DNA from: Proteromonas lacertae
Lineage: Eukaryota
NCBI GenBank assembly: GCA_002245135.1
Contig: NGBS01000591.1
Span: forward strand, 62,001-126,000
Direction: 5' to 3'
Length of the DNA stretch: 64,000 nucleotides
Within the stretch, counting starts at the first letter, position 1, and each line of letters starts with the position of its first letter. Shown here in pieces: positions 1 to 64,000 of this stretch. The notes beneath the pieces were generated by a model that made no database searches, was not told the DNA's origin, and saw only the letters and a list, made by a program, of their open reading frames with translations. The position numbers were made by a program, and so were the translations under genes.

Positions 1-1039
1 ATATAATGCTAAAGTAAATCCTAAAACTACTATCATTCTATCATAACTTATGTTATGTAAATAATTGATGTAATTAATGATTAAGTATTTATTGACTTTT
101 GAACTGTAGTAGTTATTTTCATCAACATTGTACATTAATAACTCTTTTTGCTTATATATTTTACCTCTTAAATATCTATTTATGCAATTGAAATGTAACA
201 TAACATTCTCTTTAGAATCTATCATAATAAAGATATATATTTAAATATATAATTACGCTTAATTTCATCATAAAACATATTACATTGTTTTAAAAAGTAA
301 AAACACCCTGAAGTGAATTGATTAATTGGTAATTCTTTTATGCTTAAAATGTTTTTATGTTGTTTAAGTTCTTTATTTATATAATCCTGATCATTATTAA
401 CACTTCCTTTTCTATATATTGAATTATTTAGAATATGATAGAAAAAGTATAAAGTTCTATTGTTTCTATATATAAAACTATCAAACTAGATTAGTGATTA
501 TACTAAAATCCACTGTTTATTACTCCAGGTATATCTATAGATGCAACTATATCTTCTTTTCTTTCTATAAGAAAAGGAATTGGATTTTTATATAAATAAA
601 TATCCAAATCGCAAAGTAATACAGAATAACCATAATATAGAATTTTGTAAATTATTTCTATTTTAGATACTATTATTTTTGAATAATCATTATTCATATA
701 TATTACGTCTTCGTATAGATTCTTTATTACTCTACCCATTAGAATATTTTTGGTAAACTTTTTACAATAACTATATATATATTTATCAGTTGAAATAATT
801 AGTATATTTGTTATATTATTTGCATATATTGATGTAATCCAATAATTTTCGAATTGAAGTTTATATTTTTTTGATACTACTGATAAAAATATAATATTGT
901 CTACTGCTATATTCTTTATAAAATTTTTAGAACATTGTTTGAATAAACTATCACAGATTATATTATTTGATATTGTAGTCCAAAGTAAATTAGAAATAAT
1001 GATTATAATGAACAAAATGTTAATATAAAGGCTAATCAT
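1..1039 (-). CDS. Nucleotide-diphospho-sugar transferase (GT77-like), spliced, runs off the window's left edge
   Basis: N-terminal TM segment; motifs VLLCDLDIYLYKNP and INSGF. After an intron near 503 the frame continues with NDQDYIN...LPINQFTSG...IHFNCI, typical of this family. Confidence 0.75.
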
Positions 1040-1552
1040 TTGTAGTTTGTTAGAAGCATAAAATTACTTTTCTTTAAGTAATTAGAAGCATCTACTATAA
1101 GAGTTAGTAGAAACCATCAACAACTTATACCAAAAATGCTAATACAAGAAGTCTTGCAGATTTTCAGTATTTAGAATTATGAACAAATATATCGAATTTA
1201 TTAATGAAAAAATGTATATATAAAACAAAGAATTAAAGAAAAAAAGTGTGTAATATTTTTCAACGTTGCTATAAATTATATAAACAATCTTATAAAAACT
1301 CTATAGTTAACATCACATCATTATGCTTAGCAATAAGAATGAAATATTTATATTCTATTACAAACTCATCAATTTGAATTATTTATTCATACTCCCTTTA
1401 TAATTTAACAGATAATCATTATTTAATTAATAATTATGGATAATAATTTTGGTTGAAATATTAATAAAAAGATCAATATGAATGATACAATTCTCTCCTA
1501 TTATCCATAATTACTCCCTTTTATTTCATTAAAATACGTAAATTAAAAATTT

Positions 1553-2356
1553 TCAATATTTAACCGGATGATATATAATATTCTTAGTTAAATTATCTAT
1601 TAGTAATTTCTCTAATTCACCTTTAGTTTTAATTAATTTACCAAAGCCTTGATATTTATCATAATCATTTCTATCCATTTCTCTTACTGATAGTTTATAG
1701 TATAAAGCAGTTTCAATAATCATTTGTTCCACTTGAGCATGTCTTTTAAGTTTAAATTCCCTATTTAGTGCATTTCTCATTTTAGCTGACAGTCTATGAA
1801 TGTGAGTTGCAACATAATATGTTTTATTTGATCTACTGCGTTTATATTCGTTTGTAACGCAATTATTCCATACTGTAGAAAAGTAAGAAGTATAATGGTA
1901 TGTTATTAAATCATCCTTAAATTTATCATATTTATTTAAAAAATAATATATATTTCCAGTATATATAACATCCTGATCAAACACCCACAAATATTTATAA
2001 TATAATTTATAAATATTATCCCAAAGTAAATAATGTTCAGAATGCAGTATCCACATATAAAATGACTCTGATTTATTTTTACATTTTCCACCCATCCTCC
2101 TGACTTCTGGATATTTTTCTAGTACTAATTTTCTAGCAATACAATAAGTTGTTATACCATAAGTCACATTTTTGCATATATCTATTAGAATAATAACATC
2201 ATATATATTTGATAATTCTTTCCTATACTCTCTTATTCTTTTCAATTGATTAAGCGTCAATGAAGTAACTCTAAATAATAATATTGATTTTTGATTATTT
2301 GTTATAACGAAGATATATAATACTATAAATAAATATATAAAATTATTAACAACCAT
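1553..2356 (-). CDS. Hypothetical membrane-anchored protein, possibly glycosyltransferase-like
   Basis: 267-aa intronless ORF with an N-terminal hydrophobic anchor and a DxD-like motif (YLWVFDQDVIYTG). Confidence 0.5.
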   Translation of the reverse strand: MVVNNFIYLFIVLYIFVITNNQKSILLFRVTSLTLNQLKRIREYRKELSNIYDVIILIDICKNVTYGITTYCIARKLVLEKYPEVRRMGGKCKNKSESFYMWILHSEHYLLWDNIYKLYYKYLWVFDQDVIYTGNIYYFLNKYDKFKDDLITYHYTSYFSTVWNNCVTNEYKRSRSNKTYYVATHIHRLSAKMRNALNREFKLKRHAQVEQMIIETALYYKLSVREMDRNDYDKYQGFGKLIKTKGELEKLLIDNLTKNIIYHPVKY

Positions 2357-3477
2357 TAATATATAATCAACTAGGCTAATCCATAAAAATATTAAAATAG
2401 TTATAAAATTTCTATATAATTATTTTAAATCTTTATTAAGATATGTATTTTTTTTAGTTTCTTAAATATTATTGTAATTTTTAAAAGACCATATAATGTG
2501 TAGTATGTACACAAAATTTCATTGCATTTAATCTTTTCAGTATTTTATGGCGGATTATTTACATCAAATTCTCAAATTGTCATTCTTAATACATATTTGT
2601 AAATAACTCTCTTTGAGTAATAATAATATTTGTATATAAACAATTCCAAATTAATTTCTCTATACATTTAATATTCTTTACAATCTATACAAAATAACTG
2701 GATAGAGAATAAAAGAGAAAAAGAAATTATAAGTTTGATAAGAGCTTCAAAAATTTATTTTATGTTATTGGCTAAATAATTTAACAAAATCAATCAATTA
2801 TATGCTTCTTCATTATTTTTTGTTTTAAATGCTCCAGTTATAACACATCTATTTCCTAAACTATCTAAATATTCATATTCTTTAAGCTATCTCCATAATA
2901 ATTAAGTTCTTCTCTTTTTGGATTGTCATAAAGAGTCTGATTAAATACTCCCATTTCAATTCGATTTGAACTAAGTATGTAAACAGTATTTGGTTCTGAT
3001 AATATATTATCATTAATCACTTCTTTCACTCCTTCATATGATTCTATTTATCTTTGAATCACTTTATCATTGCTTATTGACATATTTGAACTAATATTAC
3101 ATGATTTTAATTCATCTTCATCATATATATGAACCATTAAATCATCAAATTTGGATATATTTAGATCTTACTTTGATTATATCAAATATGACAAATCTGA
3201 TATTTTATATTTATTTCTTTCATTAACTAGAGAAAGAGGTAATTATATAACATTGAAGAGGATAAATGGATTTCAACTTGAATATATTTATCAATATTGC
3301 TTCTGTTTTATATCAGAATCGAATTCTATGTTATATTTCTGCATTTAAAGAAAAATATGTAACGAATATATTTTTATTATTATAAAACTCAATATGCAGC
3401 ATATATATGTGCATTTTACTATTGATCTAGACACGCACTGATGACATACTAACAAATAAAAAATAGTAATGTTAATA

Positions 3478-5575
3478 TTAAAAGTGATATTTATTTTGAT
3501 GAGAAACTGATAATAATTCAATTGAAATATATCCACCTAACACCGCATATGAATATAATGGAGAAGGTAAATCTTTAACAAGTAAAACAGGAGATGAATC
3601 ATTATGACTTATCCACCATTCTCTTTTATTCATATCAACTATCACTTCATAAATTGAACCATCTCCATGATTTTTGAAATTTGGATTTTTATTAACAATT
3701 CTTCCAATATGACATCTTGAAGTAATATCTTGACTTTTACCATAAAATGCCCAATAATTACATGTTGTTGGTTGATTATGAATGTATTTACCAGAATATG
3801 TATTATCAGTTGATAATCCTAACATCATACCATCATAATAATTTCCATTTTGATGAAATTTATATTTGATATGATAAACTCCATTTTCCATTTTCTTATT
3901 TAAATAACAATGATTATGAAAACCATTTATATTTGTTATTGTTTTTCCATTATTTGAGATTGATATTCCATCACTTTTGTTTAATTTTGTGAATTTCACA
4001 TCAACAAATTCTAATGAAATTTTGAATTTCTTTTCATTTAGAATATTCTTACATATTATTTCATATTCTCTCTTTTCTATTTCTTTATTCACTTTTCCAT
4101 GAATTATTCCACTCTCTTTGTCTATCATTAAACCATCAACTAATGAAGGATTGATTGAAAATTCACATCGATTTCCATCAAATGATGGGATTATTGACAT
4201 TTCTTCATCTGATATAAATGAAAATTCTGATTGAGGATATGAAAATGATGTGATTTCTTTTGTTTTTAATTCACTCAATAATTCTTTATCTTTCATTATT
4301 ACAATCATTTCTTTTTCTTCTTTAAAACTCAATTTATTCTCTTTTATATATTCTATTAATAATTCTTTAGATTTGGAATTTAGATAATTATCCTCATTCA
4401 ATATTCTAAAAAGAATCTCTTTTCCACATACTTCTTCTATTATTGAAATATTCTTTCTATCATCAACAAACAAATATAAACATTTCATTGTTCGATTTCT
4501 TTTATTCTCATTATATTCTATACATAATCTATCCAATATAGTTCTCTTTTCGATATTTGAGATATATTCTATTTAAATATATTTTTGTATTTATACTTTC
4601 CATTTTCACATTCTTATATTTCATTATCATCAATGCTATTTCGGTCATTTTTATGTTATTCATTTCTAATATACACATTATTTCATCACTCAATTCTTCT
4701 TCTTTCATCTTTTCCAATATTCCTCTTTCTTCTTCATTAAATACTTCTTCTTCATTATCTTCATTGTATTTGTTGATTATTACTTTTTGAATTCTCTCAT
4801 CTTTTATTAAACATAATTCTATATGATTTTTACATTCATTTTTCTTTAATTCTATTTTCATTTCTTTCAACATTTCTTTATTCTCTTTTTCTATCTTTTT
4901 CTCTTTTATCTTTTCACCATCGATATCTTCTTCTATCAATTGTTTAAAATCATCTTCTATCTCTTCATTATCTTTCTCATTCTTTTGGAATTTATACCAT
5001 TTCAATAACCGATTTAATAACCAACTCTCACTTCGAATTATCACATCTTTCATATTTAATATCTCAATCAAATTATTCATTTCTAATCTCAACAAATATT
5101 CATTCTTATATAAATATTTATATCCTCGCTTTTCTATTTCCATATTTTTCAAGTCTTCTATTTCTCTCAAACATCCACCAAATATATTACATATATGAAT
5201 TAATTTCATTAATACTTCATCATCTATATAATTCTTCACAAATTCATAACAATCATTTATTATCTCTTTTTCACAATAACATAAACAAAACATCAACGCT
5301 TCACATACACTCTCTTTACAGATTATCAATTCACCACCACTGTAGTATTTCTCCATCTCATAATATCCAATTTCTTCGATTTCTTCATATAACTCTAAAA
5401 CTCCAACACACTCACGATCTAACAACAGTTTCTTTACAGTTTCATTTTTATTCACTAAAATTGACTTGATTGACATTATTCGGCTATCTCCAATCTTCAC
5501 TTCTATATCACCAAAACCACTTTCGACTAATTTTCGACATAATCTATCATAAAAATAAATACAAAATATACCCAT
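3478..5575 (-). CDS. BTB/BACK + Ig-like (He_PIG-type) + SPRY/B30.2-like protein, split into two ORFs by a frameshift or intron near 4530
   Basis: 5' ORF has FGDIEVKIGD...KSILV (BTB-like) and VIIRSESWLL (BACK-like). 3' ORF has FSINPSLVDGLMIDKESGIIHG (Ig-like) and a C-terminal beta-rich SPRY-like region. The two ORFs overlap by 8 nt. Confidence 0.6.
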
Positions 5576-6487
5576 CTTCTCTTATGCTTTTATTCACTTT
5601 TATTATCATCTTTATGTAAATATATAACAAAAATAACGAAATTTGATTTTTATCAAAATTTTGAATAACCTAAAAATTAAAAAGATGAAAAACATTCTAT
5701 ATATCAAATTTAAAGATTATATTTGTATATAAATTCCTTCATTATGCTCAATAAAATGGTAAAATGTGAATAATATAATGAAATGTGTTTACTTTTATAA
5801 AGTAGGTGTGTTAATATGTTTTTGGTATTTTATTAATATATATATGTGATTTTTTAATTATGTGAATATATAAAAGTATAATAATATTTGATAACTAGTG
5901 AAAATAACGCAAATGAGTGAAGTGAGTATTATTATTATTATACTCCAAACCTTATCTAAATCAGTTGCATTTTTCATCAAGCATGTCTATCATTTCTTTT
6001 TTTGTAAATGGAGGTATATACATCACCAATGGACATCTTTTGCTTTGAATATGTAAGTAATCCAAAATGTATTTCATCATGTCTTCTATTATAAAGTTAA
6101 TCTTATTTATACTTAATTCATATGCTATAACTTGCTTTAATGACATTCTTTTCACATATATATTAGTAAATGACTTATAATTCTTAACTGAATTGGAAAT
6201 ATATATTAATTCTTCTTCAGGTTTTAATATAAAATGTCCTAACTCATTACTCCATTTTGATTGAAACTGATATTTTAATATAATCTATTAAAGAGTTTTT
6301 ATGTTGATATGCATTTTTGTAACATTCTAATCTAACATATTTGCATAACTAATTCAAAAGAAGTCTATTAAATATATTTATTTTATTAAAAATGATTGAT
6401 TTCTATTCTTATGAATTATAAATATTTATCAAAGAGTAAATCATTATTTCATATCTCAAGACATTAATATAATTAACATGTGATTAT

Positions 6488-8160
6488 TTATTCATCCTGA
6501 AATTCAATTTCTTCTTCTCTTCCAATTGCTTTTCTAATTCTTCATCATATCCTTCAATCACTATCATTGCATCATCACTCATTCCGTAATATTCTAAATT
6601 CTTTTCCACATCATCAATCGGACTTAACATCATCTCATCTTTTACTTCATAGATAATGGTAAAGTTTTACTTATTCTTTGATCTCAGAAATTTCTTGAGA
6701 TCTCGATTTCTGAGTAGCAAATGGAATCATTTAAAAGTTGAGGATAATTCTTTACCACATTATTCTTAAATTCAGCTGAACAATTTACCCATTCATTGTA
6801 ATCTTTAAAGTTGTTTTCCTCCATTATATCAGTTATCCATTCTATGTACTCGTCTTATGTCACTTCCATTTAGTCTAGTTAATGTTGGAATTCGAGCGAT
6901 TATTTCTGGACGATATATCTCTGGACAAAAATCTTTTGTTAATGGAGTTTCTTTTAAACGTAAAGTTTTTTGTTGACAATTTACTTATATTACTGTTATG
7001 ACAATTTACTATTTCTACTGTTGTAAAAATTGGTAATTCTCTATATATATATTTTTTAATAATATACTCATTAATATCTCCTAATGGATTATATCCAAAT
7101 AATAATACTTCTAATTTTGGTAATTTGATTATTTCATTGAAATTATTCCATTTATCAATATCATTATGACATAAGTCAAATACTCGTAAATGACTAAATA
7201 CACCTTTAGGGATTCCAGAAGATAATTCTTTTATATGATTTCCTACTAAATATAATTCCATTAATTTTGGTAAATAAGGAGAAATTGTTACTATATTACA
7301 CCATAATACTTTGGTATATGATAATATTAAATCCTATTTATATTATTATAATTGTATAATGTTTATATTTATATATTAATACAGTTAAGTGATTAAAGGC
7401 ATTTTCCATTATTGATTTCATTGGTAATGTTTTTGTATTATTATTTTCATCACTTTCAGTTGTAGTTGGAGCTGGTGGAATATTTGATTCAGTTGTTATT
7501 GTTGTTGATGATGATGAAGTTGATAAGGCTGATTCAGTTAAAGCATGACCAATTTTAGATACATCATTCCATTCTATAAATATAAATAATTTAAATAATA
7601 CATACTAAAATCAAATTTTCATGAATATCTACTCTTTGAAGATTCTTAGCCATTACAGATAATACTTTTTCATCACCTATTTCACTCACACACTCATTGG
7701 GAGTTGAAGCTACCTAAATTTGATCTAATTTTTGATATTCTCTAGAGTATTACATTATTATCATTATTATAGAATAAATATATTATCTTTTTACCTCCTA
7801 CTAGTTTTGCCTCTACCGATTTACCCTTTTCAGTCTCTACAAACATATCTTCACCAACTCCACCCATTTCATCCTCTCATACTCTTGGGAGTATCTGTCT
7901 TGTAATGCCTGAATCAATGTCTTTCCAGTTTCTAACATCTTTGGTTTGACAAATGAGCCCATTTTCTCACCACATGTGAAATATCTTATCACATTTCCAT
8001 CAGAATCAGTAACTGAACCATCATACTTCCCTCTTCCTTCTAGATCTTACTCAACACCTATGAATGATTGGTCTTGATCCTTTGATATGCAAACAGGACC
8101 AATGTACCTTACAGTGCCTTTTATTTTGACATTTTCTTTATCTGCAACACGTTGTCCAAA
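6488..8160 (-). pseudogene. TBCE: Tubulin-folding cofactor E (CAP-Gly + LRR + UBL), disrupted
   Basis: Hand translation gives GQRVADKE..KGTVRYIGPV..FIGVE*DLEGRGKYDGSV (CAP-Gly, with TAA at the conserved Trp). LRRs lie in 6875-7261 and a UBL-like tail (NLEYYGMSDDAMIVIE) ends the gene. It has further in-frame stops and no clear start codon. Confidence 0.75.
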
Positions 8161-8403
8161 TAATAATGAATAATAAAGGGAAATGAGTACAGTTTGAAAC
8201 CCCTATTTTTTGGGGTTTTTGTATTCGAAACCCTATATGGTTTTTTTATTCGTTACTTTTTGTTTTCGAAAATATAGTCGTTATGCTTCAAATCTAATTT
8301 GCAAAAAATACTCAATTATGTTATTATGCATTGAAAACATCACCAATCATTTTTTTATTATGCATATACACACCCCCAACACATAGATAATTGATTGAGT
8401 TGA

Positions 8404-8790
8404 TTAGTCAAAAACATTAGATCTAATGATTAGTGATTCTTCTTCAGCTTCTTTAATGACTTCACTCAGTCTATTTCTGTAGAACTCTATTTTCGGTGGA
8501 TTGACTGATGAAGGGAAATTGTAGTATATATTTATACATTGACCTACTACATTTTGATGCTTGAAAATATCATCAACAAGGAATGTATGGAGCTTACTTC
8601 TGACTGCTGCTGTCTGGTCTCCATAAAATTTCATTACATCATGCCATTTGCAACCATTATCTCTAATGAACTCCAATTCTCTCTGAAATGTTAATCTTCC
8701 TTTTCTATTATTGTAAATGGCTGAATGATTGATCGAATGTCTCTTACTTTCTTAATTAGGTCTGGGACAACTATCATCTTAAAATCACTA
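8404..8790 (-). other. 3' fragment of an unknown intronless ORF abutting the virus-like gene
   Basis: 90-aa ORF with coding-like sequence continuing upstream across a frameshift to about 8790. No family recognised. Confidence 0.3.
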
Positions 8791-10269
8791 TAGTTTTTGC
8801 CATTGATGGCATAGCTTTTGATAATTCACTAATACCTTTAACTGCAGCAGCAGTTGTTGCATCACCTCCATTTGCAGCTGCAGCTACAGTTGCTGCTGTT
8901 TTTAATGTATCACCTACATTTTTTGCATCTATATTTCCAATATTAGAAAATTTGTAGAAGAATGGAACTAATTGAAATAAGTATCGAACATATGGATGAG
9001 TATTGAACATAAATGAAACACCAAAGTTATACAACAAGTCTACAGGTAACATTGATTTAACTTTTTCTGAATTACCATAATACAAGTCAGTGATAGCAGG
9101 TAATCTACCACCTGACAGCATACGAATTATTTCATAGTAGTCGAAAATGAAGTACCACATTACATACAAGAACCCTGATGTTGGTAGTTTAGATTTTTTC
9201 CATAACCAATAAGCCAAACATGTCATTACTATTGCACGAACATATATCATTGCATGATCTACTTCAAACATTTGAGGAGTAACTCCACCTACCAAATATG
9301 ACTTCATTGTATAGTATATTTGTGGAAATATCCTAAATACATTCTCTACACACAGGAACAAATTACCAGCAAAACCCATAAAATCAGATTCACGTAATGA
9401 ATCGAGTGCTTTTTGAAATTGTGAATTTTCAAATTGTGCCCATGAACTACAAGCAGTTTTCACTAAACCAATAGCTATTTCATATTTTTGTTTATTATCT
9501 GCATTCACCCACTCTTGAGGAAGTGAGTGACCTAACTTCTCTCTGTTATAATCAAAGTTAATGAAATCTCTACTATTCTGTGATGCTATTTCATTCAGTT
9601 CTCTATATTTATCTTCATTAATCCATGTATGCGGTTCTTTATCTATATCTATAGCACTATTCACCAGTTCTTGATTTTTTGGATCTAATGCCCATCTATA
9701 AAATTTTGATCTTTCTAATATCTCTTGATCATCCATATATCTTTGTGCCTTTTGATTATTCATTGCAATATATTCTTTTACTTTTTCAGCTCGATTCGGA
9801 TCAAAATTATATGGATCTGAATATTGATTGATCTTACTTACTCCATCAACTAATTCATTCTGCAAATACTCCTGCTGTAATAATAGTTTGTTATAATATT
9901 CTATTGCATCTTTATCATTACCTGTTAATTTATCCCAAGTTGAGGTCAACCAATCTTGTCTATAATTTTTATAGGCTGCTAATTGAGGATTCTTTTCTAT
10001 AATCTCTTGTAATGATTTATAATTTTGTAATTTAGGAAATTTTTGTAACAAAGGATATGTAACTCTATTCATTCCATTATCATATGCCTGAACATCTGCT
10101 TCTGTAACATATTCAGGCCAATTCAAAAGATAGCTTCTTGGATTAGATGTATCTAATTCTGCTAATGGATATGTTCCTCTTAAATGTCCTGTTTTATGTT
10201 CACGATCTAGCATATCATAAAAATTAATATGATAATTGTTAGGCAACATTGAAGCATAATTATCTGTAA
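8774..10269 (-). CDS. Virus-like structural/core polyprotein paralog A, 3' part
   Basis: 491-aa intronless ORF sharing identical blocks with the ORFs at 14972-16634 (LLLQQEYLQNEL, ASQNSRDFINFDYNREK, YYEIIRMLSGGRLPAITDLYYGNS). Homology extends upstream to about 10269. Confidence 0.55.
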
Positions 10270-10808
10270 TGTTGGTGGGATGAGAGTAAAGAGAAATTAA
10301 TTCAAAGATTAGGTATTTCTGATGTAGATGAGACTGTGCGCATTACACCTAATATGTTCCTTGAGTGTGTTAACAAGATTAAGGAGAAAAGAAACCCATC
10401 TTTTGAAAAAAACTCATCAATTATTAGAAAGTATTATTATGATGAATCATGAAGCTAATATATTACCTCCTCCTCCTCCTAATGATAATAGTAATAAAGA
10501 AATAGAAGAAATACAAGTCAAGCTTGAAAATGACAATGACAATGTCAATCTCACAGATTATGACTTATCTCCAATATCACCAAGATCCATTAAGGATGAA
10601 TATATTAATAATAACCAATGTCTTGTAAGTTAGTTTATTGATAATAAATACATTACTTTGATTAATTTTGTTTTCTTATATAAGATTCTCATAAACACAC
10701 ATGGACTTTGATGTAATAACTGTTTTGCTTTCAGTTCTCGTATTTGTATTGTATATGATAGCTTTGGCTCTTTTCAAATACTTAAAGGCACACAATTGTA
10801 TTCCAAAC

Positions 10809-11894
10809 CAGGGTTGTATAAATCGGTCATGACCGACGGAGAAAACCGATCGGTCGTAGGTCAATAAATAAATGTTGACCGACACCAGGCTGTAGTAACT
10901 ATTAGCTGACCTCCTCCTAAACATGTGATATTAATAATATTATCTAACTGTACATATTGAATTCAAGCTCTATATATCATTCTATAAAATACCCAATTAA
11001 CCGTCGGTCGATGTGCTTTTTTCTTTCTTCATAATTGAATCTAACCTTACCAATGAGTTATTCTATTGTGTTATATATGTAATATAAAGTATAGAATGAT
11101 TATAAAAATTTGAAAGAAAAAATGGCAAACTTTTAGCTTGACATTAATCATTTCTTAAAATTATCATAAATGTATCTAATATAATCTATCATTATATATT
11201 CTAGGAGTATAGTTTTACCAATTGGAGCGGCTCGTGAAGTTATTGCCTTAAAAGAGGCAAATATGCTTAAACATCTTAATTTTAACTTTTACAAAACCTT
11301 TTGGTATAATATGTTAAAGATAAAAAGCCTTGATAAATGCATTTGCAGTAAAAAGAAAGAGATTAATTATGCCAAATGAAGTACAAGAATATTTTCAATA
11401 TGATATTCATTACAGCACCTCTGAAACCATTGGAAATATCTGGCTATCATTAAAGTCCAAGTTTCCTAGGGTATACATACTTGCCAATAACAGTTTAAAC
11501 AGTCTAGCAACATCTTCAGAGCCAGAAAGAATATTTTCAGAGGCTGGACAAATAAGTAACTTATCCAAATCAAATTTATCATGTGATAGATTACAAATGA
11601 AACTGATGATTAGTAGAAATAAATAAGAACATAATTATATAAAATACCTAATTATTGTTGAGTATTAAATTGTAATTCTTTATAAAAAGTTAAAAATTAT
11701 TTAATTGAATTGAAAATATATGAATCAAGTATTAAAATATATTATAAGATAGTTTTTATGAAGGGAAAATTAGTATATAATGAATTAAAATAGATTTTAT
11801 AATATACGGCTTGTATGGCTTGACCGACCGACGGTCAAGGCAAAACCTATAGGTTTTGACCTATCTCCGTCGGTAACAGATAAATACAACCCTG
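10809..11894 (+). mobile_element. Non-autonomous hAT DNA transposon derivative
   Basis: TIR CAGGGTTGTAT at 10809 and ATACAACCCTG ending at 11894; GACCGAC/CGGTC subterminal repeats at both ends; internal hAT dimerisation-domain remnant. No matching 8-bp TSD. Confidence 0.8.
11330..11626 (+). pseudogene. hAT transposase C-terminal dimerisation domain fragment
   Basis: WLSLKSKFPRVYILANNSLNSLATSSEPERIFSEAGQI matches the W...FP.L...A...L..PATS...ER.FS.AG consensus. Confidence 0.85.
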
Positions 11895-11912
11895 TATAAT
11901 ACCACTATTACA

Positions 11913-12377
11913 ACCTAATTTCTTAGTAGCCAAGAGATGCCTCCGTGGGATACTCTCTAATTTTAGTTTATTTCTTCTGTGATGTTTCTTATGATTGAAA
12001 TGAACATGTTTTCTTCTACCTGAACCTGTCTTTGGATATCCATCTAAAGACATACCAAATAAACCATAATTTACTTTTGGCCATAAATGATATTCACTAC
12101 CCATACCATTAATTAAATTACACACATCTGATCGTGCTTCTGGAACACTACGACCACATTGATATTTGAAATAATGTAAGTAATCTACTAATTGATCTAT
12201 TGTTCCTCCATAGCTGGAATACTTTGATATAATATCTAATGGCAATCCTACATTTTTACATACATTTTCTAAATCTTGTTTTGTATTATTCATAACCATT
12301 TGCTTAACTGATTCATAATCATATTGATTAATCAAAAATGGTTGTATTTTTTCCATAATAGCATCTACATTATATCT

Positions 12378-12414
<37 letters not shown>

Positions 12415-13790
12415 ATTGGTTGTGTGTTATTTTGCAATGTTGGCTGGGCTGCTGCCGCCGGGGCGCAGCAGCACCTGCCATCATTCCGGCGTAGTTTGCA
12501 ACATTTGAACTTTGATTATTATAACCTGCACCAGTTGCAGGTATTGAAGTTGTAACATTAGAACTGGGGGCAGTTGTAGTACTATTAGTTGTATTATTAG
12601 AACTGGCCCCAGTTGTAACATTCGATGCTTGAATATTTGAAGTGGCCGGCGCACTCGTCGAATTTGTTGTTGCAGGAGTAGCACCAAATATACCTCTGAA
12701 CCAATTGTATATATTACTTAGTGATGTAGTAAAGAAACCCATTATACTATCTAACTTAAAATGAATCCATTGTGACATATCCATTGGAGGAACTTGTTTC
12801 CAACGATTATATACCAAACTGACAAAATTAGGAGTTAACATTGACACAAAAGATGCTGCATTAACCCATGCTGGGGATAAACCAAATATCCATTGCATAA
12901 CACCACTATATCCTATTCCTGCATTTACTAAATACTTTAATATTGCACCAACAGTATTATCAGGAAATAGTATTTCAAACACTTGTGAAATAGAACCTAA
13001 TGTCATAGTACATAAGCAGAACTTCACACCAAATTTCAACCAATTGTATGTTGTATTACCTGAGAAATATTTATCAATTTTTGAAATTAATGATTGTTTT
13101 TTTCTTTCTTCCATTGTTGCTATCTTTCTCTGATATTCTTCATTCCTTGCTTTCACTATTTCATTTTCTTGTTGTAATTTATACTCGTGATCTTTTTGTG
13201 TTGTACCAGCATTATTATTCCATCTTGGATTGGATTGATATGAATTTACATTGTACTGTGATCCCCATTGTTGTAATGGTTTTCCTTCAATTTGAGATAA
13301 AAATGGATTTTGCCATTGATATGTTAAATTCTCTGGTTGAGCATAATAATCTGAGTATGGCTTGTTATACTTACCTATGTTCCTATAATATCGTCCAAAC
13401 TGGTCTGTGATGCCTGACATATATAATTTGTATTTCATCTCATCAGTCATAAAATTGTTTTTTGTTGCGTTTATATTTGGATTAACAGGCTTTGATAATT
13501 CCTCTATATCATCATCCTCATCTCCTATAGTATCATAAAATTTATTGAAACTAGATTTAGGATCATAGACGTCTAATCCATATGTACCATTCATTGCCTT
13601 TGTCAACATTGGCTGTTGGGTTAGCCATGTGACTGAGATCTAGTTTTATTTTCTTGTTATCTTTCACTTTGTTATAGATGATCTTTTTCAATTTTCTCTT
13701 AAGTGCATTATGATACACAGAAGGATTCTCAAAATCAATTGCTTCTTCTTTTGGTGATGATTGTTGCTTATGCTTTCGTTTAACAACCAT
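11913..13790 (-). pseudogene. 5' part of virus-like polyprotein paralog A (three overlapping ORFs joined by frameshifts)
   Basis: ORFs 13563-13790, 12365-13609 and 11847-12437 overlap consecutively. The last reads KHVHFNHKKHHRRNKLKLESIPRRHLLATKKLG, homologous to KHVHF..HRKHNRKSKL*LKSIPHRHCLATNVLG upstream of ORF 14972. Also TM segments, a Thr/Ser/Asn-rich linker and poly-Q. Confidence 0.55.
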
Positions 13791-13868
13791 AAAATATATA
13801 AAACAATATAAAAAAAAAGAGAAACAATACTATTAGAAATATAGCCGTTATTGATATTATAGATGATA

Positions 13869-14195
13869 TTAACTCTTCTTTCGTTCTACAGATTGCCATC
13901 CATCATCATCAAAATCAGATTCAAATTCATCATCTTCTTGTTCTTGTTTTTGTTCTTGTTGTTGTTCTTCTTCTTCAAAATCAGATTTGAATTCATCATC
14001 ATCATCATCATCATCATTTTTAGGATTGTTTGCTTCTCTCCAATCCTCTCTTATTTTCTTTTGTTCTTCTGGTGTTATATATTGCATTATCTTATCAAGT
14101 TCATCTTTTGTTAATTCTGAAATATCATGTTTAATATCAGTAAATGGCTGTACTTTAATATCTGTTTCTGCTTTAGGAGTAATCAATTTATTCAA
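13869..14195 (-). CDS. Small acidic protein of the virus-like cassette
   Basis: 108-aa intronless ORF with a D/E/Q-rich tail and a repeated DDEF(K/E)SDF motif. Confidence 0.45.
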   Translation of the reverse strand: MNKLITPKAETDIKVQPFTDIKHDISELTKDELDKIMQYITPEEQKKIREDWREANNPKNDDDDDDDEFKSDFEEEEQQQEQKQEQEDDEFESDFDDDGWQSVERKKS

Positions 14196-14227
14196 CTTCT
14201 ACTATTATATATAAATTAACATGAATT

Positions 14228-14761
14228 TTATACCATTTGTTGCATTTGTGACATCTTGATTTGGTTAATTGGATTACTCATATATTCACCCATCTGCATC
14301 CTAGTCTTTGCACTTGCTTGAGCCATTTCATTGTAATTAGGTCTATTCATATTCACATACATGTTAGGACCAAACAAATGCTGATCATCAATCTCTCTTA
14401 AACTATTAGCAAGTGGTATAGCCATTGCATTACCTTCATGTAATGATGTGGATAACATAGAATCGATTGCATTCTGTCTCTCTAAAAATTTTTGCTCATC
14501 ATTCAATTTACGAATATCACTTTCATTAGGAAGAGTGTCTTTAGAATTCAACTTAGTAATCTCATCTTTTATTTCTTTTAAACGACTGTTTCTCATATCC
14601 ACTAAATCTTTTGCATTCTCTCTATAAAAATTATTATATAAACGCTGATAATATTTGTCATGTCCTTTATACCCTTCACCTCTCCGTATCTTCTTCCTTT
14701 TGCCTTTGCCTCTCATCCGAGCAAACACAGCAAGTAGTATTTTCTTATTCAGTTTTTTCAT
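14228..14761 (-). CDS. Basic-N-terminus protein, putative virion core/DNA-binding protein
   Basis: 177-aa intronless ORF with RMRGKGKRKKIRRGEGYKG (GxG motifs inside a basic tract). Confidence 0.5.
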   Translation of the reverse strand: MKKLNKKILLAVFARMRGKGKRKKIRRGEGYKGHDKYYQRLYNNFYRENAKDLVDMRNSRLKEIKDEITKLNSKDTLPNESDIRKLNDEQKFLERQNAIDSMLSTSLHEGNAMAIPLANSLREIDDQHLFGPNMYVNMNRPNYNEMAQASAKTRMQMGEYMSNPINQIKMSQMQQMV

Positions 14762-14809
14762 AATAACTTAATAGAAAATAAAAAGAAACAATTTAATTAT
14801 CATATATAA

Positions 14810-16759
14810 CTGAATTAGGTAATGATCCAAATAGTGTAATTGATGAACTACCTAAGAAAGGATTCTTTGGTTATGGAAGATAACATAAAAAACATGTTCA
14901 TTTTCAAAAAACATAGAAAACATAATAGGAAGAGTAAATTGTAATTAAAATCAATTCCACATAGGCATTGTTTGGCTACTAACGTTTTAGGAGGTGTTGT
15001 ACAACTAAATATGGGAACAACAGTAAAACTTAATGAACACTTTGTTGTTCCCAATCCAAGACAAAGTGTAGATGAAGGTAAAATACCAATCTATATACCA
15101 ACTCAATTACCAACTAATGTACAACGATATATACCAGAACAGCCTGTTGGATACAATTATAATTGGAATTATAATAAATTGTTTGGACCTGGTTTAAGTA
15201 GACAAGCTAGAAGAGAGATTCAATATCTAATCACAAATAACTATGCTCAACACTTATCTAATAATTGTCACATTGATTTATATGATATGAGAGATCCAGC
15301 ACATAAGAAAGGTAATTTAAGAGGTACTCCAGCATTAGCTCAATTAGATACATCAATGCCAAGAGAATATATTTTAAATTGGCCTAAAGGTGTTACAGAA
15401 CAAGATGATATGGCATATGATAATGGAGTGAATAAAATAACAGATGATTTATATAAAAGATTTCCTCAATTACATGGTTATAAGTCGTTACAGCAAGCAA
15501 TTGAAATGAATCCTGAACTACAAGCATACAAAAACTATAAAAATAATATATTATCTAAAGGATGGGACTATATTATGGGAAATAATAAGGAAATGAATGA
15601 ATATTATAATAAGCTATTACTGCAACAAGAGTACTTGCAAAATGAATTAGCAGATGGTGTTAGTAAAATACATACTTATTCTGATCCATCTAATCTCGAT
15701 GCTGAAAAAGTTAAAGAATATATTGCATTAAATAGTCAAAAAATGGGTAGAGTAATGAATGATGATCAAATAAAAGACCAATCACTCTTTTTTAAATTTG
15801 CTACTGAGAATCCAGACATTATGTCAAAAGTTCCAGATATAGGTCAAGGTGAATGTTCACCAATAAATGAAGATTATTATAGAATGCTTAATGAAGTAGC
15901 TTCACAAAATAGTAGAGATTTCATTAATTTTGATTATAATAGAGAGAAATTTGCTCATGAACTTCCTGAAGATTGGATGGCAGCTTCTAATCCAGAAAAA
16001 GTATCGATAGCATTTGGTTTGCTGAAAACAGCATGTTCATCATGGGCAAAATTTGAAAATTCACAATTTCAGAAGGTATCGGACTCTTTGAAGGAAACTG
16101 ATTAACAGGTTTTGTAAGTAACTTATTGTTGTGTGTAGAAAATTTGTTTAGGATATTTCCTCAGATATATTATACATTCAAAGATTATTTAGTTGGTGGA
16201 GTGACTCTTCAAATGTTTGAAGTAGATCATGTAATGAAATATGTACGTACAATATTACTTTCATGTTTGGCTTTTGGTTATGGAAGAAGGCAAAGTTGCC
16301 AATGACAGCCTTTCTGTATGTAATGTGGTACTTCGTGTATGATTATTACGAAATTATTCGTATGTTGTCAGGTGGTCGTTTACCTGCTATCACTGACTTA
16401 TATTATGGTAATTCAGATAAAGAGAAGGCTATATTACCAAAAGCATTACAAAACTCTTGGTTACCGATAGATTTAATTTATAATTTTGGTGCATCATTTT
16501 TGTTCAATAAACATCCCTATATCAGACATTTGTTTCAAGCAGTGCCATTTTTGTTTAGGTTTACTGGTATGTCACCTCCTAATTTAAGTAATGATAGTTC
16601 AGGATCGATATTGAAAGCTGCTTCAGAAGTGTAGCAACAGTGATAACAGCACTTACTGAAGCCAGAAGGACATAAACATAAGAATAGAATGCAATTTCCA
16701 ACTACGTTCCAAAACAACAACAATCAATTCCAAGTTCATTCACTAATTTTGGTAGAGCA
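14810..16759 (+). pseudogene. Virus-like polyprotein paralog B (frameshifted, 5'-truncated)
   Basis: ORFs 14972-16105 and 16263-16634 plus the intervening frame (TGFVSNLLLCVENLFRIFPQIYYTFKDYLVGGVT) align collinearly with the 491-aa paralog A. There are stops and frameshifts at about 14880-14945, 16105, 16262 and 16630. Confidence 0.6.
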
Positions 16760-17248
16760 ATGAGTAACTTAGATCAATTAAAACAAGTTAATCAAGCTTT
16801 AAATTGGTTTCAAAGAGGTAATGGAAATAATAAAAAAGTAAAGAAATTAATTTCACGTAGGAAGATTTTATATAACAATATCACTTCAGATGCCTTATCG
16901 AACTTTGATATAGAGTTAATTGTGAAAAATGAGTTCAATAATTTTCACGGAAAGTTCATGGGAGTGTTCTGCTGGGACGAGCTTGTACTTCCTACACCCA
17001 AAAAGAAGAATCAATGGGGAATCATAATCAATACACTCACCACACAAGCTAGCCCTGATTCTATAGGTCATTGGGTGGCCTTAGTAGTTGACAATATCAA
17101 GAAGCAATTCCTGTACTATGATTCATTTGGTGAAGATCCTCAACACTTAGAAAAATTCAAAAAAAGTTTGAAAAAATTAAAGAAGTATCATAATGAAAAG
17201 TATGAACTTAAAATCAATGGAGTACAGAACCAAAATTCAAATACTACC
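16760..17248 (+). pseudogene. Adenain/Polinton-virophage-type cysteine protease (clan CE), 5' part, interrupted by the Ginger insertion
   Basis: Motifs FMGVF, IIINT, GHWVALVVD, YYDSFG and VQNQNSNTT. The catalytic Cys lies beyond the insertion. Confidence 0.85.
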
Positions 17249-17351
17249 TGTTGTTCCCCGTTGAGTACAACTCCCCGTTGAGCGATTAGAAACTTTAGAA
17301 ACAAACTAATTATATAATGTTATTACTCATAATGAGTTATGAAGGGATATA
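17249..17351 (+). repeat. Left TIR of the Ginger element
   Basis: TGTTGTTCCCCGTTGAGTACAACTCCCCGTTGAGCGAT... is the reverse complement of 27323-27425 and contains two direct copies of TCCCCGTTGAG. Confidence 0.95.
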
Positions 17352-18383
17352 ATGTTACCTTGTCATATAAGCTACTTTTGTGAGTAAAAAAATAGTGTCA
17401 TAATATTGAGAAAAAACTACATAAATGAGTGTTAGAATTAATTTATATTTCATATTTTATGTTTTTATTTTAATATGATGTCTAAATAAAAAGTGACAAA
17501 ATTTAAGGATTTAAGAATTATACCCCTTCTGACGTCAGTGTTTTCACACAAACTTTCTCAAACTACATTCATTTCATTTTTTTGATTTTAAAACTATTAA
17601 AATAGTTAATATTATTGTAATTTAAATAATTAGCATAAATGGATTTTTATCATACAAAATTTGCTGTTTTTATATCACCAATATAGATATAAACAAAAAA
17701 TGTGTAATTGTGGAAATATATTTATAGAAAAAGTGTCTTTTTATTTACTATAATATATATAATGAGTGTATAATGAGTATAGTTAATATATTGTATCAGA
17801 TCTTAAAATCACTTGCAAATCAGAATACACTCTTTTGTTTTCTTAATACAAATTAAATAATGTTTATTATTTTATATAAAATACAGCTAATTAACCAAAT
17901 CACACTTCTCGCATTACATTCTTATACATTCAACTCTTCTGGACTTATGAAACATATACCATTTATTTTTATATGCTTTTCTTTTCTAAGTGTTTATTAA
18001 TATGTTTTTCATACAACTTAAAAAACTATTGTAAAACAAAGAAAATAACACAAACCTCAAGCCTATGATAATATTTGAATTTTGATATCAAAAATGTAAG
18101 TGTTATATATATATATATTATTATTATTATATTATTATATATTATATATTATTTATCAATTTATTTATATATATATATATTTTGCGTTAAAGGTAGATAT
18201 AGATGAATATAGTCATTGGTAAGAAGAATGAATATTATGTATAGTTAGTAAAATATTTTTCTCAATTTGGTAGTCAATCATTATATTCATTTATCGATAA
18301 TTATGATAAAGAAATTTTTAATGCTCATTTGGAAACTGTTTTGGAATTGTATGTATATATTTTGTTATAATTGTTGTTTATAG

Positions 18384-19500
18384 ATAAAAGGTGATAATGC
18401 GAATAGAATGAAGATGAACATAAAGTTGAATCCTCTAATACTAAAGAAGATGAGATAAGTCAATTGAAAGAAGAGTTGAATGAAATGAAGAAAGAAAAGA
18501 ACGAATTAGAAAGTCAATTGAAAGAGATGAAAGAAGAATCTAAACCATATACTGATGAAATTGAATCATCAAATAGTTAAAAAAAGAATAAAGAATAAAT
18601 AGAGAAAGAGTTGAATGAATTGAAAAATAAAATCAAAGATAATAATAAGATAGAAAATGATGTAATTTACAAAAGTGAAAAACTTGGAATAAGTGAAATA
18701 GAAGAAATAGAAAATGAATTGAAAGAAGAATGAGATAAATCTAATCAATAGAATGTAGAATTACAGAAGAACAAAGATGAATTAGAGAAAGAAATAACTC
18801 AATTAAAAGAACATCAATCTAAATCTCAGAATGAATTAGAGAATGAATTAAATGGATTGAAAGAACAACTAGATAAATCCAAAGAAGAGAAAGAAGAAAT
18901 GAAAAAGAACAAAAAAGATTTAGAGAATGAGTTGAAGAAAATGAATGATGAAGTAATAAAATGTTAAACCATTTTAAGATAATTCAAGTATTTATTTTAT
19001 TCCCATAATCAGTACTTCAGTTTAGTTATATCAACATGATGACATGATAATGAAGAAATGATTGAATAAGTGGGTAATGATCCTGAAGTGTTAGCTTTTA
19101 TTGGAACTTCTACTAATGAAGAAAGATAAGCAATTCATCCATATTTGTCAGAATATAATAAATAATTATTCTCATTTTATGTTGTAGAAGTTTAAAAAAG
19201 TTTACAAGAATGTAATACAGTTTGGAAGAATGCCTCATCATTATATGATTAAAGTATTTAATTATCACTATATTAATAGAAGATTATAATATAACATTGA
19301 ATAATGAGAATGGTATAATAAGTGGATTTCCAACTAATGAATTGAATAATATGTTGAGAATAAAAATAACAGGTAATAATGATAAAGAAGGAATAGAAAT
19401 AGAAAATTCAGTTATTAAACACATTCAGTTGCAAACCTATCTCACATATTATGAAACAAAATATATATTTTGTAAGTGAAGAAGATAAGAAAAAATATAG
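18384..19500 (+). pseudogene. Degenerate host-like gene fragment (K/E-rich coiled coil + Ig-like remnant) carried inside the Ginger element
   Basis: Long E/K-rich coding-like tract with several in-frame stops. LNNENGIISGFPT resembles the IDKESGIIHGKVN Ig-like motif in the host gene at 3478-4536. Confidence 0.5.
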
Positions 19501-19786
19501 AATAGAATAATATGAAGGCAAATGAAATTGACAGATAAAACAAAAGGAGTGTTTGTAAGAATAAATGTGAATAAGTGTATTTAGATAATGTATTACTTTA
19601 GGTGATTTTACATTAGTTGGTATGAATTTATTGTTTTTTGAGGTTTTATTTCAGCAATACATAATTAGAATTCAATGATTTATATAAAAAATAACAGTAA
19701 AAACATTAGCTATATATATTTATTACTATAACTATATATATACATATAATTCTCATTTATTTCATAATATATATCATAATATATAG

Positions 19787-22700
19787 GTTTTCTGAAGTAT
19801 TACACCTTGATCAAGTACTTGAGGACGATCACAAACCTCTTTATTATCAAGCACTTGATAAGTTGTTTAAAGAAAAAGCCTCTTCCAGCGGCGATAAAAA
19901 GAGAAAAGAACACAGAAGAAGTCATTCTGTAGGTATCGAAAAGAGAAAGAAAGGAAACAAAAGAAGCCGTTCTACTAGTAGTAATGAAGTAGAAGAAGAT
20001 AATTATCGTTGTAGAAGCTTTACCAAAAAGAAATACGATGATTATGTAAAAGATATAAACTTCTATTCCAACAAAGGTTATTCTTACGATGAAGAGACAA
20101 AGCAGTTATTGTTTAAAGGAAAGAAGGTTATTAAAATTGAAGAATCGTTTGATGTACTAAAAGAATTACACGAAGGTAATGGTCACATTACAATTGAACC
20201 TTTGTATTACTTGGTAAATGAAAAGAAGTACTATGGTATTACCAGAGAAATGGTAGATGTATTCGTAAAAACATGTTCTGGATGTAAAGAATTGAAGAAA
20301 GTTCATGTTGAACAACCGTTAAAACCGATACTATCAAGCTATCCACGCGAAAGAGTGTTATGCGATCTAATTAATATGAGTAAAATCAATGAGAAATTTA
20401 CAGTTACTGAAGAAGAACAGTTTAATTACATTCTTACAGTGATTGATCATTACAGTAATTTTACAATTATATATCCATTAAAGAGAAAAACAAAAGAAGA
20501 AACAGTGAAGAATATGCGAAATTATATCAGAATTTTTGGTGCTCCTCAGATTCTTCAAATGGATAATGGTACTGAATTCAAGAATGATTTGATGAGAAGT
20601 TTATGCAATGAATATGGAATTGAAGAAGTTCATAGTGCACCATATAGGCCTCAAACGAATGGAAAGGTAGAAAGGTACAATCGAGTTGTGAAAAACACTT
20701 TAAAAGGATTTATGATGTCGAATAAAGGCATTTATTGGACTGAATTTGTTGATAAAATTATTGAAACAATAAACAATCACAAGTGCAGAAGAACACATTC
20801 TAAGCCTAGATCTTTATTCTATATGGATATTGAACAATTAAAGAAGGAAAACCCAAAGTTATTTATAAAAGAAAATGGCGAAGAAGATGGTGATAATGGT
20901 GGTAATAATGGTACAGTTGATGGTGATGATGATGGTAATGTTTGTCATGATGAATTATGTGATTGTTCTAAAGAAGATGATAAAGAATATTTTAATGATG
21001 ATGAATACGATGAAGTTGAAGTAATAGAAATAGCAAAAGAAAAATATGATGAGAAGAAAAACATAGAAAACATCAGAAAAGATATTTTGAAAAATGAACA
21101 TAAACTCCAACAAGTAAAAGATTACATTAATAAAAGAAGAGATGAATACAATGATAAAATGCATGATGAATCAGAAAAAAAGCTGAAGAAAACTATTATC
21201 AATCCTAAACATGGTGATATAATTGTCTATACCGACAAGAAGAAGAATTACGCAGATAACAACAAGAAAGGAATAATTAAAGAAGATAAAAAAACTAAAG
21301 ATTTATATGGATTGTATACTATTAATATTTAAATTAATATAATTATATAGGATTGATGACCAAGCAATTAAACTTACTACATCTTCAGCATTTACAATAA
21401 TACCTGTTACAAAAGAAGTAAATGAAAAAATGAAAAGAAAAGCTGATGAATTATATGTATTATAAAGTTTATTATTATTATATAATAGATGAATCCTCAA
21501 TCAAAGAAAAGACTATTAGATCCTGATTATAAGAAACAATTACATGAAATAGTTCATAGGCCAAAGTTAAATGCAGTCTATGGAACTATAGCTATAGGAG
21601 CAATTGATATTAAATTAGATTCATCATCACCATTAGAAGAAAGTCGATTAGAATATGTTAAATCTGTTAGAAATAAAATTGGAACAATGCAGTTGGATAT
21701 TATAGATGTAAGATTTATATTGGATTTATATACTTATGGAAGTCAATTTGATCTATTATTAGAGAATGATGAATGTTTAGGTACTTATATAACAACTAAA
21801 AATAGGGATATTTATATAATTAAGTCGGATAGTAGGTATTATACAACGTATCAGACATTAGTAAAAGGTATAAAGTATATTCATGTCATTGACTCATCTA
21901 ATAAAGGTAATTATAAAACAGATTTAGAGAAACTCAGAATTAAAGTTGGTAAAGATAAAGATCAATTCAGATTATTAGTTGATAAGGTGGAAACAAATCA
22001 TCCAGAAGCTACAGATATAGTTTCATTGGTAGTATTTATGATGAAATGTAAGGGTGCAAATATTATTAGTGTTGACACAAGGTTATTAGGAGATTTGTTT
22101 AAAGAATATATAGATACATTAATCAATACCAATTCATGTTTATTGAACTTGGCATTTTTTAAATCATATTGTTCAAAAATATCAACATCATCAATTACTT
22201 ATGAAGAAGAACAAGAAAGCCATGGTTTAAGCTTTGTAAAAAAGATAAGAAAAGTATTTCAGTATGATGATAAGATTGTTTGTTACAAAGGTAAAGAAAG
22301 GGCTGGAAACATCAGTAAATGTGAAAAATTAATATGTGATATGAATACTAATTATGAGTTAAATACAGACGAGTTCACACTTCTACTACATTTCATCAAC
22401 AATGACAATAGTGATGTTATAGATCCATTGGTACTATATCAGAGTGAAGCTCCCAATCACCCCATTCATCATAGTGGTACTTATTTCATTCCAGTATGCA
22501 GAGAACATCATTGGACAGTATGGGAGGTGGAATATGTAAAGAATGAATCAATTACATGTTATATCCATGATTCAATGAAAGAATATACTCATGACTCTCA
22601 AGATAGAAGGTATTTATACTCTGATATTACATCATTATTTGACACAGAAAACATCGATATCTCTTATAAATGCAGTAAAATAATACCATTAGATTATGAG

Positions 22701-22934
22701 TTAAAGAACTTAAAACAAAAAGGTGATAAGAGCTGCGGTTATTTTGCATTGTTCTTTTTAGGTATAAGAAAGATGAATATGGAAATTGAAGATGTGGAAC
22801 ATATAGAATCTTTCAATATATCGTACTTTATAATGGATTTAAAAAGGGTTTTAGCATCATTGGATAATAATGATAAAGCAAAGTTATATTGGTATAAAAA
22901 GCATAAACCATCATTCTATAAATTCAAATGCTAA
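19787..22934 (+). CDS. Ginger transposase: HHCC zinc finger + rve DDE integrase fused by splicing to an unknown domain and a Ulp1/C48-like protease
   Basis: LHEGNGH...CSGC; catalytic LCD, QMDNGTEF and NGKVERYN. GT-AG introns at 21314-21350 and 21457-21488 join ORF 19863 in frame to ORF 21489, which has HHWTVW, YIHDSM and KQKGDKSCGYFAL. The first exon was not located; an acceptor AG lies at 19785-19786. Confidence 0.88.
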
Positions 22935-23044
22935 CATCTATATTAATTAATTATAATAATGTTTTATTGTAACTTGTTTGTTTTACAAATTTAACTTTTA
23001 AATAACAAATAATTAAAAGTATATAAATTCATATTCACTATTCC

Positions 23045-26000
23045 TATTAAGATTAAAATATGTGTATGTAATACACATACTATAATACATCTATCTATAT
23101 ATTAATATCAAAAATTACTCAAAATTTGACTGAATCTAGTTTCAGATTCAGTCAAATTTTAAGTAATTTTTGATATTAATATATATTTATATACAATTAA
23201 TAGTATCTAACATATACAGAGAGTATCAAGTTAATACTGTGTGTCTGTACTCAACAGGGAGAAAAGAGTAAATTTCATCCCATTGAGTACAGACAAACAG
23301 TATTAAGCTTATAGTATGTGTATGTAATACACATACTATAATACATCTATCTATATATTAATATCAAAAATTACTCAAAATTTGACTGAATCTAGTTTCA
23401 GATTCAGTCAAATTTTAAGTAATTTTTGATATTAATATATATTTATATACAATTAATAGTATCTAACATATACAGAGAGTATCAAGTTAATACTGTGTGT
23501 CTGTACTCAACAGGGAGAAAAGAGTAAATTTCATCCCATTGAGTACAGACAAACAGTATTAAGCTTATAATATGTGTATGTAATACACATACTATAATAC
23601 ATCTATCTATATATTAATATCAAAAATTACTCAAAATTTGACTGAATCTAGTTTCAGATTCAGTCAAATTTTAAGTAATTTTTGATATTAATATATATTT
23701 ATATACAATTAATAGTATCTAACATATACAGAGAGTATCAAGTTAATACTGTGTGTCTGTACTCAACAGGGAGAAAAGAGTAAATTTCATCCCATTGAGT
23801 ACAGACAAACAGTATTAAGCTTATAATATGTGTATGTAATACACATACTATAATACATCTATCTATATATTAATATCAAAAATTACTCAAAATTTGACTG
23901 AATCTAGTTTCAGATTCAGTCAAATTTTAAGTAATTTTTGATATTAATATATATTTATATACAATTAATAGTATCTAACATATACAGAGAGTATCAAGTT
24001 AATACTGTGTGTCTGTACTCAACAGGGAGAAAAGAGTAAATTTCATCCCATTGAGTACAGACAAACAGTATTAAGCTTATAATATGTGTATGTAATACAC
24101 ATACTATAATACATCTATCTATATATTAATATCAAAAATTACTCAAAATTTGACTGAATCTAGTTTCAGATTCAGTCAAATTTTAAGTAATTTTTGATAT
24201 TAATATATATTTATATACAATTAATAGTATCTAACATATACAGAGAGTATCAAGTTAATACTGTGTGTCTGTACTCAACAGGGAGAAAAGAGTAAATTTC
24301 ATCCCATTGAGTACAGACAAACAGTATTAAGCTTATAGTATGTGTATGTAATACACATACTATAATACATCTATCTATATATTAATATCAAAAATTACTC
24401 AAAATTTGACTGAATCTAGTTTCAGATTCAGTCAAATTTTAAGTAATTTTTGATATTAATATATATTTATATACAATTAATAGTATCTAACATATACAGA
24501 GAGTATCAAGTTAATACTGTGTGTCTGTACTCAACAGGGAGAAAAGAGTAAATTTCATCCCATTGAGTACAGACAAACAGTATTAAGCTTATAATATGTG
24601 TATGTAATACACATACTATAATACATCTATCTATATATTAATATCAAAAATTACTCAAAATTTGACTGAATCTAGTTTCAGATTCAGTCAAATTTTAAGT
24701 AATTTTTGATATTAATATATATTTATATACAATTAATAGTATCTAACATATACAGAGAGTATCAAGTTAATACTGTGTGTCTGTACTCAACAGGGAGAAA
24801 AGAGTAAATTTCATCCCATTGAGTACAGACAAACAGTATTAAGCTTATAGTATGTGTATGTAATACACATACTATAATACATCTATCTATATATTAATAT
24901 CAAAAATTACTCAAAATTTGACTGAATCTAGTTTCAGATTCAGTCAAATTTTAAGTAATTTTTGATATTAATATATATTTATATACAATTAATAGTATCT
25001 AACATATACAGAGAGTATCAAGTTAATACTGTGTGTCTGTACTCAACAGGGAGAAAAGAGTAAATTTCATCCCATTGAGTACAGACAAACAGTATTAAGC
25101 TTATAATATGTGTATGTAATACACATACTATAATACATCTATCTATATATTAATATCAAAAATTACTCAAAATTTGACTGAATCTAGTTTCAGATTCAGT
25201 CAAATTTTAAGTAATTTTTGATATTAATATATATTTATATACAATTAATAGTATCTAACATATACAGAGAGTATCAAGTTAATACTGTGTGTCTGTACTC
25301 AACAGGGAGAAAAGAGTAAATTTCATCCCATTGAGTACAGACAAACAGTATTAAGCTTATAGTATGTGTATGTAATACACATACTATAATACATCTATCT
25401 ATATATTAATATCAAAAATTACTCAAAATTTGACTGAATCTAGTTTCAGATTCAGTCAAATTTTAAGTAATTTTTGATATTAATATATATTTATATACAA
25501 TTAATAGTATCTAACATATACAGAGAGTATCAAGTTAATACTGTGTGTCTGTACTCAACAGGGAGAAAAGAGTAAATTTCATCCCATTGAGTACAGACAA
25601 ACAGTATTAAGCTTATAATATGTGTATGTAATACACATACTATAATACATCTATCTATATATTAATATCAAAAATTACTCAAAATTTGACTGAATCTAGT
25701 TTCAGATTCAGTCAAATTTTAAGTAATTTTTGATATTAATATATATTTATATACAATTAATAGTATCTAACATATACAGAGAGTATCAAGTTAATACTGT
25801 GTGTCTGTACTCAACAGGGAGAAAAGAGTAAATTTCATCCCATTGAGTACAGACAAACAGTATTAAGCTTATAATATGTGTATGTAATACACATACTATA
25901 ATACATCTATCTATATATTAATATCAAAAATTACTCAAAATTTGACTGAATCTAGTTTCAGATTCAGTCAAATTTTAAGTAATTTTTGATATTAATATAT

Positions 26001-27042
26001 ATTTATATACAATTAATAGTATCTAACATATACAGAGAGTATCAAGTTAATACTGTGTGTCTGTACTCAACAGGGAGAAAAGAGTAAATTTCATCCCATT
26101 GAGTACAGACAAACAGTATTAAGCTTATAATATGTGTATGTAATACACATACTATAATACATCTATCTATATATTAATATCAAAAATTACTCAAAATTTG
26201 ACTGAATCTAGTTTCAGATTCAGTCAAATTTTAAGTAATTTTTGATATTAATATATATTTATATACAATTAATAGTATCTAACATATACAGAGAGTATCA
26301 AGTTAATACTGTGTGTCTGTACTCAACAGGGAGAAAAGAGTAAATTTCATCCCATTGAGTACAGACAAACAGTATTAAGCTTATAGTATGTGTATGTAAT
26401 ACACATACTATAATACATCTATCTATATATTAATATCAAAAATTACTCAAAATTTGACTGAATCTAGTTTCAGATTCAGTCAAATTTTAAGTAATTTTTG
26501 ATATTAATATATATTTATATACAATTAATAGTATCTAACATATACAGAGAGTATCAAGTTAATACTGTGTGTCTGTACTCAACAGGGAGAAAAGAGTAAA
26601 TTTCATCCCATTGAGTACAGACAAACAGTATTAAGCTTATAATATGTGTATGTAATACACATACTATAATACATCTATCTATATATTAATATCAAAAATT
26701 ACTCAAAATTTGACTGAATCTAGTTTCAGATTCAGTCAAATTTTAAGTAATTTTTGATATTAATATATATTTATATACAATTAATAGTATCTAACATATA
26801 CAGAGAGTATCAAGTTAATACTGTGTGTCTGTACTCAACAGGGAGAAAAGAGTAAATTTCATCCCATTGAGTACAGACAAACAGTATTAAGCTTATAGTA
26901 TGTGTATGTAATACACATACTATAATACATCTATCTATATATTAATATCAAAAATTACTCAAAATTTGACTGAATCTAGTTTCAGATTCAGTCAAATTTT
27001 AAGTAATTTTTGATATTAATATATATTTATATACAATTAATA
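23045..27042. repeat. Tandem array of ~15.6 copies of a 256-bp multi-hairpin unit
   Basis: ATTAATATCAAAAATTACTC recurs at 23101, 23357, ..., 24381 and 26941 (period 256). Units appear identical except at one A/G site. Confidence 0.97.
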
Positions 27043-27322
27043 ATTAAGTTTAATATTTTTAATTACGAAAAAATTTAAAAAGATGTACAAAAATATAAAC
27101 AATTACATATGAAATTAACGATAAAAAAATAATTAAGGGGGTAAAAAAATTCAGGATTTACAACACATTTTTTTGTTTATCTCATCATCCAATTGAAAAT
27201 TTTTGAAAATAATTTATATTATTAATAAGCATAATATGTACATATATAATATGAAATAAAAGTGAACTAGTTGGTGTAATAGATGATATCGCGACATGTT
27301 GTATATGTTATATGACCACCTA

Positions 27323-27425
27323 TATATCCCTTCATAACTCATTATGTGTAATAACATTAAGTAGTTAGTTTGTTTCTAAAGTCTCTTATCGCTCAACGGG
27401 GAGTTGTACTCAACGGGGAACAACA
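27323..27425 (-). repeat. Right TIR of the Ginger element
   Basis: Ends ...GCTCAACGGGGAGTTGTACTCAACGGGGAACAACA and is followed by the TSD CTACC. Confidence 0.95.
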
Positions 27426-27430
27426 CTACC

Positions 27431-27568
27431 AACTGCGGTTTTTTTGCTATTAATTTTTTGAAAAATATTTTAAGAGATCAGTGTAATTTCAAAAAGGCTA
27501 CTGACTATAATACAATAGTGGGTGAAGCAAAAATTAGGTTAATGAAAAAACAATTTGGATTAATATAA
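27431..27568 (+). pseudogene. Adenain-type protease, 3' part carrying the catalytic Cys
   Basis: Removing the element and one TSD restores the frame ...QNSNTT-NCGFFAINFLKNILRDQCNFKKATDYNTIVGEAKIRLMKKQFGLI*. Confidence 0.88.
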
Positions 27569-28497
27569 AAAGAAATATTCGTTTTATTTTTTGGTGTTAT
27601 TCTATTGATTTATCATTTTTTCTAATTCTGGGTCTTTGTAATATTTTTCTGAACCAAGTATCTCGTGCTTCATCTTTTTTCGCTAGCTGCAGCTTATAGT
27701 GCTTAAAATGAATAAGTGAAAAATCTGGTATCTCTCTGCCATCTTGATCTCCAAAACAATACGAATATCATTTTACGTCTTCGCTCCTTAAATCTCACCA
27801 AGTCACCAACTTCGAAATTTTGGTCATTTTTTTCAAGTTTTTCAAAATTTTTCAAATTATAGTTTATTGACTTCATTATTTAAAAAAATAAACCTTCATC
27901 CAAACAAAAACATCTCATTATTAACCAGTTTAGTATTGCGTATTTTCTGTAACCTAACTGCATACTAAAATCAAATAATCTAAATCAAATATACCAGTTT
28001 GAATGATTGATTTAGATAATATACCTTGTAAAATGCGAGAAAATTCTATCATATCAAAGTAATAATGAAACATTGCTAGTATTGCTAATAACTTCTTCTT
28101 TTCTGCATTCTATAATATAATTGTTGATGTTGGTAATATATAGACTACTTCAAAGCATGATTCACTGAAATATTAATCATGGGATCTACCTTGTAACATT
28201 TGACCATAAAAATTATTAATAGAGGTAATTGTACAAAAATAACAACCATAAACAATAATTCATTTTTCACAGTATTATAATTTGTTACATAAACCACTAC
28301 TATACATTTCCAACACACATTCTACTCTTTATTACTTAGATTAATATTTATTTATCCAATGTTCATTTAAATGAACTATATGCTCAGATAAAAATATGTA
28401 TATATGAATTAAACTAAATTTAATTAATAAATAGTAAGAAATTTAAATAAAAATGCAAAAAAGAAAAAACAACTAAATGTTTGAATAACAAGCTCGT

Positions 28498-28787
28498 AAG
28501 GGGGTAAAAATATTCAGGAATAGAATTTTATTTTTGTTAATATCTTCATAATATAATAGAATTGGTATAAAATATTTTATATATGAAATGAGTATAATTC
28601 ATACATACATTTTATATAGTAAAATTTAATATGATAGTCTATTTGTTGATATTAACATGTCTAGTATACATTATAAAACTAAACATATATTTGAACATAA
28701 CTCATCTTCAACATCATAAATATGATATTAGTTTTGAAAAAGTCTTCTTAACGCCCAACGGCGCATTTAGCTCAACGGCGCACAACA
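28498..28787 (+). mobile_element. Orphan right end of a second, diverged Ginger-family element
   Basis: GCCCAACGGCGCATTTAGCTCAACGGCGCACAACA mirrors the first element's right terminus. AAGGGGGTAAAAA.ATTCAGGA lies 289 bp inside this end versus 290 bp in the first element. Confidence 0.7.
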
Positions 28788-29114
28788 AAATAGTTTTAAT
28801 ATTTGTGGCATTTGTATTCTAGAAATTTTTGAAGCAAACTAAATGCATATTTAGCTAATATAGACTAAAATACATTAGCTGAAATGATTAGAACAACTTA
28901 ATGTTGATCATAAGACATTTAAAATGAAAAAAGAAAATATAGAATCAAGCCTCACTCAAGCCTATATTCTACATTTTTTTTATATAGAAAGATTTAATAA
29001 TTATTATATTCTAATCATTTCAGCTAATGTATTTTAGTCTATATTAGCTAAATATGCATTTAGTTTGCCGCAAAAATTTCTAGAAAACAAACGGCGCAAA
29101 TATTTAAACTATTT
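28788..29114. mobile_element. MITE-like/foldback element with ~106-bp inverted arms
   Basis: 28788-28893 is the reverse complement of 29009-29114 with about 7 mismatches, around a ~115-bp non-coding spacer. Confidence 0.7.
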
Positions 29115-29367
29115 ATATTAACAAAAAAGTATACTGCAGAGGTAGGTCATATAACAAAGTAAGTATAAAAGTAACAATTTTTCATCAAGACAAGTAAGAA
29201 TATGTATTTTGTTTGTTTTAAAAGTGTCTGGTAGACAAACGACCAACTATGACAAACAGCGCGCAACATTACTGATTAACCAGAACAATATGATATTCAG
29301 CCAACGTAACTTTTTTGAAAAACTAAGTGTATATCCTTCATTCATAATCTGGACTTGAAATTGTGTT

Positions 29368-29458
29368 ATCTAATTTTTGATATTCTCTAGAGTATTACAT
29401 TATTATCATTATTATAGAATAAATACATTATATTTTAACCTCCTAATAGTATTACCTC
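29368..29458 (+). repeat. ~90-bp direct copy of an internal TBCE segment (7723-7813)
   Basis: ATCTAATTTTTGATATTCTCTAGAGTATTACATTATTATCATTATTATAGAATAAATA is shared exactly, followed by near-identity. Confidence 0.8.
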
Positions 29459-29653
29459 ATAAATAAATCCATTTTTAAAAAATAAAAAAAACATTCAAGT
29501 ATGATTAATTTAGCCAATCAAAGACTTAATACTTATATACTATATTTTCATCTATATTCTTATCTAAAAAATATAAAGAAATTGATATTCATAATATAAA
29601 TCAACAAATATCTCATTTATAAATTAAATAAATATATTAAATAAAAAATCTAT

Positions 29654-32600
29654 TTAAGAGGAACTACCAAATATTGAATTAAATCTTGAATTATTTAAAT
29701 TCACATTATTATTATTATTCTTGACTTCTTTCACACTTTCACTATAATCTTCAAAATTATTCTCATCGTCATTATCTTCACCATCAAAATTACTAAATAA
29801 TACTCGATTTATCCTTTCTTGCTATTTAAAAACAATAATAATAAATGAATAATATATATACCTGAAGAGAAACATTTGTATTGGATAATTGTTTCTTTGA
29901 AGAAAATAATGCATTTTGTAATGCATTACTTCTGATCTTCACTTTCTCATTCTCTTTTTTTATGCTATTCAACTCATTCTCTAATTCAGTTTTCTATTCA
30001 ATTATAATTCATATTATATACTTCTCTAAATAAGTTATCTACATCTATCTCATATTGTCTATTTGCATTCTCTATTTCATTTATATTTCTTTCTAATTCT
30101 TTTATTTTATTTTCCATTTCAAATGATTGGCTTTTATTATATTCATTTAATTCTCTTAATCTACTTTCCAATATTTCATTTTCATTTTGTTTTGATTCAA
30201 TTTCCATTTCATAACTATTTATTTTCATTTCTTTTTCTTTCAATTCTTCTTCCAAACTTCTTTCTCTTGATTCTAATTTATTAACCATCTCTTTATATTG
30301 CCTTTTTTCTTTTCGGTTCTTCTTTTCTGATTCATTCTGTATTTCTTTTATTATATCATTTATATGTTCAGAATATTCTTTCTCTAATAATGGAATTTTC
30401 TCTCTTATTGACTTTAGATCTTTTAATAGTATTTGATATTCATTTTCTTTTTTGGTTAACTTATCTTTTAATATATTTCTTTCATTTTCTAACTTTATAT
30501 AATCTTCTTTAACATTAGCTAAAGAATCATATGCACTTTTATATTTCATCAATTCTTCAGATAAATGTATAATGGATGAATCGTTATTAACAGTTTTTGA
30601 CATTTCTGTTTCATATTCTTTCAGTTTCAAGTAGATTTCTTCATTTTCTTTCTTAGAATTTTCCATTATTATCTTCATTTGTCTATTCTCATTAACTATT
30701 ATTTCGTAACTATTTGAATATTCTTTCATCTTATTCTCATTTGATTCTAATAACAGTTTATACTGTAATATTTGATTGTTCAATTGATCTGTCTGTAATT
30801 TAGAAGATGATAATTTCTCTTTATACTTTCGAATTTCATTCTGAAGATCATTTATTATTGATTCTTTTTCTATTATTTGTTTATTCTGTAATTTCAAACT
30901 ATCAATTTCAGTCTGATGTTGAATTTCGATAATTTTTTGGCTATTTTTCAATTGTTCAACCTCTCTTTGGCTTTCTTCATAGTTTTCTTTGTATTGTTTA
31001 TATTTTTCTTTCTTTTTCATATACTTCTTTATATCTTCATTGAGTGTATTATTATCAGATTCTAATTCACTTATTTTCTTCTCAAGTTTAGTTTGATTTA
31101 ACTTCATGGTTTGTAGTTCACTTATATTATCATTATATTCACTTTCTTTTTTCTTTATTTGGTTCTTTAGTGATGTTATTTCTATTTCACTATTTGTTAG
31201 TTTTGATTTTAATTCTATATTCTGATTTAATGTTAAAGACTGATCAGATATGGATTGATTTAAATTTCTTTTCTCTTTTTCTAATTCATTTATTGTATTT
31301 TTGTATTTTTCATTCTCTAATGTCATTTCATCCATCTTAGTTTTCATATTACTTATTTCAGTTATATATATACTTAGATCAGGCATTGAAGATGGAATAA
31401 AACTAGAAACATTATTGTTACTGCTGTTTATATTACTGTTGTTGTTATTTTTCATAAGTGTTAATTCATATTCTGATTGTTTTAACTTTAAACTAGTATT
31501 CTCTAGTTGATTCTGTAATTCATTTATTTTCTCTTTAGATAATTTCAACTCTTGACCTAATGAAGATTCATTCTGATTATAATGATGAATTTCATTTGAA
31601 GTGTTATTCAGTATAAGTTTTAATTGTTGATTCTCTATATTCAATTGGTTTATTTGTTGTATTTGGTTTTTAATTGTCTTTTCATATTCATTTACTCTTT
31701 TCTTCATTGGTTTACTACTAATACTACTATTTAACATTTCTTTATATTCTTTTATAGTTTTATTCTGGTCTTTCACTATTTCTTCATATTCATCTATTTG
31801 TTTCGTCAGTTTCTTTATTTCCTTGTTGTTACTACCATTCTTATTATCAAGTGATTTTATTTTCTTATATTCCAATATTGATTTACTCTTTGAATATTCA
31901 GTTGAAGAATTATTATCACTTATTTCATTATTATTATTATTATTATTATTTCTACTTAATTCTTGTATTTGTTTATGTGCTTCATCTAATGATTTACTTA
32001 ATTGTTCATTCTCCTCCATATATTTTTCTATTGTCTTTTTTTGATTAATTACTACTCCTTCATAACCATCAAGCTTCTTTTTAAGATTTTTCATTTCTTC
32101 ATTTACTTCATTCACTTTTTCGTTGAATTTTTCATTGTCGTTCTTATATTTTTGAATTGTCTTTCTTTGATTGGCTAATAAATCTTCAATTCCACTTAAA
32201 TGAATATTGCTATTATTACCAATTTTACTAGTATTATTATTATCATCATCAAAATCAAGACTGTATAAATAATCTTTACTCATAATATTACTACCATTTA
32301 ATGATCTTAATCTATTATTCTCTTGTTTATATTGATTTATCATTAACTTCATTTTCTCTATTTTTTCTTCATATTCTTTTATTTGTTGTGAAAGTCTTGA
32401 TATTGTATTTTTGTCTATTTCTGTTAAATCATAATTCTGATGTTGTAATCTTAGACTTTCTTCTAAATCCAATTTTAATTTCTTATTCTCAATGGTTAAT
32501 TTGTGGTTCTTTTCCTCTAATTCAGTATTTGCTTTTAATAGTTTTTGATTTTCATCACTAAGATGTTCATGATCTTTTTGAAGTGAATTATAGTGTTGTT

Positions 32601-33075
32601 CAAGTAATGTATATTCTACATAATAATAAAAACAATATAAATATATACGATAATGAAGATCTTCATATTTTGAGTTTAAATCTTGATTATTCTTTATTAT
32701 TTTCTGTTTTTCTTCTAATTCATTTGTAAGTTGTCTTGATAACTCAAACTGTGAAACAAGTCCTTTCTTTATCTCTTTTGGTTTTAATGGTCCTGGTGGC
32801 TTCCATGGTTTAGACTAAATAAAATGAAATAAAAACAAAATACCTTTAATAGACTTTTAGTCTTGGAAACTCTTGTTAAAGATGTGTTCTACATACAAAT
32901 ATATTTTCATATTATACTCTTGGTGGTGTATACAATGAAGAGGAAGAATTAAAAGCATTTGGTGGAACTTGACTATGACAAGTAGAATCTAAAAATGAAT
33001 TTGATTGATTATAACTATAATTGTTGTATTATATAAGCAAATATACACTGTATTAAAATGATCTGTCGCAGACAT
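29654..33075 (-). CDS. Large multi-exon coiled-coil protein
   Basis: 824-aa heptad-rich central ORF; short-intron exons upstream (ATG at 33075) and downstream (TAA at 29654-29656). Confidence 0.7.
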
Positions 33076-33238
33076 ATTTATTCTATTTTCTATTTACAAA
33101 ATTGGTTGTAATATTGCTGAAATATATTAACAGTATTATTAATATGACTATTATAAATCTATGACACGATAAAATTACAAAAATAGTATTAATAACAGCT
33201 AGTTTTTTCAAGCTTTTGCTTGATTATTTTAATTTTGA

Positions 33239-34205
33239 ATGTTTTGTCTTTTAAAAGGATTTAAGTCATCCCAGAACTTATTTTTGAAGTGTTCTATTTT
33301 AATACCCAATATTAGATCAATTACAGAAATAGCATTAAATACAATAGCGTATTACCAGTTTTCTATTGTTAGAGATAATAAAGGAGCTAGAGCCAATGGT
33401 ATAAGAGTTGGTAGAGGAACAAGTGGTCGAAGAGGTAAGACATGCGGAAGGGGACACAAGGGAACAAGAGCTAGAGGTGGAGGTAGTGTTAGACTAGGAT
33501 TTGAAGGTGGTCAGACTCCCATTTATCGTAAAATTCCAAAAATTGGCTTTAAAGCACCGTATTTGTTGTAATTATAAACTTATAGATTTGCTGATGATTT
33601 TAAACCGTTAAATCTAGGTAAATTGCAGGAATGGATAGATCAAGGCAGAATACCACTAAATAAAATAATAACTATGAGAGTACTACAAGATTGCAATATT
33701 GTTGGAAAAATAGACACTGGTGTTAAACTATTAGCAGGAGTATAATATGTTATTTACATATCATGTGAATATAGGATGCAGATAAATTTCATACACCAAT
33801 AACAATAGATGTTAGTAAAGCTTCAAAGGATGCTATAAAGAGAGTTGAAGAATTAGGTGGAACAGTATAGAATCATATTATTTATAATTTTTAATGATAT
33901 AGATATGCTGTAGTTATTATGATAGAATAGCATTGAGAGTATTACTAAAACCTCACAAATTCTTATTACCATTTCCACGCAGAGCACGTCCAAAGCCTAA
34001 AGATATGGAATATTATACATCTGATGATAATAGAGGATATCTGAGTGTATTAATGCAAGATAAATACAAAGAGATGTGGAAGAAGATACAAATGCAAGAA
34101 TTAGAAGATAGAAAATCATATTTTGAGAAATATCCATTAAAGCATGTTGTAACATTATATGAAAAACAATTACCTCAAGAATTACAATGTAGTGTAAAAA
34201 TGTAA
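33239..34205 (+). CDS. MRPL15: Mitochondrial ribosomal protein uL15
   Basis: [20 protein letters not shown]...[18 protein letters not shown], then [11 protein letters not shown] and [12 protein letters not shown] exons separated by short introns. Confidence 0.92.
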
Positions 34206-34315
34206 AATGTTGTTATTTTATTATTATTATGTTGTTTATCTTACAATAATATATACATAAATAAAACAAAAGGAAAGTAATAATAGAAAAAATGTGGAAA
34301 TTACTAAATTCTCAT

Positions 34316-37300
34316 TTACTTCCAACTAATTTTATCATTAGGTTGAATTGGTTTGTCATAAATATTTTTATATTCACTAAACCCTCCATCTAATATCATT
34401 TTCATTGTTGATGTGTTACGATTCAGAATCTCAATGAAAGATGGCATTTCCTTCTTAATATCATGTCTTAATAAATCATCTTTACTACAATACTTTACAT
34501 ATTCACTATAAGTACCTAAATATTTTATTTGTAAGTCTTTAATAATATTCAATTCCTTTAAATATAAATCACATCCACTTGGAACAATATATTCATCATT
34601 TAATCCTTGTATAAAATGGAATAATTCTTTTTGATCTAAACCCCATTTCTTATCATAAATAAGTGACTTTGGTATATTGAATTCTTCATAATTAATATGA
34701 ATATGATTAACCTTATCAATTGAAGAGAGATAGTCTTTAAATGTCTGTTTAATTTGATTTAGTGTTTCATCATCTATTCTATCATTTATTTTATCATTGT
34801 TATTGTGATAATTATTATTGCTATTATTGTGTAACTGAGCTGGTGGTATATTTGATAATTCATTTTTTTCTTTCATTTCTGAATCAGATAATATTTCATC
34901 ATCCTCTGAACTATTGTTATTCACATTCTTTGGTAAATATTTAGTATCTGATTGATGTTCATGCATATTCAATGATTTATTACTCATATTATTATCTGCT
35001 TCTACTTCTTTATTTTCTGTTTGTTTTTCTTCTTTATCTTTTATTTGGTTTTTATTCTCCATCACTTCAATCGATTTCTTATGAATATCAGATATAAAGT
35101 GAGGATGTTGTTTTACTACTTTACCATCATTATCTTTCACTAGTTTATATTCTAATGGAGGAATCATTTGTAAATTATTCACTTTATACAACTCTCTATT
35201 CTCTTTACTACCATATACACTGCCATAATGAGTAATATATCTCAAATGTCGATTATGCCAAAGTTGACATTTCTCATTCATATATATCTTCTCTAATTCA
35301 TCTAATATTGATATGTGTTTAGGTATTTGTAATGATTGTCTCTTTAACTCCAACTCTAAATCATATTTTGTAGCATTCTCTTGTAGTTTATTGTCATGTC
35401 CTGGTAAGAACCTATTGCCAATCATTTTCAATATCTTTTCATCTATTGGATAAGTTGAAATACTAACTGCACTAGTATGAGGATGATATTCACCACTTAA
35501 CATAAAACCAGGATGTGGACCAGGCCAATTGGTCATTTTTGTCCTTACAGAACCCATAAAACCAGGTATATCTTCATATTCTTCTTTATAATGAGGATTA
35601 ATGATCATTTGTTGAATTAATGCTTGTTTTCTTAATTTAGACATTCTTTTCATTATATATTCTAATTCTGACTGTGTGAATTTACTTAAATCAACTCCAT
35701 AACTATCATATAAATGGAATAATATCATATCACCCACACTTTCTTCATCTGTTTGTTGTAAATCTATTTCATCCATATCCTTTAATTCTTTCTTCTGTTT
35801 CTCTTTTTCTTCTTTTAATTCTTTCTTCATTAATCTTATATTGAAATTACTCCAGTTTTCATATGGCATTCCATCATTATCTGTTGGTTGGTAGAAGTCT
35901 TCTATTTCTGATTCACTGTACATGAATTGTTCAGGTAATGGATCTCCTTTCTTCCATGTCTTTCTTATTTCTCTTAATGATGGTATGTTTCCTTTTGAAG
36001 TATTATTATTATTATTGGATTTTCCGCTATCTTTCTTATTGACATTATTCTTTCCACCTTTTCCAGTAGATTGTTGTTGTTGTTGTTGTTGTTGTTGAGA
36101 TTCTTTTCCACCTTTATTCTTCTTATCTTTTTTACTTTTCTTATTCTCAGTTTGTAGAGCTACTTTATCATCTTTCTTTTTCTCTTCATTTGGTTTACCT
36201 GTTACTTCAGCTGCTGGTGTTTCATCTTCAGTTTTCTTTACTTTCTTTGTATTAACAATATTCTTATCATGTCTTTCATGTGTTTTATTATAATCTTTCT
36301 CTTGTTTTATTGATAATATAGTTGGTTCTAAATCAACAACAGGTTTTTGAGGTTTATCATAATCCATTTGTTTATTTATCTTCTTCATTTCTTTACCATA
36401 TTCTCTCAACATCTTTATATCACCATCTGCTTCTTGTATTTCATCAATTAATTGTTGGTTGAAATTATTGTTCAATATTAACTTACCTTTACTAAATAAC
36501 ATTTGATCTAATAATTGATCTGCATTTTTATTCTTAATATCATCTATTTTGAAGGTTTCTGGATGGTTTTGGTATTTTTCTATCTCTTTCCAAACTGGAT
36601 TATTCTCTAATTCATTCTCATTAACATCATTACCATATAACTGTTTAGATAAATCTTTATTGGATTTATCAATAGCACCTAATTTCACTTCATTGTTACC
36701 ATTCATACCATTACTTAAATTATATTGTTGTTTGTGTTTGTTGATTATATCAATAGCATTCTTTGGATTAAATACCAACTTAGATGATAATCTCAATACT
36801 TCATTTTCTGCTAATATTTTTGGTATTCCTTTATCTCTACTATTTCTCTGGATTAAATCTTCTTCTTTATCATCTAATAACTTGTTCTTCAATTGTACTC
36901 TTCCACTATTTCCTTTTGCTTCTCCTCCTTCCACTCCTCCTTCTTCACCAAATATTTCAGCCTTTAACATTGATGATTCTAATCCTAATTCACTATTAGA
37001 TATCATTTCTTTCTCTGAATAAGGTGATAAACTTTCTTTTATATCTAGATCAGATGTTTCTACTTCAATCATACTACTTTCTTCATCTTCTTTATTGTTG
37101 TTATATTCATCATCATAATCATCTTTATACTTATTATTGAACTTTTTCTTATTATCATATTCATCAGAATCATCATGGACCATTCTCAATCATCTCTTTT
37201 ATTTCTTTTTTCACTTCTTTTTCCACTCTTTTTTCTACATTATGTAATATTTTACTCTGTAATACTTCAATTCCTGGGTTACTCTCTTTATCAGCTTTAA

Positions 37301-40300
37301 TAGTGTCATAATATTGAATTCTTCTAAACTTCTCAATATGTTTAGGATCATCAATATCTTCATACTTCTCATCTTTAATATTACCATGTTGTGGATATAA
37401 AGAGAAAGGTAGATTCTTTACCATATTCATTTCTATTAAATATATAATCTTCCCAAGTCAACATCTGGTGTTAATAATCTCTCATGTAAAGGTGTATGAT
37501 ATTTTCTCATTGTACCACCACTAGCATATCGTATAGCTAATAATCTACCTTCTTGAGACTTTGTACCATGGAATGCACTCATTATATAATTAGGATATCT
37601 TCCTCTTCTTGGTTCACCATTATCAAAGGCTTGGAAATCTCTTTTCTGCAGGCTTGTAGAGCAGATCCAACCCCTTGCCAATTCTTAGGAACGGGTGGTA
37701 ATGATTCTGTATAGTGTAACATACCAAATCTTCTTAGTATTAACTTCTGTGAGTAAGATAATTGATCTATAGGGAAATTACCTATTCTATTGATCATTTT
37801 GACAAATGAACTGAATCTATCCACTATTCTACTAGTATCAACTCCTTCATCATCTAATTTCTGTAGTTCTTCTGGTGATAAGAATGAAGATTGTGATTTA
37901 ATATCATTCAACATTTCATCTACTTGTCTGATTGGTTGTGTAATACCTTGTTGGTTATATTCATCAATAACTGATTTAATTAATGTGTTTTGCTTGACTA
38001 TTTCATCTTGTTGTTCTGGATGTTAATGATAATGATGATTGCTGTTGTGCTTGTACTAATTGATCTTTAGTTGGAGTTGTAATTACTGGTAGTTGTGTAT
38101 TATTTATTATTATTAACAGCATCTCCAGATTTTGTGATTATTTCCAAACATTCTGTTAATTGCTTCATTGTTTCATCTGTCTTTTCAGGATGTTCAAAAT
38201 TCATAAATGATAATAAATCACTTGGTCCACTATTGGAATCTAAAAATATCTTCTTAATATCAGGATGTTCTTCAAATATCTTTGATAAAGTATTCAAAGC
38301 TTGATTGAGGTTTGAGTAGTATTGATCATTCTCTTTATCAATACCTTCACTGATTGTTTTATTCACTCCTAATGGATCAGGATGTACTAAATCATTAATA
38401 ATAGTATCATTAAAAGTTGAAACATTATTATTATTATTATTATTATTATTATCAAAATTAACATCATATATACCATGTTGATGATATATATATTTACCAC
38501 CATTATTATACAACTTATCCTCTTTATCTAAACCAGTTAATCTTCGTTCTAATGTTCTAGCAACATTACTTTCAGCTTCTAGTTGTGGCGCATCATGTAA
38601 TAATGGAGGTCCTCTTCCTTCAAAAGCATTATTTAATTCTTCTTCTTTCAATGACCAATATAATTTCTTCTTTAAGATTCTTCGTGGTACATAATCCATA
38701 TAATCAGTAGTAGCTGATTCTATTACAGGATGTTCAGGATCTTTCTGTGTAAAATAGATTGAATCTTTAGTTAGTCTTAACTCTGTAGGTATTTCAGCAT
38801 TATCTAGTTTATGAATTTCATATAACTCTTTAGCTTCATCTTTAGTAATATAATTGCCATTCTCCAAGAAATCTACGAATGATAATGCTAATAATTTCTG
38901 TGCTTTTGTTAATGGTATTTCTTTTATCTTTGAATAATCATCTTGATTGGAAGATATCTCTTTAACTATCTTTTCAATCTCTTTGAAATCATTTTGAATG
39001 CTTCTTTTACACTCTTCTGGAGTAATATTGATGTTATAATCTAATGGATTTGAATCAATTAATGCTTTTAAAATAGCTGGTTGAGATTTCTTTATTTCTT
39101 TCACTTCTTTCATTATTGCATTATCTTCTTCATCTGGCCAATCATCTTTCGTCAATATTTCATAACAATTATCATCATACACCTTTCTGTCTTAATTCAT
39201 TTAATCTTTTTACTATTTCTTCTCTCTTATTTACTAACATCTCCTTTGATTTTTCTTTATCTTCTAGTAATGTTGTATGTTCATTCATAAATCGATTGTT
39301 ATTCTGTCGCATTGTATCATCAGTTGGATCTTCTGAGTCAACTATATCATTATTATCATCATTACCATTCACTATTACCTTGTTATTAGTATTACCTTTA
39401 TTATTAGAGTCTGAAGCTACAGCTTGATCTCCTTCTTCATTATCTATTATATCATCTTGAATATCATCCTCTTCTTCATTTACTACTACTCCTTTCTTAT
39501 TCTTGTTTGTAGAAGCTACTTTCTTAGTAATATCAGGTATTATTTCATCTATTTCATTTCCATCACCACTCTTTTTATCATTCATATTATCAATACTATC
39601 ATTACTATCAACTTCAACTTCAAAATATCCTTTAGGTGCTTCATAATTCATATATTTCTTCATATTCTCCTTCATCTGTTTATTCACTTTATCATATCCT
39701 TCTATCTTGATCTGCATTCTTCTAGCATCATCCATCTCATCACGATTCTTTAAATAATTCAATTTATTTACAGCCCAATGCACTCTATCTGACACTTTAG
39801 GAATTCCTTCAGTAAATTCCCTTCGCATATAATCAATAGCTGTTGGTAAAGTATCCATATGTATTGCATTATACACTGGTTTAGATGGATCTACTGGTTG
39901 TGAGAGTATTTCTTGTTGTTTATTTGGATCTGTATATATTTCAGGATGATCTGCTGGATCTAGATTGGTCAATACTTTGTTATTTATATCTTTACCTATT
40001 GTACGGTAATATGGTAATGTTTTTACAAAGTCTATTATTTCATTATAACCTTTTAAGATTGTATGTTTATTGTTATTATTATTATTATTAGTGGATAATG
40101 TAGCAATATATTCATCATATAATCTCTTTATAATTGGTAATATATCATTATTCTCATAGGTAGCTAATGATAAAAAGTTATATAAATATAATAATTCAGT
40201 TGAATTAGACACAATCTTTGTTAATCTACAGAACTTACATATTCCTTGAATATGAGTCAATATTAATGGATTATCTTCTTTCAATTCCCTTCTAAACTTC

Positions 40301-41188
40301 GAATAATCAATTCTAGATTCAGAACCAGGTGGATTAGCATATTCTGGGAATAATAACCTAAAGTTAAACTTCTTTAATAACTTTGTTTCTCTTATTACAC
40401 TTTCAGGTAAGTAATCTTTGTTTAATACTGGCATATGAAAATCATCTTCTACTAGATCTTGCTCATTAGGGAATTCCTCTGAATCTGTATGGTAATATTC
40501 CACTTTTTCTCTTTCATTACTCATCTCTTGGATTTCTTTAAATGGTCTTTCGTATTTTCGTAAGAATTCTATATCTTTTTCTGTTATTTTTTTCTCTAGT
40601 AATGCTAAGGCACGACATTCGATGATGTGATATAGTTTCCATGACACTTCTGCATCGTGACTAGCCAATCTCATTGCTACTGGTTTGGGTAGGTAGATTT
40701 TTGATAATTCTTTTTTGAAATAATGAGCAGCTAACCAGTTTTCTGTTCCACTTTTGAGAGGACTGTTTCCTGAGAGACGCTTATTGTACCATTTTGATCT
40801 TTTTCTTACCCATTCTTCGTCTAGCTTTCTTAAATCAGGATGACCGTTTCTTTGCAAAGCATAATATGCTGTTGAAGATTTCACATCAGATTTAGCAGAA
40901 GATATTGAATAATAGGATGTAACACCATTATATGCTAACATTCTGTTTGCATAGGTAAAAGGATCTTCTGAACGGGAATACCACATCTCAATCAATGAAG
41001 GTGGATAATATGATGCTATTTTTATGCCTTTTGGCCTGTTTCTTAGATATTTAGTACCACTTCTGCCTTGACCTGTTGGTAGGTTATCAAATATCCTGCG
41101 TCCCAATTCCTATTTGCATAAAGAATTATAAAATATCATACCTGTATTTCTCTAGGCGTTTTAACTCTCACACGACGCAATTTCATTC
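34316..41188 (-). CDS. mS33 (MRP-S33/Rsm27)-like N-terminus with a very long low-complexity extension, probably one gene broken by frameshifts
   Basis: Exon 1 MKLRRVRVKTPREIQ, then ELGRRIFDNLPTGQGRSGTKYLRNRPKGIKIASYYPP...KRLSGNSPLKSG. Successive same-strand ORFs (643, 360, 110, 81, 85 and 957 aa) abut or overlap. Confidence 0.55.
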
Positions 41189-41289
41189 TTAAGCCAAAAA
41201 CTATTTTTTAGGGGATTTTTTTCGTTCCCTGAATGATTTAGTTTTTGAAAATTTCCCAGTCCTTATAGAACAATAAGAAAAACTTAGCA

Positions 41290-43792
41290 ATGCAGCCTCT
41301 GACAATAGAAGAGATAACACGAATGGAAGATGAATTATACCATGATATAAACGAGTTTATGAAATTTCTAACAGGGACATCTTCGAAAAGTGTTACTGCT
41401 ACATCAAATAAATTAATAGCTGCTCATCAAAAATTATTAGCACAACAAGTTGCAATAACGGACAATCCTGTTGATGTTGCTAGTATGATAAATATAAATA
41501 ATATAAATAGAATTAACTGAAACGGCAGAGAATCTAGAAACAGAAATCGAAGCATCAGAAGTATTAGCTAGTAAATTAAATTCTGGTGTAAGGAAACTGA
41601 ATAATACATTAGTATTTAAAATCATATATAATTGTTGATAGACAAATACAGCATCAGCATTAAACCACGTTCAATCCCTAATTAAACTAAATGAATCAAT
41701 AGTGGGTGTTCAAAAGGCAATTCAAAATGAAGATTTCGCATCAGCAGCACGATATATGAATTGGTACTACGAAATAGGGGATAAACTACCAATTAGAGAT
41801 GAAGATAAAAAAACAATGAAAAATGCAGAAGTTGAATTATTGCAAATTATGGAGTCTAAACTGGAAGAATCAATACAGAAGCATCATACTGAGGATGTAT
41901 TAACCTATTCAGTATTATTTGAAACCTATGGCAGAGGTAAAGAAGGTTTAGTTCGATTTATTAATTATATAACATCAGAATTTAGTAGTCAATGTAAAGG
42001 ATTTGTATATTTTTTTTTTACATTCTTATTATTATTTATATAGGTTGATGAATTAGCCTTGACAATACAAAAGGATTCTTCTACATCGTTATATTGGGAT
42101 CAACTATCAACAATATTACAAATGTGTTCTGATAATTTATTACAATATATTTCAATAAAAGATAAATTCAAATCAGTATCAGATGCATATCCTCAATTAA
42201 TGAAGAATATTTATTTAATATGTGATAAATATATATCTATCATATTAGATTATTATATTAAAGGAAAGAACTTAGCTACAATATTGAATCATTTGAAGAA
42301 TAACATGACTGAAAAGAAATGTATAGTTTTTATTCACTTATTATTAAAATAGATTTAACAATTCATACCAATGAAGATATTACAAGAATAACTGATGAAA
42401 TTGCCTTGTTATCTCAGCATATTGAGAATTATCACAGATATATGGTAGCTGAAGAAGATCAATATTGTAATTTAATAAATGAACAAATCCAACAACAACA
42501 ACAACAAAACAATAGCCAATCAAATAGTGTTCAATCTACACCAATCAAAACCATTACTAAATCAATCAGCTAAACAGACGTCTAGTTATTTACCAATTGA
42601 TACTCCTGGTAATAAGAAATTAATAGAATTATTACACCATTATGTATTTCTAGAAGATGTTATTATCACAAGGGGAATAGTAAAAGCAAATGAAATTGAT
42701 TCATTGGATAAAGAATATAAAATCACCTCATTTGTAGACAATATTTTCTATATAATCCAATGTTCAGTATTAAAAGCAATTAATCAAGGTAATATTCAAT
42801 GTTTTAAGGATATAATGACTGTTGTAATTGAATCATTTCACACACGATATATATAATATAATGAGTGATAGAATATCTCAAATATTAGATAATAGAAGAG
42901 TAACTTTGAATTTAGATTATGCTCCAATTGTGATTGAAGTTACATTGAAATCATTACCTGTTACATTGAACGATATTGAGATGATATTGAAGAATATAAG
43001 AAAGTTTATTAAGAGAATAGAAGATGAGTCAAATGGTGTATATGATAATGATGAAGATAATAAAGAATGTGAAGAGTATTGCGGCAAATTGGGAAACTTG
43101 GAGGAATTATATCAGAAACTATTAGATAAAGGATTTCAAGATATCATTTTTTTTATTGTTTTTATTATATATTATTATATATTCCTTAATATATTGTAAG
43201 ATTATTACATTCAATTGAATCAAAGTTAAAATCTTCATTAGATTCAACATTGAATAATTGTTCATTTACACCAGAGTATTGATTCAGATTAATATTTTAT
43301 AAATATATAGTGATATGCAATATCAAAAGTATTTAAATTCCTCTCCTATACAAGAATTCATCAACACAATTGGTCCAGAAATGTTATTATATATGAATTC
43401 ATTATCACAATCAAACTTCCACTTTTTCCTTCCACTTCTAATATCATATATGTCTTCAACAATAGAAAATATAATAATGAAAAAGAAATTCAACCATTTA
43501 GGAGGATTATTTATTGATAAAGAGATTAGATCTTTAGTTTCTTATTTTACTTCTATTTCTTCACCTATTATTAGATCCAGTTTCTCCAGAATTACACAAA
43601 TCATTTCATTTTTATCTATTGAAAGAGTATATATTATATTTATTATCTAAATAGCTTGATGAGGCTGTTGATATTTGGAAAGAAGGTCATTCTACTGTGT
43701 CATGGAAATTATCAGATAGTTATATCCACAAAATATTATTACTTAGAAATGATTTTGATCCAAAGAAAGTTGATTCACTACATTTCAATTAG
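41290..43792 (+). CDS. COG4: Conserved oligomeric Golgi complex subunit 4
   Basis: GVQKAIQNEDFASAARY; TSFVDNIFYIIQ; KKFNHLGGLFIDKEIRSLVSYF...RSSFSRITQI. Multi-exon, with one apparent frameshift near 42570. Confidence 0.85.
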
Positions 43793-43902
43793 ATTTAAAT
43801 TTATTATTAAAAATAATATACATAAAAAACAATATTATGTGTTTTTGATGTAATATCAAAGAAATACAAAATTCCATATTCAAAAAAAAGCAATGATGAT
43901 AA

Positions 43903-45547
43903 TTATAAGTATTTCTTTCCACATTTACTCACTTCATCACATTTGCAATCACTTGGACAACTTGTAACACCTCTTGCATTTAATTTCTCATTTTGATACT
44001 TTATATTCTCTTTGAATTCTTCACTATATTCATCATATGATTGATCAAATCTCCAGAATGAACCAGCAGCAGTGATTGATCTTGGGTAAATGATTGACAA
44101 TATTGACTCATCAAATGCTTTATCATTTTTTCTATCATATAGCTCATGTCCAACTGGTTCCCGTCCAGAAGCAGCACCACATTGATTTTTATATAAGAAA
44201 CTATCAGTCCACATCGACACTTCACCACCAAAGAATCTACCATTTTCATTTCTTCTTAAACTTGGTGATTTTTCAAATCCCTTTATATTTAACCAGAAAT
44301 TGTTATAATCAGTATGATCTAAATAGAATTTAGCTTCACGACTTTCAATAGCATCATATCCTTCACGGTTTATCTAAACAAAAATAATGAAAAATAATAC
44401 TTTTGTTGCTTGATGATTTTTCCATCCATTTATTACACAATATGGTTTAGCTGATTTTGTGCCATATAATATCTCTTCCCAACCTACTGGTCTTTTACCT
44501 TTTGAATGTAAAAATTCAAATACTTGTTCTTCTAATCTCTTAAAACTGTCAGAATCACATCTTCCTTTTACATTAACTTCATCTGCTCCAATATGGAAAT
44601 ATGGTTCAGGGAATATATCAACGAGTTCTTGTAAGTAATTGGTTAAAATATTTAATGTTTTATTCTATACAATATTAATATAATTAATATACTTCTGGAT
44701 CAGCATACATTTGAACATTATCATTATTGCAGAATTGCATTCCTACTTCACTCAATGCTGAAAATCCTAAACTATGTCCAGGTATATCAACTTCAGGAAT
44801 AATTCTAACACATCTCTCTTTAGCATATTCTATTATCTCTTTTACTGTTGAATGATTGTATGATCCTTCATGCATTCCTGTTAATTTACTGGTTAGAATT
44901 GGATATGTTTCAGATTCAAATGAAGCTCGACAATAATCAGTCAGATGCCAATGTAATACATTCAATTTTGAGTATAACATACCATCAATTGTCTTTTTAA
45001 TTGTTTCTACAGGCCAATATCTTCTACCAGTGTCTATCATTACTCCACGATGTAAATATTCACTTTCATCATACACTTCTATTGAACTACCAACTAAACT
45101 ACCATTTCTGGCTAATTGTGAGAAAGATTCAATTCCATATATTGCACCAAATGGTGTACTACTATGAATTACCGCTTCTTTACTGTTTATTCTGATTGTA
45201 TAGTTGGTTAATGTGAATTCATTCAAATCTTGAGAATCATTATCACAGATTACATTGACTGATGATAAACCATTTGAGTATTTTCCTTGTTGAATGAATT
45301 TAGAATATCTCTCAATTGTATTTTTTATGTACTGTGATTTTGAGCTTGTAGTAATTTTAAAATCAGACTAAAATAAATATTTATTACAAAAAATATATAC
45401 AGATAAAGCTAATGGTTCACCTTCGATAATTTGTTGAGAAGGTAAAGGCCAGATAACTAAACCACCCAAAGCATTAGGTCTACATAATTATATTTAAATT
45501 TAATACACAACAAGTGCCATAATTAAAGCAATACAATAAAAATTCAT
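43903..45547 (-). CDS. Beta-N-acetylhexosaminidase (GH20)
   Basis: HRGVMIDTGRRY, KLNVLHWHLTD, IIPEVDIPGH and YFHIGADEV; N-terminal signal peptide. Confidence 0.92.
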
Positions 45548-45665
45548 CTTTAATTAAAATAGATTTACGAAACGAATATATTATTTGTAATTGTGTTTCT
45601 GCATTATTGAATCTTAATAAAAATACCAAAAAACATATCATCACTATATAATGTTATATATATAT

Positions 45666-46830
45666 TTATAACTTATTATTATTTAGCTTATTCCTATTTT
45701 TAAAATAATTAGTTAAAAAGAACTCTCCTGCTTTATAACTTGACCTAACTAAAGGTCCACTAGCAACAAACACAAATCCCATCTCTTCTCCCAACTTCCT
45801 CCATTCTTCAAATTTCTCAGGTTTCACATACCTACTAACAGGTATATGTTGTTTAGATGGTCTTAAATACTGTCCAAATGTACAAATATCCACTTTATTC
45901 TCCAATAAATCTTTCATACATTGAATTACTTCATCATCGTTTTCTCCTACACCTAACATAATTGATGACTTGGTAATTACATTGGGATTATATAATTTAG
46001 CTTTTCTTAATACTTCTAGTGATTGTCTATAAGAAGCTCTTCTATCTCTCACACGAGGAGTAACTCTTTCAACACACTCTATATTATGAGCAAATACATC
46101 CAATCCACAATTCGCTACATTCTTAATAAAGTCATCTTTACCTTGAAAATCGGGGGTTAAACATTCTATCAAAATTTTCGGTGCTTTTTGTTTCAATAGT
46201 TTTACTGTTTTAATAATATGATTACTTCCTAAATCCTCTAAATCATCTCTATCTACTGATGTTAAAACAACATAATTCAATCCCCAGTCTGCTATTGCTT
46301 GAGATACATTCTCTGGTTCATCTTCATTCAAAGGAGGTGGATGTCTTGATGTTTTTACAGCACAAAACCTACATCCTCTTGTACAAGTGTCTCCCATTAA
46401 CATGATTGTTGCTGTGGCTGTACCTTCTTTACCACCCCAACATTCACCAATGTTTGGACAATGGGCTTCTTGACATACTGTTGATAAATGAAGATCTTTG
46501 ACTGTACTTTTCAAATGATCATATTTTTCACCTTGTGGCATTTCTGCTCGAATCCATTCTGGTTTCGATTCAAATTTTGGTTTTCTCTTTGTTGTTGACG
46601 AAGTTGTTGTGCCTTTTATAAAATCATTCAAATTTGGTCCATCTTTCAGTTCATTCTATTCGTAATTAGCATTACTATGACAATACTTTTAATTTTTCTA
46701 CTCTGGAAGCAGTATTTGAGTTGATTGTATCACTAGACACAAAGCATCTATTGAAATGAATATTTCCTATTTATGTAAACGCATTTATAGTAATACTTAA
46801 TCTTAAATTGCGGCCAATCACACGAAACAT
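45666..46830 (-). CDS. LIAS: Lipoyl synthase, mitochondrial (radical SAM)
   Basis: CQEAHCPNIGEC, CTRGCRFC and GPLVRSSYKAGE; two short 5' exons. Confidence 0.95.
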
Positions 46831-46989
46831 AAAAAAAGATTTCTAAAATTGGTGTGTGAAAATTCTCAAACCCCAATTTCAATTTCTATTAATTTTGCTT
46901 TTATTATGGTTTTGAGAAAGTATTTTGAAGAAAAAATATAAAGAAAACATGTTTAATAGAATAATAGAATTAAAAAAAATTGTATTCCA

Positions 46990-48009
46990 CTATTCAGCCT
47001 TAGATTTTGATGATTTCTTTGGACTTCCTGCTTTACCAGTTGGATTTACTAAAGTCTCACTTAACCAATCTTCTGGCTTAGATTGGTCAGATGTCTTTTT
47101 ACTCTTTGAATGTCCTTTCTTATTTCCAAATATTAAATATATAATACCACCAATAATTACAAATAGTAAAACAAATGAGGAAATTCTATATATATATATA
47201 TTAATAAATATATATATATACGTTTGGAAGTCATAGTTAGATCTTTCTTCATATAATCTGATTGTTTGGTTGAAGAATGTTGAAGCATATTCATCAGTAA
47301 CAGTTTCATAAAATACAGATAAAGCTAAAGTATAGTCAGTTGGTTCAAGATCAATGTATGTCATAAATCGATAAGCTAAAGTAATCTCAGAATAAGGCGG
47401 TAATGTTGTATTGAAGTCTCTCTTGGTGAAATTTTGAACATAATGATCAAATTGCATTGGATTGTTTAATGATCCCATAGCGAAACTTAAGTTAAGTTCT
47501 TCTGGTCCATTATTGACAAATCCGACAAGAACAGCAATTGGTTTACCAATTGGGAAATCTATTGTTAATAAATAAAAACTATTATACCATTGCCATGAAT
47601 ATCAGGGAATAAAACTGTGGTTGTAACATCAGGAGATGGTTCAGGTATATCCGTTAATGGGTGAGGTCTTTGAATAAATTCACGTGGAATAGCATCTTCT
47701 TCTTGAACTGGTGGTTCTTCATTCACTTCTTCACTAATATCTACGGTATCGTCAAGGGGATCATCTTGTACTTCATCATCTTGTGCTCTTACAGGAACTA
47801 TAATATATAATGCAATGTCCAATGATAATATAATTTTTCAGATAATTTATATCATTATATAAATAATTCTCCAATCAATAGAGTATAAATGGATAGTATA
47901 TAGGATTTTATCAGTTATATAGATAGTAAAATGGTAACATACTTGCACAAAATGAAAAAAGTAGTAATCCAGCAAAGAGAAAAGCTAGGGCTGTTCTTGT
48001 TTCTTTCAT
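46990..48009 (-). CDS. SSR1: Translocon-associated protein alpha
   Basis: Signal peptide, acidic segment, PSPDVTT, GSLNNP..YVQNFT, FFNQTI, a TM segment and a basic tail. Confidence 0.85.
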
Positions 48010-48119
48010 GAAAAATATTGATGTTAACGTTCAGTTAGGAACTTTTTTTGATTATCAAGAATAGTGGGTCATCCAAAATTTTTGAATCTTCAAAATACCA
48101 AATTTTACTTCAACAAATA

Positions 48120-49018
48120 ATGTCACTTACAGAAGGTAAACTAGTTAATATAATAGCTAATGATACAAACAAACTTGAAAAGATCATGATAAAAAACGAT
48201 TTTCCTTTTATAGCCTTCACCAGAGTATTTTTAAGAAAATGTCTGCAGGATGTATGAATAAAAACATTTATCATAGATTTTACCACTTCACAAAGATAAA
48301 TCATATAAATTAATATATATTTATACAGTATGAGAATTGTTCTTACTCTATTTTAGAGAAATCGTTTAGAAGAACTAGTTGATAGTGTCGATGATATATC
48401 AAATTTTGAAATTATTAATGCAACAGATCAAATTGTTATTAATTATCCAAATCAACAAATATGTAATCTGAGTCTAACATCGATTTATGAAACACTCAAA
48501 TCATGCCTTGAAGTTAATCAACAAAAAGCTGTTATTATCTTTGATACTCTTGATACATTGTGTATTAAACAGTCATTGTCAGAGTTTGTTGATATGAATG
48601 TTTATTTTTCTGAATACCCTCAAAATCTTCGTGTTATTTATCCATTTACATTGTCAATTACATCTCCTTTTTTAGTGTCATTTTTAGATGTATATATATT
48701 TTTTCTTTTATTTTTGTATAGAATTTATCTACTTCAATTGTATCATTTTCACAGATTAGTAACACTTTCAATATCAATTTATTAACCAAATTCAAAAGTG
48801 GAAATGTAAGTGAATATACTTCTCAATGTGAAATAAAGAACAATATGTTAATTCTTATTTCTGATTCTACTAGTTTAGTGGATAAAACAAAGGAAACCAT
48901 CGATTCTATTAATAGTAATGATATAGAATCTAATACTGCTGTCCTTGGTGTAGGAAAAGATATGGAAGATGAAGATGACGATGATTTTGAAGATAATGAT
49001 GACGATATCGATATATAA
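48120..49018 (+). CDS. Hypothetical protein, possibly Elongator subunit 5-like
   Basis: Multi-exon; VIIFDTLDTL (RecA-like strand) and an acidic C-terminus DDDDFEDNDDDIDI*, reminiscent of ELP5. Confidence 0.45.
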
Positions 49019-49115
49019 CGACTTTTGTATTTGTTTTTAAATAAGTATAAGTTATATTATGTTATGAAATATTCCTCTAACAATAAAAAAATACAAAATA
49101 TTATGAAAAAAAGAA

Positions 49116-52100
49116 TCACTCATGTGATTCACTATTTATTTCACTATTATAGTAATGAATCATACCTTCTAAAATATCTGTCATAGTTTTTACTATATAA
49201 TAATATATATTAGTTAATTATACAATTTAAATGATCTCTAGAAATCTTTTTCAATAATTTACATGATAATATTTCAGGTAATACATCATCTTCATCTGGT
49301 AACACAGCTCCTGGGCTATAATAAATCTCAATCGGATATCTATCAGGATCATCTAACGTATAAGAACCATTTTCAAATCTATTAAGCAATAAATAATTCT
49401 TATTATACAATTTTATGACTATATGAGTTAAATAATCATTTTCAGTACATTCACTCAAATATTCCTTTCCTTCTTCACTCAGTATACTGTCCATACAATT
49501 CAAATCACAATATCTCAATGAATTGATTAATCCATGAATATGAGATTCACTGGTGAAATATAATCTAGTTCTTAATTTCTTTTGATTGTATTCTTCTCCA
49601 CCCATTTCTTCTTTATTTATATATTGTCTATCTAATGAATATGTTTGCTCCTGTGTCATTCCATTCAATAGAGTTGGATTGATCTCTGAATTAATAGCAC
49701 TTTGTAAATCTAAAGCGATTTTTTGAAGTAGAAAATGACATATTTTTATTCCACAATCCATTTTTTCTCTAGGTGTAATACCATATTCTTCTGGAATAAT
49801 TATATCTGCCATTTGTTTGGATACATTAAATAATGATTTGATCTCTGAAGACACAGGCAATTCTTTGTTATGAATTAAATCAAATTTTGCACAATCATAA
49901 ATATCAGGTATTTTTGATAAATCAAATTTACTCTTCTTTTGGTTATATAAATCATTTTCTAACTTCTTCCATCTTCTTCTAATTAGAATAATACCTTCAT
50001 TATCATAAAAACGATTTCCACCAACTATTCAATAAAATAATAATAATATATTGTACCTTTTGCATTTGTTAATTCTTCTGCAATATTACTCACATAATGA
50101 TATCTATAAAATGATTATTAGATAATTTAAAACTAATAAATAATAAATATATACATTGATGTTAAAGCTTGTCTTGGATTATTAATCTTTTTCAAAGCAT
50201 TAATAAAACTCTTAGACATTGTAGGAGCAATCTGTTTTATATCATCATCAGTCAAAAATATGTCTCTATCCAACAACACATGTAACTTCTTCTTTATATC
50301 ACTCAATAATTCTGTAGCAGCAGTTGTATCATCTAACATTATATTAGATTGAACATGGCATCTTACTAAACTAACCATAATTGGAGTTAAATGTTCACTT
50401 TCTAAATTCAAAAATCCTTTTGCAAATGCAGCAGCTGTTGTTCCTAACTCTTCCTTCTTCACTGGAATATATCTTCAAATCATGACGATAACTACTGTGT
50501 AATCTTAATAATCCCATTCCTTCATCTCCTTCTATACCTTGATACATTGTTAATCTGAAGTTTTCTCCTAATGTTTCTGCTTGTGCTCTTCCTGCTGTTG
50601 TTAATACACCTCCCCATTTCACTATTAATTGTGCTTCTATTACTCTTTCTTGGATCTGATTGTCCCAACTGTGAGATGAACTAGTTGTCTCTATTACACC
50701 TTTTTCCATTTGGTAATACTGTTTTCTTTTTAGGTTCTGAAGTTCTAATACATTCGTTGTATGAACATCTTCTACAAGATTTCTCTAATATAATAATAAC
50801 GTTTATATACTCTTTCAATGTTAGCTCTATATCTTTCTAATTCTTCTTCTCCTTCTCTTATTCCTGAAACTGTGCTTGTTGATTTCTCAACTGCTACAGG
50901 ACTTTCTACATCTTCAGCTGCTATTTCTTCTTCTCCAACAATATCTTCTTGTAATAAGAAGTTAATTTCTCTTGTATCAACTCCATCACTAATAAAAACA
51001 ATAAAATAAACATAAATACTCTGTTTTATCACTCATTGAACTAGAAATTCTTCTTACTTGAGGTAACTATTATTATAAATGTAAATAATAATATTATATA
51101 ATACTTCCGTATTATGAACTACATGTGGAGATGAAATAGGAGTATCAAACTTCAATGGTTTTAATTGTACTTTTCTATTAAAACCTTTAATACCACTTCC
51201 TGATTCTAATACTTGTTTCATTTGTTGTAGTGCTTTTATTGTAGCTATTGTTTTATCATCATTTTTCTTTTCACTTATCATTTTAGATAACACTTTTCTA
51301 GTTACAACCAGTAATTCTTCCAACTGATGAGTTGCTTTTAATACAACTTCTTTATGAATATCATCTCCATATTTGTATATAAATTCTAATATTTCTGGTA
51401 TTTGAATTGCTATTTTTAACTTCTGTTTTGGTGTTCTATCTCCATGTCTACATACTGCAACTACACATCTTAACGTGTTTTTATTCTCATAAGGATTATA
51501 AGCAACACTATTTCTACGTCTATGAGCATTATTTGGAGTATATAAATAATCAGAAGTCTATAATAATAATAAAAATAAAGTATTTATATATATACTTTTA
51601 ATCTATGTGGTGCTAATGCATTCAATATCAACATCTTCAACAAATGACAAGTATCATCAAAATATCTCAAACTACTCTTCACAAAACTTGTTCCATTTAC
51701 ATCACATACATATGATTTGTTATTCACTCTCAACATATCAAATCCTAATATCTTTTGGCAAAAGGTTTGACTAACTTTCCTTGCTATTTCTTTTTCTTCA
51801 GCATTTAGTAGGATAGGAAATCTGATTTCTTTACCTGTACTATCTCTTTGTACTTTACCATCTAGTGTCTAAACATACAATAAATAAGAAAAACTTATAC
51901 TGGACTTTTCCTTGCTTCTGCATGTGCATAATCCAAACCAACAGTATATACTTTAATATCTGTACCATCAGTAGCTAAAAATTGTTCATAAATATAACTT
52001 CCATCTTTTCTAACTTCATTCACAGATGGATCAAATTTACTAGATTCATTACCAATCTTTCTGAACAGTTTCTTGCATCCTCCACCTGCATTTCTTGGGT

Positions 52101-52697
52101 AATATATCCATATATTATGATCGTCTGCTTTCACTGGTTTTTCTACAAATGGTTTCTTCAATTCTATACCATCTACAATTATACTATTTTCTGTTTCACT
52201 GAATGAACATGTTGGATGATTATTTTCATCTCTTGTTACAATAACATGACTTGGTACGGGTATATTGTTCTTTATTAATTCTTGATATACACTTCTACGA
52301 TCTAAAAATAAAAATTGTGGCTCTATTTCGTTTATCATTAGAGGATTAATCAGATCTGCATATGCTTTCGCTTTCTCAAGAGGAAAACCTAATTGAATAT
52401 TATTGATACAAACAATAAAATACCATCAGAATAGAACGCCATTAATACATCACACTTTGGCCATTCTTCCACTGGTTTATTGAGGATTGTGTCATTCCCA
52501 AAATATACAATATCAAATGTGTCTTTGTCTAGTCTTGTTATTAAGTTTTGCATGGGTGTACCTTTAACCTATAAATGAAAATATAATAAATCTACTTTTT
52601 TGTCCATTGCACATATTCCGAACTTTATTTTGTCCACATTATTGAGCATTTTCGTCCTTATGTTGAAAACTCTTTTATTTTGAGGAGATAAAGACAT
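49116..52697 (-). CDS. PPIP5K: Inositol hexakisphosphate/diphosphoinositol-pentakisphosphate kinase (VIP1/PPIP5K)
   Basis: [16 protein letters not shown]...[39 protein letters not shown] and [11 protein letters not shown]. Confidence 0.93.
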
Positions 52698-52869
52698 TTC
52701 TTTTTTATCACATTTCAAGCTTTATTTGGTTAATAAAGAGTCCGTTTCACTTTATTGAATATTCATTTTTTCAATCTTCATATATTCTAATTGCAATGTG
52801 GATGGTATATTGAAAAATAAAATGCATATAATAAATTAAATTATTTGTTTTTTGTCTTATAGTATATCT

Positions 52870-53907
52870 CTAATTTGTAATTCCAGCAAACCATCTCGCT
52901 TTGTTACACAAGTATTTCTTTTTCTTCACTTCTCTTGACCAAAGCCAATTATAGAAAGACAAAGCAGGTATAATAATTGGCATTAACAAAATATCTGCAA
53001 CCATGTTATCTCTCTGATTTATTCCTATCACAGCTCTGATTAACATATTACATCCAAAATCTCCACAAGATAAATGATTTTCACCTCTTTTAATACCTTT
53101 TATTATAGCTTTTGCACAATCATCAGCTTCATATGTTTTTTCATGAGATTCAATTGCTTTTCCTTCATCAGGCTTAGTCTTTTGCTCTGCTTCAAACCCT
53201 TGAGTATTCATATTAGGAGGATAAGCACAATGTATCTTGATATTATATCCACTCAACTCATTCCTCATTACATCAACTAATCCTCTAATTGCGAATTTGG
53301 TTGGACAATAATGAGCATAACCAATAAAACCACAAAGTGATAATTCAGAAGTAATAGATAGAATTTCACCTTGATTTCTCTTCATCATTAAGGGTACTAC
53401 AGCTCTAAATGTGTTTAATGTACCAAAATAATTAATATTCATTACTTTCATAATTTCCTCTTCTGTTGTTTCAAATATATATTTTGGTATAGATAATCCA
53501 TGTGATGTTATTAAAAAGTCTATTGGGCCAAAATTATGCTCTGATTCTTCCACAGCTTTTCTTAATTGTTCTTCTTTTGTTACATCAGCACAAAAATATT
53601 GTACTCTAACATCTAATTCATCTGCTTCTTGTGCATAATGTTCTATATCTTTCTTAGCATCTTTCAAAATTGACTCACGTCTTGCAATTATAGTGATTTT
53701 CGCTCCTTCTCTGGCTAAACGACATGCTAAACACTTTCCTAATCCTAAAGAACCTCCAGTAATGAATACATGCTGTCCTCTGAACTTATACTTCTTTGAA
53801 TACATCCATCTTTTGAAATGAAAGTAGATCTGTTGTACTATTATAGCACAAATGATCATAATAATCACAAATAAGAAAATCTTAGCAGCATTATCGAAAA
53901 ACCACAT
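52870..53907 (-). CDS. KDSR: 3-ketodihydrosphingosine reductase (SDR)
   Basis: N-terminal TM, ITGGSLGLG, YCPTKFAIRG and YPPNMNTQGFEAEQKTKP. Likely start at MWFFDN. Confidence 0.85.
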   Translation of the reverse strand: MWFFDNAAKIFLFVIIMIICAIIVQQIYFHFKRWMYSKKYKFRGQHVFITGGSLGLGKCLACRLAREGAKITIIARRESILKDAKKDIEHYAQEADELDVRVQYFCADVTKEEQLRKAVEESEHNFGPIDFLITSHGLSIPKYIFETTEEEIMKVMNINYFGTLNTFRAVVPLMMKRNQGEILSITSELSLCGFIGYAHYCPTKFAIRGLVDVMRNELSGYNIKIHCAYPPNMNTQGFEAEQKTKPDEGKAIESHEKTYEADDCAKAIIKGIKRGENHLSCGDFGCNMLIRAVIGINQRDNMVADILLMPIIIPALSFYNWLWSREVKKKKYLCNKARWFAGITN

Positions 53908-53998
53908 TTTTATAAACGAAGAATCAAAGAAATTCTGGTTTTTATGTTCTGTATAAACTCGATTCTGTGTTTGACTCAATCTCAAAAATATTAAAAAA

Positions 53999-55257
53999 AT
54001 GGCATTACCAAATGTACCACTCAATATACCCATTCCAAAAGTTCCTTCGAATATAGTGGTATAAATTATCTATTTTATTTACAGGCACCACCGGCTTCTC
54101 TACAAAAGAAACCAATTCAAACCAAACCTGTAACAGATGATATAAAAATTGCACCAACTCCGCAAGTTTTGGAAAGTATAGTTGATAGTTATACAAGAAT
54201 AAGTAAAATGATTGACGTATCACCAAATCAATAATTTCTTTGAATAGTATACTTATTGTACTGTCCCTAACCTTTATGTATCATACCGATATCCTATAAA
54301 TCCCAATTTTGCAATTATACCAACTATAACATTTGCTTCAAAATCTGTTCGTTGTTACTTGGATTATGTCAAACCAAAAGTATTTCTGATAATTTTTATT
54401 TCCTATATGTCTAATAGTATCATTGCGAAGCAGTTGTTACATCAGCATATAATTTTGCATTACATTTGAAGGGTAAATTAGCAGAGAATTTTGATGCAAG
54501 AGTTGGTTTAACCTATCAAAATAAACAGACATTACCACTCACTACTAAATTATTATTAACATACAGACATAACAAATTTGCTACTGATTTTATTGTATAT
54601 ATATATATATATTATAATTATTATATTCTATTGATTATATTAGTATCGAAATCCATCCTATTTTTCAACCACATTTCTTTATAGACTAACTGAAGTATTT
54701 GCCGCAGGTGGAGAATTTGTAATATCCCATGACAAAGTAACAACACAAGGTAAAACAGGAGAAACTGTCAGTTCATTTTCAAAAGAATTATATAATAGTT
54801 TTGCACTTTTTGGAAGGTATTCAGACGAAGCAAATACATTACAGTCTGCAATATGTCATACTCATAAAGATTATGGAATAAAATTGCACTATTTAAGAGT
54901 ATTATTTGTTTAATACTATTATTTTAGACTGTAAATGATAATACTAAGATGATATGTACTTATGGTTTTACTGTTGATAAACAAACAAAATCACTAACTA
55001 GTGATGCAAGAATTGGATATGATTTCCATTTACCACATCAAAATACATCAATAAAAGGATTTTATTCAATGAATGGTACTTGTATCACTAAAGTAATTGA
55101 AGATATTGGTAATAATAGCTTCTTGTCATTTGAAGCACTTGCTAATCCAATTCGTGATGCTTATGCATTTCAAGTTAGATTGTCTGTTAATGGAATGCCA
55201 CCTCAACCTTCTTCTTTCTATTCTCCATCGTTGCACGAGAATTCTATGATGTATTAA
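53999..55257 (+). CDS. Tom40/Porin_3-like mitochondrial outer-membrane beta-barrel
   Basis: Pro-rich N-terminus, alternating beta-strand pattern, AAGGEF, RIGYDF and a C-terminal beta-signal-like YAFQVRLSVNG. Confidence 0.55.
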
Positions 55258-55368
55258 AATTTGTTTAACATATTATTATTATTATTATTTGTTGATGTTA
55301 ATGAATTGTTTTAATATATTTGTTAAATTTAAATAAATAAAGAATAATAATAACAATTATTAAAGCAG

Positions 55369-58300
55369 TTATTCTACATTCAAATACTGTTTTGATAATT
55401 CTTTCTTTTCTTTTTCAGATATTCCATATAAGTTGATAATTGTTGTTGAAAACGTTTTTAGAAATGATTCTAATTCTGATTTATCTATATTTTCTTTCAC
55501 TGTTATAGATAATTCACATAAAAATTCAAATACTTCTTCATTTTCTTTCATTAATCTTAATTCTCTTTCATCTAATTCATTTCCTGATATATCTATCTCT
55601 CTTAATAGTTGATAATCTTTTAATTTTTCTATTAACATTTTCAATCCTTTTTCATTCATTCCAGTTTCTATTCAATTGATATTATTATATTTTATTCATA
55701 TAATACTTGACAGATTTAATGAGTCATAACTGTAAATGAATTTTTCTAAGTTTTTACAAATAATCTCCATTCCTTCATCTCCAATTTCATTATTATGAAA
55801 TAATATATCTTTATGAAAATCTTAATCCAATAATATTGTTGGATATATCAAGTATTCTATAATTTATCTGTTTTATTAATGATATATGGCTATCATTCAG
55901 ATTTGTATCTATTTCATTAGAAATATAGATTGTATACTAGAAAAATCATATTCTTTAGAATCCTTTTCTCTCTCTTTCATGTAAAAGTCTATATAATACT
56001 TCCATTCTTCATTTGTCCAAGATGGATTTTTTACCTAAACAAATGGATTATCTTCATTTTCTAATGATTTTGAACAAATTGATTTTAATCCATTCATTTT
56101 TATATTATTATCATTTAAATTAACTCTCCTATAACATCCAATTGATTCAATTCTATCTGTTAATAATACTACGCTTGCATCATCTATTGAGGTTTTACTT
56201 AGATTGATTATCCCATCTTTTACTATCATATCTAAACTATCTTTCAATAATTTAAATCCATCATTACCAATTGGATTGTCTATTAAGAAAAAAAGAGCAT
56301 AAACATCCTTAATTAAAATAATACCATGAATAAACAACTTCTTAATACAATAGTTCTCTTTAATATATTTCAACAAATAATCTATTCCATCTGAATCTAT
56401 ATTATTTCCACTAATATTCAGTTCTTTGACATTTTTATTAGTATTTCTTAAACCATCAACTAATAATTTCAATCCAATTGATGATAATCCCATTTCTATT
56501 ACATATTAAAAACAAACTATAATAATTATACTTGAATAATTACCATCTATAAAATGTAAATGAGGAGATAACATTTGCATCCCTAAATCTTCCAATATTA
56601 TTTCCAGATAATTGTAGTTGTAGAAGATTTGGAAATGAAGATAAATTGTCAATCAGTATTTTTATACTTTCTGAAGTTAGTTTATTATCTACATGAAAGA
56701 AAAATATCAAATTTATACTATTCAAGTTAAGATATTCTATTTCTTTTAATTCATTCGATCTTATAGAAATGAATTCTTTGAAGTAATCATCATCAATTTC
56801 TAAATTCATTAGATTAACACATTTTATTTGATTGATTATTACTGGAATATCTTTGTCAATCAACAATTCTTTGTCACCCTTGTTGGTATCAAATATCATT
56901 TTTGATATTGGAAATTTAGAAAATAATTCTTTCAATCCTTTTGAGTGAATATTTCTATTATTTGAAATCTTTATTTTCTGCAGATTTGGATATTTATATA
57001 ACTCTCTTGACAATAATATCAATGATTCATCATTTAGATTCATTCCTCTAAGATTTAATACATTTTCTTTGTCAATCAATAAACGTAGATATGGAAGTAA
57101 TAATTCTAACTTTTTTGCACCAATTTGATTGTCTATTAAATTATTAAAAGAATAAATTCATATACGTTCAAGATTTACATACTGTAATTTTGTGAATGGA
57201 ATAGATTTAATGAATGATTTTATAAAACCGAAACTGAATTTGTATTGTAATAAATCTAATTCTTGAAGATTAGATAATTGAGAAAATAATGATCCGAATA
57301 ATGATTGGTATTGGAATTGAATATTAACAACTATATATATATAAGATAAATATTATACTTAATCTGAGTTTTGTTGGATTGATTAGCTTCAATATTCTGA
57401 AAAAGTAATTCATTCCTTCTTCACATAAACAAATAGACTTTGGATCAAATCCAATTATATCTTTATAATAATTACAAGTATTAATATTAAATGTCATTCT
57501 ATCTAAACAATACATCTTTTCATTTTTACATTGATGATATATTTGAAATTTCAGTTTATCTTCTATTGAATCATCATCCTCTTTGTATAATTTCATCATT
57601 AATAGTATAGATAATATTCTTTTGTTTGATTTATAATTGTATGATTGTATTAAATAATCTCTAATATCTTTCCAATTTTTCCTTTCAAGATAGTATTCTG
57701 ATGCATATGCTATTGGAAATACTATGATTGTTTTATCATAACTAAATAATATTTTTTTTCTTTCATCAAGTATCATCAAATCATTATCTTCATCCCTCAA
57801 TATTTCACTCATTTTCATCATTTCTTTTTTCAACTCTTTTAAACTCAATCTATCTTCACTCTTCACTTTCAACATTCTTTCTATCATTTCTTCCATCATA
57901 TTATCACATTCTATATCTAAAATATTATTACATCTAATTATATTCTCATTGGTTTTATTCATATTATCATCTTCATTAAATGGTAATCTTTTGTTTTTCA
58001 TCTCATAAAATATACAACCAATTGACCAGATCACACTTCTTTCATTACATTCTAAGCCACCTAACTCTTCTGGGCTTCTAAAACAAATGTCAGATATTCT
58101 CAATTCTTCTTCTTTTCTTAGAGTATTTAAGAATAAATCACATAACTTTACATCATCTTCTTTTTTAAATATTACATTACTACTCTTCAAATTACCTATT
58201 ATTATATTATATTCAATCAAAATCATCAAAGCATTACATACTGGAGATATGATACTACATATATCACTTGCAGAAAGAGATTTACATTTAATTATATGTT

Positions 58301-58628
58301 CTAAATCAACACTATAATATTCCCTTTCCAATATCATATATTCACTATAGCCGTTTATTTGAAATACTTTAAAAGGGCGTGAAAATGAAACACAACTTTC
58401 AAATATGATATAATTAGTCTCATAGAATGTTAATATCTTTTTTTCTTTTATTCCAAATATATTTAGTATTTTCACTACATTGATATCTCTTTTCAGTTGA
58501 ACTACCAAGTCTATTTCGCTATTACACTTTTCTATTCTTTCTTTTATCTACAAAAAGTAAAACTACAAAAATGCTTTTGTTTTGCATGGTAATATTGAAC
58601 ATAGCATATCATCTACAAAAGATTTCAT
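55369..58628 (-). CDS. Pseudokinase + RNI-like leucine-rich-repeat protein
   Basis: Kinase fold with IIGNLKSSNV, LCDLF, FRSPEE and IWSIGCIFY, followed by LxxLxISGNxI repeats across several exons. Confidence 0.75.
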
Positions 58629-58743
58629 CTTTTTTTGTTTATATAAAAATTAGAGTCGTTTTGAAGAAAATATTTAATTGCTTTTTACAAGATTAAACTA
58701 ATATATTCCAAAACAAAACTGCAAACATAAATTAAATACTTAT

Positions 58744-60688
58744 TTAGTATGGTTTGATGTTATTTTCAAACACAGATAATGGATGAGCTTCAGTATTATA
58801 CACCCTTTTTGATAAATCGATAATCTCATTATTATTAGGTGTGAAGATTAAATACAAATACTTCAAAGTCTCAGCAGGGAAAAAGGATTCCATAACATCA
58901 CTAATACCAGCATTTACATCATATACATTCTTATATTTACCGTATCCATAAGTGGTTTTACAATACTTTTTAATTGAAGTAAATATATTATAAGCCCATT
59001 CTTTATATATAGGATCATGAGTGTAATAATTCAAAATATATAGACTTTCAATTGTTTCAGGTCTTAACAAATAGAATTTATCTTTTTCAGTGGCATACAT
59101 ATCTGATTCATCATTAAATTTACCAATTTCAGGCGCTAATCCAGTAGCAGATGAATTAAAATAATTATAACATGTATACATTAGACTTTTAGCTGTTTTT
59201 AAGTTTCTTGGACTGTTTATATTATTTGGATCCTGATAACTACCTAATGTCAATAATCCAGGCATAAAACATACTAACTCATCCATTTTCTTATTAATAA
59301 GATTTCTCTCCTTCTCCACTAAATATAATAAATTCGATTTCTTCGTTCTGACTAATAATTCATCATGAACACCATCCATTGCTTTATCATACATTTCTTT
59401 TAAGTAATTTTCAGTTTTACCAGTTTGTAACCATAATTTTAATTCATATTCGTAGAAACTATCACCTAAAGCACCAAATTTATAAGGTCCATTTCTTATT
59501 CTACCATTTTTCTTATCTAAATATATTGCATATAATCCATTGTAAGGTAATTGTTGGTATAATATTTCATACATTCTCATTGATATATTCTCCATTAATG
59601 AGTTGTTTATTTTTCTTGCTAAATATCTGAATTCCATTTGTAAAGTTGCTGTTTCAGCTAAGGCGACACTTTCTCTTTGATTCTTTCTTCGTTTTCCTAC
59701 AATATTTATTTCAGGCTATATATATATATAAATAAATAAATAAATAAAAATATACTTGTGGAATACTATTTTCATCAAATGCTAATATTAATAAGTTACC
59801 TAATTCTAGTGCTTTATCTAGTAGTATGGTATTACCACTTAAATCATAGGAACTTAATAAACCTCCTAATATTCGAATGGTTGTTTCAAATACAGAAATA
59901 TATTCACTTTTACTATATTGAGGTTTAAAATGATCTTTTAACTATTTAATAATAATAATAATAATAATAACGAAATATAAATATATATACATAATTTACA
60001 GCATCTTCAAACTCTTTTTTCATATCCATTATATATAATGTATCTAATGAATCAATTAAGAATATTTGTAATGAATAAGAACCACATCGACCTGAAATTG
60101 GATCTATTCCATCACTACCATAACATCTGCTTCTATAATTACCCCATACAAATTGCATTTCAGCTTTTACTTCTTCTGCTTTTGATTTCCAATAATTATC
60201 ATCTGGTTGGGTCTTAGGATCAGGCTAAATAGAGATAATCACCTTCTATTAATGTCTCTCTGCTTGGCATCTCCATTACTGGTGGTTTTTTATGAAGCTA
60301 ATAAGAATATAGGATTGCTATAGATTTATACTCTTTCAGTGATTGGATCTAAAATTGGATAATATGGCTTAGGAATATCAGTGGTAGGAAAAACTTCAGG
60401 CATATTTGTGTTTATTAGGTGTGTTGGAATTAGTCCACCTCTTAACTACAATAATAGAAATAAATAGAATACTGCAGGGTTTTCATGACGAAAATTGAGT
60501 AATATCGAGTTACTATATTAACATAATGAATTTGCCATACTTCTTTCCGACAATATGAATTGGGTTGTGTTGAATTACTTCATTTTTCGAAGGCTGGAGT
60601 GAAGAAAAATCTGTAGTGAAGAAAGAAATAAATTCCAGTTATCCATATAAGTGATGAATATAAAGATAACTAAGCAAATTATTGGCAT
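58744..60688 (-). CDS. Class I alpha-1,2-mannosidase (GH47)
   Basis: IDSLDTLYIM, SVFETTIRILGGLLS, GALGDSFYEY, LRPETIES, MESFFPAETLKYLYL and NTEAHP. Confidence 0.93.
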
Positions 60689-60741
60689 TTTATTCTCACT
60701 CACTATATTTTTTAGAACAAAGAAGAAACGAAAAAAAAATG

Positions 60742-61738
60742 TTATATTATATTATTTGAACTATCCTTATATCCCCTTAATATCATCATAATCTACTAAA
60801 TCAACTGTGGTAGGAAGAAGAAAAGTTAAGTTAAAATGATCATTTCCAAAAACTTCTCTATTATATAAATAAATAAAAACAACAATAAACATACCTTATA
60901 GCAGCAGTTTTTGGCTTTCTTTCCAAAATTCGAGACTGCAAACGATCAATTTCTAAAATTCATTAAATAAATACAACATATACGATTATATCCAGTCATA
61001 ATATTTATCATCTGTGCAATAACAACATTTGACATAAATCCTATGTAGAACACAAATACAGCACCAACAACTACAATAAACATCAAATCTATTGAAATAA
61101 CATTATTAATTAAATTACCTCTTGGTTTTTCTGCACAAGGATATTGATCTGAACAATTACACAATCTTATAATAGTAATAACTAAACAAAACAGACAATA
61201 TAATCCAATATAAAATGATAATAAAATGAAATGTTTTTGATTTCTAATTGCTACACAATTATTAACCCATAGGACAATGATGATCCATCTTAACAATACA
61301 TCTACCACATTGTCTACAATGATGAGCTCGAGGAGGTTTGAACATAATACCACATTTCACACATCCTTCATGAATTGCTGTTTCATCAACTGGAGAAGCT
61401 TGCACAGGAACTATACCAGGATCAACAAACGATGCTATATATTTTTTAGTAATATTGTTTATACTGCGAATAAAAGAGAGGGAAATCATTACAGTAAAGA
61501 AAATGAAGAATAATCGCAATATTGTCATACCAGTAGAACCAATTCCCCATGGATTAATGATATAACTCTATATTCGTAGAAAATATCAACTACTTATACA
61601 AAAACGAATTTAATCGATATTAGATATACAATCCATTGGCCAACTATCATCATTATCCCATTTGTATCCCATAGAAAGTAGATTGGACCGTAGAACTTCC
61701 CTCTTCCACTTTTTATCAGAATTATTATAATCAAACAT
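60742..61738 (-). CDS. DHHC-type palmitoyltransferase
   Basis: DPG...[43 protein letters not shown]. The 3' end is approximate. Confidence 0.88.
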
Positions 61739-61760
61739 GTTTGATAATTCTTTTTGATTA

Positions 61761-62300
61761 ATGATTGATAGCGTCATAACTATATTAGAACCAGTGAAGC
61801 TATGCTGTGTATTGTTATATGTACTATGCATTGAATTCATACCAAAAATTATATTATCACTAAAAGTATAATTTGTTATTATTTACTGAATAGAGTGAAT
61901 CTGCAAATCAAAAAGCATTGAAAATTCAAATAAAACATTTGCAAGAAATTGCAAAAGAAGTATTGTTATTATAATGTTTGAGGAATAGAATAACACAACT
62001 GATCGTTTTGTAGAGCATTCAAAAACACTCAGAAGCATTGATTACTTAAAGTCACAATTGAAAGGAGAAACAAAATCTACAGTTATATCTCAATTAATCA
62101 AATTCTTTGCCTTTGCGTTAAGATATATTCCAATACCATTTTTATTTTATTTTTTCTACGGAAAAAATCTAATTGAATTACCAGTCCAATGGTGTTACGG
62201 TTTAAGGTTTTTCTTGTCATCTCCAGGATGTAGAATTGGATTTGTTGGTATTAGTTTCTGGTTTATGTCCTGTAAGTATGTCACAAGCTTATATAAGTAA
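61761..62300 (+). CDS. Get1/WRB-like tail-anchored protein insertase
   Basis: TM1, a coiled coil with DRFVEHSKTLR, TM2, and LSSPG...VGISFWFMSC; two short introns. Confidence 0.7.
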
Positions 62301-63479
62301 ATTATAATTCTTTATTGTTTTTTATGCCAAAATCAAAAAGAGATTTAATAAAAGTTAGAATATTCTATATTCATATTACTTTATCAATATTAAAATTAAA
62401 TGTATAAATAATTTACATATTTTGACGTGCTAAGAAGTATAGGTAAAATGGTGCATCGCTGTTACATAATATACAACCATTACAGTGAGATCTATGCAAC
62501 TCAACAACTTTTACTATAAAATTACAATATCTACAGTCCACAGCTATAGATAAAATTAATAAAGACATTTATACTAGGAGTTTGACAATATCTAAAATGG
62601 CAAAACAGATCTTGGAATGCTTTACATAGACGAGTATTAGGCTGTCTATTATCTAATGCTTTTTTCAATACACATAATATGAAATGGTGGTTTGTTCTAG
62701 CTATGGCACAGAGAGAAGTGAATAAATGAGTTGGGATATGGTTCTATTGAAAATATAAGTAAATAATTATTATACAAGACTACCAGCTGGACAAGGAATG
62801 ACTAGCTCGAGAGTAGAGTTCTTCAATGAAGATATATTTGTCTCTGGACTAATTATATGAACGCCGTTAGTTAAATAAAAGACATCAGTAGGGATATTTG
62901 TACTTCTACTTATTGTTTCTTTCAACGAAATATATGAATCTATTTCTTTAATTGTATAAGCTTGTATCTAGTCATTATAATCAGTAGAATAGTGTATACA
63001 TTACCATAAGATTTAATAAAAATAGACATAACTCTTGTAGATGACTAAATCAAGGCAAAGAAACAATAGAATAAAAACAATTAAAGTTTGACTCAGATCG
63101 TGAAACAAAAATGACGAATCAGCTTTAATTTGATTTACCTTTTGTTTGATGTGATTTTTAATTGTGTAGAACTCATTATTTTTATGCTTCAATATACTAT
63201 AATGTAATTAAACAATTTATGTTGATGTAAATGAATATCTTTCTTGCTGTTATTAAGACATATCAATAGTAGAATGGAAATAAATTAAAGCAGTATTCGG
63301 ATAGAATATTGATAATAAATAAAGAAAATTAGACTTCTTCGAATAAATCAAAACAGTGCCATGTACTCGTAATATACATGACTTGAATAATAGTTTGATA
63401 CTGTTTTCACACCTCAATATTTGCACTATGATGATGAATTTAATTAAAATAAATATAGTCGTTTTTTAGTTTTTTCGTT

Positions 63480-64000
63480 ATGAGTTTTTCAGATGATGAC
63501 TTTGACGATACATTCGTATATTCATTAATCCTAACTTCTTCATAGGGTGATGATACTGAAGGAAGAACTGAAGAAGAGACAAACAATAATAAATCAAGTT
63601 CTAAAGATAATGACACAGATGATTTTTTGAAAGATAATCCCAGTGAGATACAATTGAATGCAGAATACGCTAATATGGATCATAATCAACAAAATAATTC
63701 TACTGATCCTTCCACATCTGTAACTGACATTCCATCTCATTTATTGTCAGACAATTTTAATCAAAGTGATGTTAAAAATGAACCTTCTAACTCTAATCCT
63801 TTTTCAACCTCAGACGAGTTTGCTGAATCAAATAAAGAAAAATCTGATTTATCAAAACCATCACAACAAGATAATAACACTGAAGATGGCGAATTTGCTG
63901 ATGAGTCACAAACTCAATCCAATGCAACAGGAACAGAAAAGAGCAATACAGATGAGTTTGGAAGTAATGAGAATGAAAAGAAACAAGAAAGTAAAGAAGA
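63480..64000 (+). CDS. 5' part of an acidic low-complexity protein (partial)
   Basis: ATG at 63480 (MSFSDDDFDDTF), a short intron, then an open D/E/N/S-rich frame to the window end. Confidence 0.55.

Follow-up and report, generated by a model that had tools for sequence, protein, structure and literature searches.

In asfuviruses, adenoviruses and virophages, core proteins released by processing condense DNA, form a lining inside the capsid or act on membranes. Polinton-like viruses and virophages normally encode their maturation protease in a short gene of its own, and few of their inner core proteins have been identified; cellular Ulp1 enzymes, like the viral proteases, cleave after GG. Cleavage at GG↓X or GX↓G is described for the proteases of Mavirus, adenovirus and African swine fever virus (ASFV) (PMC6048507, PMC8728581), and ASFV pS273R cuts pp220/pp62 at Gly-Gly-Xaa to yield core-shell proteins (PMC8728581). 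Endogenous viruses of the midsize class considered here are reported from Blastocystis datasets (PMC8502044, section 3.4) and from Proteromonas (PMC10120064, a table of which has an empty count cell in 10 of 10 Blastocystis rows and 285 for Proteromonas). If the host of the present locus is a Blastocystis-like protist, the locus is relevant to the range of DNA viruses that infect common eukaryotes of the gut.

The DNA analyzed is a stretch of 64,000 nt (hereafter the window), in which positions 8404–17248 had been predicted to hold about 9 kb of intronless, decayed virus-like ORFs. These ORFs are real, and the majority derive from a single type of polyprotein gene, present as two broken copies arranged head-to-head (Table 1). 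Stop-free stretches of at least 100 codons make up 82% of the region, vs. 52% of positions 1–8200 and 69% of 29400–64000, and its GC content is 30.8% (flanks, 23.4% and 27.1%). AT-rich GTA..AG intron-like segments occur at 0.2–0.4 per kb, vs. 2.5–3.0 per kb in host genes; one candidate intron of 35 nt (14199–14233) qualifies “intronless.” The likely source of the stretch is an integrated DNA virus of undescribed kind, now reduced to a remnant. We further consider it probable, though well short of secure, that the two copies represent the virion-core module of a midsize, Polinton-like virus with a linear dsDNA genome, and that the predicted targets of the protease are GG and GxG motifs in the precursor to which it belongs. 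The element would have integrated; genes for its capsid and replication would then have disappeared from the locus, and hAT and Ginger-type transposons would have struck it later.

Table 1. Features of the polyprotein locus, in window coordinates. Percentages are identities to relatives (P numbers).
Feature	Position	Strand	Basis
115-codon ORF, kind not assigned	8407..8751	-	Downstream of copy 1; putative member of element
Polyprotein copy 1, 3' part	8777..10270	-	41% to P0005 645-1066, E 8e-91
Unrelated sequence, ~540 nt	10271..10808		Alignment score 31 vs. shuffle mean 31
hAT transposon remnant in copy 1	10809..11894	+	Pfam PF05699 (Dimer_Tnp_hAT), E 2.9e-7 at 11324-11623
Polyprotein copy 1, 5' part	11895..13790	-	61% to P0005 12-87, 37% to 87-434, 42% to 479-536
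Acidic ORF (13872-14198) and basic ORF (14231-14761)	13872..14761	-	ORF list; pI; candidate intron
Polyprotein copy 2, 5'-truncated	14889..17248	+	Colinear with P0005 489-1311 and P0004 298-1025
Ginger-type DNA transposon in protease domain	17249..27425	+	Inverted repeats, 5-bp duplication, rve integrase
Copy 2 protease, last 45 codons	27431..27568	+	67% to P0001 C-terminus; 69% to P0005 1306-1354, E 1e-21

Intact relatives reveal how the pieces belong together. P0005 and P0007 (1,354 aa) and P0004 (1,068 aa) are each a single ORF with a C-terminal Pfam Peptidase_C48 domain, and P0006 (935 aa) combines an N-terminal portion unlike theirs with the same terminal protease (54–56%) and the same GxG-basic-GG layout. 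P0005 is colinear with copy 1 at 13829–11895 and 10270–8945 (minus strand) and with copy 2 at 14900–17248 plus 27431–27565 (plus strand). Comparison with P0004 and P0005 therefore unites paralogs and protease, originally taken as separate ORFs, as parts of one gene type, and what had looked like several undescribed genes becomes two copies of a protease-fused polyprotein gene plus three small ORFs without relatives. The description of the paralogs as TM-containing fits the window pieces weakly (best 19-residue hydropathy, 1.31–1.55) and P0004 and P0005 better (2.24 and 1.83); in P0006 hydropathy nowhere exceeds 1.3.

The 5' part of copy 1, spread over three frames with breaks near 13600 and 12465, comprises a basic N-terminus, an Asn/Gln/Tyr-rich region, a hydrophobic region, a variable region, a GxG motif and a basic peptide. 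Its 3' part comprises a predicted all-helical domain, a hydrophobic segment with an invariant GG, and an Ala-rich tail unlike the linker of the relatives; no protease lies downstream. Copy 1 lacks a segment that copy 2 retains at 14992–15230, and the unrelated ~540 nt stand in its place. Copy 2 begins with a decayed basic peptide, followed by a GG motif, the helical domain, a hydrophobic segment, a linker and, after a GxG motif, the larger part of the protease; breaks lie near 14900–14945, 16102, 16275 and 16630–16690. Positions 14889–14992 are homologous to 12012–11913 in copy 1 (score 77 vs. a shuffle maximum of 46). The Ginger-type transposon cuts the protease domain in two: the His, Asp and Gln motifs precede it, and the catalytic Cys motif and stop codon follow it. 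Position 17248, given as the right boundary in the original prediction, is thus a transposon end, beyond which the protease resumes. The copies share paralogous stretches, inverted to each other, with 72% identity over 1,351 nt in a self-comparison of the window, and an estimated dN/dS of ~0.26 (444 codons) shows past purifying selection between them. We rejected this inverted match as a terminal repeat because it lies internally, in coding sequence on which purifying selection has acted.

How far the copies have decayed depends partly on assembly quality. The small frameshifts may be assembly errors that make the copies look more broken than they are, a real if lesser possibility that bears on the degree of decay only. 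Two breaks fall, by eye, at runs of four identical bases, and apparent stops in protist endogenous viruses are described as disappearing after polishing (PMC10120064); single-base errors, however, do not account for the transposon insertions, the in-frame stops at 14880–14945, the loss of a segment in copy 1 or the truncated 5' end of copy 2, and on these the predicted decay stands.

Two transposons interrupt the copies. The hAT remnant lies inside the stretch and had no place in the original prediction. Its ends match over 11 bp, and its transposase fragment scores above the PF05699 cut-off. hAT transposons make an 8-bp target duplication, which is absent here; the flanks differ, as they would if sequence adjoining the remnant had been deleted. 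The Ginger-type element, 10.2 kb in total, has terminal inverted repeats of ~120 bp that start with TGT and finish with ACA, a 5-bp target duplication, ORFs for an rve integrase with an H2C2 finger (19710–21329) and a Ulp1-like protein (21489–22931) with candidate introns between them, and a 4-kb tandem array of 16 copies of a 256-bp repeat. Its ends, integrase and inverted repeats (40–270 bp in the definition) agree with Ginger elements as defined in PMC2836005. It resembles Ginger1 and Ginger2/Tdd as described there in its TGT ends, repeat length, H2C2 finger with rve, downstream Ulp1-like domain and introns, and differs in joining a TDD-4/5-type 5-bp duplication to a Ginger1-like Ulp1 domain and in its length and tandem array; the 4-bp CCGG/CCGT target duplication of Ginger1 is absent, the 5-bp duplication being of another sequence. 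The rve integrase was rejected as a virus integrase because it is enclosed by the transposon's own repeats and duplication.

The small acidic and basic ORFs that had been predicted are both present (pI 4.2 and 9.8), and the basic one bears a GxG-basic motif. The candidate 35-nt intron would fuse them in frame and stop-free, and the pair may be a single gene that is spliced to 285 codons. These two ORFs and the one at 8407–8751 were compared with Pfam, PHROGs, the window and the polyprotein relatives; none has a Pfam or PHROG match at cut-off. The 8407–8751 ORF matches none of the polyprotein relatives, and we rejected it as a continuation of copy 1, as it resembles neither their linker nor their protease.

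GxG and GG motifs flank the short basic peptide and also precede the protease, which suggests that the polyprotein is processed by its own protease at these motifs. A GxG followed by at least three Lys/Arg within eight residues occurs seven times in five of six sequences (3,928 residues) vs. 0.9 expected from shuffles, a rule fixed after the sequences had been seen and applied to homologous, non-independent sites; host ORFs contain two in 4,288 residues (n = 8 ORFs), and P0004 contains none. From the GxG to the next GG, P0005 has 39 residues, of which 21 are Lys/Arg/His and one is acidic. One GG is invariant in five of five core sequences and may instead be a structural turn. Cleavage would release the protease from the precursor, along with a Lys/Arg/His-rich peptide of 20–40 residues that would condense viral DNA; the helical hydrophobic products would form an inner lining of the capsid or have a membrane-directed role during entry.

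The protease had been called adenain-type. It is a clan-CE (Ulp1/adenain/pS273R) enzyme, with His, Asp, Gln and Cys motifs in order and 25.5 bits against Pfam Peptidase_C48 (cut-off, 20.7), but stays below the cut-off of 21.3 bits for Peptidase_C5 (PF00770; window, 15.3; P0001, 17.1; P0005, 19.7). A five-sequence profile searched against 177,635 PDB sequences had ASFV pS273R as its best match (E 3.8e-8; next, 3.7e-6), with SENP1 and Chlamydia deubiquitinases just 6–9 bits below it. A profile of four polyprotein proteases scored 79 bits with L001, the closest protease with genomic context, 30 with L002 on a giant-virus-like contig, 22 with L003 on a virophage contig (Sputnik-type MCP, V18/19 and A32 ATPase by Pfam), and 5 with the Ulp1 ORF of the neighboring transposon. 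L001 lies on a Polinton-like-looking contig in a compact protease-gene-gene array, as in small viruses; its neighbors, without significant Pfam, PHROG or PDB match, are putative capsid genes, so called because their sequence resembles that of a published capsid protein when judged by eye. The scores support grouping the protease with virion-maturation proteases.

Outside the protease, the family has no PDB or Pfam sequence match and no named relative. Two AlphaFold models are poor (pLDDT 44, for the all-helical copy 1 domain, and 41), both helical outside the protease, and the fold search gave TM-scores of at most 0.10; we therefore limit the structural claim to “predicted helical.” A word-based protein search with the copy 1 domain retained 0 of 7,999 candidates and missed P0003, a relative found by full HMMER search; an Atlas search was uninformative (best, 0.75). 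Every close relative was found in a sequencing-run assembly. Metagenome contigs yielded one relative; seven scans of the viral contig collection yielded no close relative and two weak protease matches. Phage records gave no match, PHROGs none below E 0.02, and prokaryote genomes no genuine relative: one match (L004), which we take to be an RNase-Y-like ORF, was dropped as a coiled-coil chance match with no score against the core profile.

Three observations support a viral origin of the polyprotein gene: the kinship of its protease with enzymes of virion maturation, the location on viral contigs of those protease relatives for which context exists, and a search outcome that included no named cellular homolog. 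Co-occurrence with viral hallmark genes was observed among distant protease relatives, L003 lying with MCP and A32 ATPase genes. The predicted Polinton-like or virophage-like class is unproven: as originally noted, the window holds no capsid, packaging ATPase or pPolB gene that we could find. Pfam, PHROGs and tblastn recovered no double jelly-roll major capsid protein or penton in this partial remnant; for capsid, penton, ATPase and polymerase, tblastn with eight distant baits (one a wrong-strand translation), a weak test, gave 0 hits. No Walker A motif occurs in any frame of 8200–17260 or 27426–29400, and no pPolB, other replicase or element integrase was seen in the window outside the transposon's rve. 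Terminal repeats are absent from a window self-BLAST, the best inverted match between 8151–8800 and 27431–29700 being 24 nt, at chance level. What the locus does contain is a viral Ulp1-type maturation protease, fused rather than stand-alone, and partly conserved Gly-Gly-Xaa motifs of the asfuvirus type as candidate cleavage sites, with no pp220/pp62 homology in PDB and Pfam sequence searches outside the protease.

The absence of a capsid gene from the window would also suit a capsid-less mobile element or a virus-derived host gene family, in which a membrane-associated polyprotein would carry a terminal deubiquitinase/deSUMOylase or process itself to serve a function of the cell. The purifying selection on the paralogs, the candidate host-type intron of the neighboring gene, the Ulp1-like domains carried by transposons of this genome, and the origin of all close relatives in sequencing-run assemblies rather than the viral contig collection are consistent with this explanation. 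We nevertheless consider it unlikely, given a gene of 1,300 codons free of introns in an intron-dense genome, a GC content above that of the flanks, a protease profile that scores viral proteases above the transposon's Ulp1 ORF, and a GxG-basic-GG layout that recurs in P0006, otherwise unlike apart from its protease. Quite improbable is the origin of the gene in a large, asfuvirus- or egovirus-like nucleocytovirus of which the locus would be a piece, with a pp220/pp62 core counterpart onto which the protease was fused: pS273R as best PDB match, the GG motifs, the score of L002 above the virophage protease, and egoviruses that inhabit gut protists and encode pp220/pp62 homologs (10.1101/2024.03.23.586382) favor it, but the non-protease part matches nothing in PDB or Pfam, the best-scoring L001 sits in a small-virus-like array, the same source reports an absence of gene flux between egoviruses and Blastocystis, and no further giant-virus gene was seen in the window.

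We offer one further reading as a tentative idea that probably goes too far: an undescribed DNA virus lineage of gut or anaerobic protists that would carry its entire inner-virion kit in one self-processing polyprotein of 900–1,350 residues, with a new non-protease fold family and possibly no recognizable jelly-roll capsid. The kit would consist of the maturation protease, a peptide that condenses DNA, and helical proteins that act on membranes. The polyprotein family could serve as search baits for an endogenous virus group possibly missed by capsid-based screens.

We found no published description of this family in the literature within scope, which did not include subscription papers; the supplement of PMC8502044 may hold such proteins under another name. 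With Polintons, Polinton-like viruses and MELD viruses (Blastocystis MELD virus, PMC8502044) the locus shares a compact, intron-poor insert of shifted GC in a protist genome, a viral Ulp1-type protease, unrecognizable virion proteins and nested transposons; it differs in that pPolB, element integrase, capsid genes, ATPase and terminal repeats were not found in the window. “Cahain” and “Hexain” fusions (PMC11071296) belong, as described there, to different virus groups, with no basic peptide or multi-part layout, and are set apart on that description. The virophage (mavirus, Sputnik) maturation protease is similar in that GG↓X and GX↓G are its motifs and its cleavage yields basic products (PMC6048507), as well as in the match to L003; it is a stand-alone enzyme whose substrate is a jelly-roll capsid tail, whereas the partner domain in the window is predicted to be all-helical. 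ASFV pS273R with pp220/pp62, and the egovirus homologs, likewise combine a clan-CE protease with a large precursor bearing GG motifs. We detected no sequence similarity to pp220/pp62, and pS273R is a separate gene, while here the protease is the C-terminal domain of the precursor; as the tail of a large GG/GxG precursor, it names its own candidate substrates and makes processing testable with one intact gene.

The ORFs behind the original prediction of a decayed Polinton-like or virophage-like remnant at 8404-17248 are present in the sequence, but on balance we read them as a polyprotein-protease gene of an undescribed family, present in two decayed copies and likely derived from an integrated Polinton-like virus. 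The window overall is AT-rich and intron-dense; judging by intron size and base composition, the host may be a protist of the Blastocystis type. Host genes contain 2.5-3.0 AT-rich GTA..AG intron-like segments per kb (mostly 24-39 nt long), compared with 0.2-0.4 in 8404-17248. This interval also has a higher GC content than its flanks (30.8% vs. 23.4% and 27.1%), and long stop-free frames cover 82% of it. Three of 13 ORFs exceeded the curated cut-off in a Pfam scan; these are included in the table.

Features of the polyprotein copies and of the transposons inserted in them (window positions)
Feature	Position	Strand	Basis or remark
Copy 1, polyprotein pieces	13790-11895, 10270-8777	minus
Copy 2, polyprotein pieces	14889-17248, 27431-27568	plus
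Protease ORF			Peptidase_C48, Pfam above curated cut-off
Acidic ORF	13872-14198	minus
Basic ORF	14231-14761	minus
hAT remnant	10809-11894		matching 11-bp ends
hAT dimerisation domain	11324-11623		Pfam above curated cut-off
Ginger-type transposon	17249-27425		5-bp direct duplication on both sides
Inverted repeats of transposon	17249-17370, 27308-27425		89% identical, TGT..ACA ends
rve integrase	19710-21329		Pfam above curated cut-off
256-bp array	23045-27184		16 units, 99% alike

Segments 8958-10270 and 15230-16552 are inverted and 72% identical, with a dN/dS of about 0.26 by a rough count over 444 codons, which indicates that the copies diverged while working genes. The match between 14889-14992 and a basic segment at 12012-11913 (score 77 vs. 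46 for the best of 200 shuffles) links the ORFs of the minus strand to the gene seen in the plus-strand copy. With the minus-strand domain as query, full HMMER matched two of 1,835,955,588 representatives (P0002, 48%; P0003, 39%); like all polyprotein relatives, these are unnamed proteins from assemblies of sequencing runs. P0004, a cluster mate of P0003, is one 1,068-aa ORF ending in the protease, and as query it retrieved three of 7,997 scored candidates, including P0005 (1,354 aa, cluster of four) and P0006 (935 aa), which has only the protease in common (54-56%). P0005 was compared with the region's 424 stop-to-stop segments: residues 12-87, 87-434, 479-536, and 645-1066 lie in order on pieces of the minus strand, and 504-1086, 1130-1311, and 1306-1354 in order on those of the plus strand. 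Copy 1 thus has the N-terminal part and lacks the protease, and copy 2 the reverse; copy 1 also lacks one segment adjoining the hAT element. The basic ORF, the acidic ORF, and the ORF at 8407-8751 matched none of the fetched polyprotein relatives; the first two could form a single 285-codon gene via a candidate 35-nt intron.

The right boundary originally set at 17248 proved to be the end of a transposon, which encloses an integrase ORF, a Ulp1-like ORF, and the array between its repeats. The protease breaks off at the transposon's left end, just ahead of the catalytic Cys, and resumes at 27431; P0001, an intact relative of 193 aa (one match among 38 candidates), aligns with both parts end to end, at 60% and 67%. 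No 8-bp target duplication was found flanking the hAT remnant. The insertions, truncations, and stops in the copies are real decay, while small frameshifts may partly be assembly errors (cf. PMC10120064, accessible part).

In the transposon, a Ginger1-like Ulp1 domain occurs together with a Tdd-like duplication of 5 bp (Ginger elements are defined in PMC2836005, consulted in excerpt), with candidate introns at 21314 and 21457 between integrase and Ulp1-like ORFs and decayed coiled-coil-like coding sequence at ~18400-19500. Each array unit is largely self-complementary (75% over 248 nt), and the array may have arisen by amplification of a hairpin element. The stretch 28394-29114 holds another, diverged transposon end (67% like 27023-27425) and, after it, a palindrome of 327 bp that is 80% self-complementary. 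A 133-nt direct match (75%) between 17861-17993 and a kinase-like host ORF (57992-58124) suggests that the transposon captured host sequence. Nesting of transposons inside endogenous virophages is described in the available text of PMC8547959.

On the left, the minus-strand gene at 5961-8202, presumably Tubulin-folding-cofactor-E-like from its motifs, is interrupted by a stop in frame near 8047 and contains, at 7723-7813, a 91-nt insert with a second occurrence at 29368-29458 (93%); the gene is possibly a pseudogene adjoining the insertion site. Right of the protease end, two short minus-strand ORF pieces (27600-27879), of which one matches DUF3850 below threshold (E 5e-4), may be additional element genes.

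Catalytic His, Asp, Gln, and Cys motifs are conserved in the protease. Against 177,635 PDB sequences, a five-protease profile ranked ASFV pS273R first (E 3.8e-8), by a modest margin over Chlamydia deubiquitinases and SENP1 (E 4e-6 to 2e-5). A profile built from the proteases of the four polyproteins scored 79, 30, and 22 bits on three contigs with distant relatives (L001, L002, and L003), and 5 on the transposon's Ulp1-like ORF. L003, near-complete (983-15631), is a virophage by Pfam, which identifies a capsid of Sputnik type, V18/19, and an A32 ATPase; one further ORF of 1,918 aa is polymerase-like by eye and has no Pfam match. L002 looks like a giant-virus fragment from its record name and gene layout. 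Downstream of its protease, L001 has two ORFs (830-2456) without matches in Pfam, PHROGs, or PDB, whose penton/capsid likeness is by eye only; the second also resembles, by eye, the N-terminus of a Proteromonas capsid protein in Table S3 of PMC10120064, as far as accessible.

Hallmark genes beside homologues, the decisive check of the original prediction, were found for distant proteases, the only relatives with readable DNA context. Within the window, no capsid, ATPase, or polymerase gene was found: tblastn with eight distant baits, a weak test, gave no hits, no Walker A motif occurs in the cassette frames, and no terminal repeats were found bounding the cassette. Seven viral contig scans returned no close relative. 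A capsid-less or host-adopted element is conceivable, if unlikely. Less probable still is a fragment of an asfuvirus-type giant virus, a rival taken from the accessible part of the egovirus preprint (10.1101/2024.03.23.586382).

The gene product is predicted to act as core polyproteins of viruses do, together with its maturation protease. P0005 has a GxG motif, then 39 residues with 21 Lys/Arg/His, then GG, and a second GxG-basic motif ahead of the protease; P0006 has both although its N-terminal part is unrelated, and the motif recurs in copy 1, copy 2's protease, and the basic ORF. Seven such motifs in five of six sequences compare with 0.9 expected from shuffles and 2 in 4,288 residues of host ORFs, under a rule set after data inspection and for sites that share descent and hence are not independent; P0004 has none under this rule. 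All 5 of 5 sequences share one GG within the hydrophobic segment; it belongs to the 57 columns, out of 233 without gaps, that do not vary. Judging from these motifs, the precursor would free its own protease during particle maturation and may yield a peptide that condenses DNA as well as helical products associated with membranes. Outside the protease both structure models are helical, but neither is reliable (pLDDT 44 and 41), and the fold search was uninformative (TM-scores <=0.10).

Remnants of endogenous viruses are nothing unusual in protists; what is new is the fusion architecture, apparently self-processing, together with its intact relatives. The accessible parts of PMC12129017, PMC12721341, and PMC11161782 contain no description of this family. 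Section 3.4 of PMC8502044, in the portion available, reports midsize DNA viruses of Blastocystis with unrecognisable virion proteins, a comparison made by description only; the excerpt of PMC10120064 gives 285 for Proteromonas, with the cell empty in 10/10 Blastocystis rows. Structural protein-protease fusions from other virus groups appear in the available part of PMC11071296. In motif alone, the GxG and GG sites resemble the GG|X or GX|G sites cleaved by mavirus, adenovirus, and ASFV proteases (PMC6048507, PMC8728581, both in excerpt).

Follow-up and report, generated by a model that had tools for sequence, protein, structure and literature searches.

Ginger transposons and elements nested in endogenous viruses

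In their description (PMC2836005), the Ginger transposons are defined by TGTNR ends and terminal inverted repeats (TIRs) of 40-270 bp. Ginger1 elements, reported there from four animals, duplicate a 4-bp CCGG/CCGT target and combine an integrase with an H2C2 finger and DDE core, introns, YPYY and GPY/F motifs and, as in Hydra Ginger1-4 to -10, a C-terminal Ulp1 domain. Ginger2/Tdd elements make 4-5-bp duplications (5 bp in Dictyostelium TDD-4 and TDD-5) and are described without YPYY and GPY/F, and the available part of the account lists no protease domain for Ginger2. The GingerRoot elements of plants and animals are integrase-type DNA transposons that bear host gene fragments and leave a 6-bp duplication (PMC6839031).

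That transposons nest in endogenous viruses of protists, and may even strongly prefer them, is already known. Endogenous PLVs whose genes are disrupted by nested elements have been published (PMC12220804; PMC10120064), the nested elements of cryptophyte PLVs being retroelements (PMC12220804), as are the Ngaros that sit, sometimes within a gene, in the EMALEs of Cafeteria, for which the available part of the study reports a measured preference (PMC8547959). A literature search found published preference of transposons for viral DNA for retroelements only. The case described here likewise places a host transposon in what is probably an endogenous small DNA virus, but the transposon is a DNA element and the evidence comes from one stretch of 64,000 nucleotides (the window) of a likely protist host.

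A transposon inside a clan CE protease gene

An element of 10,177 bp (17249-27425) interrupts a clan CE protease gene a single codon 5' of the codon for its catalytic Cys, and the sequence CTACC flanks it on both sides. The features at the junctions are:

16688..17248, + strand, 5' part of the interrupted clan CE protease domain (similarity to P0002 begins at 16688; ATG at 16760)
17244..17248, + strand, left target-site duplication CTACC (sequence comparison)
27426..27430, + strand, right target-site duplication CTACC (sequence comparison)
27431..27568, + strand, 3' part of the interrupted protease (codon of the catalytic Cys at 27434)

From its ATG the left piece comprises 163 codons, with the catalytic His, Asp and Gln codons at 17069, 17120 and 17231; the right piece, of 45 codons, opens with Asn followed by the Cys. 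Rejoined, they give 208 codons with the complete H-D-Q-C set and a single codon between junction and Cys. P0001, a natural homologue without interruption, is colinear with both pieces: residues 8-148 match the left piece at 62% and residues 149-193 the right piece at 67%, with neither gap nor overlap at the junction. An earlier note on this DNA had placed a CTACC-flanked transposon inside a protease ORF, had held that its removal restores about 208 amino acids, and had suggested a search for uninterrupted copies; all of this is borne out, and the insertion is confirmed as genuine. It would abolish the split protease. That the site adjoins the Cys is a detail picked out after the fact; nearly any insertion within the domain would disable the enzyme just as well.

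The 208-codon frame is probably just the tail of a longer precursor gene, because similarity to P0002 extends upstream of the ATG to a stop-bounded start at 16688. At least 100 residues precede the domain in 127 of 150 protease relatives, in which it thus usually ends a long protein. The restored ORF therefore stands as far as it goes, but not as the whole gene, and the description of the event as a "clean" knockout is unsupported, because neighbouring frames upstream are broken and assembly frame errors occur even in a conserved host gene, whose DHHC domain breaks between profile positions 37 and 38 through a shift of one base, with no intron. The broken frames upstream of the protease, with breaks near 12460, 13565, 16105, 16265 and 16630-16690, may reflect assembly error or decay; in endogenous viruses, many stops turn out to be artefacts (PMC10120064). 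The idea that the likely viral block had decayed before the insertion was dropped, because host genes show frame breaks of a like kind. Euplotes-like +1 frameshifting at host stops was also rejected: of 189 stops closing frames of at least 60 codons, 19 have a continuation of at least 60 codons in +1 and 15 have one in the other frame, an even balance, and the DHHC break precedes the stop.

The element and its place among Ginger transposons

The element is a Ginger-type DDE cut-and-paste transposon, with the following parts:

17249..17370, + strand, left TIR, starting TGTTG (sequence comparison)
17861..17993, - strand, host-type kinase gene fragment, decayed (75% to 57992-58124)
18152..19200, + strand, decayed coiled-coil-like frame (20 stops in 349 codons)
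19786..21313, + strand, transposase exon with H2C2 finger and D219, D285 and E321 (residues numbered from 19710)
21351..21456, + strand, predicted linker exon between GT-AG introns of 37 nt and 32 nt, both predicted
21489..22934, + strand, last exon with a Ulp1-type (Peptidase_C48) domain at about 22473-22830 (Pfam)
23045..27042, no strand, 256-bp unit repeated in tandem (15 full copies, compared with each other, vary at a single position)
27308..27425, - strand, right TIR, finishing CAACA (sequence comparison)

The inverted repeats, of about 120 bp, are perfect over 38 nt and 89% identical over 122 nt. With up to 3 mismatches the terminal 17-mer occurs three times in the window against 0.03 expected, the third copy being a separate, older end. 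The transposase is a Gypsy-type integrase (rve, 1.5e-14; Integrase_H2C2, 3e-4 in Pfam) with a D,D(35)E core, 35 residues separating D285 and E321; its true start was not found at the 19786..21313 exon. No reverse transcriptase was seen in the element's five frames of at least 80 aa, the two long ones scanned with Pfam. The Ulp1-type domain passes the Peptidase_C48 cut-off (24.2 vs 20.7 bits), in line with the earlier claim that the transposon encodes a clan CE protease of its own, and on the splice signals it is likely joined in frame to the transposase through the two short introns. The 256-bp unit is partly palindromic and contains a TIR-like GTACTCAAC / TTGAGTAC pair.

With the Ulp1-bearing Ginger1 elements (PMC2836005) the element shares the TGTNR ends, the TIR length, the H2C2 and DDE integrase, the introns and, by C48 score and through exons whose joining is predicted, the C-terminal Ulp1/OTU domain. 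It differs from them in its 5-bp CTACC duplication, its likely protist host, and its length of 10.2 kb, which includes a 4-kb array and captured fragments. In its translation, inspection by eye found no exact YPYY or GPY/F motif, and neither is clear. The 5-bp duplication, the ends, a likely protist host and perhaps a lack of these motifs recall Ginger2/Tdd, though the element is more than twice as long as TDD-4 and TDD-5 and has a Ulp1-type domain (PMC2836005). With GingerRoot it has in common the integrase-type build and the carriage of host gene fragments, but neither the 6-bp duplication nor the plant and animal hosts (PMC6839031). It adds a protist Ginger with mixed Ginger1 and Ginger2 features.

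The split protease and its viral relatives

The split gene is very probably of viral origin, most likely of the Polinton/Gossevirus kind. A profile of its 19-sequence family, itself partly built from presumed viral sequences, ranks ASFV S273R (6e-14) and adenain (1e-8) above SENP1 (1e-5), and SENP1 matches the left piece at only E 0.54. The best three fold matches of an AlphaFold model of P0001 (pLDDT 86) are adenain, by a thin margin, cellular Den1 ranking fourth (E 7.6e-6 vs 4.4e-6). The top Atlas cluster is a viral C5 cluster, with 17 of 30 hits in that set. Across 68 protease sequences H89, Q143 and C150 are invariant and D106 nearly so, and this His, Asp, Gln, Cys order together with the adenain-like fold of the P0001 model is that of the cysteine proteases of Gossevirus-group PLVs, Maverick-Polintons and virophages, which differ in that the domain here usually ends a long protein (PMC7805220; bioRxiv 10.64898/2026.06.19.733378). 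Pfam points the other way: its top family is C48, above C5, the left piece (15 bits) and P0001 (17.1) miss the Peptidase_C5 cut-off of 21.3 bits, and P0002, which passes it (31.2), scores higher still on C48. The earlier note had called the gene a viral-type maturation protease unless SENP/Ulp proteases matched it best; in Pfam they do, while the profile and fold, compared with solved structures, favour the viral enzymes.

The transposon's protease and the split one appear to belong to a common clan and nothing closer. They share a 14-column motif only (hhalign probability 40), and the element's protease sits on a branch of length 7.3, on which grounds its acquisition from the virus was rejected. 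It would be a Ginger1-type accessory domain that likely acts on SUMO or ubiquitin-like tags, presumably with no special link to the gene that was hit.

Genomic context covers three relatives, a set outside which the closest ones (P0001-P0006, P0122, P0123, P0125) lie. L001 carries a protease relative of 35% identity, outside the clade of the window's protease, ahead of a capsid-like ORF that has Capsid_N clusters among its Atlas neighbours (13 of 30 hits); this ORF has no Pfam or PDB match, and the assignment is weak (recognition 1821, below 2300; Capsid_N on 15% of members). L003 is a tailed-phage contig. The first frame of L002, which may resemble a capsid gene, has no PDB or Pfam match and carries no weight here. 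IMG/VR scans were mostly empty, two yielding one locus each, and exact look-ups of six window proteins gave no match.

The block around the gene

The protease gene lies at the end of a likely viral remnant, of which the protease frame makes up 7% (627 of about 8,926 bp). The features in and beside this block are:

8200..17248, no strand, intron-poor, GC-richer block of unannotated ORFs (frame, intron and GC scans)
8774-10270 (- strand) and 15011-16634 (+ strand), inverted paralogue pair within the block
10809..11894, + strand, remnant of a hAT transposon (with an 11-bp TIR and a dimerisation domain at 11324-11626, lacking an intact duplication)
28394..28787, no strand, second, diverged Ginger-like right end, with no matching left end in the window

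Over the 9.0 kb of the block there is one intron-like segment, compared with 6 over 8.2 kb of one flank and 29 over 34.3 kb of the other, and the block's GC content is 30.7% (flanks 23.4% and 27.2%); long frames cover 62% and 83% of the flanks. The hAT remnant truncates the end of ORF 11847-12356. Pfam recognised no capsid, ATPase, polymerase or viral integrase in the window (28 and 15 frames), and so none of the major capsid, minor capsid and packaging ATPase of PLVs and Gosseviruses, a weak test that also missed the capsid-like frame of L001; membership of the Gossevirus group rests on the capsid gene (PMC7805220; bioRxiv 10.64898/2026.06.19.733378). Without its inserts the block is about 9 kb, against 14-40 kb with long TIRs in PLVs and Gosseviruses, no viral terminal repeats were found flanking it, and it may be partial. 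A search of 6,526 candidates gave no homologue of the 491-aa paralogue. Compared with the N-terminal parts of long relatives, the paralogues gave no convincing match (one weak hit, P0232, E 0.001), and homology of the unknown ORFs to those parts of P0122, P0123 and P0125 was unsupported by tblastn and phmmer. A 47-column match between a paralogue tail and P0002, alone in doing so, beat 100 of 100 shuffles (score 60, z 5.7).

Chance, preference and other explanations

At a rough probability of 0.7, a Ginger-type transposon landed by chance in the protease gene of a likely Polinton/Gossevirus-type remnant and has persisted in dispensable DNA. The transposase would have cut its target with a 5-bp stagger, as known DDE chemistry suggests, in what may have been the C-terminus of a long viral precursor, one that would process virion proteins at Gly-x-Gly-like sites; the insertion could then have been retained because the host does not need the DNA of the block. 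The hAT remnant and the second Ginger-like end, found inside the block or on its margin, fit such a transposon sink. The earlier note had allowed, beside chance, for preferential targeting of virus DNA in a hitch-hiking or antiviral relationship, which the window does not establish.

It is unlikely, though it has a precedent, that the Ginger family prefers endogenous virus DNA, in which it would ride or hide, the protease knockout being a side effect. In the available part of the Cafeteria study, EMALEs house 91% of the type 1 Ngaros (PMC8547959), and in the window both Ginger-like ends fall inside the block or at its border, no more than about 1.4 kb of target DNA apart, and none in the flank of about 42 kb. 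This is nevertheless a single window with two events, from different subfamilies (67% alike), and selection in a gene-dense host would give an equal pattern. A rider that destroys a maturation protease would moreover damage its own vehicle, the same part of the Ngaro study reports a bias to intergenic virus DNA (PMC8547959), and the integrase has no relative in IMG/VR, a weak point from a search covering close relatives. The strongest form of the idea is doubtful: a protist Ginger lineage, with 5-bp duplication and Ulp1 domain, would seek out endogenous Polinton-type viruses as a cut-and-paste counterpart of Ngaro1, having hit this block twice and disabled a self-processing precursor-protease gene.

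Comparably improbable is a block that belongs to another mobile element, a giant virus or a host-kept family, with a Ulp1-like protease. The absence of recognised morphogenesis genes from the window, the paralogues with neither homologue nor convincing N-terminal match, the Pfam preference for C48 and the phage contig L003 speak for it, but profile, fold and Atlas all rank viral maturation proteases first, SENP1 barely matches the left piece, and the block is intron-poor. Least probable by far is an assembly artefact, or an insertion on one haplotype with the virus copy otherwise intact: frame errors such as the DHHC split and artefactual stops in endogenous viruses (PMC10120064) invite the thought, but a mis-join would not yield an exact 5-bp duplication, both inverted ends and a colinear homologue, and a one-haplotype insertion would leave the identity of the element unchanged.

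On the preferred reading of a chance landing, the insertion is an ordinary event, and a clear, datable case of host transposons breaking up integrated small DNA viruses in protists. Should it be true that the family prefers viral DNA, the case would matter more and would touch on the ways in which hosts come to retain virophage-like defences or lose them.

Insertion of the Transposon Into a Protease Gene

The 10,177-bp Ginger-type element is bounded by two copies of CTACC and ends in TGTTG...CAACA inverted repeats (38 nt perfect, 89% identity over 122 nt), dividing a clan CE protease into two pieces:

17249-27425, element, 10,177 bp, between the CTACC copies
From ATG 16760, left protease piece, with His 17069, Asp 17120 and Gln 17231
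Right protease piece, with Asn, Cys (27434), 43 further codons and the stop at 27566

An uninterrupted homologue, P0001 (193 aa), was the one protein found among 38 candidates with the left piece alone as query. Because the left piece aligns with its residues 8-148 (62%) and the right piece with its residues 149-193 (67%), the insertion, including the single codon before the catalytic Cys claimed in the earlier note, is confirmed, in agreement with the CTACC copies and the inverted ends. The insertion would disable the protease domain because the helix after the Cys is lost. The element's first six bases (17249-17254) read Cys-Cys in the protease frame, so that in the truncated product a Cys follows the Gln by seven residues, at catalytic spacing; a stop comes eight codons later, and the following helix is missing. 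That the element supplies this Cys is likely a coincidence.

The Surrounding Block and Its Frame Breaks

The left piece belongs to a block (about 8200 to 17248), a likely viral remnant of unannotated frames in which a hAT domain is the sole convincing Pfam family; neither capsid, ATPase or polymerase genes nor terminal repeats could be recognised there. One intron-like segment is found in its 9.0 kb versus 35 in 42.5 kb of flank, and GC is higher in the block than in the flanks. Host genes in the flanks are densely packed and have introns of about 30-40 nt, a picture that we take to indicate a single-celled eukaryote. An inverted paralogue pair (8774-10270 (-) and 15011-16634 (+); 72% in DNA), hydrophobic in its C-terminal parts, has no homologues among 6,526 candidates. 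Two further transposon traces are present:

10809-11894, hAT remnant interrupting another frame of the block
28394-28787, second Ginger-like right end, 67% over 414 columns

The latter scores 303 against a maximum of 178.5 among 200 shuffles; with the three transposon proteins as the only queries, no other matches were found in the window. Immediately past this end lies a MITE-like, imperfect 327-bp palindrome (28788-29114, 80%). The CAP-Gly/LRR host gene that flanks the block on the left contains a 91-bp piece (7723-7813) that is repeated, in the same orientation, on the right of the block (29368-29458, 93%).

Frames in the block break near 12460, 13565, 16105, 16265 and 16630-16690. Host genes at 34316-41109 (-), 41269-43199 (+) and 60949-61567 (-) likewise shift frame in both directions without introns, and an intron-free break separates profile positions 37 and 38 of a host DHHC domain. 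The assembly holds uncorrected one-base errors, and such artefacts have been described for endogenous viruses (PMC10120064). Since host genes break as the block frames do, the split gene may have been alive or already dead at the time of insertion, and the clean knockout of the earlier note is no more than a possibility. Profile positions 32 and 36 of the CAP-Gly domain are separated by an in-frame TAA (8047-8049 (-)) at a place where a conserved Trp would be expected; this is either an error or the mark of a pseudogene.

The Split Domain as the Probable End of a Precursor

The earlier note had removal of the element restore an ORF of ∼208 aa; its pieces and catalytic residues stand, but it is probably not a stand-alone gene. 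Among the 150 top-ranking relatives drawn from 1.84 billion representatives, at least 100 residues precede the protease domain in 127, and the protein ends within 25 residues past it in 133. Gly-x-Gly or Gly-Gly occurs just ahead of the domain in 34 of 141 relatives versus 155 of 2,480 control windows. Another homologue, P0002, is similar to the window from 16688 onward, a point ahead of the ATG; the beginning of P0002 resembles the tail of the paralogue pair. Given these extensions, glycine motifs and the P0002 match, the split domain is likely, judging from sequence, the end of a longer precursor. By analogy with adenain-type specificity, the basis for cleavage at the glycine motif, we infer a putative self-cleavage of this precursor. 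Basic frames at 11847-12356 and 14228-14761 (-), with Gly-x-Gly followed by Arg/Lys runs, resemble the motifs preceding the domain in the homologues P0122 and P0123; their products are possible protease substrates.

Anatomy and Classification of the Transposon

19710-21332, transposase frame, H2C2 finger and rve core (E 1.5e-14), 35 residues between the second Asp and the Glu
21489-22934, last frame, Peptidase_C48 domain at its end, above Pfam's cut-off

The C48 domain bears out the proposal that the transposon carries its own clan CE protease. Three combinations among all GT-AG pairs tried are predicted to join the two in phase; a 37-nt intron (21314-21350) is common to all of them, and the simplest has a second one of 32 nt (21457-21488). 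Bao et al. (PMC2836005) characterise Ginger elements by a Gypsy-type integrase, ends of the form TGTNR and TIRs 40-270 bp long; Ginger1 combines a 4-bp CCGG duplication with a C-terminal domain of the Ulp1 or OTU type, and TDD-4/5 have a duplication of 5 bp. The element thus mixes features of Ginger1 and TDD-4/5, and its protease is expected given the Ginger1 domain. Between this protease and the family of the split one, similarity is limited to a 14-column motif (probability 40), and in a 39-row tree the branch of the element's protease is 7.3 long. The element also contains a fragment of a host-type kinase gene, decayed and 75% alike to 57992-58124, and a coiled-coil-like frame in which 20 of the 349 codons are stops. 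Its array of 256-bp units (23045-27042) varies at one position across the 15 units compared; each unit is partly palindromic and contains the TIR core motif twice, head to head, and these motifs could serve as extra transposase-binding sites. The intact frames, exact duplication and uniform array suggest a recent insertion.

Origin of the Split Protease

The split gene is very probably of viral origin. A best match to cellular SENP/Ulp proteases, which the earlier note took to speak against this, is seen in Pfam, where C48 outscores C5 for the left piece (1.2e-5 vs 0.02) and likewise for P0001; other comparisons favour a viral origin. SENP1 matches the left piece with no better than E 0.54, and a 19-sequence profile, built partly from presumed viral sequences, ranks ASFV S273R (6e-14) and adenain (1e-8) ahead of SENP1 (1e-5). 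For the P0001 model (68 sequences, pLDDT 86), adenain takes fold ranks 1-3, cellular Den1 follows closely at rank 4, and viral C5 clusters are nearest in the Atlas (17 of 30 hits).

For three relatives the surrounding DNA is available. On L001 two frames come after a 35% relative, and the second of these has neighbours in the Atlas that are capsid-like (0.97; 13 of 30 hits in the Capsid_N set), a weak match because recognition falls below threshold. The IMG/VR contig L002 places a fibre-like S74 gene beside its relative, while the tailed-phage contig L003 counts against a viral origin of this kind. At 9752-10462 of L003 the protease is fused to a Lin1244_N-like start, possibly a chimeric assembly. 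The closest clade (11 rows, support 100/97) has members for which, when looked up, neither genomic context nor name is on record. Among Polinton-like viruses (PLVs), a cysteine protease is a core gene in the Gossevirus group and Maverick-Polintons (PMC7805220; bioRxiv 10.64898/2026.06.19.733378). Naming the virus group of the split gene would require a capsid gene.

Chance or Preference

The insertion is real: a new Ginger-type element has entered a protease gene that is likely viral. Its position one codon before the Cys is a detail chosen after the fact; the protease frame makes up 7% of the block, and most sites in it would be equally disabling. We give a probability of roughly 70% to an insertion by chance that was kept through tolerance. 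A preference of this Ginger family for endogenous virus DNA is improbable, although virus-preferring elements exist, 91% of type 1 Ngaro retrotransposons lying in endogenous virophages, where they favour intergenic sites (PMC8547959), and genes of cryptophyte PLVs disrupted by nested elements have already been described (PMC12220804). In the literature searched on Ginger elements (PMC6839031 among it) and on Ginger with endogenous viruses and Polintons, a virus preference was not found described. In keeping with chance and tolerance, selection in a gene-dense genome would leave transposons in dispensable DNA, and a single such block with three transposon traces inside it or next to it is the expected result.

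Follow-up and report, generated by a model that had tools for sequence, protein, structure and literature searches.

The 4-kb tandem array at positions 23045-27042 of the window (the whole stretch of 64,000 nucleotides that was analyzed) lies wholly inside the TIRs of a Ginger-type transposon whose 5-bp TSD is perfect and whose transposase frame is open. This array is very probably a satellite internal to the transposon, and we lean toward the fuller explanation that the satellite carries additional copies of the motif present at the element's own ends, copies that would not be cleavable but at which binding of the transposase is predicted. The evidence comes from a single copy of the element, which offers a clean, young case of satellite formation in a transposon that is apparently intact, and in which the last doubling can still be read. 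Arrays in DNA transposons are known already; what is unusual here is the hairpin-rich form.

Anatomy of the Element and Its Transposase Gene

The element spans 17249-27425 (10,177 bp), and the features observed within it are collected in Table 1. Array-masked self-comparison showed the TIRs to be 89% identical, with the first 38 bp identical. The preliminary description had placed the array within the TIRs and 3' of an integrase-protease gene, and this position was borne out: the array starts 111 bp past the stop codon (22934) and ends 266 bp from the right TIR. The gene itself stood with a qualification, in that the raw sequence has the integrase in one ORF and the protease in another; predicted GT-AG introns, one of 37 nt and one of 32 nt, link the two in frame.

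Table 1. Features of the element, in order along the window
Feature	Position	Strand	Basis
Left TSD, 5 bp, CTACC	17244-17248		Flanks of TIRs
Left TIR, TGTTG start, two 11-bp motif copies at 17-bp period	17249-17370	+	Self-comparison
Captured fragment resembling host kinase gene 57992-58124, cargo	17857-17993	-	75% DNA identity; tblastn 61% over 44 aa, E 8e-13
Decayed coiled-coil-like frames, probable further cargo	18400-19480	+	Short frames interrupted by stops
Transposase exon, H2C2 finger and DD35E integrase core	19787-21313	+	Pfam rve E 2.7e-14; H2C2 E 5e-4 (below cut-off); motif spacing
Predicted short exon flanked by 37-nt and 32-nt GT-AG introns	21351-21456	+	Keeps frame open; by eye resembles C-terminal tail of homologue P0002
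Last exon, ~270 aa without assignment, then Ulp1/C48 protease	21489-22934	+	Pfam C48, motifs
256-bp tandem array, 15.6 copies	23045-27042		TRF, unit alignment
Hairpin H2, first copy	23096-23185		41 pairs and 1 mismatch, 6-nt loop
Hairpin H3, first copy	23231-23306		Arms with TIR-like motif: 23246-23260, 14/15 nt; 23277-23291, 12/15 nt
Hairpin H1, first copy	23309-23341		15 pairs, 3-nt loop; houses sole variable A/G site
Right subterminal region, homologous to sister end 28415-28787	27043-27307	+	66% over 391 columns
Right TIR	27308-27425	-	Self-comparison
Right TSD, CTACC	27426-27430		Flanks of TIRs

The integrase showed an HHCC finger and D-35-E spacing. When the C-terminal 211 residues of the last exon were submitted to Pfam, C48 was returned at 24.0 bits against a cut-off of 20.7, and His, Asp, Gln, and Cys protease motifs were present in this domain. 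The whole ORF 21489-22934 gave no Pfam match, no homologue at E up to 0.001, and no match to a solved structure; the idea that its first half is a further, dead protease domain found no support. Close transposase homologues made up 4 of 13 matches, at 42-47% identity, and no named Ginger protein was among the matches of the protein searches. The start exon of the gene was not located. The host is an AT-rich protist. A Blastocystis host, which short introns might suggest (PMC12129017), was not supported: the corresponding poly(A) signal motif was not enriched (9 seen versus about 6 expected), and in a quick tree of 41 rows the lipoyl synthase of the window did not fall with three Blastocystis proteins. 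The array may accordingly lie inside or past the mRNA. The element is apparently young.

Insertion occurred in a C48-like protease ORF (16688-17248 and 27431-27567), which is broken just before its catalytic cysteine motif and whose frame resumes past the element. A second, related Ginger-like element is present downstream as a right end (28415-28787, the sister end) that has a TGTTG end, is 66% like 27045-27425, and carries a different TIR motif; its left end was not found in the window. One subterminal motif (17522, plus strand; 27142 and 28505, minus strand) is conserved in both subterminal regions and in the sister end. It points inward and could be a promoter.

Assignment to Ginger

Judged by its TSD, termini, and motifs, the element is of the Ginger type and appears closest to Ginger2/Tdd. 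The Ginger call of the preliminary description was borne out by TGTTG ends, TIRs of ~120 bp, and an H2C2 finger together with a DDE integrase. The defining features of Ginger elements, and those by which Ginger1 and Ginger2/Tdd are distinguished, were set out by Bao, Kapitonov, and Jurka in 2010 (PMC2836005; here and below, statements from the literature refer to the accessible parts of the sources cited). Ginger elements have TIRs of about 40-300 bp with TGTNR ends and a Gypsy-like integrase with H2C2 and DDE motifs, without reverse transcriptase or RNase H. The TIRs here are of ~120 bp with TGTTG at both ends, rve scored above the Pfam cut-off and H2C2 (E 5e-4) below it, and the only long forward ORFs in the element gave rve/H2C2 and C48.

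Ginger1 is marked by a 4-bp CCGG/CCGT TSD, by YPYY and GPY/F motifs, and by a C-terminal Ulp1 or OTU domain. The last of these was found (Pfam C48 above cut-off); the TSD is the 5-bp CTACC, and neither YPYY nor GPY/F was detected in a simple pattern search of the spliced protein. Absence of both motifs and a TSD of 4 or 5 bp (PMC10045372) characterize Ginger2/Tdd and were observed here. The RTATAY target preference of animal Ginger2 does not fit the single site here, which represents one insertion only.

In common with Ginger2/Tdd, as exemplified by TDD-4 and TDD-5 of Dictyostelium, the element has TGTNR ends, TIRs of a length within range, an H2C2 and DDE integrase, no YPYY or GPY/F, a 5-bp TSD as in TDD-4/5, and a protist host (PMC2836005). 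Ginger2 has been noted in a few protists (PMC3575427). The element differs from Ginger2/Tdd in its C-terminal Ulp1 domain, which is reported for Ginger1, in its size of 10.2 kb versus 2.6-7.1 kb for the listed autonomous families, and in its captured host DNA and 4-kb hairpin array, the latter being unmentioned in the accessible part of PMC2836005. With Ginger1 it shares the integrase-Ulp1 fusion, introns in the gene, and TGTNR ends, but its TSD is CTACC (5 bp) rather than CCGG/CCGT (4 bp), and YPYY and GPY/F are absent (PMC2836005). The range of Ginger is accordingly widened by the combination, in a protist, of a 5-bp TSD and Ginger2-like motifs with a Ulp1 tail.

Structure and Folding of the Array Unit

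TRF analysis of the array returned a period of 256 bp, 15.6 copies, 99% matches, and 0% indels, and anchor-to-anchor spacing was 256 bp in 14 of 14 intervals, in agreement with the ~15.6 near-identical units of the preliminary description. The array begins just 5' of hairpin H1 and stops just 3' of hairpin H2, so ordered that 15 successive blocks of H1-H2-spacer-H3 are followed by a final H1-H2. A single A/G site is the sole difference among the 14 full units, and two further changes, at 23052 and 23056, are confined to the first partial copy. Variable spacers between constant repeats, as in CRISPR-type arrays, are absent, and the earlier judgment that the array is not CRISPR-like stands. A coding role of the unit was ruled out, its longest open frames being 36 and 43 aa.

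All three hairpins reported previously were observed, H3 comprising a one-mismatch outer stem together with inner GGGA/UCCC and GAAA/UUUC pairs; together the hairpins cover 199 of the 256 nt of the unit. The folding energy of one unit was -103.8 kcal/mol, far below the -39.2 ± 3.9 kcal/mol of 200 shuffled sequences (z -16.4), none of which folded as well. When loops of no more than 20 and a single mismatch were allowed, the window minus the array contained only 3 hairpins of at least 13 pairs, the longest having 14 pairs. H1 and H2 showed no significant likeness to H3 (56, 408, and 227 of 500 shuffles), and a shared origin of H1 and H3 was rejected (56 of 500). No source emerged for H1 and H2, about half of the unit, which counts against our preferred explanation. 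Searches of the unit against Rfam returned no ribozyme family at E up to 1, and a hammerhead core was absent on both strands; a hammerhead satellite or retrozyme was accordingly rejected. The nonanucleotide of circular-DNA origins was likewise rejected for the array.

The stems invite a reading at the RNA level, namely that the array gives rise to a transcript, likely a minus-strand one starting from the right end, whose successive hairpins are diced to small RNAs, those derived from H3 resembling the element's ends and being potentially able to restrain it. Stems of 41-43 and ~23 pairs suffice for dicing, and the inward-pointing subterminal motif could supply a promoter. The folding energy calculated for RNA was better on the minus strand than on the plus strand (-122.8 versus -111.4 kcal/mol); for DNA, the minus strand was barely better (-76.1 versus -74.0). 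Each of the three hairpins folded equally well or better on the minus strand, where plus-strand A-C mismatches become G-U pairs. Such folding would suit a strand-specific RNA and to that extent counts against our preferred explanation, but any transition in a palindrome yields G-U on one strand, and the asymmetry rests on about three or four informative sites and would be expected by chance half the time. Further points against transcription into small RNAs are that Rfam returned mir-988 alone, in 15 copies, at 26 bits versus a gathering score of 72; that compensatory changes are absent among the near-identical units; and that the stems matched nothing else in the window above noise save a 15-nt motif, which is short for silencing. 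We regard this RNA-level reading as rather improbable.

A TIR-like Motif in Hairpin H3

The 15-nt motif matches that of the element's own ends. Each TIR holds an 11-bp motif in two copies at a 17-bp period, and by analogy with other TIR elements these sub-repeats are putative transposase sites. The arms of H3 were observed to form an inverted pair of this motif: in the left arm, 14 of 15 nt agree with the outer TIR motif copy plus flank, and in the right arm 12 of 15 agree. In a first scoring, none of 300 unit shuffles and none of 402 real windows reached the TIR-match score of the unit; in a second, against the TIRs, 6 of 3000 shuffles did so. Among 478 tiles of the window, the two TIR tiles ranked first and second for likeness to the unit. 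When the whole masked window was used as the target, 15 of 200 shuffled H3 sequences scored equally well, and the case for a TIR origin of H3 therefore rests on the match landing on the element's own ends. The match extends over 15 nt only and was noticed after the fact. Against the TIR of the sister end, the best match of the unit was 10 of 15, and 110 of 173 controls were as good.

The motif cores in H3 face each other at a distance of 28 nt; two element ends joined by a 5-bp TSD would give 29. Six would-be terminal bases are replaced in H3, and the terminal CA is absent. Because of this absence, the H3 sites are predicted to be uncuttable; the transposase could nevertheless bind them.

These results bear on the rival possibility that a neutral satellite of palindromes arose where it now stands, or was taken up as cargo, with the likeness of H3 to the TIR arising by chance. 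The whole-window shuffles favor this reading, as does the other captured DNA in the element. Palindromes and inverted repeats are, moreover, often held by satellite monomers, and miDNA4 of Xenopus tropicalis is thought to have taken up a pre-existing repeat (reviewed in PMC12628747). Against a chance likeness, it was the TIR of the element itself that gave the strongest match anywhere in the remaining 60 kb; this match is specific to the family, and its spacing differs by no more than 1 nt from that of an end-to-end joint. We consider a neutral satellite of this kind unlikely and TIR ancestry of H3 probable, the sequence support for the TIR motif in H3 being moderate. Of the three functions proposed in the preliminary description, the protein-binding platform gained evidence, in the form of the TIR-motif pair (moderate significance) and its predicted binding; no other function did.

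Growth of the Array

At its 16 positions (6 G and 10 A), the variable site reads AGAAAGAG twice. Agreement at a lag of 8 units was observed in 8 of 8 comparisons (p 0.010); of 200,000 permutations, 1.0% agreed perfectly at one or another lag between 2 and 8. Because the variable site repeats every 8 units, a recent doubling of the array is likely. The periodicity fits unequal exchange as the source of such a doubling, or alternatively an assembly in which a segment was duplicated.

If the assembly were at fault, the unit would be genuine and its copy number inflated or homogenized, with the 8-unit repeat representing a duplicated read or contig overlap. The units are indeed 99% identical without indels, and the variant pattern is duplicated exactly at 2048 bp. 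Both flanks, however, run on into the element without a break, the two copies of the TSD match perfectly, and the split ORF resumes in frame past the element, while retention of the variable site argues against full consensus collapse. An assembly origin thus appears very unlikely.

The sister end is homologous to the right end of the element over about 370 bp, up to where the array begins. No array adjoins the sister end, and no tandem repeat was detected there by TRF. Since the sister end lacks the array, a family-specific gain is probable, as far as a single comparison indicates.

Comparison with Arrays in Other Transposons

The strangeness implied by the preliminary description was overstated, since arrays have been described in the DNA transposons Tetris, Galileo, Merlin, and miDNA4; for Ginger, no element with a hairpin array was found described in the open-access papers searched. 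Tetris, a foldback element of Drosophila, has ~220-bp TIR-220 repeats with 37 bp in common with the outer TIR domain (PMC4079207), and the repeats of Galileo, also a foldback element of Drosophila, are reported second-hand to hold extra transposase sites (cited in PMC4079207). In Symbiodinium, tandem repeats, one with a unit of 163 bp, lie at the 3' side of Merlin elements, and Merlin families have internal repeats as well (PMC8101967). Xstir and fold-back models are covered in PMC12628747, and many TE-derived satellites are listed in PMC6947457.

In common with Tetris and Galileo, whose repeats are of ~220 bp, the element has a kilobase-size array within a DNA transposon and sequence shared between repeat and terminus, to which the extra transposase sites reported for Galileo may be compared (PMC4079207). 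The motif shared between unit and terminal domain extends here over 14 of 15 nt (with 6 of 3000 shuffles as good against the TIRs and 15 of 200 against the whole window). Tetris and Galileo differ in having repeats that are contained in the long TIRs of either end; the array here is one-sided and outside the TIR, 266 bp inside the right one, and thus lacks this hallmark of foldback elements. The open transposase frame and the units consisting mostly of hairpins are further differences (PMC4079207). With Merlin and miDNA4, the element shares a variable-copy tandem array inside a transposon with TIRs, and among those cases, too, are arrays at the 3' side in a protist (PMC8101967; PMC12628747). 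The transposase superfamily is different, and neither multi-hairpin units nor TIR-motif pairs are described in the accessible parts of those sources.

Exact-pattern scans gave 0 matches for the H2 core in metagenome contigs and 0 for the TIR start in viral contigs. Protein-led scans yielded distant integrases only (80 metagenome, 7 viral, and 80 prokaryotic loci), and in the 80 metagenome loci neither the TIR nor the unit was matched and arrays of long period were absent.

A Possible Route to the Array

Under the preferred explanation, the array could have arisen in three steps. An end-derived inverted pair, either a decayed end-to-end joint or a copy made in fold-back repair, would have landed beside two AT-rich palindromes in the 3' subterminal region; captured host DNA in the element is a sign of repair-driven copying. 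The palindrome-rich segment would then have been duplicated and expanded, likely via copying errors and unequal exchange, with a final step that doubled 8 units to 16. Thereafter, the array would travel with the element, and its ~30 motif copies, which are not expected to be cut because the terminal CA is missing, could serve as helper or decoy sites for binding of the transposase. Simple slippage does not account for as many as three separate long palindromes within 256 bp, which counts against this route. That the extra motif sites affect transposition is a tentative and doubtful proposition. Still more speculative, and in our estimation improbable to a high degree, is the notion of a built-in self-control module, in which ~30 cleavage-dead end-motif copies in hairpins titrate transposase as DNA, or yield small RNAs against the element's own ends via a diced minus-strand transcript, and copy number tunes activity. 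If the motif pairs bind transposase or give small RNAs, the element would allow a simple test of the means by which cut-and-paste transposons restrain or promote their own activity; otherwise, the array would represent the ordinary turnover of repeats where mobile elements are nested.

Surroundings of the Element

The sister end is abutted by a MITE-like palindrome of 327 bp (28788-29114), one arm of which contains an 11-nt match to the TIR motif of that end; the match is marginal (22.7 versus a control maximum of 22.4; 0 of 173 controls). Short broken frames at 27570-27880 (minus strand) bear a likeness, judged by eye, to an integrase C-terminal tail; Pfam returned DUF3850 only, below cut-off. 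Upstream, a cluster of long ORFs (8404-16634) gave no Pfam or convincing PHROG match and is possibly a decayed virus-like or mobile region. The cluster includes an inverted pair of paralogues (8958-10270 and 15230-16552, 72% DNA identity) and a fragment of a hAT transposase dimerization domain (11324-11623, Pfam E 2.9e-7). The segment 29368-29458 is a 93% copy of 7723-7813, which adjoins a leucine-rich-repeat gene (6875-7333). Farther downstream, the closest protein to the product of a lipoyl synthase gene (45669-46655) is 94% identical and others are at most 67% identical, one match with 72% coverage scoring higher at 60%.

Follow-up and report, generated by a model that had tools for sequence, protein, structure and literature searches.

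A transposon resembling Ginger2/Tdd elements (T1) carries a tandem array of a 256-bp unit in which two copies of the core of its own TIR face each other across a hairpin. This inverted pair, already described in the initial annotation, occurs in 15 hairpins at 256-bp steps, and so comprises 30 sites. The geometry of the unit, its sequence match to the TIR, the decay of the cores and the homogeneity of the units are direct observations. From these we favour, with modest confidence, the reading that the unit is a decayed non-autonomous foldback mini-element of the T1 family that was amplified head to tail within its parent and is probably neutral. Coordinates are collected in Table 1.

Table 1 Features of T1, its array and the adjoining related sequences, in window coordinates.
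Feature	Position	Strand	Details
TSD, left copy	17244..17248		CTACC, 5 bp
T1, Ginger2/Tdd-like DNA transposon	17249..27425	+	10,177 bp; TGTTG...CAACA ends
Left TIR	17249..17370	+	11-bp repeats at 17255-17265 and 17272-17282
Integrase-type transposase ORF	19863..21332	+	H2C2 zinc finger; D168, D234, E270
Predicted GT-AG introns	21314-21350, 21457-21488	+	37 nt and 32 nt; flank linker exon
ORF with Ulp1/C48-like catalytic motifs	21489..22934	+	HW 341, HDS 360, QKGDKSCG 410
Tandem array	23045..27042	.	15.6 x 256 bp, 99% matches; both borders inside a unit
First H3 hairpin	23231..23306	.	Axis between 23268 and 23269, taken as the junction of adjacent mini-element units
Right-end-type TIR core copy, TGTACTCAACAGGGA	23246..23260	-	14/15; CpG to TG
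Left-end-type TIR core copy	23277..23291	+	12/15 ungapped; CpG to CA; TCCCATTGAGTACA is 23278-23291
Junction-to-junction unit	23269..23524	.	256-bp foldback, X·revcomp(X'); H2 axis between 23396 and 23397
H2 hairpin, foldback centre	23352..23441	.	41/43 positions complementary; first copy 23096-23185
Right TIR	27308..27425	-	11-bp repeats at 27392-27402 and 27409-27419
TSD, right copy	27426..27430		CTACC, 5 bp
T2 orphan right end	28394..28787	-	67% to 27023-27425; repeats GCGCCGTTGAG / GCGCCGTTGGG
FB2 foldback	28788..29114	.	327 bp; adjoins T2 end; 115-bp arms, 90% complementary

The host element and its surroundings

The window (the whole 64-kb stretch of DNA that was analysed) is AT-rich, with a GC content of 20–34%, and its host genes include a lipoyl synthase, a kinase and a GH47 enzyme. 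The lipoyl synthase reaches ~60–64% to named stramenopile matches, including Blastocystis, which is not above its level in other eukaryotes. Low GC together with predicted introns of 32–37 nt is compatible with a low-GC, Blastocystis-like protist (PMC12129017).

T1 splits a C48/adenain-like protease ORF (Pfam C48 E 1.2e-5; C5 E 0.026). Excising the element and one CTACC in silico brings this protease back in frame, which fixes the bounds of T1. Its two TIRs are 89% identical over 122 columns and identical in their first 38 bp. As the initial annotation stated, TCCCCGTTGAG is duplicated within each TIR, starting at 17255 and 17272 on the left and at 27392 and 27409 on the right. The 17-bp period of this 11-mer pair is common to the T1 ends and the end of a related family, T2, and the duplicated 11-mer is a putative transposase-binding site.

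The region that T1 entered (8400–17248 and 27431–28393) contains, along with the adenain/C48-like protease, several ORFs without a Pfam match, and our impression is that it resembles an endogenous Polinton/virus-like element, with no hallmark gene confirmed. Two inverted paralogous ORFs in this region (8958–10270 and 15230–16552) are 72% identical. A hAT dimerisation-domain fragment (11324–11626, E 3e-7) lies within 10800–11900, with ACCGAC/GTCGGT-like motifs clustered on both sides of it, and this stretch is probably a small hAT insertion. The entire mobile region is flanked by a 91-bp direct repeat (7723–7813 and 29368–29458, 93%), the left copy of which is within a CAP-Gly/LRR gene (TBCE-like by eye) that carries an in-frame stop near 8050. 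Within T1 itself, a coiled-coil-like frame upstream of the transposase (18400–18970) has internal repeats and several in-frame stops and may be read as decayed cargo or as upstream exons, and an interior segment of 133 bp (17861–17993) is 75% identical to a distant host region (57992–58124).

Coding content and superfamily assignment

The transposase matches rve (E 2e-14), has D35E spacing (35 residues from D234 to E270) and lacks a GPY/F motif. Predicted splicing across 21314–21488 would place transposase and protease in a single open frame of 1000 codons, and the linker exon weakly matches the C terminus of one homolog (P0004, E 0.008). The HW, HDS and QKGDKSCG motifs of the downstream ORF we take to be Ulp1/C48 catalytic motifs; the ORF matched no Pfam family at the cut-off, C48 included. 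Four close protein homologs (42–59%) come from short contigs, and among 25 long matches that were scanned, RT/RNase H was present in 4 and integrase domains alone in 21. No named Ginger2 reference was among the protein matches.

The superfamily was assigned provisionally from described features. Ginger2/Tdd elements have TGTNR termini, TIRs of ~45–300 bp and a TSD of 4 bp (metazoan elements) or 5 bp (TDD-4/5) (PMC2836005). T1 fits this group and would be nearest to TDD-4/5 through its 5-bp TSD (CTACC; one insertion only): TGTTG stands at both ends, the TIR falls within the size range, H2C2 and DDE motifs are present, GPY/F and YPYY are absent and no RT domain was found in the ORFs scanned. The CTACC target, again from a single insertion, departs from the AT-rich RTATAY preference of the group. 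T1 departs from Ginger1 in the absence of GPY/F and YPYY and in a TSD other than the 4-bp CCGG/CCGT. From IS481EU, whose members lack the HHCC motif and have TIRs mostly <50 bp (PMC10045372), it departs in the H2C2 motif and the 122-bp TIR.

One Ginger1 trait, a C-terminal Ulp1/OTU domain, has a candidate counterpart in T1 in the form of catalytic-like motifs and a fusion by two predicted introns, with Pfam C48 unmatched. The predicted fusion of transposase and Ulp1-like domain would put a domain layout of Ginger1 type on an element of Ginger2/Tdd type.

Two signals were discarded. A sigma-70 promoter scan (8 against 5.9 expected) is irrelevant in a eukaryote, and a Blastocystis-type 3′ motif at 22975 was set aside because it has only 9 occurrences in the window and shows no enrichment in low-GC isolates (PMC12129017).

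Architecture of the 256-bp unit

The array begins 111 bp past the stop codon of the transposase–protease gene. Its 15 units differ at one polymorphic position, an irregular two-state site (GAAAGAGAGAAAGAG), which shows that the expansion is recent. The H2 and H3 axes are exactly 128 bp (half a period) apart without a gap, the arms of the unit are complementary at 93 of 128 positions (73%, ungapped), and even the non-hairpin middle is complementary at 23 of 44 positions, a level that 29 of 5000 shuffles reached. It follows that the unit is one inverted duplication, a single palindrome and not three independent hairpins.

In H3 the two motifs point tip to tip, each 8 nt from the axis against 6 nt in the true TIR end. 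The virtual spacer between them is thus 4 bp ungapped, or 5 bp with one gap if the 3′ arm has lost a base; the TSD is 5 bp. Read from axis to axis, the unit bears a core of the left type at its left end and one of the right type at the other, and H3 is accordingly a right-end/left-end junction. Since both borders of the array fall within a unit, it preserves no mini-element end that faces outward. Neither mini-element ends nor a TSD were found at the array borders, and no dispersed copies of the unit were found elsewhere in the window.

As RNA, the unit is predicted to fold with very high stability (−103.9 kcal/mol, z −15.7). Together with the short distance of the array from the gene's stop codon, this would suit the hairpin RNAs that the initial annotation had suggested, with a role in silencing or guiding at the ends of the element; we consider this highly improbable. 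Any palindrome folds in this way, and the unit does so as DNA too (z −16.7). It is complementary to the element ends over 15 nt, mismatches included, a short stretch for a silencing guide. G–T-type mismatches (plus versus minus strand) number 2 versus 2 in H3, 1 versus 2 in H2 and 2 versus 5 in the middle, a slight lean to the minus strand over 14 positions with no clear strand preference in the stems. Rfam returned 13 generic hairpin matches for the unit, all far below the gathering score.

Internal copies of the TIR core

Both cores correspond to TIR positions 7–21. The match of TGTACTCAACAGGGA to the right TIR (27405–27419, 14 of 15 positions) stands as first described. The second arm, TCCCATTGAGTACA, is present as claimed, and its match to the left TIR is poorer than had been stated, with 12 of 15 positions ungapped and 14 of 15 only if a one-base deletion is allowed. 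The match further includes TACA (TIR 18–21), which follows the outer TIR repeat only and lies outside the duplicated motif. The inclusion of TACA is expected from the copying of a terminus.

None of 5000 dinucleotide-shuffled units and none of 207 window tiles outside T1 matched the first 38 TIR bases at 14/15. When the target was enlarged to 103 TIR bases, 131 of 5000 shuffles reached 14/15, so the significance depends on the terminal repeat being what is matched. The 15 copies of the unit count as one evolutionary observation, not 15. On this basis the presence of TIR cores in the array is confirmed as real and non-random. It is quite improbable that the match is coincidental, which the shuffles and tiles speak against, or that the copy number is an artefact of assembly or amplification. 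Near-perfect repeats of a strong hairpin do assemble poorly, but arms that are 73% complementary are unlike artefactual fold-backs, the irregular two-state site suggests real units, and an artefact could change the unit count, not the motif.

Past TIR position 21, the half-unit does not resemble the TIR interior (799–1000 of 1000 shuffles score equally), and its homology to the TIR interiors, to the sequence upstream of T2 and to the FB2 foldback is not significant. Miniature elements usually lack similarity to the interior of the parent TIR. A MITE is short and non-coding, with inverted ends matching the terminal sequence of an autonomous partner; the unit is a short, non-coding foldback with TIR 7–21 at both ends. 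It is at most a decayed MITE, because each arm retains only 2 of 6 tip positions and the array borders fall inside a unit.

The same stretch past the core bears on another origin for H3, as the fossil right-end/left-end junction of an excised circle or of an end-targeted insertion in copy-out/paste-in style, made by this or a sister family, with amplification proposed to have followed by rolling circle or unequal exchange. A 4-bp spacer would also suit retroviral-type two-base end extensions. This origin is improbable: the sequence past the core is unrelated to either the T1 or the T2 TIR, so H3 is not a junction of full-length T1, and the second axis (H2) would require a foldback mini-element anyway. 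Among the readings raised in the initial annotation, an amplified end-to-end junction or mini-element is best supported, by the palindromic unit, the facing motifs, the 4–5 bp virtual spacer and TACA.

A related family and its foldback

T2 is represented in the window by an orphan right end, and its left end was not found there. Homology between T2 and T1 starts within 20 bp of the T1 array end (28394 against 27023), where the last H2 arm ends; since it stops where the array ends, the T2 counterpart of the array position is unreadable. The T1 sequence to the left of the array aligned with the T2 upstream sequence no better than 37 of 300 shuffles.

The foldback that adjoins the T2 end, FB2, has a 9-bp exact T2-type core in its right arm (29090–29098) and a CpG-decayed copy in its left arm. 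Shuffles equalled the match of the array unit to T1 in 0 of 1000 trials and to T2 in 136 of 1000, while FB2 gave 5 of 1000 against T2 and 219 of 1000 against T1. A co-variation of TIR and internal motif, proposed earlier as a check, is thus visible to the extent that the unit matches T1 and not T2 and FB2 matches T2 and not T1, in two cases of which FB2 was chosen after the fact and lies outside T2. The FB2 motif sits 17 nt from the FB2 ends, FB2 has no detectable homology to the unit (179 of 500 shuffles), and no TSD was seen around it. Such family specificity is compatible both with family-specific mini-elements and with selected sites.

Two further candidates here were rejected. Reading the T2 remnant and FB2 as a circular permutation of the T1 array-plus-end layout found no supporting homology, and an integrase remnant suspected by eye at 27640–28390 was unsupported (E 0.78).

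Decay or selection on the cores

The internal sites lack the cleavage end, as had been noted. Across both arms 26 of 30 core positions are kept against 4 of 12 tip positions (2 of 6 on each arm; Fisher P 0.0013, with boundaries set after the fact), and the match begins exactly where the duplicated TIR motif begins. In both arms TTTC replaces TTGT, and the shared change implies that the source terminus was already unlike that of T1.

Both internal copies are also mutated at the core CpG, a point missing from the initial annotation: neither of the two retains CCGTTG, which is invariant in all six true TIR repeats of the T1 and T2 families. At this CpG one arm now reads TG and the other CA, as the two possible CpG transitions would give, and the CpG observed/expected ratio of the window is 0.36. 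The ancestor therefore had the exact TIR core, and the internal copies have been under weaker constraint than the ends. Arm-to-arm pairing is kept at 14 of 15 stem positions outside the TIR motif and at 11 of 15 within it, and the better-kept non-TIR stem points to hairpin homogenisation. If an arm were neutral and as diverged as the middle (JC 0.76), it would keep 14 of 15 positions with P ~0.04, and the 12 of 15 of the other arm with P 0.30, values that assume that the middle divergence of the arms dates the unit.

A core kept over the tips, and a match that starts with the duplicated motif, would fit selection on a binding site and to that extent count against the mini-element reading. So do the P of ~0.04 for the better-kept arm, the TTTC change shared by both arms, the lack of similarity past TIR position 21, and the failure to find mini-element ends or a TSD at the array borders or dispersed copies of the unit in the window. 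The cores could be under selection as internal, non-cleavable transposase sites, either loading transposase for synapsis or acting as a sink that damps transposition; we hold this possible, if unlikely. The array would then present 30 weak putative sites 0.55–4.2 kb from the right end, and a mini-element origin may still apply. The confinement of the match to TIR 7–21 with the tips lost agrees with this account, but both copies break CCGTTG, and tip loss would also be expected of a relic, since a parent with internal ends that can still be cut would fall apart. The family specificity of the unit (for T1) and FB2 (for T2) agrees with the account of selected sites too, yet would be no less expected if every family gives rise to mini-elements of its own, and the FB2 case is further loosened by its place outside T2, the distance of its motif from its ends and its lack of detectable homology to the unit. 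Precedents exist in the piggyBat inhibitory site (PMC11707139) and the Tetris/Galileo repeats (PMC4079207), although the array is one-sided, unlike the latter, which lie within TIRs. Finally, double-strand binding needs no palindrome. The evidence favours descent as the origin, with present function possible either way.

A broader scheme would have each Ginger-like family of this lineage keep its own foldback, the ends of which co-evolve with the TIR core, the tip shed and the core weakened. The result would be a copy-number-tunable array of facing uncuttable sites, a transposase rheostat or landing pad and a fossil of end-to-end junction chemistry from an integrase-type DNA transposon of a eukaryote. 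We regard this scheme as doubtful. If the landing pad were real, the T2 end that lies flush against a T2-type foldback would be a landing-pad product.

Proposed origin of the array

For the decayed mini-element that we favour, we infer the historical steps below, as we do the lack of function. A foldback of MITE size, which matched the family TIR over only its first 21 bases or so, would have formed a head-to-tail dimer, in which double insertion would leave a TSD-sized spacer (4 bp ungapped and 5 bp gapped as seen). Mutation of the cleavage tips and of the core CpG would have allowed the junction to persist without harm between two live TIRs, while hairpin-templated correction would keep the arms complementary near both axes. 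Very recently, unequal exchange or slippage would have copied one junction-containing unit ~15 times. The 30 sites would then be worn ends, with transposase binding, if any, weak and incidental.

As a relic, the array would offer a snapshot of a satellite arising from the junction of mini-elements, within a parent transposon that looks intact and belongs to a little-known superfamily and lineage. Should the sites have kept their binding, the array would provide a natural dosage series (0–30 sites) for asking whether internal repeats enhance or restrain transposition, an effect left open for most arrays (PMC11707139). The 4–5 bp junction geometry also opens a way into how Ginger elements are excised, a chemistry that is unstudied.

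No related DNA turned up in viral contigs for any of four queries (transposase, transposase alignment, protease ORF and H3 arm pattern), and 66 single 14-mer matches there lacked extended similarity. The 80 metagenome loci kept of 480 hold distant integrases (21–50% over short stretches), and this kind of array was absent among the repeats listed for loci of at least 3 kb. A degenerate TIR pattern gave 120 matches in prokaryote genomes (80 listed), all single and taken as chance.

Comparison with known systems

T1 is most like TDD-4 and TDD-5 of Dictyostelium, with which it has in common TGTNR termini, the TIR range, a 5-bp TSD and H2C2 and DDE motifs without GPY/F (PMC2836005). At 10.2 kb it is longer than any Ginger2/Tdd member listed in the available text of that source, its predicted C-terminal Ulp1-like domain is a trait of Ginger1, and that text makes no mention of an internal palindromic array for known members. 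A non-autonomous element close to the unit in size, the 252-bp Ginger2-1N1_NV, appears in Table 2 of the same paper (PMC2836005).

The Tetris and Galileo repeats resemble the array in being ~220-bp AT-rich tandem units that have a short stretch in common with the terminus (37 bp between the Tetris TIR-220 repeats and the terminal domain) and that expand inside a DNA transposon; they are proposed to be extra binding sites, and internal repeats with such sites are cited for Galileo (PMC4079207). A second account of Galileo places the repeats within TIRs, with binding sites unmentioned in its available text (PMC4168063). Those repeats are direct and lie within TIRs, whereas the T1 unit is palindromic, with two facing cores, and stands on one side, outside the TIR. 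For the sink reading the model is the piggyBat subterminal site, an uncuttable internal TIR-like site that restricts activity; it is a lone site in the terminal 160 bp, established by footprint and deletion (PMC11707139), whereas the T1 sites are candidates recognised by sequence.

Arrays of P, hobo and Bari1 share with the T1 array a right-end/left-end junction with a TSD-sized spacer, the expansion of one junction and frequent junction damage, and tandem P and hobo dimers with such spacers expand to 13–19 copies (PMC5932611). They consist of whole elements at a chromosomal site, whereas in T1 a mini-unit with replaced tips is nested in its presumed parent. TIR–TIR junctions are also known in copy-out/paste-in elements (PMC7780238). 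Tandem repeats derived from MITEs have been reviewed (PMC12628747) and tabulated (PMC6947457); among them Xstir, miDNA4 and Angel are, like the presumed source of the T1 unit, foldback miniature elements that gave rise to arrays via hairpin-mediated or unequal-exchange routes, but they belong to other superfamilies and their arrays are mostly of internal MITE sequence, not junction-to-junction (PMC12628747). Our literature search, which lay outside Repbase, subscription journals and supplements, found no such array in a Ginger element. Nor did it list the combination seen in T1, a palindromic junction-to-junction unit amplified one-sidedly in a Ginger-like element.
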